DNA from: Felis catus
Taxonomy: Eukaryota
Reading direction: 5' to 3'
Assembly (NCBI RefSeq): GCF_018350175.1
Contig: NC_058368.1
Coordinates: 63,986,001 to 64,050,000 of the forward strand
DNA length: 64,000 bases
Part shown: positions 1-64,000 of the stretch, piece after piece
Numbering within the stretch: position 1 is the first letter of the stretch
How the letters are laid out: each line of letters opens with the position of its first letter
The notes under the pieces: generated by a model
What the model was told of the DNA's origin: nothing
The model's input: only the letters and a program-made list of their open reading frames with translations
Databases searched by the model: none
Made by a program: the position numbers and the translations under genes

Positions 1-224
1 TATTTATGAAGTTTAGTTAAAATAACAAAAATTTATTTATGTGCAAAGAAATATGAAAAATAATACCTAGAGTCAAGAGAAAAGACAGGTCATATTAAGC
101 AAACTGTAAAGTCTAGATGTCCCCATGTGGCACGTGGCAGATAAGGACTTTAAGGTAGCTATAGTACATATGTTCAAGCACTTAGAGGAAAATATGTTTA
201 TATTGAGAGAGCTGATGTGAAACT

Positions 225-385
225 GATATATGCGTGTGTGTATATATATGTACATATATATCTATAGATACATGTATGTATAGATATATATGTACATATA
301 TGCATATATGTAAATACATATACATACATATATCTATAGATATAGATATACATATATATGTACATATATATACACATATACATCA
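225..385. repeat. TA/TACA-rich microsatellite
   Basis: Degenerate (TA)n array. Confidence 0.9.
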
Positions 386-399
386 CTAACTTGTTTTAT

Positions 400-700
400 A
401 AAAATGAGAAATTACTTCAAATCAAAAATTTAAATGGAAATATGAATGACATAGAATAACAAAAACAATATTAAAAGTGATGCCTATGATTGAAGGACTT
501 ACACAGCGTGACATCAAAATCGAAATTAAAGCTACAATATTCATGAAACAATGGAATTGGCATGAAAATGGATAAATAGCTTGCTGAAACAAAAGAGTAA
601 GATCAAATAATTTTTAACAAAGTTGCCAAAGTAGTTCAGTTGGTAAAGGAAAGCATGGTCAACAAAGAGTTTTAAAACACTGTTCAACTGAATGTATTAT
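400..700 (+). mobile_element. Old L1 ORF2 fragment
   Basis: Degenerate match to L1 ORF2 (gaaggacttacac...aaagctacaata...tggaattggcat). Confidence 0.55.
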
Positions 701-1024
701 TTGTGTGTGCATATGTATGTGTCACACAATACACAAAAATCAATTCATTATGGATAACACTTAAACATAAAAACCTACAATTCATGGCTTTTAAAAATAT
801 GCATATGTATAGATGAGGACGGATAGACACATACACATATTTTCTAGCTCTGTTGAGAATACCTAAGGACAATATCATATCAATAGCAATTGATGTATCT
901 GTTGCCCAGATTCTAGTTTTTAAATTATCATTCTCCAGTAAAAGTAACTAGGATTCCTTGGAGAAATAGTTCCAAAATTGTGGCAGAAAAATTACAAAAT
1001 GAGTCTAGAATGTCTTGTACTAGA

Positions 1025-1057
1025 CACTTGATCTTAGCCAAAAGGCCAAGAAAGAAT
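1025..1057 (-). pseudogene. 5' fragment (nt 1-33) of U2 snRNA, tailless retrocopy
   Basis: ATTCTTTCTTGGCCTTTTGGCTAAGATCAAGTG vs U2 ATCGCTTCTCGGCCTTTTGGCTAAGATCAAGTG (4 mismatches); TSD TGTCTTGTACTAGA at 1011..1024 and 1058..1071. Confidence 0.88.
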
Positions 1058-1214
1058 TGTCTTGTACTAGAAAGTAAAAAATTGCTGAAGAATGACAGAA
1101 ACAGACATGGTGAAAGTACTTGAGATCCAGATGGAAGAACCTCCAAATAGACAAATCTAATACAGTCTGAGTATCAGAAACAAATAGGAATGGTAAAAGA
1201 TCAAATCCATTTGA

Positions 1215-1430
1215 GGAGTGCGTGGGTGGCTCAGTTGGTTAAGCGGCTGACTTTGGCTCCGGTCATGATCTCACAGTTGTTGAGTTTGAGCCCTGTGTTG
1301 GGCTCAGTGCTGACAGCTCAGGGTCTGGAGTCTGCTTCAGATTCTGTGTCTCCCTCTCTGTCTGCTCTTCCTCTGCTCATGCTCTGTCTCTCTTTCTCAA
1401 AATTGAATAAACGTTAAAAAAAATGTTAAA
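1215..1430 (+). mobile_element. CAN-SINE (SINEC_Fc-type)
   Basis: tRNA-like head, CT-rich body, A tail; TSD AAATCCATTTGA. Confidence 0.92.
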
Positions 1431-1723
1431 AAATCCATTTGATAAAATGGAAATCCATGAGTCCAAACTGATATAAATGAATAAATGAATGAATAAATAT
1501 ATGAATAAATGGAAGAGAAGGAATAGTTCTTATTTTGCAATAGAATATCAACAAATAAATGTAGAGGAAATGAAGAGATTAGAAAATCACTGTGTTGTAG
1601 TTATCACACTAATCATTGATTCAGCCAAGAATTATCAATTTGTGCTACAACTAGCAGGTTAAATTTGATGAGGAACATCATATTGGCATAGTATTAAAGC
1701 ATTTATTAATAACAAAAAGATCA

Positions 1724-1938
1724 GGGGCGCCTGGGTGGCGCAGTCGGTTAAGCGTCCGACTTCAGCCAGGTCACGATCTCGCGGTCCGTGAGTTCGAGCC
1801 CCGCGTCAGGCTCTGGGCTGATGGCTCAGAGCCTGGAGCCTGGTTCCGATTCTGTGTCTCCCTCTCTCTCTGCCCCTCCCCCATTCATGCTCTGTCTCTC
1901 TCTGTCCCAAAAAATAAATAAACGTTGAAAAAAAATTT
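1724..1938 (+). mobile_element. Young feline SINE
   Basis: GGGGCGCCTGGGTGGCGCAGTCGG head, CpGs intact; TSD AATAACAAAAAGATCA. Confidence 0.95.
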
Positions 1939-2189
1939 AATAACAAAAAGATCAAAATAATTTTACAGTGGATAAATCCAGTGCAGCACCTCAGTCCAAT
2001 TGTAAATGTTATCATCAGTCTTGTAATAAACTGATTTTATGTGCTTCCTGATTTGATACCTAGAAGAACACATATTACTTCTCTGGTGTTCTTACCAAAA
2101 GGATGTAAATTTACTCTAGTCATAAAAAACAATAGTTGATCTCAACCTGAGGGGGCTTCTACCAAAGAAGTGGGAGGTATACCTTTCCA

Positions 2190-2365
2190 TTTTTTTTTCT
2201 TTTTCATTTGAGTATAGTTGACACACAATATTACATGAGCTTCAGCTGTACAACATATGGTGATTCAACAATTCTATATGTGATGCTATGCTCACCCCAA
2301 CTGTATCTGTCACCATGCAATGCTATTACAATTCCATTGACTATATTCCCTCTGCTGTACCTCTC
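2190..2365 (-). mobile_element. L1 3' end fragment
   Basis: T tail followed by L1 3'UTR-like gagtatagttgacacacaatattaca. Confidence 0.65.
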
Positions 2366-4789
2366 TTTAAAAATTTTAAGGGGGAAAAAGACAAAGAAAA
2401 TCTTGAGAAACTCTTACTTTCCAGATTAAAGTAGACAATAGAGATACATCAAGTAATGCAGGATCCTGGACGAGGGAAAAAGAAAAGATATGGAAAAAGA
2501 AGGACATTATTGGGATAGAATTATATTAATATTAAATTTTCTGATTTTGATCATTGTTGTATGGTTAACTAAGAGAATTCCTTTGTTCTTAGGAAATACA
2601 CACAACAGGGCATATGAGTGAGAGGGAAAGAATGAGAATGAGAAATCAAATGGAGAAAAATGGAAAGAATTCGTGAATCTTAAAATTATCTTAAAAGTCT
2701 TCAGATCATTTTTTTGCAAATTTTCCATAAATTTGACATAATATAACAATAGTTTGAAAATACAACTGCACCTCTAACGTTTTCTGTTACTGTTTACATC
2801 TTACTGGTTCGTTTGCGCTGAAGAATCCTATTAATCCCCATATTTAAAAATATATAAACTTACCTATTTAGAAAATCAAAGTTATTTTATATCCATTAAA
2901 TAGAGGAAATTAGCTAAACTGCATTATGTCAGAGGGAATAAAAAGACTTTGATCATAAATGTTTTAGATCTACGACTTCCCAGTGCCTCAAGCACATCAT
3001 GTACTAATGTCTTAACCTACTGTGATTATACAGCTTTGTAGTTTCTTTAAAGATTAAAACACATGCATTTGAACTGGTGGTGGAATGATGGGGGAGGAAG
3101 CCAAATGGGAGAAAATACTAATTACTAAGAACGTACTTAAATATTGAATGTAACTATGTGCTCATGAGAAAAATATTGATAGCAAACATTGTTTTAATGT
3201 AGTTAGAAAATATTGAACAGTGAGCGATATCATTATATAGGAGGTTCACGTTATTATTGGCATTGGTATATTGTGTAGGAAATTGATACTAATATACCAC
3301 CATCCAAGTAGTTGTTTCCCAGGAAATCACAACATTTTATACAGTTGACCTCTATCCCTTTTCCTTTAAACTTCCCAGTTTAAAACTGCTGCTTTACATT
3401 AAATTTATGAACACTTTCTTCATCAGTAGTATAGCATATTTTCTTGCTTTCTGAAACAGGGACATATATTTAGTTTTGGTGCCACTACGGATTTATTTCA
3501 GGCCATATATATAAAAATATCTATTCTCCCCAAAATAAAGCCTTTCATGTTACTATTAACTGGTTTCAATTGTAAATAAATACTGAGCAATTGACAGCCT
3601 ATTTCCTTTTTTTACAGCAAATACATTTATAAAAACATGGCTCATCTTTAATCCTTAATTTATTTTATAACACAAATGCTAATTTAATCTTAAGATAAAT
3701 TTTAATGCTCTTTTAAATAGCATCCAAGATGTATCTTGAGGTTTGTTTTATGTTTTAAACAAAGAATCTTTTTTGTTGGTAGTTGCCACAATATTTACAT
3801 TCACATTCTTTAGAATCCTTAGTTTGATGCAAGTGACAGATTTTTACTGACTGGAAAAAATACTCATATTCAGACCATGTTATTTACTACCCAAATATTT
3901 TCATTATGCTCAAAATAAAGGAATTTGCCAGTTAGATTGCTTGGTTTTCTGGAATAATTTGGCAAATATTTTGCCAAATTGAATAGTTTGCAGGTTTTGA
4001 ACAATTGAAGGTTTTAAAAATTCTTATATCAGAAATTAAAACAGTACAATTCGACATTTGAAATAAAATGCATGTATTTCTCTTACTCCTGGGGTAAACG
4101 GAAACTTTTGTAAATTGTTTGCACCTGCCACAAATTTCTGAGAAATTGAATGAATGTCTAACTTACTATTTACTAGGAATCCCTATTTTAAGACAACCTT
4201 GTCAAGATCCCATTCTATGGAAAGCAAAATTAACCAAAAACTTTTGATCTGAATGCCTTTCATGTACAAGGCTCAATTATGGTTCTGTTATTGGGAATTA
4301 GGAAAGTTATTCCCTGAATGACAATAAGGGTCAAGATCACCTTTATGCTTGTTAGAGAAGATGCTCATCCAGAGACCTTTAGCTTAATGACCCAGCTTCT
4401 TTCTGTGTAAGTTACAGTCTGGGACCACGGCAGGAACTTTTGAAGCTTCATTAGCCTTTTAGGCCACAGGGGAAACATTAAATTGACAAAAAAAGGAAAG
4501 AAAGAAACAAAATTTTAAGTCCGTGGTCCCAAAGAGACCTGAATCAACAAAGTCTTTTCGCTTTCCAGCATACCTCAGCCGTGGAATTCTACACTGAGGT
4601 GTGTTTGGTACATTCTGTGCAACTTCTGCTGTCATTTAATTTTTGCACCTGTCTAAAATCTGCTAAACAGTATTCCATGTTAATAACTTTTGTGTTGTTA
4701 GACGATTATTATGCCACACTCATTGCACTCTGAAGTAGAATCACCTTTGCTGCAAAGTGGAAGCTGGCTCTAAATAAGATGAGCAGGCA

Positions 4790-5150
4790 GTCAGGGATTA
4801 TGAGTCTGAATCTCAAGAGAGAAATGAGAGACAAAACTATGAATTTGGATGTCATGATGGTAAGTGAAAAAATGACATCGATGAGGTCACCCTGGGAGAG
4901 TGTTTAGAGTCAGAAATCTAGAGAGCTGAAGATGTGACCTCTGAATCACCAAAGCAGAGCAGCAGGAGATGTGGTAGATGAACCTGGGAGAATAATGTGT
5001 GGAAACTAATACAGGACACATTCAACAGTGAAGTGACAATGGAGCAGAGCAGCCAATTATCAGACATATTTAAGAGTGTAGTTTAGTCTTGGCAAATTAG
5101 AAGATCAGGGGAGGCTCCAGAAGAGAAGCATCTCAATGAACTGTGGATTA
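4790..5150. mobile_element. L2 fragment
   Basis: L2-like gaatttggatgtcat...gaggtcaccctgggagagtg. Confidence 0.45.
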
Positions 5151-5189
5151 AACTGGATAATCATGAAATGATGGATAGATATGCTTTCT

Positions 5190-6080
5190 CTTTTTTTAGG
5201 ACATTTCATGAAAGAACAATTTTAGGTTCACAACAAAATTAAGAGCAAGGTAGAGAGATTTCCCATGTAATCCCCCACTGTACACATGCATAACCTCCCC
5301 CATCATCAATATCCCCCCCACCAAAGTGGTGCATTTATATAATTGATGAACCTACATTGACACATCATAATCACTTAAAGTCTGCAGGTTACCATAGGCT
5401 CATTCTTGGTGTTGTACATTCTCTGAATTCAGACAAGTGTATAATGACATCAATCTGCCACAATAGGATCATATGCAAGAGTTTCACTGCCCTAAAAATT
5501 CTGTGCTTTGCCTACTCATCCCTTCAACTCTCAAGCCCCAATCTCTGGCAACCACTGATCTTTTTACTGTGTCCATGTTTTTTGTTTTTTAATCTTTTCT
5601 GAAATATCCTGTAGCTATAATCATACAGTATGTAGTCTTCAGATCCTTTCACTTAGTAGTGTGCATTTAAATTTGCTCCCTGTCTTTTCATGGCTAGATA
5701 GTTCATTTTTCTTCAGCACTGAATGATATTCCATTGTTGGTATGCACCACAGTTTATTTTCTAGTTATCCATTCACCTACTGAAGGATATCTTGGTTACT
5801 TCCAAGTTTTGGCAGTTATGAATGAAGCTGGTATCCACATTCTCATACAGGTTTTTGTGTGGACATGTTTCCAACTTCTTGAGGTAAATACCAAGGAGTA
5901 AAATTGCTAGATCATATGATGAGTCTGTTTAGTCTTGTCAGAAACTGCCAAACTGTCTACCAATGTGGTTGTACCATTTTGCATTCCCACCAGCAATGTG
6001 AGTGTTTCTGTTGTTGCCCATCCTACCCAGCATTTATCAGTGTTCTAGACTTGGGCCATTCTCTAGGTATGTAGTGGTGA
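5190..6080 (-). mobile_element. Old L1 (L1MA/MB-type) 3' end
   Basis: Typical reverse-strand 3'UTR and ORF2 end (aactgccaaactgt...cattcccaccagcaatg). Confidence 0.8.
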
Positions 6081-6883
6081 TAAATGGGAGTTTAACAAAT
6101 AGTTGTAATTATAGTCTGGTGGACTTTTATTTTAAGGATTTTTCTCTGAGAGGAAAGAGAAGGAAAGGTAAAGAGGGTTGGGTTCATCTAGTATGCAATG
6201 GAATACCTGTCCTTGTCAAAATTTTGAAATTTTAACTTTCAAATTTGAGGATTAATAACAACTGAAAATGTGGTAGATAGCCACTACCCATATTTCCTGA
6301 TGTCCCCTGCCATCCCACCTAGCCTGGACACTCCACAAAAATTCAGTGACTGACCCAGGATCCAATAACAAAAAGGAACTCTTAGTTCAGTGGGGACCTC
6401 AGGACCTGATGTAGGCTCTTGTATGATTGATGGCATACTATTGGCTTGCAGCCTTCTTGGGGAGCTTCCTGGGCTTAATTTGAAGCTAGCCTCTGTACAC
6501 AGAGGTTAGAGACCAAAGAGGCAGACCACTCCAGAGTGGTCGGTGGCTGCTTAATAAGCAACAAACTTACTTATGAAGCTTGTCTTGAGCACTCGCAGGG
6601 AGATTTCCTCATCCACCCACCAGAATCTTACATGTTGTATAGAGGCCTTAACTGGATTTAGTCATGTACTGAATTCACATGGTCTCACCAACACATTTAT
6701 ATATCATGGCTGTGTCTGTGGAGCAGCTTTTGGGAGTAGGGAAGTCAAGCAGAGCATACACTGCAAGAATGAGGAGGGGGTTGAGAGTCTCTAATATCCT
6801 AGGTCCAGCTGGATGACCTCTTCCAGATAAATAATTTTAATAACACGCCACAGGGGTAAATTAGGTCAAAGGAGGCTGTGGGA

Positions 6884-7080
6884 GGGGCGCCTGGGTGGCT
6901 CAGTCGGTTAAGCGTCCAACTTCAGCTCAGGTCATGATCTCACGGTCTGAACCCCGCGTCGGGCTCTGTGCTGACAGCTCAGAGCCTGGAGCCCGTTTCA
7001 GATTTTGTCTCCCTTTCTCTCTGCCCCTCCCCCGTTCATGCTCTGTCTCTCTCTGTCTCAAAAATAAATGTTAAAAAAAA
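6884..7080 (+). mobile_element. CAN-SINE
   Basis: Head and A tail; TSD AAAGGAGGCTGTGGG. Confidence 0.93.
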
Positions 7081-10000
7081 AGGAGGCTGTGGGTTTTTTG
7101 TTTCTTTGACTTATTTTTAAGGAAAGAGAGGTTTATTTCTGTTTATAGATAGAAGAGAAGGATTGGGTAGAGATGTAAATGTTGAAATCAGGAAGAAATG
7201 GAGTGGGAGAAGAATCCAGGGTACATAGACGTAGATATTAGCGTAGGGTGGGGAGAAGACAGTCCTCTGGGATGGAAGAAAAGCCTGGGAATGAATATGG
7301 ACAATTGTTACATTGGTAGGTAGGAAGATGAAGAATTTCCTAGTCGAGACAGCAATTTTTCTATAAATGAAGAGACATCATCATCACTGTGAGTTAAGAA
7401 GCTTGAGGAGAGTGGTAAATATTTTCTGTCAGTAATATGGGCTACTTGCTCTTTCCACAGGCCTCTTATTGAATAGAATTCAAGCTAGGGAGAGAGTGCT
7501 GGTATGTGTTTTATTCACTTAATTTTTAAAAAGGTATTTCAAGAGCAACCATGCTAATAGCAAGACATATAATACTTCGCCATGTTTTCCATGCCTCTGT
7601 ATACATATATACTCATAAAGTTATTATCGATAATACTTACGAAAATGTGGTTATTCTATGACTACCCATATTAAACTCTAATTTTTCTCACTCATCATCA
7701 TGTAGTGGCTTTTCCAGTGGCTGATATGCAAAACATCTCAACTTGTAATTTTACTTATTGCATGCTATTCAATAATATGCTTTTGCCAAATTGATTCAGT
7801 CATTTCCCTCTAAATGGATATAAATTTAAGTTAATTTTTTCCCCTACAAACAATGTGCAATAAATAACAGTATACATCATTGTATACATATACTGGATTT
7901 TTTTATAGAAATTGCTCAGATTTTATATTTACATTTATATTGCTTAGACTTTTGATATTTTAATACATGATTTTCCAAAAGGTTCTAGCAATTTTCTCCC
8001 CCACTGACAATCCATGAAAACCCATTTTTTTACGTCCAGATCAGCACCGAACATTATTACTTTCTGGCTCTTAGGGGTCGAGGGGACAGAAATGCTGGGA
8101 GATTGCTCCCTTTTTGTTTACATATGATTGAAAGTTAATAGACATTTCTTAAATATTATCAAGTGACTTTTTTTGGAAAGGGTTTCCTGACTAAAGAGGA
8201 AATAGGCTGGTTCAAGCAACCCTTCAGCCTTCATGCACTGCTTTGGGAGGATAGTCTGGTTTTTCTGTTTAGAAAATAAGGCACATAAATTAGTCCAGGG
8301 CTGAAATTAGAGCTTTAGAAATGTGTGGATACACAGTTATTTCAACCCATAGCTTGGGAATCTGTACCAAAATTGTGTATGTTTTGTTCCCTAGAGACTT
8401 AAAAATTCTGCCAGTTTATTAACCCTGCCTGTTATGATGGGTTAGGAGAGAGGAGGAGAAGCCTAAGTCATCAGAAAAGGGTTGGCAGTGATTTCTTTTG
8501 AAATGGTATGCGTTCAGTTTCATCAGGAGGAGAATTTACTGAAACAAGTTAAACACAATTCAGTGATAATGAATAAAGTCTAATTTAGAGGTGATGGTAA
8601 CTAAGTCCCTCTCTCATGGTCTGGAACTTGTTTTCCAATGTCTCTCCTTCTACATATTTCTTTCCCTATGAGCTAGCAATAGTGAATTATTCGTGATTCC
8701 TGAAATCTGCCATACACATACAGTGTCTTTCTGCAGTAATTCAAGCCATTGAATTAGGAATGCCACAGGAAGTCATATTCAACTGACAGGACTCAGCTCA
8801 ATGGCAACTCTTTCCTGAAGTGTCTCTCAAGTTTTTGTAATTTATTCTCACTTTTATCAATTAGATACTGTATTTTGTATTATCACTATAGTTACACATC
8901 GCTGTCTCTCTTAGTAGATTTTAGGAGTGTTGAGATCAGAGTATTCGTCTTACTCATCTTTGTATTTGGCAGCCATTTGTATTATCTGACATCTAACTCA
9001 ATGCATTGCACACAGAAGATTCTAAGTAACAGTTGAATGAGTGAAAGTGCGTGTGGATGATGGAGCAGGCTAGCTAAACCGGGTTAGGAAAGGTGGTGCT
9101 GTCAATGTCCACTGCTGGTTATAAATCCTGGGAACACTGTATTAAGGTCTTCAGGATATAATGAAGCTTGCAGTGGGGCAGAACACCCTTTCCAAAAACC
9201 TTCTGAGAATAAAATAGATAAGTAGATGATACAAACAAACTGTGAGACAAAATTGGGAAACCAACCTCATTTGTTTTCCTCCCCTGAAGTTCCTCACATT
9301 AGACCATGTGATTTCATATTTAAAGTATGTTTTCAATTCACAACATCCCATATATGCAGGTGGAAGAAGTTTACTTAATTTTTATAATTTCTAATGCTAG
9401 TCACATAATGATTTATAGGTTCTTATTTTCATGCCTTTTAAAAGCATATTTAGATGCATTTTTAAATTTTGACCAATATCAACTATCAATTTAATTGTTA
9501 ATTAACTGTAAAGTATTAATTTTAAACAACTGGTGCATATTTCTGAATTAAGAGTAAATATCATATTGGTTGGAAAAATTTCCACTGGAAACAGCATAAT
9601 GTGAGTCCAGAGAAATATGCCTCATTTTTAATGCTCTGGTAGTACACTCTCTTTTATAAATTCTTTCATGTCATAACTATAGATAAATCCCTGAGAACCA
9701 GAAAAAATGTGATCATAATATTTTGAATTGATTATTATCTACTACTTCTGGAATTGTAAAATATATGTATTTTTTATTTTTAAAGAAGTGTGAAAGCTAG
9801 TCTCTCCACAGATGTTAATACATACAGAACAATCCATATATGAATTCTGAAGGAGCCTGGAGGGAAGAGCTTTTTCACATAGACAGATGAATTAGGATAC
9901 TTAGCTGACAGGGTCATCACTACATTTCTTATCGGAAAAATGGATTTCTACTGCAGGGCTGGAAAATATTAAAAAATCCTCAAGTAGGCTGTAGCATTCA

Positions 10001-10424
10001 ATGAATCATGTCATAAATTGAATGGGAAGAGAATCTGAGCATGTCTTGCAGAATATGGAGTGAGAAGGTAGCCCGCAACATCAGGCATGCTAGATAAAGA
10101 AAAATACCTTATGCCAGCAAAGAGAGCTTTTGGGCTTGAGGTAGAAAATTGAATGGTTACCTTTAAGTGAGTACTTCAGTAGCATTTTACATAAAAAATT
10201 CATCTGTTTTTTCAAAGTAATATACTATGCTAAATGCTGTGTATATCATCTAAATTATTTTGCCCCACTTAAAGGTTATGGATAGAAATTCTATCACTGT
10301 AGAAGGAGTCAGCTTTAACTAGGTGGCCAATGCATAATACTAATGGTATTTACTCTTGGCAGAAATAACCAAAAAAAGCATTGAATTTATACTAGTAATT
10401 TAGAGTAGCTTAGAAAACCAAATG

Positions 10425-10481
10425 GAGGATGGATGGAAGGAAGGAAGGAAGGAAGGAAGGAAGGAAGGAAGGAAGGACGGA
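10425..10481. repeat. (GGAT)/(GGAA)n microsatellite
   Basis: Direct reading. Confidence 0.95.
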
Positions 10482-11411
10482 CAGTGGATTGTCTCAAGTA
10501 GAGCAAACATAAATACAATGGACAATTGATTTCAATGACTTTTTGAACACACGGGCAGACTGAGGTTCTATTCAGTTTGTCAAGAACTACTCTCTTTTGG
10601 GGATATTCTAGTGCCCATTGGATTTAGTGATTCATTGTCTTTAAGGCACAAAGAAGTTTCAGTTTGCTAGGGAAGATGAACCATTTTGAAGGAACAGTTT
10701 GAACTTTGATTCCATCCTTTCATTCTGTGTGAACATTCCCTTAGATATAGTGCAAGAATTTTCCCACACTCTGATTTTTGTGCATGCTGTATATCTTCAA
10801 GCCTTTAAGAATCAGATCACATTCCAATATTCTAAAAGGGTTTCTTCTCTAGTTTAGAAATATTTGAGTTTAGAGCAAAGGAATGTGAATATATTTAGAA
10901 ATAAGGAATTCATTTTACATTTGTCTGGTTGGTGGTATAAAGGAAATAAAGAGGAAGTAAAGATTGTAAACATAGAAACATTTTATTTCAAAACGCTATT
11001 ATTTAAACATTTTATTTTTGACTGAACTGTTTAAAAATTCCATGATTTACATTATATCACTGCCAATAGTGAATGCTGTTTTGTTTAAAGGAAACTCATG
11101 AGGCAACTATGATTCATAAGAATGATATTTATTTTATATTCTCAGTGACAACCTTTATTTTAATTTTATTAATATTGCTCAGAATTTTCAAAGTATCTGA
11201 GCTGAGGTTGATATGAAAGTTGATGACATATTGATGAACTTTAAAATTCTACTTATCTTTCAGGATGCACTTTGATTCATTTTATTATCTGGATAAATGG
11301 ACTCCACCAATGACTTTTACATGAAAGTAGATTAACATAATGTGAATTGTATCATCTTGTGTCAATTGATACTTTTGTATTAGCCATGTTATTTTGTTTG
11401 GCAGTATTTCT

Positions 11412-11885
11412 TTTTTAAAAAAAATTTTTAAATAATTTTTAATAAAAAATTTTTTTTAATGTTCATTTATTTCTGAGACAGAGACAGAGCACGAGTGGGG
11501 GAGGGACAGAGAGAGAGGGAGACACAGAATCAGGAGCAGGCTCCAGGCTCTGAGCTGTCAGCACAGAGCCCGATGCGGGGCCTGAACCCACAAACCGCGA
11601 GATCATGACCTGAGCCGAAGTCAGCTGCTCAACCGAGACACCCAGACACCCCTTTTTAAAACATTTTTAAAAACATTTTTATTACTTATTTGAGAGAGAG
11701 AGAGAGAGAGACAGAGAGAGAAAGTGGGGGAGGGACAGAGAGAGAGGAAGATACAGAATCCAAAGCAGACTCCAGGCTCTGAGCTGTCAGCACAGAGCCC
11801 AACATGGGACTTAGACTCACAAACCACAAGATCATGACCTGAGCCAAAGCTGGACACTTGACCAACTGAGCCACCCGGGTGCCCC
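11412..11885 (-). mobile_element. Two head-to-tail CAN-SINEs (about 11412..11652 and 11655..11885)
   Basis: Two SINE bodies; outer duplication GCAGTATTTC at 11401 and 11892. Confidence 0.9.
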
Positions 11886-13371
11886 TGTTTAGCAGTATTT
11901 CAATGACTGTTTTACTTTGTCCTCTATTTCTTTTCATATTTTTAAGGTTTTATTTGAATAGGAAACATAAATCTACTGTAGTCATTATTGTTGATTGGCT
12001 GTGTAGTTCATAATTTTAGTATTACATTCCAATATGTATTGAACAACTGTTTTGTGTAAAGCTCTATGCTATACACCAGAAGAAACATAAAAAGTGATTA
12101 TTAGTCATCTTGATCCTTCTGGGTATTTATAGTCAACATGTTGGAAGGACAAATATATACACAAAACTGTAAATATGCCAAAATATCCAAGTGTGATAAT
12201 ATACAAGAATTTATGATAGGTTCATGAGGAAGGGAGAATGCATTGGCTGAAATGATACATAAAAGATGAGTCATTGCAAGTTGGCCATGGAAGGAGTCAC
12301 ATAGGACATTATGTGAAGGGGAAAGTCACATAGGACATCTGCTTTAGAATTACAGGAAGAGAGAGGAATATGAAAACCTGCCCTGGAATGTGCAGGTACA
12401 TCATGTGTTTTGGGAATGGCAAACAGACTGGTATTAGAGGACCATAGGTTTTCTGATGAAAGTTAGCAGAGAATGGGACAAACTGATTTTTTTTCCTTAA
12501 CTTGTAATGGTCTTTGGATATTGTTTTAAAGCAAATGGGGAAACTACTTCTAAAAACAAACTGTGGAGCTCTGCAAAGTTCTTAAACAGAGAAATGATGA
12601 TCATAACACATTTTTAGATAAACAGCTGTAGTGCCTCTGTGGAGCATAGTGTAGTGGCTAAGTGGCTGGCCCAGAGAGATACATCTGATGTTATCAGGAA
12701 ATCATGACAGGGGAGGTGTGGAGGGGAACACACTCAGGTGGAGTCTAGCTTCGGCCTGATGCCAGAAGGAACTCTAGAATATGAATGGTGTCAGACTCTT
12801 GAGGCAAATGGCCTGGGCTGTTTTAGCCCTACATCAGTCAGTCACTGGCTATGGGTAAACCCTGAAGTAGCCAGTCACTGTAAACATAAACCTCCAGGAA
12901 GGAAGTTTCCTTCAACCAGGGGCATTCACCTAGTAAAGGGCATCCATGGGAACCCTCAGCAGCCAACAACCTTGCAGCTGGCAGAGTACTTTGGCTCACT
13001 GGCCTAATCGGTGGCATTTGGTGTGGTGTATACAGTGTCTTTACGATCTTTAAGAGAGCTATCTCATTTGAATTGTGGATACAGACGCTAGACCGTAGTG
13101 GTCTGAGGAGTGAAATCAAGGGGACACATAGCCGAAGAGGAAATTTTGGAGATTTAAGATTTGGTAACTTCTGCGAGACGCAGAGTAAAATAGGGAGAAA
13201 AGGAACATGGTTTTTATAAGAGCAAAAATGAATTGTCACCAAAGTTGGCATGAAGTGTTTAGTCTTGGAAAGTCAAGGTTCCTTTAATAGGTAGTTAACT
13301 TCTTATCAGTAGAGGGTACTGGTAACATCAAAATTTTGTGGTGGTTGTTGTTATTTGTATCATGTTTTCTT

Positions 13372-13592
13372 TTTTTAAAAATTTTTTTTCAACGTTATTT
13401 ATTTTTTGGGACAGAGAGAGACAGAGCATGAACGGGGGAGGGGCAGAGAGAGAGGGAGACACAGAATCGGAAACAGGCTCCAGGCTCCGAGCCATCAGCC
13501 CAGAGCCTGACGCGGGGCTCAAACTCACGGACCGCGAGATCGTGACCTGGCTGAAGTCGGACGCTTAACCGACTGCGCCACCCAGGCGCCCC
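13372..13592 (-). mobile_element. Young feline SINE
   Basis: TSD TGTATCATGTTTTCTT at 13356 and 13593. Confidence 0.95.
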
Positions 13593-14132
13593 TGTATCAT
13601 GTTTTCTTAATAGAAAAGGTGGGTTTAAAACTGTGGTGTGCTGGTAAATTTTTAATAACTCTCTGGGGAAAAAATTTAAAAGCCCTGATGTGTAGTATTT
13701 TCCAGTTTCCGTAATAAATGGTGTAAATACTCTTACTATGGCTGATTTCAAGCTACCGATGTGACCTCAACTGGCTTGCGAAAGTCCTGAAAATGTAACA
13801 ATCGCTTCTGCTTTGGAATAACCTTTGATTGCTGTGTGGATTTTCAAATTAACTTTAGTGAGAAAAAAAAATCAATGATACTTCTCTGGAAGCCTCTGCC
13901 TCTAATATTGGAAAAAGGTTGTAATCATCTTCAGGGAGAAGATCTGAAGAACACAGGACTTACTCATAAAGTCAAATGTGTTATAATGTTATTATTTCAG
14001 GGTGGCTCTCACAATATACAGTGATCATCTACACAAAAAAATATTAGTAATAAATTCATGGACACAATTTTTATGATACACTAATTAATATCTCTCATGT
14101 TTGGCTGTTGAGATTTTTTCATGTTTGTTGGC

Positions 14133-14752
14133 TTTTTTTTTTTTTTTTTTAATTTATCCCCTCGCTTCTGAACACCATGCTCTGTGGCCTTACTTCACAC
14201 GAGGGCCAAGCCCTCAGGGCCTCTGTGTTGTAGCTCCTAACACCTCAGGCACTGCCGAGGGCTTGAGTTGACCAGATCCTCCTAGACGTCCAGACCCAGC
14301 CTCACTGCATACCCTCGGAGAGGGCCTGTGTGCTGGCTGGCTGTGAGTGCCTGCGTCATCACCAGGAAGTGATGTTTACTGGTGCAGCATCAGGGTGTTT
14401 CCATCTTCATCCTATGGGACTCCCCCCACCCTGCCCTCCCCCCCGACAAACGCAGGCAAAGCCCCAGTGTGCCTTCCTCATACCATCCCCAGAACCTGGC
14501 CACAGCAGGGCTCCACCAGATATTGTTGATGAATGGATGGCCAGTGTGCCTAAGGGTCGGAGCCTGGGCTCCTGGAGATACTTGCTCTGCGACCCACGCT
14601 TATCTTAAAATTCCAACACCCAGGTTGTCTCCACGGACTTTATAAGTGATGCCCGTTCGTACACCTTCAACGCTAACACCGGTGTCATGCTCAGTGACAA
14701 CTTCGTGAAGCTCATTTCAGCTGCGCCTCTGTCTCTGGGCCAGTCACAACCT
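14133..14752 (-). pseudogene. Poly(A)-tailed retrocopy antisense to the GAPDHS-like segment
   Basis: T18 at 14133..14150; GC-rich body in AT-rich context; ATGTTTGTT direct repeats at 14121 and 14753. Confidence 0.6.
14624..14719 (+). pseudogene. GAPDH-family (GAPDHS-like) single-exon fragment
   Basis: Translates to [32 protein letters not shown], colinear with recalled [38 protein letters not shown]; preceded by non-coding ...acacccag. Confidence 0.75.
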
Positions 14753-14761
14753 ATGTTTGTT

Positions 14762-15176
14762 TATTTTATTTTATTTATTTTTTTAATTTTATTTTTTATT
14801 TTTTAAAATTTACGTCCAAATTAGTTAGCATAAAGTGAAACAATGATTTCAGGATTATATTCCTTTATGCCCCTTACCCATTAGCCCATACCCCCTCCCT
14901 CACTCCCCCTCCAGCAACCCTCAGTTTGTTCTCCATATTTATGAGTCTCTTCTGTTTTGTCCCCCTCCCTGTTTTTATATTATTTTTGTTTCCCTTCCCT
15001 TATGTTCATCTGTTTTTTCTCTTAAAGTCCTCATATCAGTGAGGTCATATGATATTTGTCTTTCTCTGACTAATTTCACCTAGCATAATATACTCCAGTT
15101 CCATCCACGTAGTTGCAAATGGCAAGATTTCATTCTTTTTGATTGCCGAGTAATACTCCATTGTGTATGTGTGTGT

Positions 15177-15216
<40 letters not shown>

Positions 15217-15287
15217 GTATATATACACACACACATATATATATGTATATACACACATATGTATGTGTATATATATATATGTATATG

Positions 15288-15327
<40 letters not shown>

Positions 15328-15806
15328 ACATCTTCTTTATCCATTCATCCATCGATGGACATTTGGGCTCTTTCCATACTTTGGCTATTGTTGATAGTGC
15401 TGCTATAAACATGGGGCTGCATGTGTCCCTTCAAATAAGCACACCTATATGCCATGGATAAATGCCTAGTAGTGCAATTGCTAGGTCATGGGGTAGTTCT
15501 ATTTTTAGTTTTTTGAGGAACCTCCATACTGTTTTTCCAGAGTGGCTGCACCAGCTTGCATTCCCACCAACAATGCAAAAGAAGTCCTCTTTCTCCGCAT
15601 CCTTGACATCTGTCATTGCCTGAGTTGTTAATGTTAGCCATTCTGACAGGTCTAAGGTGGTATCTCATTGTGGTTTTGATTTGGATTTCCCTGATGATGA
15701 GTGATGTTGAGCATTTTTTCATGTGTCAGTTGGCCATCTGGATATCTTCCTTGGAAAAGTGTCTATAAGAACTTATCAAACTCAACAAATAATCTAGTGA
15801 AGAAAT
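14762..15806 (-). mobile_element. 5'-truncated carnivore L1 with a short 5' inversion (about 15765..15806)
   Basis: T-rich tail; ORF2 C-terminal peptides ([46 protein letters not shown]); terminal segment in the opposite orientation. Confidence 0.9.
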
Positions 15807-15838
15807 GTTTGTTTTAAATAGAGTGAAGTTTAAATAGA

Positions 15839-16065
15839 GGGGCGCCTGGGTGGCTCAGTCGGTTGAGCATTGGTCTTCCGCTCAGGTCATGATCTCCAGT
15901 TCCTCGGCTCCTGAGTTCTATCCTTGTGTGGGGCTCTGTACTGACATCTCAGAGCCTGAAGCCTGATTTGGATTCTGTTCTCCCTCTCATTCTGCCCTTC
16001 CCCTGCTCTGTCTCTCTCTCTCTCTCTCTCTCTCTTAAAAATGAATAAACATTAAAAAAATTTTT
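15839..16065 (+). mobile_element. CAN-SINE
   Basis: Head, (CT)n, A tail. Confidence 0.9.
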
Positions 16066-17641
16066 AAGTAGAGTGAATTTCATTTATTTTTTACTTCTAT
16101 CTCAATGTAGAATTTATCTATTGAGTTCACATCTCAACATAGAATTCTTAGATATTTTTAAACTATAAAAATTGGTGAGAGTTTGATTTTTTTAGTCATT
16201 AATCTTAATGAGCAAATACAATTTTCCCTTAACGAAAGGAGGGTTTCTTATTCTTTTCCTGTAATCCTGTTCTACCTGTAAGACTTTATTGAAGAATCAC
16301 TCCCTCAGCAGACTACAAAGTATTAGTATAAAATAATATTATTAACATGTTTGAGTGCTTTTCCTGAATTTTCTAACTTAATTTTATAACAACCCTTTAC
16401 GAGTGTATTGTTATTATTCTCCCTTAAGAGATAAAACTTGGTTAAAATTCAAGATTTTCCACTTAGTAGATGCATGATTTAAAAAGAGGTATTTAAATTC
16501 TTTAAGCTTCTGTTTTTTGACAATAAAATGGAAATAATACTTACTTCATAGGGATTTATTGGATGGTGGTTAAAATCAGATCATGGTAAATAAGACCCTA
16601 AGTGGAGTTTTAATCTTCACCTTTTTTACCAATTCCCATTATGGTTTCTCTATTGGCTTAAAGAGGCATAATGAAGTGGAAAATCCATGCAAAATTAAAT
16701 GGGCATGTGGGAAACTGTTTCTTCCTTCCACACAGAAGGACATGTAGGGTTCCCCATCCATTACATGAAAATACACATATGGCTGCAAGAAACATTTCAC
16801 ATCCTCTTGCCTCGCCTCTGACATGCACATGTAATTTACTAAATCATATAAGTAAATCAGATTCTAGTCTTCATCAGATTCATTTCACAACCTCTCAAAT
16901 TAACTTATAATCCTAAATTTCATGTTTTATGTTGTAAAATGAAAGACTATTATACCACCCTTGTAATGTACTAACGGCCAGTTTCACCTCAGTCTCCCAG
17001 TGCAACAATTTTGAGTTATATCTAAAAGTTTTATGGAAAGTTTCACTCTTTCATAAGGCATAGGTTTAGTAAATTAGTATCTCCTTGGGATAGATGCAAA
17101 CATGTAACCTGAATGTGATGCTCAAATTACTTTGGAGTAAGTGAAGCAGCTTGAGGACTGTAGAACTTTTGTGAAATATAAATTCACAGAGAGAAGTGAG
17201 GATTTGTACACTTAGTTTTCCCCAACCTTTGACTTTTGAATGGCTCTTTACCAAAGACAAAATAGAGGAGGGCCATAAGCATACTTTCTAAACACGTGTG
17301 TACCATTGCAAATGTAGTCAACTCTTCTTTCTCCTGCAAGCCCTCTCCCATTTCGTTTCATCAGATTGGCTAATCTAATCTCAACTGCTCTAAAGAAAGT
17401 TTCAGAAGTAGTCTAGATAAAGGTTCTCCATGTTCATAGGAATTAAGGAGGCTTTTGAAAATTGGGTGCTATTAATGGGAAAATGTATATATCCTGAAAT
17501 TAGAAAAATTGTTGGAAGACTAAGTTCAAAGAAGAGGGTATATTCTTCATTATAATTTTGTACAGTTGAAATAAATATGAAAGTATGGTTCACAATTAGA
17601 AATGCAATCATTGTAGGTAGTGGCTCTAAAAACAGACTCCA

Positions 17642-17805
17642 GGGACACCTGGGTGGCTCAATAGGTTAAGCGTCTGACTCTTGGTTGTGGCTCAGGTCAT
17701 GATCTCACGGTTCATGGGTTTGAGCCCTGCATTGGGTTCCACACTAGCAGTACAGAGCCTTCTTGGGATTTTCTGTCTCCCATTCTCTCTGCCCTTCTGC
17801 TGCTT

Positions 17806-17841
<36 letters not shown>

Positions 17842-17870
17842 TCTCTCTCTCTCTTTTAAAATAGATAAAT
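17642..17870 (+). mobile_element. CAN-SINE (older)
   Basis: Head, (CT)n, A-rich tail. Confidence 0.88.
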
Positions 17871-19514
17871 AGGTTAGAAGTCCCATACTTCTCTTTGGGC
17901 CTGTATGGGACTTTTAACCTATAGAACTGTAAGATCATAAGTCTTTGTGATTTTTTTAGCCACCAAGCCACAAGTGATTATTTGTGATACAATTCTTGAG
18001 TGTGATTTTATTTTGTCTAGGAAAAAAAGTTTATGATGCTTCAGATTATACATTCAAAATTAGTGAACATAAAGTTCCCTTAAATAAAGACACTTTAAAA
18101 AATAGATAAATAAACATTTTTAAAAGTGAAAAATAAATAATAAACAAAAACAGACTGCATTTCTGGTGCCAGTTAAACAGGGTCTGATGTGCATTTATTA
18201 TGTATATATGCTTAGATTAGAACAGATTATTGACTTTACTGCAAGTGTATCATAGCTCAACTGAAAAAATAAAAACTCTATTCAAAGAGAAACTGCATAC
18301 CAGTAGACAGGATCTCCTTTCAGGTGTTGAGAATTATAGTTTATTATTTAGAGGGAAAAAAATAATCATTTTCATAATATTTGAAGTATCTGTGCTTTCG
18401 TTCCAAATTTCAAAGTGAAGACAAAATTAGTAGTATCAAAATGTAATGAAAAAAAAATAATCCCTGGTTAAATATATATTTTATTAAATATATTAGGAAG
18501 AAGATAAGGGAGTATTTAGCAATAGTTTCATAATTTAAAAAACTTTCGCTTAATCTTATTGGTAGTATAATCGGAAGTTAGATCTCCTGGGTCAGCCATC
18601 TTTGAGATTATTTTTTTAGAGAAAAATATGTGTTGGCAAAAAAGTTTCACTCATTTTATTTTCAAAACAAATGTCTTTTAGTGGCCATAAATCTGATTTT
18701 TTTAAATAAAACAGTTATTCTTTATAGAATAAGCATAGTAATAGACAGTGGAGTCCTTGGTGCTATATTCTTTGCATGACTTTGGAGATGACATCCTAGT
18801 TGAACAAGATACTTTTCATACTCGGGTATTGAAGTCGTCTTCTATAGTAGGGGCAGTAACAACAGTAGTCCTGTAGCATAGTAGTAGTAACAGTTGCTGT
18901 TGCTTCATGTAATTGTTGTCAAGTATTTGAGTTCCAGTTCTTACTTGAATGTCAGTTTTATCTCGTATTTACTATCACCTTAAAAATGTAATGAATTTTA
19001 TCTTGTTAAGGAGGAAGCACAAGACTTGCATGTGGCCCCTCTGTTTGTTGGATGAACCTAGTGCAAAGACATTTAATGTTTTAGTTGAAAGAATATTTAT
19101 TGGATGTTCTTCTGTGTCACAAACAATGACTAGGAATGAAAGCCATGGGTGGCCTTTTATTCCTGTTTTCAGGAGCCTATAAAAAGGGGGAAGGGTTGAA
19201 ATAGATGCAGTGAGAGAGAAGTGCACTTAGGAATATGCTGGAGGTGGCTTGCCTACAAGGAAGGCTTCCTGGAGGAGGCTGTGCCTAAAAAGAGTGGGAT
19301 AAGAAGTGGAAATGAAGGAGAAAGAGAATGTAGAAGGGGAAGGAAGAGGATAGAGGAGAGGGTGTGTTGGAGTAGTCCTACTTGGGTCATACATGAAGTA
19401 TATCCGCTGATGACCAATTTGGAAAATACAATATTTAATGTCTTAAACCATAGTAGTAGAGATTTCCAATACATCTTCTACAGAGATTTCCAAAGACTGA
19501 TCCGTTAAGAATTA

Positions 19515-19739
19515 TTTTTTTTAAGTTTGTTTGTTTGTTTGTTTGTTTGTTTGTTTGTTTGTTTAGAGAGCACAAGCAGGGGAGGGGCAGAGAGAGAGGG
19601 AGAGAGAGAGAATCCCAAGCAGGCTCCACACTGTTCTCACAGAGTCTGGTGCAGGACTCGAACCCACAAACTGTGAGATCAGGATCTGAGCTGAAATCAA
19701 GAGTCAGATCCTTAAATGACTGAGCCACCTAGGCACCCC
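19515..19739 (-). mobile_element. CAN-SINE with (TTTG)n tail
   Basis: TSD TAAGAATT. Confidence 0.9.
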
Positions 19740-20393
19740 TAAGAATTCTTATACTTGAGTCATGTACTTGGAAGTAAATTGTTATGCAAATAATTTATAA
19801 GATATTGTAACAGTAGCCTTGTATAATTAGTAGCTTAAAAAATCATTCTAGATATTCCTAAAAATATATTTTTATGCAGTATGACTATTTTCAAAGCTTA
19901 ATCATATTCATCATAGATATTTATTATCTTAAATCCAGTAATGTTTAAATGTGATGCTGCTTTTTAGAGATGATTTGTAAAAAATGAGCTTTTGGTTTAT
20001 TAAAAGAAAGAGGTCACCTCCTCTTAGTTTTTCCTACTCACTGTGAAACTCTTACATCTCTCCCTTCCACCCATGTGCTGCAGGCCAATAGATCTTTTCT
20101 TGGTGTGATAACACATACATTTGCTCCTGTTGGGTTTCCACATACATGCCTGTTTCAGAAACACACAACTTTCAACACAGCACCTGCCACCTGCCCTTTC
20201 AGTAGGATGACATGGCATATATTCCTACACTCAGTGTTTTTGTATCTGACTTTGCAAATCGTTTCCCCCAAACACTGCTGTATGGGGGCACTGTCTCCCT
20301 GATGAGACTGTTTTAAAAGGGGACTGAATGAATTTATAATCCATTGTCCATGAACAACAGCACATGGTTTAATAGCTCTAGAGACACTTGCAA

Positions 20394-20418
20394 GTGTGTG
20401 TGTGTGTGTGTGTATGTA

Positions 20419-20467
<49 letters not shown>

Positions 20468-20960
20468 GTGTATGTATATATGTGTATATATGTATGTGTA
20501 TATATATGTATATATATGTATATGTATATATATAGATACACATCTATCTATATATATATATGTATATATATATACACATCTATATATATATAGATCTATA
20601 TATACACATATATATAGATCTATATATACACATCTATCTATATATATATAGATATATTTATATCTATATATATACACATATATACACATATATACACATA
20701 TATATAGATCTATATACACATATATACACATATATATACACATATATATAGATCTATATACACATATATACACATATATATAGATCTATATATACACATC
20801 TATATATATATATAGGTATATATAGATGTGTATATATATATGTGTGTATATATATATACACGTATGTATATATATACACGTATATATATATATATATACC
20901 TATATATAGGTGTGTGTGTGTATATATATATGTTTGTATTTATGTACATATATACACAGA
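20394..20960. repeat. Compound (TG)/(TA)/AGATCT microsatellite
   Basis: Direct reading. Confidence 0.95.
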
Positions 20961-21849
20961 TATAAAATATATGTGAATGCTATACATGGGTATATATACA
21001 TAAAAGGATAAATGGCATATGATAGGTATTCTTTCCAGTGTTTTCACATCTATACCAAATTCTGTGTGCAAACGATTTTTTTGTTGAGCCTTAATGAATA
21101 AAATGATGAAAGCTTCTGTATTCTGTTTGAATCATTGGAGGGGGATCTAAAGCATTACCTGCTTACCTGCTTAGCTGCACTCTAACATATACTTCTGAGT
21201 ACCTATAGCACAGTTTGAAAATTATTGCCTTAAGTCAAAGAAACAAAATACCATTTTCTAATAGAATTTCAGGCATCTTCAACAGGCTTTTGAAACTAAT
21301 ACCTTTTGACGAAAAGCAAACTCCAAAATCACACAATCTGTATAAATCTTTTGTGTTCAGTATCAGCTGTGGTACATTATGATGCATGTATCAAGAAGAG
21401 AGGGGTTGTTTTTATTTGTTTCTGAAATATACATGAAATGGTGTCATATATTCATGGTATATTAGAGCTAAAAGGAACTAAGAAATCAAATAATTCATAC
21501 CTTCGATTTAAAGATGAAGAAAGTAAGGGACACGATTTAAAATGTCCGAGTTAAGGGCAGAGGAGGGTCAGGCATTTAGATCTCTTGATTCTCTCTTCCA
21601 TCTATACCCTCTGTACCAAGATGGACGCTTAATCATATATTGTTATTGCTGGAACTTGTATCTTACAACAGAGTTTGTTCAGATCAATATTTGTTTGAAA
21701 GTTACAACACTTATATTTTGTTTGGATATCATATTTAAAGGTTAAAATATCATCTGAATATCATTAGTGTCTTTAAACTGCCAAACCATGACTAAATCTC
21801 TTAACTTCTATGCTCTTAGCTGAATCTGCTGTAACACTACAGAACAACC

Positions 21850-21960
21850 AGGGACAACTTTACCTCTCAGGTAACAATCTTCAATGTCTGGAGCCATCTT
21901 TGGTTGTCAAAACAAAAATTAGTCCGAAATGTCAATAGTATCAAGGTTAATAAGCCCCCT
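21850..21960. mobile_element. MER20-like hAT fragment
   Basis: caatgtctggagccatctttggttgtca...aaatgtcaatagtatcaaggtt resembles MER20 ends. Confidence 0.55.
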
Positions 21961-24273
21961 CTAGGGGATTTAATGTTGTCCTCTGTAAGACATAAATGTA
22001 ATGAATGACAGGTTTCCTGTACTAGTTGAAAAAAAACCTGATCTTCCCTCTCATATTGGATTTAAACCTTTAGGGTTATCCCTAGATTGCAGTATTTCAT
22101 ATTTTGGTGGAGAGTTCCAAATGTTTCATCTTTATTTTATAGAATTTGATCCTCTTTCCTTTTGTTCTAAGGTTTTTGGTATTTTTTTTTTATCTAACCT
22201 CATAAGAATAGCATATCGTTCCTTTTTAACTTTTCAAGTTCTATTTGTCAGCTGTATCTCTAGATATATAGAATATCTGGCTGATGCAGTTTAGATAGGT
22301 TTAGATTCTTATTAATGATTTATAATCTCATGTAATGATTAATAATTATGTTTTATACATTGAATATTTTTTACTGAGTCCAGGGAATATCAGCTAGATA
22401 CCTACCTGCCCTTTTGGAACTTAGTCTTGTAGGGGATAAACATAAATAAGCTTATAAACAAAATATGATGATAATGAATGTGGAAGATGCTTTAAATGTA
22501 CATAATACATTTAATCCAGGCATCAGTGGTCAGGGAAATTATATTTGTTCTGAGACCTGATGAATGAAGTGGGAGGAAACTATTGCCTTTACAAAAAGAA
22601 TAATGTGTTTAAACACGTAAGACATGGGACACAATAAGTGCCCCACAGGATTTAAAGACATAATGTAAAGCTTGAAAGAGCTTCATTTCATATATATTCC
22701 TTCATTAACAAACCTTTACTGAAAGACAACTCTAGGACTGACACTGAACAAAACAACTGAAGCCTCTGGCCTCAGGTAGCTTACATTCTAGTGTGCTGGT
22801 TTACTTATACATTAAATATATAAATGAAATATAAATATATCATATAAATATTTATTTTTATTTATATATTATTTATTTACGTAGTTTGCTTTTCATTAAC
22901 ACGTTTTCCTCTTGTGTGTAGTCAAAGAGGCGAGGCGAAAGAATTGTTAGACTGAGCAATGTATTGAATGGCAAGTTAATTTAATATATTTATAAAATCA
23001 TAAAAATGATGTTAATTTGAGAAACATTACACATTTATCCAAGATATTTTGATATCCAGTTCCTAATTCCTCAAGCTATCCTTTGGAGCTGCTTGTCATA
23101 GATGAGACCTTTCCTCTTAGAGAGGTTTTCTTCCTTTTTTCAGTTAAAGTGTCATAGTTGATTGGGCAGATATGACTATCAGCAGCACATGCAGAAGAAT
23201 CATTTTCTGAAGCAGCATAGAAATGAAGGCACTTCTTAGAAAAGTGATTCCCTGACCCGACACTAAGACCCATTAATCCTGCAAGTGCCCGTGCAGCGAT
23301 GGAGAGATTTACAGTAGCTTCCGTTGGGCTGGATATGGAAAAAAAATTAACAAAGGATTAGTTAGTAGTGCCCTGAAAACTGCATTCATAGGAAATTTAA
23401 GGAAATTTCTAGAAATACAATCAAGCAATTGTCTGCATTATTTTTTTACAACGCTTCTAAATGGTGAATGCTTTCCAACAACAACATTCGTGAAGTCAAC
23501 TTTGAAATATTTAACTTAAAAAGAGTTTATAATTCTTTGAAATTTCAAATGTTTTGATTTCAGCTTAGTCATGTTAGAATAAAAAATAAAGTCATTCAAG
23601 AAACTAATACTAGAGATAGCTGTTTCGAGGTCATAACATTTTATTGGATACAATCAGAAAATGTGGTGTGGTTGGCAAACCCTACATTGAGTTTTGAAAT
23701 TACTCTGCTACCAGTATGTTCCAATCAATGAGAACCTTTCAGCCATGAACTTTTATTGATTTGTATTCCTCAGAGTAACATAAATAGCTTTCCTTAAGTC
23801 TTCCAATTTCACTATCGTTACTTTATTTCTGAAATCTCTGCTGTTAGAAAGTTTATTTATGCACTTACTCTTTTGCTTTCCAACTTCTTCATGGTTTGAG
23901 CTGAGAGTGGGTACCAGGGTTCTGTATCAAGTATTGTGTGTTGGGGGGGATGCTACAGTATGATGAATTATTCTATGAACAGTTAAGTTATACTATGAAT
24001 AGTTTAATCAGAATGATACACTTAGATTTTGAAGAAATTACTGAAAATTTCTAACAAAAAAAGCAAAAATATCAATTGATACTAAGAACTAAATTTAGTC
24101 TAATAAAGAACTGGAATGTTTGAACTGTTTCTTTTCACTTTTAAAAATATATGTGAAATCTAACCCTTAAACCTATACTGTTAATAGATGTACTTTTAAA
24201 TTTTGTTGGAAAAAATAGGAGTTTAGTTTCTAGACTTACCATTTAATAGTCAGAGCAAGAATTTAGTACCTGT

Positions 24274-24452
24274 GGGGGTGCCTGGGTGGCTCAGTTGGTT
24301 AAACATCTGACTCTCGATTTTGGTTCAGGTTATGATCTCACTGTTCATGAGATTGAGCCCCACATTGGGCTCTGTACTGACAGTGCAGAGACTGCTTGGG
24401 ATTATCTCTGTCTTTGTCTCTTAAAAGTAAATAAATAAACATTAGAAATAAA
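24274..24452 (+). mobile_element. CAN-SINE
   Basis: TSD AAGAATTYAGTAC. Confidence 0.9.
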
Positions 24453-25126
24453 AAGAATTCAGTACTTGCCAAGGCACACTTGATTCTTCTCTATGCTAAT
24501 ACGTTAACTATTTTACGTTGCCTAGAAGTATGAATAGATATATTAAATACTAGATTCACATTGTACATTGAAAGAATATATTGAAATAATTATGTTGTTA
24601 TTCTTAAAAATCCATTTAATTTTATTATCTTGTTTTCAAACTTGAAAGTCTAAATTTCAGAAAATATGACAGTTTGATAAGGAAGACATAATAGATGTGT
24701 GACAGTCTTTATCTTCTGTAAGGTGAAGTTTAACATGCATTTCTAACTGGCTTCTAGTAACCATGGAAGAAAGCCAAAAAAAAAAAATGTAGTGTCAAAC
24801 TTCATTAACTTTTCAGTTCTTAGCATTATAGTCTTGTATCTAAGCAATGAAATCTTGCTTAATCTTCCTTAAAAATATCTGTAAAATGTGTACTTTTCCA
24901 CTAGCCATTACAACCATGGCAATCTATAGCCAAACATGCATATAAAATCAGTCACTCTTTCCTGATATAATACAGTTAAGGAAAAATGCTCCTAATGGAA
25001 GGACAGCTTACTTTGTATTAATCACAGTATTTTCTACTGTGAAATAATAGCAGCATCCTAAATTAGACATATGAATAAGAATCAAAGTTGATAATTATTC
25101 CTAATGATTTAAAATTAACTTATAGA

Positions 25127-25342
25127 GGGGCGCCTGGGTGGCTCAGTCGGTTGAGCGTCTGACTTCGGCTCAGGTCATAATCTCACAGTCTGTGGGTTCG
25201 AGCCCCGCATCGGGCTCTGTGCTGACAGCTCAGAGCCTGGAGCCTGTTTCAGATTCTGTTTCTCCCTCTTTCTCTGACCCTCCCCTGTTCATGCTCTCTC
25301 TCTCTGTCTCAAAAATAAATAAATGTTAAAAAAAAATTAAAA
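25127..25342 (+). mobile_element. CAN-SINE
   Basis: TSD AAAATTAACKTATAGA. Confidence 0.92.
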
Positions 25343-25529
25343 AAAATTAACGTATAGAACAAATCCTTCATTAGTACCACCAAAGCAGCTTGCTTCTAAA
25401 TCTTGCTTCTCTTGCTTCTAAATCTGATACATGTGCAAACTACTCTTTAGATATGCTTTCCTTGATGATTAGTTTAGCTACTGCATTTTCAATCTTAATT
25501 TTTCATCCTTATTTGAACATTTAAAAAAT

Positions 25530-27640
25530 ATTTTGAGGGAAAATTTACATATATTGAAATGTATAGATGTTAAATATACAATTAAAGGAGTTTTAAGAAA
25601 TATGTACCTCCACATAACTAAAACTTAATCAAAATACAGAATGTTTCTATACCCTAGAAAGTTCCCTATGTCCCATTTTTGAAATTTATCTCCATGTATT
25701 AGTTTGGTCTTTGCTTGGACTGACATTTTGTGTCCAGCTGTTTTTGTTCCTTATGTATTATTGATGTCCATTTATGGTGGTGTATGTATATTGCTGAATA
25801 TTATTACATTACATGAATATTCTGCTCTATTGACCTACTTATCCTCACTTAGATCAATACCACACTGTCTCAACTAGGGTAGCTTTTGATAAGTCTTGAG
25901 CTAGGAATAATCAGTTGTCTAACTCTGCTTTTTTATCATTATTTTTATTTTTCTATTCTAGGTCCCGTTCATTTCCATACAAATTTTAAAATCAACTTGT
26001 CAATTTCTTTAAAATCCCATCAGGTATTTTGACTGGGATTAAATCTAATAACCAAATTAGGTAGAATGGCACCTTAATATTACTTTTAATTTACAAACAT
26101 GGATTTGGGTCTTCTTTAACTTCTCACAGAAATGGTTAGTAATTTTCTGGGCAGAATTTTTTATATATCATTTGTTAAATTATTTTTTGGTTGCTAGTAC
26201 ATAAAATTGCATATGGGTCTTGTGTTCTGTTTTACACATTTTGTATGATTTTCTACATAAATTATTGTGTTGTTTGTAAATAAAGACAGTTTTTTGGCTT
26301 CCTTTGCAAATTTTGTATTTCATTCATTTTTCTTGTTTTATTGTACTGGCTCAGATTTCCCGTACAGTAGTAAGTAGAAGTTGCAAAGACATACATACCT
26401 GCTTTGTTTCCAATCTTAGAGAAAACTCATTCACTATGTAATTAAGTACTATATTTGCTGTACAATTATGTAGATGATGCCCCTCTATAAGACTGAGGCA
26501 CGTTGCTTCTATTATCAATCTGAAGTGATATTTTATCATAAATACTTATTCAATTTTGTCAAAAGTATTTTCTTCATTGAGATTATCTTATGGGTGTGGT
26601 TTTTTTTGTTCTGTTATTAAATTAAAAAATATTGATTAATTTTTTGGGTGCTAAAATAACCTTTTATTACTATAGTAAGTCTCACTTATTTTTGATATTC
26701 ATTATTTTTTTATATTTTGCTGAATTTGATTTTCTAATATTTTTATAGAACATTTGCATCTATGTTCATGAGTGACAGATTCTTGTAATTGTTTGTGGTA
26801 ATGTCTGTACCATATTTTAGTATTAGAGTACTGCTGAAATCATGAAAGAAGTTGGTATGATTATCCCTTTGTCTACTTTCTGAAGGAGTTCATAAACAGT
26901 TGACATTATTCCTTACATATTTGAGAGAATTCATCAATCTATGATTGAAATTCTCACACTATGTTTTATTTTATTTAATAGATACAGAAAATTTCAGATT
27001 ATCTGTTTCTTCTTCACTAAGCTTTGGTAATTTGTTGTTTTGAAGAATTTTAATCTGTTAAATTTGTGACTGTCAAGTTATTTGTATAGTTAGTTATCAT
27101 TTGAATATCTGCAGGATCTGTAATGATATTACCCTTTCATCCTTTTTTTTTAATTAGTCTTGCTAAGTTTTAACAATTGTATGAATCTTTTCAAAAGAAC
27201 AGCTTTTCATTTTGTGAGTATTTTCTAGTATTTGTTTTCAATTTCATTTATTTCTTCCATTTTTATTACTTGATTTTTTCACTTTTTATTTTTCTTATAA
27301 TTCTCTTGTTCTTTAGTTGCATGTTTTTTTCAGTGTAAGCACTTAAAATGATCAAACTATCTCTCAACCCAAATTTAACTCCACCCCACAAATGATAATA
27401 TTTTATGACATTTTCATCATTTTGTATTATCTTTTAAATTTTCTTTTATGAACTCTCAGACTTCTGAAAAAGTGTTTTTGTCTAATTTACAAGTATTGGG
27501 GGGAGGGTTAGGTATCTTTTATGACATTGATTTCAAATTGCTTTCTATGCTGGTCAAAGAATATACTATATAAGTTCTAAAACTTGAGATTTATTGAAAC
27601 TTACTATTTGGCCCAGCAAGTGGCCTGTTGTGGTTAATGT
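25530..27640 (-). mobile_element. Old degraded L1 (L1M)
   Basis: Long T-rich stretch with reverse ORF2 motifs; peptide HNCTANIVLN...FSLRLETKQVC. Confidence 0.7.
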
Positions 27641-27926
27641 TTTTAAGATTGTGGTAAAATACACATAACATGAGACTTACTACCTCAACCATTTTTAAGT
27701 GTGTGTTTCAATGGTATTTAGTACATTCGCAGTGTTATGCAAACATCACCACCATCTATCCCCAGACTCTTCATCTTGCAAAACTGAAGCCTTCTAACCA
27801 TTAAACAATAACTTTTCATTACCCCTCCACTCAGTCAATGGCAACCACCAATTTTTTTTTCTAATTTCCCTTTTTCTCCCCATGTCCCAGCCTTTGGTAA
27901 CCATTCTACACTGTTACTATGAGTTC

Positions 27927-27971
<45 letters not shown>

Positions 27972-29620
27972 TGTAAGTGAAATCATGCAATGTTTGTCTT
28001 TCTGTGTCTGGCTTATTTCACTTGTGTTGTTCATTCATGTTGTCACAAATTTCAGGATTTCTTCATTGTGTGTATATATCACATTTCTTTAACCATTTAT
28101 CCATCGACAGACATTTAGGTGTTTTCATATTGGCTAATGTGAATAATGAATGCTTCAGTGTACATGGGTGTGTAGATATCTTTTCAAGATCCTGGTTTCA
28201 ATTCCTTTGATTATGTATTCAGAAATGGGATTGTTGGATCACATTATAGTTCTGTTTTAAATTTTTTGTTTGTTTATTTTGAGAGAGATCATGTGCAAGA
28301 GAGAGCTTGAGTGGGACAGGGGCAGAGAGAGAGGAAGAGAGAGAATCCACACTGTCAGTGCTGTCAGTGCAGAACCCGACATGGGCTCAGACTCATGAAC
28401 TGTGAGATCATGACCTGAACTGAAATCAAGAGTTGAATGCTAACCAACTTAGCCACCTAGGCACCCCCTGTTTTAAATTTTTTGAGGAAAATCCATTCTG
28501 TTTTTTATAATGGCTGTAACGATTTACATTCTCTGCAATAGCACATAAGTTCCATTTCCTCCACATCCTTGCCAATACTTTTTTGCTTCTTGCTTCCTCC
28601 CTCCTCTTTTTTTCTCTTTTCTTTTCTTTTCTTTTCTTTTCTTTTCTTTTCTTTTCTTTTCTTTTCTTTTCTTTTCTTTTCTTTTCTTTTTTTTTCTTTT
28701 CTCTTCTCTTCTCTTTTCCTTCCTTCCTTCCTTCCTTCCTTCCTTCCTTCCTTCCTTCCTTCCTTTTCCTTTTTTTAAAAAACAATAACCATTCTAACAG
28801 GTGTGAAGTGATATCTCAATGTGGTTTTGATTTGCACTTCTCTGATGATTAGTAAGTTTGGGCACTTTTTCATAAATCCATTGGCCATTTTTATATGCCT
28901 TCTTTGGAAAAAAAATCAATTGAGTCTTTGCCCAATTTTTAATTGTGTTATTTGTGTGTGTGTGTGTGTGTGTGTGTGTTTTGCTATTGAGTTGTAAGTT
29001 TCCTTATATATATTGGATATAACTTTTTTTTAAGTTTATTTATTTATTTTGAGAGAGAGGGAGAGACAGAGACAGAGGGAGTGGGAGAGAATCCCAAGAA
29101 GCCTCCACACTATCAGTGCAGAGCCTGATGTGGGCCTTGAACTCATGGAACTATGAGATCATGACCTGAGTTGAAATCAAGAGTTGGACGCGTAACTGAC
29201 TGAGCCACCGAGGTGCCCCTTGGATATAACTTTTTATGAGATATATGGCTTTGGATGTATTTTCTCCCATTTAGTAGACTAGTTTTTAATTTTGTTGATG
29301 GTTTCCTTTGCTGTACAGAAACCTTTTAGTTTAGTATAGTTCCACTTGTTTTTGCATTTATTTTTTCTTTTGTTGTCTATGCTTTTGGTGTCATGTCAAC
29401 AAGTCATTGCCAATACCTATGCAAAGCTTTTTATGATTTTTCTTCTAGGAGTTTTATGATTCCCAGTCTTATGTTTAAATATTTAACCCATTTTGAACTG
29501 GTTGTTGTGTATGATGTGAGAGAAGCATCCAATTTCATTCTTTTGCATGTTCTGGTCCAGTTTTCCCAGTAACATTTATTGAAGAAACTATCTTTTCCCC
29601 ATTGTGAATATTTTAATTGC
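27640..29620 (-). mobile_element. L1 3' region with inserted SINEs (28262..28468, 29023..29219) and (CTTTT)n/(CCTT)n tract (28610..28765)
   Basis: ORF2 peptide [26 protein letters not shown]; second SINE has TSD TGGATATAACTTTTT. Confidence 0.85.
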
Positions 29621-31125
29621 ACAAGAAAACACTGTGAATTTTGCCCTTATTTGAAGTAGTTTATGAATGCCAATAAGGTTAAGGTGATTTACAATGTAGT
29701 TTCACGTGTTTAAGGAGACTCACAGGATCCTGGGTGTCAGGATTATGTTAAGCCAAATTTCCCTTTTGCCCCTAGCAAAGTGTCATCATCAAGGCAGCTG
29801 AGCTCCTAGAGGAAAGCCTGTTTCAAGGACTTGTCAATGGGCTGTAGGCAGTAAGGGAATTTAATTTTTCATTTGCCTTTTTTTCCCATATCACCATGGC
29901 AAGTACTTAAAACCCCTTACATCTTGATGAGGGTGATATTAGGGCTCCAGGAAATGGAATCTATAGGTTGCTATGGATAAGACTGCCTTTTTCTTGCAGT
30001 TTACTAAGTTATCCATAAACTGAAGGAGACTCCTATCCTGCAAGTCTGTGAGCTCTGTCAGTCAACCATTTGTTTCCTTTCCTTTCCTTTGCTCTTGGGC
30101 AGACAGGAGTGTCCGAGGTATATCACACATATCCGACCTGGGGGCAGGGGGTTGCTGTTAGCCTGTACTTTGCCTCAGCTTGTCTTATGCCCCCTCATCA
30201 TTTCCCCCTCTCTTTTCTTTCCTTCCTTCCTTTTTTTTCCATTTAGAGAATGCCTCAATTTAGATTTTCTGATATTTCCTTGTGATTAGATTCAGGTACT
30301 ACATTTTGACAAGAATATTACAGAACTAATGCTGCATTTTTTCATTGCATTCTGTCAGGTCAGACATAATTTCAGTTTATCTCATTAGTAATGATGCATA
30401 TTTTGACAGGTTGATCAAGGTGGTATCTACTTGGTTTCCACTCTGTTAGTCTCTATCACCAGACTGTCTTCTTTTATCTTATGTCAATTCTCTTAAAAGA
30501 CAATAGAATTTTATCTGTTTCTTTACCTATTTTTATCTATTATATCAAGCAGATGGTTTCATTCCTTGCTGTACTTATAGTTATGGTACCTAGTGCAAAA
30601 CTCAAACATGTTTGTTGTTCACAACTGAATCTGTGTTTCTGATACAAAGTTGTCTTCCATTACTGTTTTTCTCTGTAGTGATACCACCAACTACCAATTT
30701 GTTCATGCTGAGGCTTCCCAGTGGGACTGACTAAAGCCCTTTCATTCCCTCCTATTGTATAGCCTATTATATTGGTGAACTAGAGATATAACAAGAGGTT
30801 AACAAACTTTTCTGGTTAGGGTATGAGAAAGACTCACCATGAGGGATCAAAGCAGGAATCTTTTTTGGCATAAACTCAGCCTGGATCCATCTCTCTTTTT
30901 TTTAAATAAGTGAATAGAAAAATTCCATCATTGGAGAGTTAGTTTCTATTACATAAAAAATGAAAATGCCTATAGCTCACAATCATAGAAGAGAAAACAT
31001 CACGCTTTGTAAAAATAATTACAGGAAGCAGAAATAAAGTATAGAGAGCATTGACTTTGTGCTATCTTTTTTTTTTTTTTTTGGCTAAGGAAAAATAAGC
31101 GAAGAAGGGATGAGAAGAGAACAGC

Positions 31126-31183
31126 ATGGGGTGTTGTATGGAAGCCAGTTTGACAATAAATTATATTAAAAAAGAAAAGAAAA
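31126..31183 (+). mobile_element. Extreme 3' tip of a feline L1
   Basis: ggggtgttgtatggaagccagtttgacaataaa followed by an A tail. Confidence 0.65.
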
Positions 31184-32165
31184 GACAACAGTATAAGATG
31201 TTTAGAATAGAACATTGTAAGCAAGGAACATTAAGAAGACAAATGAATGACAGAATTTTCAAATATGCAAAGCCTAGGATACTAAACCGCTTTTGTTACT
31301 GTTCCTGAAAGATTCATGTAAAGTCATTTTTTAGGCAATTAAACACATGAATCAAAAACTAAACTTGTGGGAAATAGAAATGTAAATGTCAGCAAAACAC
31401 AGGAATAATTGTAAATCAAGACTTAATTCTAATTATTTCTCTAATCATATACTATAAATATGAATCAGAATGTGATTGCCATAGGAAAAGATGTATGATC
31501 TAAAAGTAATAATTTAACTCCACAATCCAGCAGTTGGCACGAGGAACCAGGGGTGAAATTAAAATTTTTAAAATTCTTACAAAAAGTATGTGATATATTT
31601 GTTTATTCATCATGCTGACAGGCAATTTGCATTTAAGTATATCTAAAGCTTTAAGGTATTTTAAGTGAGGACAGGTATGCTCTAGATTGTAATGAGAAAT
31701 GACATAGACTTTATTCAGCAAAATATGGCAAAGATATAAAAACAAAAATATTAAAATGACAAAAGTAAAGCTAAATATATCATTTAGGAGAGTAATTTTA
31801 ATGGATACTTAATCTCAATTGGGTAAAAAAAAATTAAAAATCAAATATATACTGTTATGTGAAAAACCTAAAATAAAGAGATTTAGAGAATTTTTAAAAA
31901 GGAAATGGGAAAAAAAAGATGCACCAGGTAAATGGAAGCAAAATGAGACCAGTGATCAGATTATTAAAATTAATATAACGTGTTCTTAAAAGCATTAAAA
32001 AACAATGTGTCACTCTTTATTGATGAAGCATGCAACTGGTAATAAAAGCATACCAGCACTCAAGCCCTTATATGTGCCAAATAATATGTGATTTAATGTC
32101 ATATACCATTAAAACAAAGCAAAACAAAACAAAACAAAACTAATAATGTAAAGGGGGACAACATT

Positions 32166-32387
32166 TATTTATTATTTTTTTAAAAGGTTTTAATGTTTAT
32201 TTATTTTTGAGAGAGAGAGTGTGAATGGGGAGGGCAGAGAGAGGGGGAGACACAGAATTTAAAGCAGGCTCTAGGCTCTGAGCTGTCAGCACAGAATCCC
32301 ACAGGGAGCTTGAACTCACAAATAGCAAGATCATGACCTGAGCTGAAGTCAGAAGCTTAACTGACTGAGCCACCCAGGTGCTCCATG
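32166..32387 (-). mobile_element. CAN-SINE
   Basis: TSD GGGACAACATTT. Confidence 0.92.
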
Positions 32388-33111
32388 GGACAACATTTAA
32401 TAGTAATGAGAGTTGGAAACTCACCACTCAGGTTTTCCTATGCCAAGAAGATAAAATATATAATTGGATGCAGAGAAACTAAATGAGATAATAATACTGA
32501 TTAAAAACAGTAAACTTAGTACCCTCCAAACATTTATTCTAACCTGGAGTGCCCCTGATATATATAAAATATGATTGCATGTTAAACCTTTGCCCTAACA
32601 TTAGTAGGAAATGTAGAAGTCATGTGTCTAATCACACCCCAATATAAAATAAAATAAATTTATAAAAAAATGAACAATTTAACATCCTAAGGAAAGAAAC
32701 AGATGAGAACAAAGATTTTGATATATGAATATCAATCACTGCCTTATTTATAATACCAAAAGTAAATAACCAAAATGATTGATTAAAAAACAGTCAGATT
32801 TTACTGCTATTACAATTTGTCATCTAGAAGTTATTGAGTATTATTTATGCAGGCACTGTTGTAGCTGTCTAAAGGTTATGTCTTAACACACACACTTAAA
32901 TCAAGGATTATACTAATTTTATTCTTATTGAGTTTGATTCTAATTCTTAATAAAGTTGGTGGTTGTTAGAATGAATGAAAAAAGGGAATTTTGTCTCTTA
33001 CTGAAGTGTTTGTGTGCTCATGTAGTTATGTCTGTATGCCAAAGTTTTGAAAAAGAAGAGAAGGGTTGAATTTAAATAATTTTATTTGCAATCTTAACAC
33101 TTGCTCTTTGT

Positions 33112-33229
33112 TTTTGTTGTCGTTTGTTTGTTTTTTAAGTAGGCTTCACACCCAGTGTGGGTCTTGGACTCAAGACCCAGAGACCAAGAGTTGCAGGCTC
33201 TATTGACTGAGCCCAGCCAGGCATCCCCC
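33112..33229 (-). mobile_element. Short CAN-SINE
   Basis: tRNA-like head without CT body; TSD-like TGCA(G)TCTTAACACTTG. Confidence 0.75.
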
Positions 33230-34421
33230 TGCAGTCTTAACACTTGAGTTTAAGATGTTACCTTTCTTTGTAAAATCTGGAGAATTTCATAATGACTTCT
33301 ACTTTTATTAGTCATTGATATTTCATATATAAAGAAAGTTTACTTATAGGCTCAAGCAAATCATACTTTTACTTAGGCTAATAAGTCTGAAGCTTTACTC
33401 TGTCCTTACGTTTATAAAAAATACTCATTATTGTCTTTAAATTATGGAGTTTTTTGTGTCCTTACAGATGGAATAGAAATTGTGAGATATTTAATGCAGG
33501 TGGCTCATGTTGTATACTGTATAGACTGGACCCATGGCAAGCAACTCTTGCCATACTGTTTATAAATAACAGTAATATAGGTTATCTTTAGTAAAGTAAA
33601 TGTAGGAACTATATGCTATGACTAAAAATGAGTAAAAATTTGTTTAAATTTTACTCTTAAGTAATTTTAAGTAACATTAAAATGTTAGATAGTTCATTTA
33701 AATTAACCACTTGCAAAATTTGGATTAAAAAATAAAACATTACATATCTAGAGTTTTCAAGTTAAACAGTTACAAGTATATTCTGGAAAGTATATTTAGA
33801 ACCACTAATTTGAACATTTGATTGTGGCATTCTGAAATTGAAGCTGTCAACACAAATTATAACACACATATCTCTATAGTTAATTTTTATTTTAATTTTT
33901 GAGTAAAATGTCAATGGATTATTTGGGTATTACTTTGTTTGACAAACATGGAAAGTACCCAAACAAATTTTTAAGTTTTCTTCTGTTCATCTTTTCTATA
34001 TTCTCTTAAATAAGCATGCAATCCTCTTACAAACACTATGAATTTAAACAAACAAATAAAGACTTTCTTTGGTGAGGATCAACTCAAATAGACTTTGCTT
34101 TATCTAATGAACCAACATTTTGGTACAAAAATCTGTAACAAGAAAGAAGTGGAGAAAAAAATTGAAAAAAGAAAAAGAAAAGTAAAAAAAAGAAGAAGGC
34201 AGCATCTTTAAGAAGGTTCTCTTAGAAAGATACCCCTTGTTCCTCTTAGAAGTTGTAATCTCACTCTGCTAAAATCACATTTTCTTTAAATTTCTGAATC
34301 TTCTAAAATTTCAAATCCTTTAAGATCTCATGGCAAAAAAAAAAAAAAAACCATCAGAGAACATTTGCTGCTTATTCGGGTATTTGTTGCTTTCCTCTCT
34401 TTGTTTTTCTTATCTCATTTT

Positions 34422-34658
34422 GATGCTGATAGGCTGGGTCCAGTTAGGGGGGGAGGGGATTTCCACAGGACTAACCAAGAGGGTCCCTGACTACAAGCAG
34501 AATAGAAATCAAATGTAAGCCAGTAGGAGATGAAAGCCAAGTTTATTGGTCGTATAGAGAGAGTGCAGGTACAGACAGAGTATCCCAGAAAAAAAAAGGA
34601 GGGAGTCTCCTCTTTGTTTGGGGTGAGTTTTTATGTTTTAATTTTTTTAATGTTTATT

Positions 34659-34709
<51 letters not shown>

Positions 34710-35325
34710 GACTGAGACAGAACATGAGGGGGGAGGGGCAGAGAGAGAGGGAGACACAGCATCTGAAGAGGGCTCCAGGCTCTGAGCTGTCAGCACAGAG
34801 CCTGGCTGGAACTCCTTCAGGAACAGTGAGATCACGACTGGAGCCAAAGTCTGACGCTCAGCTGACTGAGCCACCCAGACGCCCCGGGATGAGTTTTATT
34901 GAGGATCATGGTCTGGTCCGTGTGTCTGCTCAGGCATCCAGGAAGCAGTTCGAAGAAAGATAAGTGCGCAGCTGTTCTTCTTTGTGGCCAGAGGGTCTGG
35001 GCGCCAAGATATGTAGCTCTGGTGGACTGGAATAGCATGTGATGGCTTCTTCTGGTCATCCTCATGTGGTCCTTCCTTAGATGTTATCTATTGTAAGCAA
35101 ATCATTAATTCCCTGTCCCCTACAAGGAAGACGTACACTATTTGCATTTTGAGGCAAGTGGAAAGTGGGGGTGCAGGTACTAGCAAGAATAGAAGCAGGC
35201 AAAGGAGCAAAAAGCAAAGGAGCAAAAATATGTTTTTGGAGTCCTTCAGTTTCCTTACCTCAATTTCTTCCCTTCCCCTTCTCCCTCCCCTTTTCGCTTG
35301 CTCCTTCTTTCTCTGTCTCCTGAGA
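34422..35325. mobile_element. Solo LTR-like element with an inserted SINE (about 34635..34885, minus)
   Basis: tttattgg poly(A)-signal complement, GC-richer body, SINE flanked by TGAGTTTT; family not identified. Confidence 0.55.
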
Positions 35326-35565
35326 TTTTCTAGCTCATTCCTATACCTCCATACCACATAATTTTAACCAACCTCATATTTATGCTGATACTCTTAAACT
35401 CACCTGTAACAATCATTTAAAGAATTAAGATGCTTAAGTATCACAAATAATAACTTTGTTGAAGAATAAAATGGATGCTCTTTTCAAAAAGAACAAGAAA
35501 CTAAATTTAAATAAATTTCTGCTCATTTTGACAGTATACATCTTTCAAATCAAAATGTAATTTCT

Positions 35566-35788
35566 TTTTTTTAATTAAAAAAATTTTTTTTTAATGTTTA
35601 TTTATTTTTGAGAGAGACAGAGTGTGAGCAGGGGAGGGGCAGAGAGAGGGAGACACAGAATTGGAAGCAGGCTCCAGGCTCCGAGCTGTCAGCCTGGAGC
35701 CCCGATGCGGGGCTCGAACTCACAGACTGTGAGGTCATGACCTGAGCTGAGGTCGGACGCTTAACCGACTGAGCCACCCAGGCGCCCC
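35566..35788 (-). mobile_element. CAN-SINE
   Basis: TSD TCAAAATGTAATTTCT. Confidence 0.93.
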
Positions 35789-36338
35789 TCAAAATGTAAT
35801 TTCTAAATTCCCCTATTTTGAGGGGTTTACCTTCTACATTTCCCCTGACTAATAATGAATTCTAAACCTGGCTTTAAATGTGCTTTAAAATTTTATCTTA
35901 GCTATATTTCTAGGAACTGCCAGCTTCCATTGTTGAGGTAAATGTGTCATCCAGGAAACTTTCCTGCTGGGGTAGCTGTTCTCCAATTCTTTTTCAAATC
36001 TACCACTGCCCCAGGGGAAATAGGGGATTCTCACCTTGCAATACATACTTGTTTGAGCTTTGATTTCCCAGGCTTACTATAGAAAAGAGGAAAGAAGTGG
36101 CTGTCCGGGGTAGGTTACTAATTGTAGAAATGATGTCAGTTCAGCATTTCCCACTGTATCATAACACTAAATAAATAGGTAAAAAAATAAGAGTGAAGTT
36201 TAAAAAAGAGAGATTAAACATAATATTTTCATTCAAATAAAGATTTGAGGACATGTGAGTCCTCAAATGTTATCTAAAGTATCATTTTCTGTGTTCTTAT
36301 TCATATCACAAAAGGCAATTATTTCAGTTTTATTGTGA

Positions 36339-36960
36339 TGTCAGGGAGCAAGAATTCTTGTCCTCTTCAAGGTCCTTTTATCTGGACTAAGAATCAAATT
36401 GACATGAGACAGATTATCAGGAAAATATAAAATTTAATAGTCACATGTGTTCGAGGAATCCATGCATACCTGGAAATCCAAAGACAGGCAAAATGAAGTA
36501 TATGTGTCTTTCTGAATTAAGGAGAAGGGAAGAATGAAAAAGAGTGAATGTTTGGTATACAAGGGCCATTCAGAAACTCTGGGACAGAGAGAGAACTTTG
36601 ATCCAATAGGGCTTGCTAAATTGCTCCCTATCTATTGATGTGGGAAACAAAGGAGAAGGAAATGATACAATTAAATTTCCTTTTAATCTGCAGCCCATTG
36701 ACAAATACTTGAGGCAGGCAAAGTACCACATTCCTCCTGGAACTCCCAATTGTCTTAATGTTATGCTTTGCTAGAATGAAAAACAGCCTTAGCTTGACAC
36801 TAGCTAGGCCTCTGGGATGCTGTCTTCTTGAGCTTCTTTAGCATTTGAAAATCCTTTTGGAAAATTACTCTTGCCCTTATTTCCCCCAACTCCCAAGTAT
36901 GTAATCAGTCACTCCTCATGATTCCAGGGCAGCTCTTTCTGCCCATGGGTCCTGTGGAAA
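36339..36960. mobile_element. Carnivore ERV LTR fragments
   Basis: First part resembles 52683..53650 (tctggactaagaatcaaattgacatgagacagatt); second LTR-like block from about 36637. Confidence 0.5.
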
Positions 36961-37039
36961 CATTTAGGAAGATATCCACAATAAACAAGAAATGATAAAT
37001 AAGTATTTTTTTCTTTTTTTAATGAGCACAAAAAATATA

Positions 37040-37242
37040 TAGAAAAACCTTGGATTACAAGTAACTTGTTCTGCAAGTGTTCCGCAAGACGAGCAAACAT
37101 TTCTAATAAATTTTAACTTGATAAACAAGTGATGTCTTGCAGGGAGCCAATGGTTCTTGAAACTCACTTTGATATAAAAGTGCTTTGGATTACAAGCATG
37201 TTTCTGGAATGAATTATGCTTGCAAATCAAGTTTTTACTGTA
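37040..37242. mobile_element. Tigger/Tc1-mariner-type MITE
   Basis: Imperfect TIRs ending ACTG-TA; both ends homologous to 51351..52197. Confidence 0.7.
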
Positions 37243-37719
37243 TTCATGTTTTCTTAATTTTGTTTACTTATCAGAAATATGGGTATAGAACTTGAAAAAT
37301 TCTCCTCAGAGTATCATGACCAAGAGAATGAGAAAGTTAATGTGTGTGTATATCTATCAGCAGATATGTATGCATACACATATTGTATGCATACACATTA
37401 CCTTATTAAAGTTGACTTATTTCTCACAATAACCATATAGCATATGTAGTGTAGCTTCCTTAGTGTCCATCCAGATTAAAAGTTACAGAAAAATAAAATA
37501 TAGATATTGATCACCTGTTCTATAGTCTATTTTTTATTATGATGATTTATTGATATGGTTAACATATATTCAATACAGAAAAATAAGTCAATAATGAGCC
37601 TGGTAAATAGTATTTGATGATATTTAGTGGTATTTAAAAAAAAAGTCCCATGGAATTAGGAAGTGTAATGCCTTCAGCTAAAGATTCATACTTTCTGATT
37701 CCATAGTATGGTATAATTC

Positions 37720-39285
37720 TGTAATAATCAAAGCAGTATGGTAGTGGCATAAAAGCAGACAGAGCAATGAGTGTATTAGAGAGCCCAGAAATAAACTCAT
37801 ACATGTATGATCAACTGATCTTTGACAAGAATACAAAATGGAGAAAGGACAGGCTCCAAAAAATGATACTGGAAGAACTGGTTATACACATGTGAAAGAA
37901 TGAAATTGGACCCATACCTCACCACATATGAAAATCAATTCAAAATGGATGAAAGATTTAAATGTAGGCCTGAAACCTTAAAATTCCTAAGAAAAATATA
38001 AGGAAAGACTCCTTGATGTGAGTCTTGGCAATGATGTTTTTGGATATGACACCAAAAGTGCAGACAACAAAAGCAAGAATGAACATGTGAGACTGCATCA
38101 AACTAAAAAGCTTCCGCACAGCAAAGGAAACTGTCAACCAAAAGAAAAGGCAACCTACAGAATGGGGGGAACATATTATAAATCATGTATCTGTTAAAGA
38201 GTTAATATCCAAAATATGTAATAAACGCCTAAAACTCAATAGCAGAAAACAAATGACCTGATTAAATACTGGGCAAAGCACCTGAATAGACATTTTTCTA
38301 AAGAAGACATACAAATGGCTAGGAGGTACATGAAAGTTGCTCAACATCACTAATAATCAGGGAAATGCAGATTAAAACCAAAATGAGATACTACCTCATA
38401 CCAATTAAGATGGCTATTATTTAAAGGTAGAAAAAAAAAAAGAAAAGAGCTGAGGTTGTGGAGGAATAGGAATACTGATATGCTCTTGGTGGGAATGTAA
38501 ATTTGTTCAGCCATCATGGAAAACGGCACAGAGTTTCCTCAAAAAATTAAAAATAGAACTACCATATGGTTCAGCAATCACACTTGTGGGTATTTATCCA
38601 AAGAAATTGAATTCAGGATTTCAGAGTTCTCTGTACTCCCATGTTCATCACAGCATTACTCACATTAGGCAAAATATGGAAACAACCTAAATGTCCACCA
38701 GTGGATGAATATATAAAGAAAATATGTTATATACATACAATGAAATATTATTCAGCCTTAAAAAAAGAAAATCCTGCCATTTGCAATAATATGGATGAAC
38801 CTGCAGTACATTATGCTAAGTGAAATAGCCAATCACACAAAGATAAATACTGTATGACATCATTTACATGTGTAGTCTAAAGTGATCAAACTCATAGAAG
38901 CAGAGCGTAGAATGGTGGTTTTCAGGAGTTGGGCAGAGGGGAAAATGGGACAGTCATAGTCAAAAGATGCAATGTTTTAGTTATACAAGATAAATAAGTT
39001 CTGGAGATCTATAATTCATGATAGTGCCTATAACTAACAATATTGTATACGTAAAAGTTTCTAAGTAGGTAGGTCTTATGTTAAGTGTTCTTACTACATA
39101 CACACTAATAATAACAATGGGAAGAGGAGGAAACTTTTCAAGGTCATGGTATATCTATGGCCTTGATGGTGGTGATGGTTTCATGGGTGTCTATTTATCC
39201 TCAAACTCATCAAGTTGTAAACATTAAATATGCACTTTGTTTATATGTCATTAATACTTTAATAAAGTGGTTGGGAAAAAAAATG
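37720..39285 (+). mobile_element. L1 ORF2 3' portion and 3'UTR
   Basis: Peptide MFITALLTLGKIWKQPKCPPVDEYIKK; aataaag plus A tail near 39260..39283. Confidence 0.88.
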
Positions 39286-39375
39286 ATTGAACCCTTGCTT
39301 CCCTCCCCCGCCCCCAGCCCCCAGCTAAAAAAGGCCCATGGAAGAAAGATGTTTGGAAATTCATTTTTGTTTTAG

Positions 39376-39376
<1 letters not shown>

Positions 39377-39422
<46 letters not shown>
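39377..39422. repeat. (TG)n microsatellite
   Basis: Direct reading. Confidence 0.97.
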
Positions 39423-39425
<3 letters not shown>

Positions 39426-39545
39426 ACATGCCTAGCTAGATATTATTAATTCTAGAGTATCCATTCACTGGTAAAGTGAGACATGAAAGAAAACTCATGT
39501 TCACTGTACTTATAAAACCAGGAAATAATTAAGAAAGTAACATGA

Positions 39546-39763
39546 GGGGCGCTGGGTGGCGCAGTCGGTTAAGCGTCCCACTTCAGCCAGGTCACGATCT
39601 CGTGGTCCGTGAGTTCGAGCCCCGCGTCAGGCTCTGGGCTGATGGCTCAGAGCCTGGAGCCTGTTTCCGATTCTGTGTCTCCCTCTCTCTCTGCCCCTCC
39701 CCCGTTCATGCTCTGTCTCTCTCTGTCCCGAAAATAAAAATAAAAAATAAAAATTAAAAAAAA
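39546..39763 (+). mobile_element. Young feline SINE
   Basis: TSD AAGAAAGTAACATGA. Confidence 0.95.
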
Positions 39764-40034
39764 AAGAAAGTAACATGATAATATTGATTTATTAATTTAA
39801 AACTACTGTTATTTTATAGTTTATTTTATACCAAAAGTAGAAAAAATAGATACAGTATTTTTCTTTTATATCTCTGATGCATTTACAATATTGTTCTTCT
39901 TGAAAATAATATTCAGTTAGCATGGACATGAAAATTTTGAATCATTTAAAAAAGCATAAAAATTTATCCCAAACTAGTCTCCACTCTATAGTAGTTTGAT
40001 GTGTTTCCTTCCAGTGTTTCCAGTAAGCATTTTG

Positions 40035-40215
40035 TATAGTGATTAAGAGCATGAACTCTAGCCAGACTCTCTCCCCTTAAATTCAAACTCACCAAATTAG
40101 GGCAAGTTACTGGCTATTTGTGTACATCAGTTTCTTCATCTGTAAAATGCATATCCCAGTGTTGTCCATATTCCAGTGTGCTGACGTGGATTAAATGAGT
40201 TTAAATATACAAACT
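40035..40215 (+). mobile_element. MIR
   Basis: gtgattaagagcatgaactct...gggcaagttac...cagtttcttcatctgtaaaatg core. Confidence 0.8.
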
Positions 40216-40453
40216 ACTCAAAGACCTTCCTGTCTTAAACATAGTACGCACAACCCAAGTAGTGGGACATGTGTTCTGTGTCTCCAGGAGATTCCCAACT
40301 TAGACCTCTTGGCCTAAAGTATTTTATTATTACTCCCTCCTTTACTGTCAGTTGGCCTGGTATGGAGAAATAACTTTATGGTCACCATATATTTGAAAAT
40401 GTGTTATTATTGATTTTCTGAGCATGTACATAATTTTCATACGGTAGAGGTAA

Positions 40454-41003
40454 TGTTAGGAGCCAAGCTCCTAGGCCCTATGGAATGAGAGTTGGCGCAA
40501 AGAACCACTCGGCACTCCGATTTCGGCAGAGAGTCTTTACTGGTGCACCAGGGCTCCCCAGTGTTAGAAAGCGGGAGAGCTCCGATATACGGGGTTACAG
40601 GTCTTTTATACCATTTTGAGTTACATTTGCATACAGGCTGGTGGTAGGCTCTCTGCTCGGTGGTGGTTAGGGTTGGGGGTAATTTCGTCCTGGGAAAGCT
40701 TGGGAAATGGAGTTTCTCTCGGCAGATGCAACTTGGAGCCCGGGTGCGAAGCGGCAGGGGACCTCCGGTTTGGGAGCGTAAGCAGGTTTACAGAAGCGAG
40801 ATGAAAGCGGTCATCGTTATTTATGTGACAACCTGTTCCTGTCTTGCGTAGGGAAAGGTGGGGGTACAGCTCTCCCAGGGTACGGATGTCTAACTGCAGA
40901 TATCCTGTTTGTCAACTGGTGGAAGTGCAAGCCCTGCAAGTGAGGCGTTACGGAACTGAAGATAGGGTGGGGGTGTGTTATTAAGCTAAGCAGGGGTCTT
41001 TCA
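40454..41003 (-). repeat. 3' LTR (550 bp)
   Basis: Preceded by the PPT, begins TGAAAGACCCC, ends CA at the TSD. Confidence 0.97.
40536..40541 (-). terminator. Variant polyadenylation signal AGTAAA in R (copy in the 5' LTR at 48850..48855)
   Basis: CCAGTAAAGAC about 60 nt downstream of the TATA box; no AATAAA seen in R. Confidence 0.7.
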
Positions 41004-41020
41004 TTCCCCCATTTTCTTTT
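41004..41020 (-). other. Polypurine tract
   Basis: AAAAGAAAATGGGGGAA directly abutting the TG of the 3' LTR. Confidence 0.9.
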
Positions 41021-41038
41021 GGCGTCGAATGAAACCTT

Positions 41039-43027
41039 TCATTCGATTGTATCTGGCCTTTCTGCGTCAAATTGTCTTAGTTGGTGGTACTGTTGAGTTA
41101 GGACCAAGGCCTGGATGACAGAGAGTCTTTCTCTTATGAATTGTACCAAGCGGTTGAGGATGCAAGGTCCGAACATCAGTATTAATAGTAGGAGTATTAA
41201 AGGGCCCATGAGGGAGGAGACTAGAGTGGTAAACCAGGGGGATTTGTTATACCACCCCTCAAACCAGCCTTGCTGAGATTCGAACAGCTTTTGTCTTTGT
41301 TTGAGTCTCTCCCTCAGCTTGGCCATGCTGTCTCTCACTATTCCTGTGTGATCAGCATAGAAGCAGCACTCTTCTTTGAGGGCAGCACATAACCCGCCTT
41401 CTTGTAAGAACAACAGGTCAAGTCCCCTCCGATTTTGTAAAACCACTTCTGAGAGGGAGGTTAGGGATCTTTCTAGTGCCGAGATGGATTCTTCTAGTGC
41501 CTGTATGTCAGAATGCATAGCGATTTGTAACTGCTTGAACTGATTAGTTTCTATGAGAGCTGCGGTGCCTGTCCCTATGCCAGCTGCTAAACTTCCCATA
41601 GTTAATCCCCCTAGGAGCAGTGCTACGGTGAGGGAAACTGGTTCTCTCCGGAATCTGCCGCCGGGTTCGTAGTGGCCATAAATATATTCTGAGTCATGGT
41701 AGAAGATTTTTGGCCAAAGTTCAATTAGGATGCAATAGTCGGCAGTATTATTGAGTACCTGGAGCGAGATGCATGGCGTGAGTCCGGTGTTACAGACCCA
41801 GTACGTTCCGTTGGGAGCGGTCAAATAATAGGGACCCTGCCCGACAGATGGTATGGTCTGACTACAGAGATTCTGGTGTGAGGGTGGAATTTTCCCAATA
41901 CATAGGCCATGACCGGTGACTTCAGTTAAAGTGAGGCCATGTCGAGGTGTAGTGCTACATCTCAGTGGGGCATTCGTATGGTTAGTAAAGTTCCCAATTA
42001 TAGCAACTCCCTGATAGTAAGGGGGTTTAGCCGTTAGGCAGAGCCAACAGTCCTGAGTTTGATTTGGGGCCGTAAGGTTGAGAGTTAAGTATACCCCTTG
42101 TACAAGGTTTAGGAGCCTATCTCCTGTGCCCGGTCGAGAGGGGGGGGTCGGGTATCCTAGACTGGGGCTTAGAGTGGAATTAACAGGGTTAATTCCCGGT
42201 GTCTGAGTTGGGGCCCTTGGTGGCTGGACTGGGATGGCTAGCTGGACCGGAGCTTTTTGATCGGCCAATACTAGGTTGGGACCTACGGTTTGGGTGATTG
42301 TATCTATTTTTAATTTGATTTTTAGAACAATCCCCCTATCTTTTCCCGGTAGGTACCATCGGAGTCCCCATGTATAGCCCGTCTGCCATCCGAGAGCCCG
42401 TTTTCCTGAATCTGTAAAGGTAATCTTAAGAGGTAGAGACAGGGGACTTATCCAATGATGATACCCTTCCGTGCCCTTTTTATAGTAGCAAGTGTGTCCA
42501 TCGGGGTCAGGTTTGGTGTAACCTCTTGTAATGGTGATTAAGTCCCAGGAAGAGGTAGGTTGCCAGTAGGCATCGCCAGTAGTTTCGCAGCCCCATGCCG
42601 AGCAGAAATATTCTTCATATCCCCCACATCGGTGGGCAGTGGCCCTATCCCTATTGTCTCGAGGACAGACATAGAACTCTGCCTGGGCTAATCTACATCT
42701 GGCAGTGGGACTACTGCATCCATGGGCAGTCATCTGCTGGATTCTTTCCCCCATGTAGGACTGCAGGTTCTTGGGGCTTCTAGCTGGGATATCCCAAGTG
42801 TCTAATCCAGCTGCCAGCTGGCAAAAATCAGGGGTAAGTGGGGGCCACCAAGTATTAAGCGCATGGTTACCTTGGACCTCCCAGACAACTTCCCCGCTCT
42901 GGGAGTAGATTTGCCAAGTCAAGGTATAAACCTGATGTGGGTTCCCCTCTTTGACAATTTTAGCTCCAATTCCCGCCCCCAAGCTTGTGAGGACCCACAG
43001 AAAGACCATTCCCGCTGGGGGTTTCAT
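41039..43027 (-). CDS. env: Intact gamma-type envelope glycoprotein, 662 aa
   Basis: Signal peptide, PHQ motif, proline-rich hinge, CWLC, furin site RFRR, fusion peptide, [23 protein letters not shown]6CC, TM helix, R peptide with YHQL; no stop or frameshift. Confidence 0.97.
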
Positions 43028-43061
43028 TTTGGGTTTGTGCAGGGACAGGGTGGATTAACAG

Positions 43062-46000
43062 TCAGACACGGGAGAGTCTTATCTTAAGAGGGTTCTCCGA
43101 ACGGTGGAGCTTCCAGGTTTTGGGAGCTTTCGGTCCAGGGGTTCTTGGGGCTGCCTTGGCGTGCGATGCGTGAATCCAGGCGGCGATCCCGTCAACCTTT
43201 ATGGCGGTGGGCGTGGTCAGCAGGACGATGTAAGGTCCCTTCCAACGAGGCTCCAATCCTTGAGAGCGGTGCCGCCGGACGTACACGGAGTCTCCTACCT
43301 GAAATGGGTGGCTAGTTTGTGGATGTCCTGGCCGGTACAGTTCGGCCAGGGGTGTCCAGATTTGGGCCTGCACCGCTTGCAGCCCTTTTAGTCGGGCTTG
43401 TAAATCAGTCTTAGGATCGGAGGGGGAGAAGGAATTGAGCAAGGTTGACAAAGGGGGGGGTCCCCCATAAAGGATTTCATACGGGGTGAGCCCGAAACGG
43501 TTGGGCGTATTTCTGGCTCTTAACAAAGCCAGAGATAGGAGGCGTCTCCAATCTTTTAAGCCAGTCTCTAAGGTCAATTTAGTAAGGGTCTCTTTTATTG
43601 TTCTATTCATTCTTTCTACCTGTCCTGAGCTCTGGGGCCTATATGCACAGTGTAATTTCCAATTAATCCCCAGTGTCCTGGCGAGCCCCTGACTTACCTG
43701 GGAAACGAAGGCCGGCCCGTTATCTGACCCGATTACCTTGGGAAGTCCAAATCTGGGGAAGATTTCTTCTAAAATCTTCTTGGCTACCACGTGTGCCGTT
43801 TCTTGTCGGGTGGGGTAGGCTTCTACCCATCCTGAAAAGGTGTCTACAAACACTAATAGGTACTTATACCCCGCATGGTGAGGCTTTACTTCAGTAAAGT
43901 CTATTTCCCAATAGACTCCTGGGCGGTTACCACGAGTCCGTTTTCCTTCCGGCACTCGGGTAGCCCCAGCGTTTACCTGTTGACAGACCTTACAGGCGGA
44001 GGTTACCTGTTCTATGAGGGTGCCTGCCTTAGGGATTAAGAAGTCAGTTTTGTTAATCAGTAACTTCAGCTTCTGATTACTTAAATGTGTCCAGGCGTGC
44101 ATTTGTTGGATCATTGCCAGGGCTTCCTTTCGGGGAAGGACTATCTTTCCTTCTTTTTCCCAGTCTTTAGTGTCCTGATTCAGTATAGCCCCTATGGCCT
44201 TTGCCTCTTCCTGGTCTTCTGGGGTGTAAGCATATTTGTTGGTCGTAAGATTGGTTTCTTCAAGTTTTGTGGTCAAAGTCAACGTTTCTGCCACAGCGAC
44301 TTGCCTGGCTACTTGGTCTGCCTGTCTATTTCCTGTTGCAATTGGGTCTTGTCCTTTCTGATGCCCGGGGCAATGAATTATGGCTACTTTTCGGGGAAGA
44401 AAAAGGGCCTTTAATAATGCAATGATTTCAGCTTTGTTTTTAATTTCTTTTCCTTCTGAGGTTAGTAGGCCCCTTCTTTCATAAATACTCCCATGTGTAT
44501 GAGCCGTTGCAAAGGCATATCGGCTATCTGTGTATATGTTAGCCTTTTTCCCTTCGGATAGTTCTAGGGCCTTGGTGAGCGCTATCAGCTCGGCCTTTTG
44601 TGCAGACGTGCCAGGAGGTAGTGATTGTGCCCATATGATGTGGTGGCCATCTACTACCGCCGCTCCCGCCCTCCGGGTACCTGAGTCGATGTAACTGCTC
44701 CCGTCCGTATACCAAGAGTGATCCGCATCTGGGAGCTCTTGATCTTTAAGGTCTTCCCGTGTCCCATGGGTCTCAGCCAGTACTTGCCGGCAATCGTGTG
44801 CGCTCTGTTGGTCTTCCGGTGCCGGTAGCAACGTGGCAGGGTTCAAGGTAACCGGAGGTCCAAATTGGACGCGGTCTGTGTCCAGTAGGAGGGCCTGGTA
44901 GTGGGTTAGGCGTGCGTTGGTTATCCATCGGTCCGGTGGCTGCCGCACTATGGCCTCTAAAGCATGCGGGGTGATAACAGTTAGTGGCTGTCCAAGGGTT
45001 AATTTGGCAGAGTCCTTGACCAGCATAGCAGTGGCTGCCATGATACGAAGACATGGGGGCCACCCCGCTGCCACAGGGTCCAACTTTTTGGACAGGTATG
45101 CTACTGGCCTCTTCCAGGGCCCTAATTTTTGGGTTAGAACTCCTTTGGCAATTCCTTGTTTCTCGTCTATGAAAAGGGTAAAGGGCTTGGAGGTGTCTGG
45201 CAACCCGAGAGCCGGGGCGGAGAGGAGGGCCTCTTTTAGGGCCTCAAAGGCTGACTGATGTTTTTCCTGCCAGGTGAAGGGTGCACTCTCTTTCGTGAGG
45301 GCATAGAGGGGGGCGGCTAGCTCAGCGAACCCAGGTATCCATAAGCGACAGAACCCAGCAGTTCCCAGGAATTCACGTACCTCTCTGGGGTTCTGGGGCG
45401 GCGGAATGCGAGCCACAGTTTCTATTCGCCCAGGGGTGAGCCATCTTTTCCCCTCACTCAGTATGTACCCCAGGTAGGTTACCTTGGTTTGGCAAATCTG
45501 GGCCTTCTTGGCGGATGCCCGGTATCCTTTTTCTCCTAATTCCCGGAGCAGATGTCTGGTACCTAGTATGCAGGCTTCTTTTGTGGGGGCGGCCAGAAGA
45601 AGGTTATCCACATATTGGAGTAGAGTTACTTCTGGATGTTGAGTCCGGAAGTCAGTTAGGTCCCTGTGAAGAGCCTCATCAAAGAGAGTGGGGGAGTTTT
45701 TGAACCCTTGGGGTAAGCGGGTCCAGGTTAATTGGCCTGAAATTCCTCTTTCAGGGTCCCTCCATTCAAAAGCAAACAGTTCCTGGCTCTGGGGGGCCAA
45801 GGGTAAGCAAAAGAACGCATCTTTTAGGTCCAGTACTGTGTACCAGGTGTGGTCTGGGCTCAGGGTGCTGAGCAAGTTATAGGGATTGGGGACCGTAGGG
45901 TGGATATCCATAGTCCTTTTGTTGACTTCTCTTAAGTCTTGGACGGGCCTGTAGTCCCGGGTGCCAGGTTTTTTTACTGGTAAAAGAGGGGTATTCCAAG

Positions 46001-46632
46001 GTGAGCGGCAAGGTCGCAGGACCCCAAGCTCTAGAAATCTAGTAATGTGTGGCTGAATGCCCATATGAGCCTCCTTGCTCATGGGATACTGCCTGATAGA
46101 CACAGGCATTGCCGTGGGCTTTAGGTCAATTATGATTGGGACTTGGCATTTGGCTCGACCGAGCCCTCCCGTTTCTGCCCAGGCTTGGGGAAAGTCCTGC
46201 AGCCAGGCTTCGAGGAGGTTAGTGGTGACCGGGGTTTCAAAAAGTCTGTGTTCGTCTTGTAAGGACACAGTTAAGACTTGGATAGGCTGGCCATCCCGGT
46301 TTAGCACTTGGGCCCCCGTTTCGGAGAAGTGTATCTGGGCTCCAAGCTTGGTTAGGAGGTCTCGTCCCAGAAGGGGGTACGGGCATTCGGGTACCACCAG
46401 AAAGGAGTGTGTCACCGTCCCTTGCCCTAAGTCAACCGTGCGGCGGTTAGTCCATTTGTGAATTTTTCTTCCTGTCGCTCCTTGGACCCAGGAGGTACGC
46501 GAGGACAGAGGCCCATTTGCCTTGGTTAAGACCGAGTGTTGAGCTCCCGTGTCCACCAGGAAGGTGGTGGGATGCCCCCCTACAGATAGGGTTAGCCGGG
46601 GCTCGGGGGGGGGCTCCGGAGCCCTGACATCC
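43062..46632 (-). pseudogene. pol: pro-pol (PR-RT-RNaseH-IN); long open frame, but out of frame with the gag amber codon and with RT motif YVDN
   Basis: PR LVDTGA and [18 protein letters not shown] and YVDN; RNase H TDGSS, AELIAL, TDSRY; IN HHCC, D(WEIDF)-D(SDNG)-E(VERMN), GPY, C-terminal [14 protein letters not shown]; 9-C run at 46605..46613 shifts the frame. Confidence 0.93.
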
Positions 46633-46635
46633 CTA
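46574..46635 (-). other. gag-pol amber readthrough signal with pseudoknot
   Basis: TAG, 8-nt spacer GGATGTCA, stem 1 GGGCTC/GAGCCC, stem 2 GCCCCCC/GGGGGGC, as in MLV. Confidence 0.85.
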
Positions 46636-48308
46636 TTCGCTCTCTTCGCCTAAGGCGAGCACAGAGGCAGGTTTCTTTGAGTTCCCGGGGCGCTTAGGGC
46701 AGTCTTTGATCCAGTGCCCGCGTTCTTTGCAATAGGCGCACTGGTCTTTTCCTACTTTGGGCCGCCTCTTCGTTTCCCCTGACTTTCCTGTTCCGTTTTC
46801 TGTCACTACAGCTGCCAGGATTTTGGTTAAATGTTTATCTCTCTTTCGATCTCTTCGTTCCTCCCGTGCTTCCTGCTCTTTTGCTAGCCTAGCCTCCTTT
46901 TCCTCTGGGGTCTCCCTTTTGTTATATACCTTTTCTGCCTCCCTAACTAGTTCCTGCAACCCATAGGTTTGAATCCCATCTAGCCGTTGGAGCTTTCCTT
47001 TTATATCAGACGCTGCCTGATCTATGAATGACATGGCCACGGTAGCCTTATGTTCTGGAGCCTCGGGGTTAAATGGAGTATACATCCGAAACCCCTCTAG
47101 AAGCCGTTCCATAAAGGCTGCGGGGCTCTCCTCTTTTCCTTGGATTATGGTCCTTACCTTGGCCAAATTGGTGGGCCGTTTCCCTGCCCCCTTGAGACCC
47201 GCCAACAGAGCCTGGCGATAGATTCGGAGACTCTCCCTACCTGGAGCCGTTTCATAGTCCCAGTCCGGGCGGGTGAGGGGAAACCCTTCATCTATTTCAT
47301 TGGGAAGCTGAGTTGGAAGACCTCCAGGCCCCGGCACATTTTTCCGGGCCTCCAGGAGAACTCGTTGCCTTTCCTCGGTAGTCAAAAGGACCTGTAAGAG
47401 CTGCTGGCAGTCGTCCCAGGTAGGCTGGTGTGTGAGGAGGATAGACTCTATTAGTGAGGTTAGGGCCTGGGGTTCTTGGGAAAAGGAAGGGTTATGAGTT
47501 TTCCAATTATAGAGATCGGATGCAGAAAATGGCCAATATTGGACAGTCCGGTTGACTGTCCGGAGAGGAAACAGGGAAGATTGCCAAGTGGGAGGGCCGT
47601 TCGGGTCGTCCGATCGCCGGAGACGGAGGCGGGGGTCTGAGGTGGGGTCTGGGGAGTTAGATCGGGTGGGGCTGGAGTAGAGGATGGGGCTGACGTACAG
47701 GCGGGGGAAGAAGTTGGGGAGGGGGAGGAGGAACTGGAGGCAGGAGGGGAAGTAGGGGGCACCGGGGACAGGACGGAGACGGGGGCCAGGGGTGAATTAT
47801 AGGGTGGAGGTAGTAAGAGGGGGTTGTGGGGCGGTGAAGTCTCTTCGGGGGCGTGGGGCGGCGAAGACAAAGCGTCTAGGAGGAGGGGGTCCCTTTGGGA
47901 CTCATCGGGAAAAACCGGTTTGGGCGGATCTGGAGTTTGGGTTGAGGCTCGGTTTTTGGAGGTTTTCAGGGGAAGGAGGGTAGACTGAGAAGTGGGGCAG
48001 GAAGGAAGGAAGGGTTTCACTCATGCCGGAGGATTCCGGATGAGATCCTCCCAGGTGAGGATATAGGCCACTTGATCTGGATGACCTTGTGGTCCAGGAT
48101 CCATTACCTTCGTCTTAACCTGTAATATAACAAAGAGGTCAAAAGTCCCGTCCCGGGGCCACCCTACAGATAGGGTGGGCCACTCCGATGAACAAAAAGT
48201 TCGCCATCGACCTTTTCGAACCTCAACGGATAGATTGCGAGCTCTTGCCTGGACGTCCGAGAAATGAGTCAGAGTCAAAGATAGAGGAGTAGTCAGTGTC
48301 TGTCCCAT
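46633..48308 (-). pseudogene. gag: gag (MA-p12-CA-NC), disrupted by TGA at codon 96 (48021..48023) and a -1 frameshift at 47631..47635
   Basis: Myristoylation start MGQ at 48308; PPPY late domain (47799..47810); [21 protein letters not shown]; single CCHC knuckle [14 protein letters not shown]; amber TAG at 46633..46635. Confidence 0.93.
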
Positions 48309-48515
48309 GGCTGTGTCGTCCTGTCCACGCGTCCACACACGCACACTTACACACACACACACGAATATGACTACAATGTCGATACAGACCAGACAACACA
48401 GACTAGACAACAACCAGGGAGCCGCGGCCAGGTATTCAGATTCAGATGGCAGGGGAGGCCTGCCTTCGGATTTGGGGAGTCTGACGAACTTGTCAGTTCT
48501 CCTCTACAAGCACCA

Positions 48516-48565
48516 CCGAGGCGTCCCTCGGGGCCGGGGTGTGAAGGTTCAGGACACGTCTGTCC
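48516..48565 (-). other. Core packaging signal: two GACG-tetraloop hairpins
   Basis: GGACA-GACG-TGTCC (48552..48565) and CCGAGG-GACG-CCTCGG (48516..48531), equivalent to MLV SL-C/SL-D. Confidence 0.85.
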
Positions 48566-48747
48566 TCCTTCAACACTCCTACTGAGGTGGCCGGCCGGCC
48601 TCAGAATTCACAGTTCAGAGACAAAACATAGAACACAATACCTGTGTGCAGACAAAGGCACAGAAGTCTGTCTTCAGTCAGTCCGTCAGTGGCCCGGGCC
48701 GGAGAGTCATCTACCGACGGGGCCGGGGTTCTCCTGCCTTCCCTCGC

Positions 48748-48765
48748 TTCCCGGCCCATGCACCA
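48748..48765 (-). other. Primer binding site, tRNA-Gly(GCC)
   Basis: TGGTGCATGGGCCGGGAA, 2 nt after the 5' LTR; complementary to the 3' 18 nt (TTCCCGGCCCATGCACCA) of mammalian tRNA-Gly-GCC. Confidence 0.92.
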
Positions 48766-48767
48766 AA

Positions 48768-49317
48768 TGTTAGGAGCCAAGCTCCTAGGCCCTATGGAAT
48801 GAGAGTTGGCGCAAAGAACCACTCGGCACTCCGATTTCGGCAGAGAGTCTTTACTGGTGCACCAGGGCTCCCCAGTGTTAGAAAGCGGGAGAGCTCCGAT
48901 ATACGGGGTTACAGGTCTTTTATACCATTTTGAGTTACATTTGCATACAGGCTGGTGGTAGGCTCTCTGCTCGGTGGTGGTTAGGGTTGGGGGTAATTTC
49001 GTCCTGGGAAAGCTTGGGAAATGGAGTTTCTCTCGGCAGATGCAACTTGGAGCCCGGGTGCGAAGCGGCAGGGGACCTCCGGTTTGGGAGCGTAAGCAGG
49101 TTTACAGAAGCGAGATGAAAGCGGTCATCGTTATTTATGTGACAACCTGTTCCTGTCTTGCGTAGGGAAAGGTGGGGGTACAGCTCTCCCAGGGTACGGA
49201 TGTCTAACTGCAGATATCCTGTTTGTCAACTGGTGGAAGTGCAAGCCCTGCAAGTGAGGCGTTACGGAACTGAAGATAGGGTGGGGGTGTGTTATTAAGC
49301 TAAGCAGGGGTCTTTCA
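48768..49317 (-). repeat. 5' LTR (550 bp)
   Basis: Begins TGAAAGACCCC on the minus strand, ends CCTAACA, followed by TT and the PBS; no mismatch found by eye against 40454..41003 (offset 8314; ORF-track peptides in both copies are identical). Confidence 0.97.
48918..48924 (-). promoter_or_regulatory. LTR TATA box (copy in the 3' LTR at 40604..40610)
   Basis: TATAAAA in U3 at the expected position upstream of R. Confidence 0.85.
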
Positions 49318-50809
49318 GTAATACTATGTAAGCAGTTTTAACATTGCTTTTGTCACCTAACATTGTATACCCAGCATTTCCCTATATGATATATAATTCC
49401 CTAGAAGGAATATACCGTAATTCACTTATGTATACTTCCATTGTTTTTAATTTTGCCCACCAAAATGATAACTGTGATCAATTTCTTTGCATTCATTAAT
49501 TTCACTACTCTTCTATTATTTTGCTTGTTATAATAAAATTTACATTGTTGAGTTAAAGGTAATGAATATATGTTAGGATTTTGATAATGGCATATATCTT
49601 CAGCGATTGAGAATTTCAAAGTATAGCTCAGGCAAGAAAAAAAGGCAACCAAACTATCTTTGCCCAGACATTTGCTGAAACTGCATTTCAGAGTTGACAT
49701 TATGAGAAACTTAGGCTGATTCTTTCATTTGACCTTTATTTGCTGACTGCCCTTCTTATCTTGTGTTGGTAATAATATTCAACTTTCTCATCTGCTTGGT
49801 ATTCGTACACCATATCGTAGCTGTCATTTTGTGCTAATTTTCCATAAATTACCTAGCAAAAAACAAACCACTCAATAACAAAGAATGAATTGAGTGTATG
49901 CTCTTTGACTTATGATTTCTGGAGCTGGAGATCTCCTGTGGCTAAAGAAAAATATTCAACATGTCAGTGTTATGTCAAACATCAGTTCTGAAATTATCAG
50001 GTAATCTCAAATCTCCAAGGGTGTTGCTGTGGGTTCCAAGAGATTTTCAGTGTTGTTTTAAAGGAAATAAGAAATGTCAGACTTGTGTCTCCAAGGTTTG
50101 GTCTCCTGAGTAATAGATTGTATGTGTCCTTTATTGGATGCCCTTTTGTCTGCATAAAGTGGAAATATTCAGTCTCTTTTTGGAATCTTTACTCTTCTAT
50201 TTGATTCTAATTAGCCTTGGCAATATCGTGTCATCCCTTGGTTTGCATTTTTCCAAGAATAGCAACCTTTGTTTTTCTAGATGCCTTAGTACACAATAAG
50301 GTACTTTGTAATGTTAATACTTCACAGTACCACTAATTGGGTATGTTAAAGAGGATACCTTATTTTTAAAAAGAGCTGAGATTTCAAGAAACTACAGATG
50401 CAGTGGATTGCTGCTGCTCAATTTGTCCTCAGGCAAAATTTTATCTTTTATTTAATCATGTTTAATTTGGTGTTCCTCACATAAGGTTTCTCTTTGTTCT
50501 CCATTTTTACGTTTTGAAGGATTAAATTCGCTATTTCAAACACAGTCCCATCTTTATTTGTCTTGAAATTTTTCTCTTTCTCCTTGAATCATGTTCAGTT
50601 TGCATTATATCTTTAACTTCTTATTTTGAAATAATTATAGAGTCACAAGAAGTTGCAAGCAAAATGTAGAGAGACCTTATGTATCCATAACTCACTTTCC
50701 CCAATGATGACATTTTATATAACTGTGATGCATTATCAAAACCAAGGAATTGATATTGGCATAAACAATTAACTAAACTAGCAAACTCTTGGGGTTTTGG
50801 ATTATTTAC

Positions 50810-51000
50810 AAAATTTTTAATGTTTATTATTGAGAGAGCGAGACAGAGCATGAGCATGGGAGGGGCAGAGAGAGGAGGAGACAGAATTTGAAGCAAGCTT
50901 CAGGCTCTGAGCTATCAGCACAGAGCGACTGGAAACCACCAACTGCGAGATCATGACCTAAGCCAAAGTCAGATGCCCAACCGAGCCACCCATGCGCCCC
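50810..51000 (-). mobile_element. CAN-SINE
   Basis: TSD GGTTTTGGATTATTT. Confidence 0.9.
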
Positions 51001-51350
51001 GGTTTTGGATTATTTTAAAACAATGTATGTAGTAATATGAGCTCTTTGCCGATAGTGTCCTTATAAGGAGTAACTAATTTTACTTCAAAAGTATTATCCT
51101 TAATAGTTTTTAGTTTTGTTTATCTCCTTTATAGCTATGATTGGAGAAAAATAAAGTATAGCAAAATCAATATTTTGTATTTCTTCTTTAGATTAAAATA
51201 ATGGTAACTAATATTTGTTAAAATGCCTTGTTATTGGCAATACACATGGATGATTTCACTTACATTGACTGAAAAAAAAGCCAGCCTCAAAGTAAATTAG
51301 TAAATGCTTTCTTGCTTGTCTTACTGAGGACTGTAGCAGGGGAGACAGTA

Positions 51351-51493
51351 CTTGGATTGTGAGTAACTTGTTCTGCAAGTTTTTCACAGGACGAGTAAAC
51401 ACTACTAATAAATTTTAACTTGATAAACAAATGATGTCTTGCAACCAAGTAGTATGTGATGCCAAATGTCCCGTGATCACAACTGAGCCAGTG

Positions 51494-51544
<51 letters not shown>

Positions 51545-52197
51545 CTGTGGGATTGTGGGTGATTGTCTCCCATGCTCAGATGCTTGGTTTCAGGCCATGG
51601 TGTTTGGCAGAAATCAGTGGTTTTTCAACATTGGAAAGTGCCCACAACTGGCACAAGGGTGTTTTTTTGTCACTTCAAAGCACCTGTGGAAAGTCCTTTG
51701 CTTTTCCATACGAGAGTAAGCTTAGAAATGCTTTGCTTCATTCTAGGTCAGGCTGCCTGCAGGTAGAGACCCTTTCCTTTGGTGCTTTATTGCCAGAAAT
51801 CCTCAAAAAAAGGCAAAAGCAAGTGTCATTCGATAGGTTCCTTGTTAAAGTTGCACAAAAAGAAGAAGATTCCATTGAACCAATAGATAGCAGTGATTCC
51901 GTTAGCAATAATGAAAGTGGTCCTAGACAATAACCCACCTCTCTCTTCCTCACACCAGCTACGAAGATTTTCAAAGGTAAGTGCAGGTTAATTTGTTTAT
52001 TTTTCTTTATATTTTCTTTATTACTTTGTATTATATTACAGTATTGTAATCATTTTTATGTGAATATTTTGGAGTTGTGGAATGAATTATCTACGTTTCC
52101 ATGATTTCTTATGGGGAAATTCGCTTTGATATACAAGTGCTTTGGGTTATAAGCATGTTTCTGGAACAAATTATGCTCACAAACCAAGGCTTTGCTG
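51351..52197 (+). mobile_element. Internally deleted Tigger-like DNA transposon with transposase C-terminal remnant
   Basis: TA flanks; right TIR ...aaaccaaggctttgctg; peptide EILKKRQKQVSFDRFLVK resembles the pogo/Tigger transposase C-terminus. Confidence 0.7.
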
Positions 52198-52682
52198 TAT
52201 TTCAGATTGTTCTGAAAAAACTGCTCTGAAGCTTGTTAGTTTACAGAGGATTGTATGCAGAAAGGGGGAGGGGTATATATAAGTGTTGTAAGCAGTGCAC
52301 AAAGCTGCAGTTGTGTGTCACCAGGTATAACTTGTTTGGTTTTAAGAATTAAGGTTTAATGATTTCCACATAAACACATGAAAGACCAACCCTAGGTCAT
52401 CTCTATACATTATGTTTCTATCATATCTCATTGTTCAAAAACATTGCCTGAATGCCTTTGCTTAACTGGCCTTCTGGTTCTTCTTGTTTTGGGGTTTCTC
52501 CTTGAAGTTACTTGAGAAGGTCACAGAAGGCTGGCATCAGTCACCTGTTTTAATGCAGCACCGTTTCAGTGCACACTTAATATCACAGCCGCCCTGAATA
52601 TTAGAACACAGCACTGATATTCTAAACATAAGGTAATTGAAGCTCAGGGAGAGTTAATGAGTGACCAAATCCACATTGTGAA

Positions 52683-53650
52683 TGTTGGGAGGAAAAATGT
52701 TCCTCTCCCCTTTAAGTTCTTTTGTCTGGTTACAGAATTAAACAGAGACAGATTGACAGAAGAGAATCAAACAAAAGTTTAACAATATGTATACCTTCTT
52801 TATATATGGGAGAGACCCAGGAAAATTGAGTAACTCCCCCAAATGGCAGAAGCCATCACCTTAAATACCATCTTCAGCTAAACATAAAAGATGTTGGGGG
52901 TGGGAAGTCAGGTGGGAGGTTACCAAGAAACATACAGTAAAGGTTGTTACACAGATTTAAGTCTGTGCTTTCTTCATTGCTAAAAGTTTTACAGATTGAA
53001 TCACCTGCCTCTTTTTTTTTTTTTTTTCAACGTTTATTTATTTTTGGGACAGAGAGAGACAGAGCATGAACGGGGGAGGGGCAGAGAGAGAGAGGGAGAC
53101 ACAGAATCCGAAACAGGCTCCAGGCTCTGAGCCATCAGCCCAGAGCCCGACGCGGGGCTCGAACTCACGGACCACGAGATCGCGACCTGGCTGAAGTCGG
53201 ACGCTTAACCGACTGCGCCACCCAGGCGCCCCACCTGCCTCTTCTTAATACAAAGGAGATTACACTTAGAATTTTCCCTTATACATGCAAATGTCTCTTA
53301 CAAAAGGGTAGCTTCTACTTGATTTTCAATTTTTCTCTTGTGTTTGCAGTTTCTTAAGAATGAACGGCTTAAGGGGTGCCTGGGTGGCTCAGTCAGTTGA
53401 GTGTCCAACTCTTGATATCAGCTCAGGTCACGATCCCAGGATTGTGGGATCGAGCCCCAAGTCAGGCTCTGCCAGGAGCATGGAACCTGCTTAACATTCT
53501 CTCTCTCTCCCTCCACCCTTCTCCCCCATTCCTGTGCTCTCATTTTCTCTCTCTCTCTAATTAAAAAAAAAAAAAAAAGAATAACCAGCTTAAAATTATC
53601 AATATGCCAAAGAGGCGTATTTTGGGGTGGCAAAATTTGCTCCTGTATAT
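52683..53650. mobile_element. Solo LTR-like element containing two SINEs (53013..53232 minus, young, TSD CACCTGCCTCTT; 53373..53578 plus)
   Basis: TG start, similarity to the block at 36339; SINE TSDs visible. Confidence 0.65.
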
Positions 53651-54204
53651 GAGAGAAAGGCCAACATAGGACTTAGGTTCAATCTTTGTAATGAAGTCTA
53701 AAATTTTCCTATACAATTATATTGTCTCATATGAAGATAGAGATTTATCTTTTGGGTTGATTGCACAAACTTACTTTGTGTTTTTCTTGTGGCATATGTG
53801 ATCACACAGAACTCATCATGATTAAATGATTATTAAACCTATTACTGATCATTTATTCTCTCCTTTCTAATATACATACTTATTTGTTTTTTTTCATGTT
53901 ATGGTGTTGGCTAGACCTAAATAATAATAAAAGTGCCTGTTAGTTTAAGATAGTTATTTTAATCAGGGTAAGGAAATATCCTTTAACTATTTTTAATTAA
54001 ATTAGTCATGTGTATTATACTTACTAAGTAAATGTGCAATATAAAGTAAATGAAGAGGTTTATTGTTATGTTGTGTTACATGAATAGGCATTTCTTAGTA
54101 TTAAACCATGTTTGTATGCCTGAATTTGAATCCCAAATTATTGGCGTGGGTGATTTGTTAGTAGGGTACAGTTCAGTTTGTTGTCATTTTAGTTAGGAAT
54201 ATTT

Positions 54205-54420
54205 AAAAAAATTTTTAATGTTTATTTATTTTTGAGAGACAGAGACACTGAGTGTGAGTTGGGGAGATGGAGAGAGAGAGGGAGACACAGAATCTGAAGC
54301 AGGCTCCAGGCTCTGAGTTATCAGCACACAGCCCGATGTGGGGCTCAAACTCACAAACCACAAAATCATGACCTGAGCCAAAGGTCAAAGGCTTAACCGA
54401 CTGAGCCACCCAGGCACCCC
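54205..54420 (-). mobile_element. CAN-SINE
   Basis: TSD TAGTTAGGRATATTT. Confidence 0.92.
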
Positions 54421-54599
54421 TAGTTAGGGATATTTTAACTGTGTTCATGGGAGATACTGTTTAAATATTTCATTCTAACTTTTTCAAGAGTTAGTGTCAG
54501 AGTTATATTTGCTTTGTATAATTACTGGAATAGAAGCTACTTGTTTTTCTATGCTTTTATATATATTTTATTGCTTCAACTCAGATTTTAATTTTAATT

Positions 54600-54814
54600 T
54601 AACTTTATTTTTAAAATGTATTTATTTTGAGAGAGACAGAGACAGCTCAAGTGAGGGAGGGAAGCAGAGAGAGGGAGACAGAGAATCTCAAGCAGGCTCC
54701 ACACTGTCAGCAAGGAGTCCAGTGTGGGACTTGAACTCACCAAACAGTGAGATCATAACCTGAGCCGAAACCAAGAGTCAGACACTTAACCAACTGAGCC
54801 ACCCAGGTGCCTCC
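54600..54814 (-). mobile_element. CAN-SINE
   Basis: TSD CAACTCWGATTTT. Confidence 0.9.
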
Positions 54815-55532
54815 AACTCTGATTTTTAAAAAACATTCTAATAAAACTGTTTGGTTATTGAAGCTTTAATAGAAATTTCATTTTCAATAATACTTTTGAG
54901 TTTCTTGCAAAGATTTGGTATGTTTACCAGATTTACCATTTTTAAGTTAATACAAGATTCATTTACCCAGTTCATCTAAATGAAACATGTAATCCATTTT
55001 CTAGAGTCATATTCTCTGTATTTAAAATGATTTCTTCATTTCCTATATTTATTGTTCCACTTCAAATTTTAAATTTTTAATTTTTTTATTATAATCTTGT
55101 ATTTTTTTGTATATTTTGTCATATTTTTGTGTATTATGGGATTCTTGTTAAAGGATGAATTCATATCTTTATCAGTTCTACTTGTTAAATTCATAATTCA
55201 TTGCGTTTTATTTAATATTTAATTTAATATACCCTAAATTGACTTATATATGTTTTGTTTTACCATTAAAAATTTTTGAGTTAAATACTAAATTATTTAA
55301 AATTTTTAAACATAAATGAGAATATTTATAGCTATGCATTTTGAATTAAATGTGGGATTATCTCTATAGTAATTGGCTGGGTTTCTTTGTGGTAAAAAAG
55401 GACTAATCTCAAGGTGTCTATTTTTAAATATTATAAGAACAGGATTGGTGGTGGTTGTCTTGTTTCAGCTTTCCCTTAATTTTTAGTTTTTTTGAGTTCT
55501 CTGCAGATAATGTAAATCACATAATTTGCACT

Positions 55533-55742
55533 TTAAAAAATTTTTTTAACATTTATTTATTTTTGAGAGAGACAGAGCATGAGTGGGGGAGGGGCAGAGA
55601 GAGGGAGACACAGAATCTGGAGCAGGCTCCAGCCTCTGAGCTGTCAGCACAGAGCCTGACGCTGGGCTCGAACTTACAAATCGTGAGATCATGACCTGAG
55701 CTGAAATAGGATGCTTAACCAACTGAGCCACCCAGGTGCCCG
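55533..55742 (-). mobile_element. CAN-SINE
   Basis: TSD ACATAATTT. Confidence 0.9.
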
Positions 55743-56705
55743 ACATAATTTTTACTTTTAAAAACATATTGTAACTTTTTTGGTAGTCCTAGATATAATC
55801 CATTTTTCGTTTTCAAAGGAGACATGAAAGAAAAATACTTTTGTGGTCCACAGATTATAATATGCATGTGTTAAAAATGTACATTATAGTGACAAAATTA
55901 TATCCTTTAAACTTTTTATGTAATCAATCATAACTGAGAGCCATACTAATTCTACCATCATTAAATCTCTTCTAAATATAGTTTTATCTTTAATTATGTA
56001 TTCATTGTTGTGAATATATTTTGCTTTGTAAAGGTTTGCTATGTAACTTATTGAATAAAGATTATTGTTGCTATATATTCATTGACTATTTTGCCTTTTA
56101 CCATTAAGTTGCTCTCTTATTTTCCATGTAAAACCTTTCCCCTTAAATTCCACTTTGTCTGAAGTCAATGTTGCTACTCAAAAACTTTTGATTTTTATAT
56201 TCCATAGTAATCTCTATATTAATCTAGGTATTCTAGATTGTTAAACTTCCAGGAATGATTTTTACACTTCCTGGAAATAGAATAGAGTTTTATTCATTCA
56301 TTTATTTTTATAAATTCAACCTGAGAATCTGTTTTCAATAGTAAGTGATATAATTTATCTCAGTTTACCATACCTGATTATTTGGATTTACTTCAGTGAA
56401 CTCATTTATCCTTTGTAAACAGCATTCTGTGTGTGTTTCCTCCTGCATGGAATGTGTTTTTTACTTTGTATTTTTTTAATGTTAAAAACTTACATATGTA
56501 AACTTTATTACCATTTCATATTAGTCATTCAGCATTCAACATATTTATAGAATAATAACTATTTATAGGTAGGTTTTTATGTATCTGTGAATAAAACATA
56601 CAGAAATCTCTCTGTAATAGAGGTTATCACAAAATAGGATAATTCCTTGATTTGTTTTAAAATGTTACATACCAAGCAAAAAATAAATCAAGAAAAGAGG
56701 ATAGA

Positions 56706-56921
56706 GGGGCGCCTGGGTGGCTCAGTCCGTTGAGCATATGACTTTGGCTCAGGTCTTGATCTCATGGTTTATGAATTCAGGCCCCACATCAGGCTCTCTG
56801 CTGACATCTTGGAGCCTGGAGCATGCTTTGGATTCTCTCTCTGCCCCTCTCCTGCTCATGATCTGTCTCTCTCTATCTCAAAAGTAAATAAATGTTAAAA
56901 AATTTTTAAAAACAAATGAAA
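56706..56921 (+). mobile_element. CAN-SINE
   Basis: TSD AAGAAAAGAGGATA. Confidence 0.92.
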
Positions 56922-56959
56922 AAGAAAAGAGGATAACTGATGCCTGTAGAGATAGGGTG

Positions 56960-57500
56960 GTATTATAGTTACTATTGCTGCTTAAGAAACTATCCCCACA
57001 ATTTAATAACTTAAAAGAACAAACATTTTATTATATTTCGTGGATACTATAGGTCAGGAATATTCCAGCAGGGTTCACCTGGATGATTCTTCTGCTTTTG
57101 TGTGATTAAAGTGACTCAGTACTACTCTACTGTCAAATAAGTCAGTCTGGAGGGTCCAAGGGGCTTTTTCCTATGTCTTATAAATCAGTGAGGGTGGCTA
57201 GAAGGATGGGGTCAGTTGGGAGGCACTCTTCATTGGAGAGCCTACACATGACTTTGCCACCCTGGAGGTATCAGGGTAGTTGAACTTCTTATATGGTAAC
57301 TGGGTTCCCATGGATTGAGAATTCTGAGGGAACCAGGGAGAAGTTTTGTGGGTTTTTACTGTCTAGCCTTAGAAGTCACACAAAATTATTTGCCGTAATC
57401 TATTGGTTGTAGCAGTCACAAGCATGCTCCGGTTCAAGGTAAGGGGACACAGACCCATCACTTGGTGTCAACCTATTTTGAGGCCATTTTTAAAACTGCC
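56960..57500. mobile_element. MLT1-type MaLR LTR
   Basis: tattgctgc...aactatccccacaatttaataacttaaaa end motif. Confidence 0.7.
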
Positions 57501-57509
57501 AGACATGGA

Positions 57510-58030
57510 GATTGTATATCAGGTGCAAGGCATTTAAGGAGAGACTTGAAAGAGATGAGGAGGGATCATGCGTTTCTGAGGAAGGAGCATTTTGAGGAGA
57601 AGGTAGCTTGTACGAAGACCCTGAATCGGAAGCATGTGGACTTGGCTGAGAGTACCATCTTTGAAACCAGTGTGGTTGGAGCCTAATGAGGGAAGAGTAT
57701 CAGTAGCTGATAGAAAAATAAAGGAGATGAGGCAGATTATGGAGAAAGGGTCTCGTAGACCATTGTAAAGACTGTCTTTTCTTATAACTGAGATGGCCTC
57801 CATTGAAAGGTTTTAAGCAGAGGAGTAACATGATATGAATTATGTTTAATAATATCTTTCTGGCCTTGTGTTAGGAATAGCTGAAGGGGGTTCATGGCAG
57901 AAGCTGGGAGACTGGTTAAGAGTTTTTTTGTAATCATCAGATGAGGGAATAGGCATGGACCAGACTACAGTGATCAGGTTGGAAGAGGTTATCTGTGGTG
58001 TGAGTCTGGACACTGTGATTGGAGCCTAAA
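57510..58030. mobile_element. L2 fragment
   Basis: ttgaaaggttttaagcagaggagtaacatgat and similar L2 motifs. Confidence 0.65.
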
Positions 58031-58239
58031 AGAATTTTTAGTGGTATCTCTTGAGCTCACAGTGTTAGATGAGGGGTATAGAAAGCTTTTCCTTCTCTTT
58101 GACCCTAAAATTCTTAATATCTACTATTGGAATGTGAAATATAATTGCATTTATAAAATATTTTATGTTCTCTTCCAGTTTTACTTTAAGAATATTATGG
58201 TGGCAAACAATTATATGTAAAATTAACTTTAAATATATA

Positions 58240-58438
58240 TTTTAAGTTTATTTTATTTATTTTGAGAGAGAGAGGGTGAGCAGGGGAGGAGCAGAGAGAG
58301 ATGAAGAGAGAGAATCCCAAGCAGGCTACACACTGACTTTGCAGAGCCTGATTCAGCGCTTGATCCCATGTACCATGAGATCATGACTTGAGCCAACATC
58401 AATAGTCAGATTTAATGGACTGAGCCACCAAGACACCC
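58240..58438 (-). mobile_element. CAN-SINE (older)
   Basis: SINE body and tail. Confidence 0.85.
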
Positions 58439-58799
58439 TAGATTTATAATTAATTGAGTCAATTGTCTCAGGATTTTGGGTGTACAATTTCCTGGCTCTT
58501 AAAACTTTAATTTTTATTGTTTTTCCCCAGTATATACCCATATGCCCTTGAGTAATTATTAGAAAGATAAATCAGTAGAATATGTATAGAATATCTCTCA
58601 GTCAGCCTGGAGAAAGACAACCTAATAGGTATATTCTTGGTAGTCTTATCCTCTTAAAAGTGCCATGTCTTTGAATATGTTAATGCAGCAAAAGAAAGGT
58701 CCAAAGCAAGCCTGACTCTTTGCTGCTGTTGTTGTTGCTGTTGTTGTTTGTCGCTGTGGCTAATGTTGTTTTCTGTCTATATATAAGATGGACATTTTT

Positions 58800-59012
58800 T
58801 AAATTTTTATGTATTTTTAAAATTTTTTTAATGTTTATTTATTTTTGAGAGCCAGAGAGAGGCAGAGAGAGAAGAGAAAGACAGAATCTGAAGAGGCTCC
58901 AGGCTCTGAGCTGTCAGCACAGAGCCCGATGTGGGGCTCGAACTCACAAACTGTGAGATCGTGACCTGAGCCAAAGTCAGACGCTTAACTGACTGAGCCA
59001 CCCAGGCGCCCC
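58800..59012 (-). mobile_element. CAN-SINE
   Basis: TSD TGGACATTTTT. Confidence 0.92.
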
Positions 59013-59615
59013 TGGACATTTTTTTTTTTTTAATTTCTGGAGTTTGGCTAGTTTCTATCTAAATATGGGTCACACTTCATTGTTTTCCTACCACTGCCTC
59101 TACTAACTGATTAGTCATTTTAGTCTTCATGTTTCAGCTATAGTTTTGATTATTGTTTCAGAATGAGTTGGTCTTGTTTCTCAGGTACACAAATTGTTTT
59201 TGAGTTGAAACTACAGTCTCTGGCATTCCCATCTACCATTTCTCTGTCATTGTTTTATCTTTCTCTTTTTCCCCCGGGGCTGTGATTCAATTACCACTTG
59301 AACTTTTCACTGTATCAGTTTTCTTGCCCATGTATTTCTTTGTGGTTGGAAATTCTGCTACTGCATGTTAGTTTTCCTATAAACCTCCTAATCTCAGGCA
59401 TCTCCCATTTTGCCATTTTGTCATTTTAACTTTGTTCTATTTCATAAATGACTTGCCTTTCTACACATTCTTCGTAGTTTAAGTACTTCAAAGCAATTTT
59501 CTAAATATTCCTTCTGGTTCCACAGTTAAATCTTTTTAAGGGATATTCCTTTTCCCGAGTCTTTATTATGAGAACATGATGTTCCCTTTCCCTTTTCTAC
59601 AGCATGATTTTTAAT

Positions 59616-59649
<34 letters not shown>

Positions 59650-60044
59650 CGCTTTCTGTTTTATTTTCCCCACTCTCTTTATCTAGAAGGTAGTGATGTT
59701 TATCCAAAATCAGGGTCTAACATCAAAAAATAATAACCATTTTTCCATTAATTTGTCTACCTTTGAGATGAGCTACTTTTTGATGTAAACTGGAGAGCAG
59801 GTTGATAGACATAACTCCTCCCAGTGGCCAGCAAGCATTTATTGGAACAGCTCAACTAGGCTAAGTTGAAACCTGTTTAATCTGTCTGCTTCAAGGTACC
59901 AAGCATGTTATCGTACTTAGCATGGACATATAGTGGGGACTGGGGTACTCATATAAGAATGAGTACTTATCACAGGTTATACATGTTACTGCTTTCTGAT
60001 GAGGAATTCTAAAGGAGGGCTGTATTTATTTGGATATTAATTTT

Positions 60045-60649
60045 TTATTTCAGTTTTTTATATAAATCCTTGTTAGTTAACATTCAGTGCAATATTGGTT
60101 TCAGGAGTAGAATTCAGTGACTCATCACTTATATTCAACAGCCAGAACTCATTACAACAAGTGCCCATCACCCATCCAGCCCATTCCCTATCCACCTCCC
60201 TCCATCAACTCTCAGTTTGTTCTCTTTCATTAAGAGTCTCTTAGGTTTGCTTCCCTCTCTTTTTTTTTCCCCTTCTCCTATGTTCATCTGTTTAGTTTCT
60301 TGAATTCCACATATGAGTGAAATCATATGCTATTTGTCTTTCTCTGACTGGCTTATTTCACTTAGCATAATACACTCAAGTTCCATCCATGTTGTTGCAA
60401 ATGGCACAATTTCATTCTTTTTGATGGCTGAGTAATATTCCATTATATATATTATATATATTTACATATATCACATTTTATATGTATATACACATTATAT
60501 ATATGTATATATAACATCTGTGTATATATATCATGTATCCATACATATACACATATATAACATATTTATATATTCCGTTATATATTATATGTATACACCA
60601 CACTATATATATACGTGTGTGTGTGTATATATGTGTATATGTATATACA

Positions 60650-60685
<36 letters not shown>

Positions 60686-61235
60686 AATTATATATACACC
60701 ATCTCTTTTTATCCATTCATCAGTTGATGTACATTTGTCTCTCTCCTAATTTACATATTGTTGATAATGCTGCTACAACAGTCAGGGTGCATGTACCCCT
60801 TTGAATCTGTATTTTTGTATCCTTTGGGTAAATACCTAGTAGTACAGTTGCTAGATCATAGGGTCGTTCTGTTTTTAACCTTGTGAGGAACTTTCATAAT
60901 GTTCTCCAGGATAGCTGCACCAGTTTGCATTCCCATCAACAGTGTAAGAGGGTTCCCCTTTCTCCATACACTAGTCAACACCTGTTGTTTCTTGTGTTAA
61001 TGTTAGCCATTCTGACAGGTGTGGGGTGGTATCTCATCATGGTTTTGATTTGTATTTCCCTGATGATGATTGATATTGAGCATTTTTCATGTGTCTATTA
61101 GCCATCTGGATGTCTTCTTCGGAAAACTGTTTATCCATGTCTTTTGCCCATTTCTTAGCTGGATTATTTGGTTTTGGGGTGTTGGGTTTGATAAGTTCTT
61201 TATAGATTTTGGATACTAACCCTTTATCAGAATGG
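60045..61235 (-). mobile_element. 5'-truncated carnivore L1 with internal TA/CA microsatellite (60440..60700)
   Basis: Reverse ORF2 end and 3'UTR; ATTAATTTT on both sides. Confidence 0.88.
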
Positions 61236-62377
61236 GCATTAATTTTAAATAGCCTATTGGTATAGTGCAGGCCACTTGTTTATCAGTAGTTCCCTGTTTT
61301 GCTTTATAATCTCTCTCCATTTTCCCCTAAACTTCATTCAAATTCCATTGTACTAATAAATAGCACTTTGTAACATGTGGAAGAGAAGGGAAAAGAAAAA
61401 GAGGCTGATTTCATGTTAGGGTAGTGGGGGAAGCAGCAGAGGGAAAGAAGGATTCTGGGAAACTTATGTGATTAAGCTCTCATCACTCAGGTAATGATTT
61501 GCTTCTAGCACCTGTGTCATACTGCCTCCCCCCCAACAAGGCTTTCTTGAGGGAACAAGGCCCAGCAGGCCCCTAATGCATCATGTTCTTTTATTATAGC
61601 TACTGTCTCCTAAGGAGGCTTCACATTATGAATTATGTGGGAGTGGCTAGTCTCTGGCCCCTCAAGAAACAGGACTGGGACAATAGAGGAACATTCTCTG
61701 GGATGCTGCAAGAGTGACTCAGAGACTAGGCTATGGAGAGCCAACTACCATCTTATATGGTTTTTATAAGGAGGAAATTCTTCTGTCTTATGAAATAAAA
61801 TATGGATAGGATGACTTAATTGTTCTTATAATCCATATATTATCAGTTTTAACGTTTGGTGTTGTTCATGTTGTTTGTTCTGTTTTCCTAATTTCTTTCT
61901 GTTTCTTTACTAATGGGGTCTTGGGTCGGACTCCATTATAGACTATCAGAAGCTATTTAAAGCTTGATCAAATCAGCATTAAAATGAACTTCATATTCCT
62001 AGAATTTGTTACCAAATTCAGGAATGTTTAGAAATGACTCATCACTTTTATAAGGAACAATTCTGGGAAAGATAAACTACTGCCTGAAAATGATTTTTTA
62101 GTTTACTTTTGTATCTGTCCTACATTCACTCTGATACAGATATGAGCTCTCATATTACAAACATGTTGCCAAGCCCTGGAACTAGAGGATGATTAGGACA
62201 GACATGCTAGTTGACCTTAAGAATTTACAGTCTAGAAGGGAGTTACAGACATTAAACACATCCTTGTGAATTAATTACTTAATTACAGTGATGATACATG
62301 CATCCCAGAAAACGAGGTATTAGCAAGCAATAGCTGAAGTGAGAGCAAATAACACAGGAGATACCCAAGTTGGTGGT

Positions 62378-62760
62378 TGTATTAGTTTCCTGTGGCTGCT
62401 GTAACAGATTACCACTGAGAAACTTAAAACCACAAAAATGTATTCTCTAATAGTTCAGAAGTCTGAAATTCATATCACTGGGCCAAAATCAAATTATTGG
62501 CCAGACCAAACTCCCTCTAATGGCTCTAGGGAGAATCCATCCCTTGCCTCTTCCAACTTCTAGAGTTTCTAGGCTTGTGGCTGTGTCACTGTGACCCCTG
62601 ACTTGTGATCCCACTGTCATCTTCTCTTCCTTCCTTTAGAAAGAAATCTCCCTCTGTCTGCCATTTAAGGAGATATAGGTGATTGCATTTGGGGCTCACC
62701 CAGATAATTCAGGGTAATCTCAAAATCCTTAAATGAATCATTACTGCAAAAATCTTTTTG
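62378..62760. mobile_element. MLT1-type MaLR LTR
   Basis: tgtattagtttcctgtggctgctgtaacagattaccac end motif. Confidence 0.75.
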
Positions 62761-64000
62761 ATGTTTAGTGCAGCTGACTGAGGAAAGGGTCTAAAGGTAC
62801 AGAACTTTCCAGGCAGGGAGGATGGAGTGTGTAAACCCTGAGAGATGTGGCAGAAATCATTTAAGTGACTGAGAAAAGATAAGAAGAAGGGAAGTAAAGA
62901 GAGTGAGGGAGAGATTGGCCACATTTTCCCAAAGGTGTGGAATCTCTAAGTCATCTGGGCCAGAAATACCCAGATGGGCTATCAGAAATGTCCTGTATTC
63001 TGTGTATGCATATTTTTCATATAGTGAGTCAGCCAAATTTGTTTCTGGGGTATATACAGTTGTTGGGGATCTAAAAGTCCCTGGGCATGTATAGTTCTGT
63101 CTGTGGAACTAAGTCCAGCTGTTTTCTGCACAGCACAACTGAGTTTGCCAAAAAATAGCTGGAGGAGAAATTTTCTCATATATGCAAGTGGACACATTAA
63201 ATTCTGTTATGCAAGTGGACTGTTTTCTCAGGACTGTGTGATAACAGAAAGTTGGCTATGGTCTAGTTAAGATGAAGTATGGACAAAAAGCTTAGTTATT
63301 TCCCCACCTTCACCTCCTCCTTGCTCTTCATAATAACTATGATTTGAAACCTATCGATTTGTATTTTGAGATTCAACAGACCACAAAATAGAATTGTTGG
63401 ACAGAACTTCAAGTTGGCATCAGAGACAAGATTGAAACTGGAGATTAAAACTGACGTGTTAAGCTCCAATTCTAATTGCTTTCTAAATACTAATTATTGC
63501 TGGGTTATTTTTGTTAAGAACGGCTATTTACAAATCTTCAAAACTTGAAATCTCTTCCATGGGCCCAGAACTCCAAGTTCTTGCTATTGAAAATACAAAT
63601 AAAGTATATATAAACATTTTTATCCATTTAGTTCTTGTGATTATGCCTGGCTTTTATTAATTCCTAACTAATTTGTGCGATTATGCCTAAGATAAGAGCA
63701 GACGAAAAGTGTTCATAATAAGAGCTACAAAATGCAGACTTTTTGACCTCCTTGACAGGCTCCCATCCCTATCCAAAAATATACGAACCATCCAATACAT
63801 TCAAGACCATCAAAACATCAAGACCATCCAATTCATAGAACATTGATGATGGGCCTGTTTTAAACTTTGGAAATTGAATCTACCAAATAATTTCCTCTTC
63901 AAAGCAACAAGCTACATGTTTTGAAAAGTGATGGAAGAGAAAAGAAAATGATCCCATTAAATGTAGAATGTTTAAATCTATTAGAAAACATTTAACTGTC

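Follow-up and report, generated by a model that had tools for sequence, protein, structure and literature searches.

The 64,000-nucleotide stretch of Felis catus DNA analysed here (the window) carries a long open retroviral env frame, and the question it raises is what kind of element this frame belongs to, and whether its product could act in the cat or be passed on to an infecting virus. We found that the frame lies within an ERV-DC provirus, that is, a simple gammaretrovirus of Felis of about 8.8 kb with ERV-DC gag-pol, env and LTR. Taken together, our observations make it likely, to a good degree of confidence, that this is a recent genotype I insertion of a Felis genome which has lost gag-pol function, keeps an unchanged env behind a weak LTR and plays a passive donor role. 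The ORF, motifs, genotype, lesions, and LTR identity and class were observed or computed here (Table 1). The locus is an unremarkable example of an already described group, as the protein, the genotype, the receptor and capture by FeLV are all published. Statements attributed to PMC9245640, PMC9967133, PMC10878261, PMC12844630, bioRxiv 2024.05.09.593269 and bioRxiv 2021.12.09.471612 refer to the portions of these sources that were available to us.

Table 1. Features of the provirus, in window coordinates
Feature	Position	Strand	Details
Whole provirus	40,454-49,317	minus	8,864 bp; two LTRs and target duplication; same length as published ERV-DC8
5' LTR	48,768-49,317	minus	550 bp, TG...CA; published low-activity class; both genotype I primers match
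3' LTR	40,454-41,003	minus	550/550 identical to 5' LTR
Target-site duplication TTAC, 5' side	49,318-49,321	minus	
Target-site duplication TTAC, 3' side	40,450-40,453	minus	
Primer-binding site	48,748-48,765	minus	two bases past 5' LTR; presumably tRNA-Gly type
Candidate splice donor, leader	48,634-48,647	minus	motif scan only
gag, broken	46,633-48,308	minus	premature stop at codon 96 (48,021-48,023); frame break near 47,630
pro-pol, broken	43,062-46,632	minus	frame lost relative to gag terminator from cytosine run 46,605-46,613; RT motif altered at 45,603-45,614
Candidate env splice acceptor (~43,299)	43,297-43,319	minus	motif scan only; no ATG before env start
env ORF, ERV-DC genotype I	41,039-43,027	minus	1,989 nt, 662 aa; no internal stops; exact protein deposited
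Polypurine tract	41,004-41,023	minus	

With the base composition found here, an open frame of this length would arise by chance with a probability of about 2e-14. Its parts follow one another as signal peptide, receptor-binding domain, proline-rich region, C-terminal SU, furin site, TM and putative R-peptide, the last being the 21 residues C-terminal of what we take to be an MLV-like R-peptide cut site. A previous interpretation made from the letters alone (the sequence-only reading) had described a single 662-codon gammaretroviral env with all named motifs intact, and every motif was indeed found at its claimed position: PHQ (residues 30-32), WGCETTG (145-151, with E148), CWLC (327-330), the furin site RFRR (458-461), an ISD-type stretch (530-547), CX6CC (547-555) and YHQL (647-650). 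Hydrophobic peaks at residues 7-25, 466-484 and 606-624 fit the signal peptide, fusion peptide and membrane anchor, Pfam TLV_coat spans residues 9-632 (E 3e-227), and the 16 PDB matches to Env include the receptor-binding domains of Friend MLV and FeLV and gammaretroviral TM. The env product thus belongs to the gamma-type retroviral Envs, whose hallmarks are an SU CXXC, a furin site, an ISD, a TM CX6CC, a membrane anchor and an R-peptide (PMC9967133). The exact Env sequence is already deposited in ENA, UniRef and nr, and a repeat look-up of the protein cluster returned no new members among the 15 of 31 that were listed. The cluster representative AAD41892 differs from this Env at five residues, all of them consecutive (297-301), much like a short compensated frame slip in the older record.

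The same reading had assigned the env to genotype I, and here SU and receptor-binding distances, a tree of residues 23-297 and LTR primer sites all agree, so that on sequence comparison the assignment is secure. The best Env matches were cat Envs at 99% and 90% identity, followed by matches at 60% or below. Among the 23 comparison proteins, four cat Envs of 662 aa match at 657-661 of 662 residues; the counts are 660/662 for both BAM33595 and BAM33603 and 661/662 for XP_044914269. Labels for the 662-aa and 671-aa cat records are our own assignments, whereas those for FeLV-D and Refrex-1 come from record annotation or a paper; going by accession order, we take BAM33595 to be ERV-DC8, BAM33603 to be ERV-DC19 and the 671-aa group to be genotype III, a group in which two records are identical to each other, as those of DC10 and DC18 should be. 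Within the receptor-binding region (23-245) the present Env is identical to genotype-I-like Envs at 222-223 of 223 positions, to the genotype II protein Refrex-1 at 208/223 and to the 671-aa group at 182-184/221. Moreover, the 671-aa group carries an 11-residue insertion and a 2-residue deletion, neither of which is found here. Against FeLV-D TY26 (BAM33588, so named in Dataset S2 of PMC9245640), residues 1-461 are identical at 460/461 and TM at 176/197, as expected of the SU donor type, and residues 23-297 are identical throughout (275 columns). In the tree of that region (22 rows, with four partial FeLV records and one fragment excluded and genotype II represented by one sequence), this Env has the same sequence as TY26 and one cat record, and it groups with the genotype-I-like and FeLV-D rows at a support of 88/90, which is under the tool's starred threshold, while the 671-aa group stands apart at 99/100. 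Both genotype I qPCR primers (bioRxiv 2021.12.09.471612) match each LTR without mismatch, and no site in the window comes within fewer than five mismatches of the genotype II reverse primer or the genotype III forward primer.

That the env might instead be of genotype II or III is an idea to which we give practically no chance, and the protein distances refute it. The moderate 88/90 support and an exact match of the genotype III reverse primer in a conserved part of this genotype I env (window 42,020) would be in its favour, yet they are set against the receptor-binding counts given above, the missing insertion and deletion, and a length that equals the published 662 aa of genotype I Env (bioRxiv 2024.05.09.593269). 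As a side observation on the primers, bioRxiv 2021.12.09.471612 prints one and the same sequence for the genotype II forward and the genotype I reverse primer.

Residue 148 had been singled out in the sequence-only reading, and E148 is present as described. Its diagnostic value did not hold: 22 of the 23 comparison proteins carry WGCETTG unchanged, among them FeLV-A, FeLV-C and Fv-4 as well as Envs of genotype II and genotype-III-like Envs, and the 23rd is a fragment without this region. Because the motif is common to every relative that covers it, E148 is uninformative on genotype and was discarded as a marker of either genotype or function; judged from these relatives it is the normal state and rules out one known defect only. 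We take that defect to be E148K, the change that would inactivate the Env of wildcat ERV-DC14. An inactivating SNP is in fact described in bioRxiv 2024.05.09.593269, where it abolishes replication and is left unnamed in the part available; the name E148K was not located in the literature searched, a search for it returning no ERV-DC paper (the likely source lay outside its reach).

Considering its intact motifs and close relatives, this Env is very probably functional in principle. The Envs of TY26, ERV-DC8, DC14 and DC19 all entered cells via CTR1 and those of genotype III did not (PMC9245640), which bears out CTR1 as the genotype I receptor, and PMC5923473 likewise bears out genotype I as the source of the FeLV-D env. 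Near-identity with these tested Envs suggests that the present one would use CTR1, fall into the FeLV-D interference group and be processed normally. Envs with intact motifs can nevertheless be dead, as in cleavage-defective genotype II (PMC5923473) and wildcat ERV-DC14 (bioRxiv 2024.05.09.593269), and a substitution outside the known motifs could have had that effect here. We regard this as highly improbable: wherever one close relative departs from this Env, the remaining ones share its residue, the four positions that are cleavage-critical in genotype II (PMC9245640) hold the residues of working Envs, and the SU is identical at 460 of 461 positions to that of an infectious FeLV-D Env. A functional Env would then be made from a spliced transcript initiated in the 5' LTR and cut by furin at 458-461, with SU and TM staying linked via CWLC and CX6CC, and would bind CTR1, a copper transporter, as the other Envs of genotype I and FeLV-D do. 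Since gamma-type Env retains its R-peptide and is non-fusing until the viral protease cuts it off (PMC9967133), membrane fusion would follow only after that cut. The R-peptide is intact and the provirus makes no protease, so Env at the cell surface would not be fusion-active alone, and fusion would need the protease of another virus.

The absence of protease reflects the state of gag-pol, where damage to both gag and pol in one provirus had gone without mention in the sequence-only reading. We found four lesions, two substitutions and two frame breaks, outside of which pro-pol is open through to the end of integrase. The canonical form of the altered RT active-site motif is kept in 114 of 120 pol matches and in all 10 close relatives covering the site. 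Consequently Gag, protease and a working RT cannot come from the provirus as assembled, and the intact gag-pol that the replication-competent class (DC8, DC10, DC14, DC18) requires is missing from it. Could the lesions be partly or wholly sequencing or assembly errors, leaving an intact genotype I provirus like ERV-DC14? We consider this unlikely. One frame break does lie inside a run of nine cytosines, a homopolymer, the provirus has the length of intact ERV-DC8, and no entry of the protein collection matches the broken-frame pol or gag product exactly; but there are four separate lesions of two kinds, none occurs in the 1,989 nt of env or the 1,100 nt of LTR, and the remaining pol is identical to a cat relative at 1,012 of 1,015 positions, which argues for a low general error rate. 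Two gag pieces are identical at 95/95 and 129/130 positions to a Gag-Pol record from wildcat. The cat pol (window 43,062-46,649) is identical at 1,017 of 1,117 positions to a macaque Gag-Pol record, which falls in its 90% cluster, and at 975/1,117 to a bonobo record; this likeness fits the published exchange of this virus group between cats and primates, but is closer than the PcEV genome similarity of roughly 70% (PMC5923473).

Does an intact env beside a broken gag-pol mean that the cat has kept it? By length alone, the probability that all four lesions would miss env is 0.28, so the pattern gives no sign of selection on env, and we rejected selection as a reading of it. A domesticated env of the Fv-4 or syncytin type would be marked by expression, by fixation and by purifying selection. 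Rather, we propose that the youth of the insertion accounts for the intact env. The two LTRs have no differences, which gives an upper 95% age of 0.2-1.2 million years under assumed rates of 1.2e-8 to 2.3e-9 per site per year, and CpG observed/expected is 0.55 within the provirus versus 0.19-0.20 in the flanks. Most genotype I insertions are less than 0.2 million years old (PMC5923473).

As to which locus this is, ERV-DC8 is ruled out because its flanking primer sites are absent: both primers and both shared cores gave no match in the window at up to three mismatches. ERV-DC8 and ERV-DC14 share with the present provirus a 662-aa Env, the low-activity LTR class and, for ERV-DC8, the length of 8,864 bp; both are replication-competent, whereas gag-pol is broken here, and each has one LTR difference (bioRxiv 2024.05.09.593269), whereas the LTRs here are fully identical. 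ERV-DC17, ERV-DC19 and ERV-DC2 are alike in having an intact env in a provirus that is not productive or is partial (PMC5923473 Table 1). Among the env-intact genotype I loci of that table, DC14 has gag-pol intact and the gag of DC17 is listed as intact; DC19 and DC2 have active promoters, and DC17 is in the inactive-promoter class (PMC5923473). The LTR class and env thus fit ERV-DC17, though gag is broken here and listed as intact in Table 1. What fits best is that the locus is ERV-DC17, as another allele or through a discrepancy in the table, or an uncatalogued insertion. Regarding the protein itself, the Envs of ERV-DC8 and DC14 differ at residue 28 only, and that of DC8 is 96.5% identical to TY26 (bioRxiv 2024.05.09.593269). 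The present Env is identical to TY26 at 636/658 positions (96.66%) and differs from BAM33595 at residue 28, from which we infer that it probably has the same sequence as ERV-DC14 Env; a second difference from BAM33595, at residue 550, and the 96.35% identity of BAM33595 to TY26 do not exactly fit the figures available from the preprint (bioRxiv 2024.05.09.593269).

These near-identities bear on the proposal that the locus could donate its env. Donation as such is plausible; that it would be particular to this locus is not, as several genotype I Envs are identical at 657-661 of 662 residues, and by its sequence the locus appears to be one of several near-identical possible FeLV-D donors. Its passive role would be that of one template among these for SU capture by a co-infecting FeLV. 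FeLV-D arises anew in each cat and forms three clades (PMC10878261), and ERV-DC8 has been favoured as the donor on frequency (bioRxiv 2024.05.09.593269). FeLV-D Env (TY26, ON-T, 44B) is among the closest known systems. Over five full-length FeLV-D Envs, the receptor-binding region is identical to that of this Env at 218-223 of 223 positions; in contrast, their TM is partly FeLV-derived (173-185/197 to this Env) and FeLV-D is an exogenous recombinant. No passage on ERV-DC was found in the available portion of PMC12844630, and an IMG/VR scan gave three pattern matches, none of them confirmed. The identity, frequency and transcription of this insertion would help to say which genotype I loci supply FeLV-D in infected cats, something that protein sequence by itself can hardly settle when the env copies are so alike. 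Its significance would be greater only if it were proved to be expressed and fixed.

On expression, both LTRs belong to the published low-activity class. No basal promoter activity was seen for DC1, 3, 4, 8, 14 and 17, partial methylation is described, and genotype I expression in cat organs is extremely low (PMC5923473); in FEA cells it lies much below that of group II (bioRxiv 2021.12.09.471612). Transfected ERV-DC8 made Env despite its low-activity LTR class (bioRxiv 2024.05.09.593269). Going by the published genotype-wide data, the present locus is most likely near-silent. A scan of sequencing runs found part of the stretch in 22 of 24 rows, and half of it or more in 18; six RNA runs from three studies hold 0.40-0.75 of its words, so that RNA libraries contain some ERV-DC-like sequence. 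These matches are not assignable to this copy, since genotype I copies differ so little from one another and an RNA run may contain the sequence as DNA, and we took them as evidence of neither expression nor frequency. The RefSeq cat gene model LOC105261123 has at least four transcript records, and its Env differs from this one at one residue (position 11, in the signal peptide); it could point to a genotype I locus that is transcribed, or to another allele.

The further suggestion that a receptor-blocking or fusogenic Env could be expressed from this locus therefore meets with contrary signs, namely the low-activity LTRs, the very low genotype I transcripts and an R-peptide without protease. 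In its strongest form it would hold that the locus is expressed in some tissue, that its Env, anchored in the membrane, takes up CTR1 and thereby shuts out FeLV-D and genotype I viruses in an Fv-4-like manner, and that loss of gag-pol is early domestication. We think this distinctly unlikely. Env is intact against four gag-pol lesions, the sequence offers candidate splice sites, its receptor-binding region is the same as in an Env that uses CTR1, and the same idea has been raised for the env-only locus ERV-DC6 (PMC5923473); against these stand the non-significant lesion pattern (P = 0.28), the weak LTR class, the youth of the insertion, and Refrex-1, which already acts on this receptor and needed only to be silenced for FEA-conditioned medium to lose its blocking activity (bioRxiv 2021.12.09.471612). 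More speculative still is an uncatalogued env-only genotype I insertion, transcribed somewhere, that would supply both a surface CTR1-binding blocker of FeLV-D beside Refrex-1 and an RNA template for TY26-like FeLV-D, which strikes us as a long shot. Were it true, a membrane-bound CTR1 blocker might perhaps also affect copper uptake. Fv-4, the mouse env-only locus with a restriction role, likewise has a full-length env in a defective provirus (373/642 residues identical to this Env), and its receptor differs from that expected here.

Another close known system is Refrex-1 (ERV-DC7/ERV-DC16, genotype II). Its receptor group (PMC9245640) is one that the present Env would share, and the two proteins are identical at 268 of 297 positions; however, Refrex-1 is truncated, secreted, fixed and highly expressed (PMC5923473), whereas this Env is full length, membrane-anchored and behind a weak LTR. 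A Refrex-1-type factor, in which a stop in the proline-rich region yields a secreted SU fragment, was accordingly rejected as a description of the present ORF, which is full length. A Pfam scan of 23 of the 40 non-proviral frames of at least 90 aa gave no match to host gene domains, a scan that short exons would escape. The flanks themselves (1-40,450 and 49,320-64,000) are AT-rich and hold many short interspersed repeats and long (TA)n and (CTTTT)n runs.
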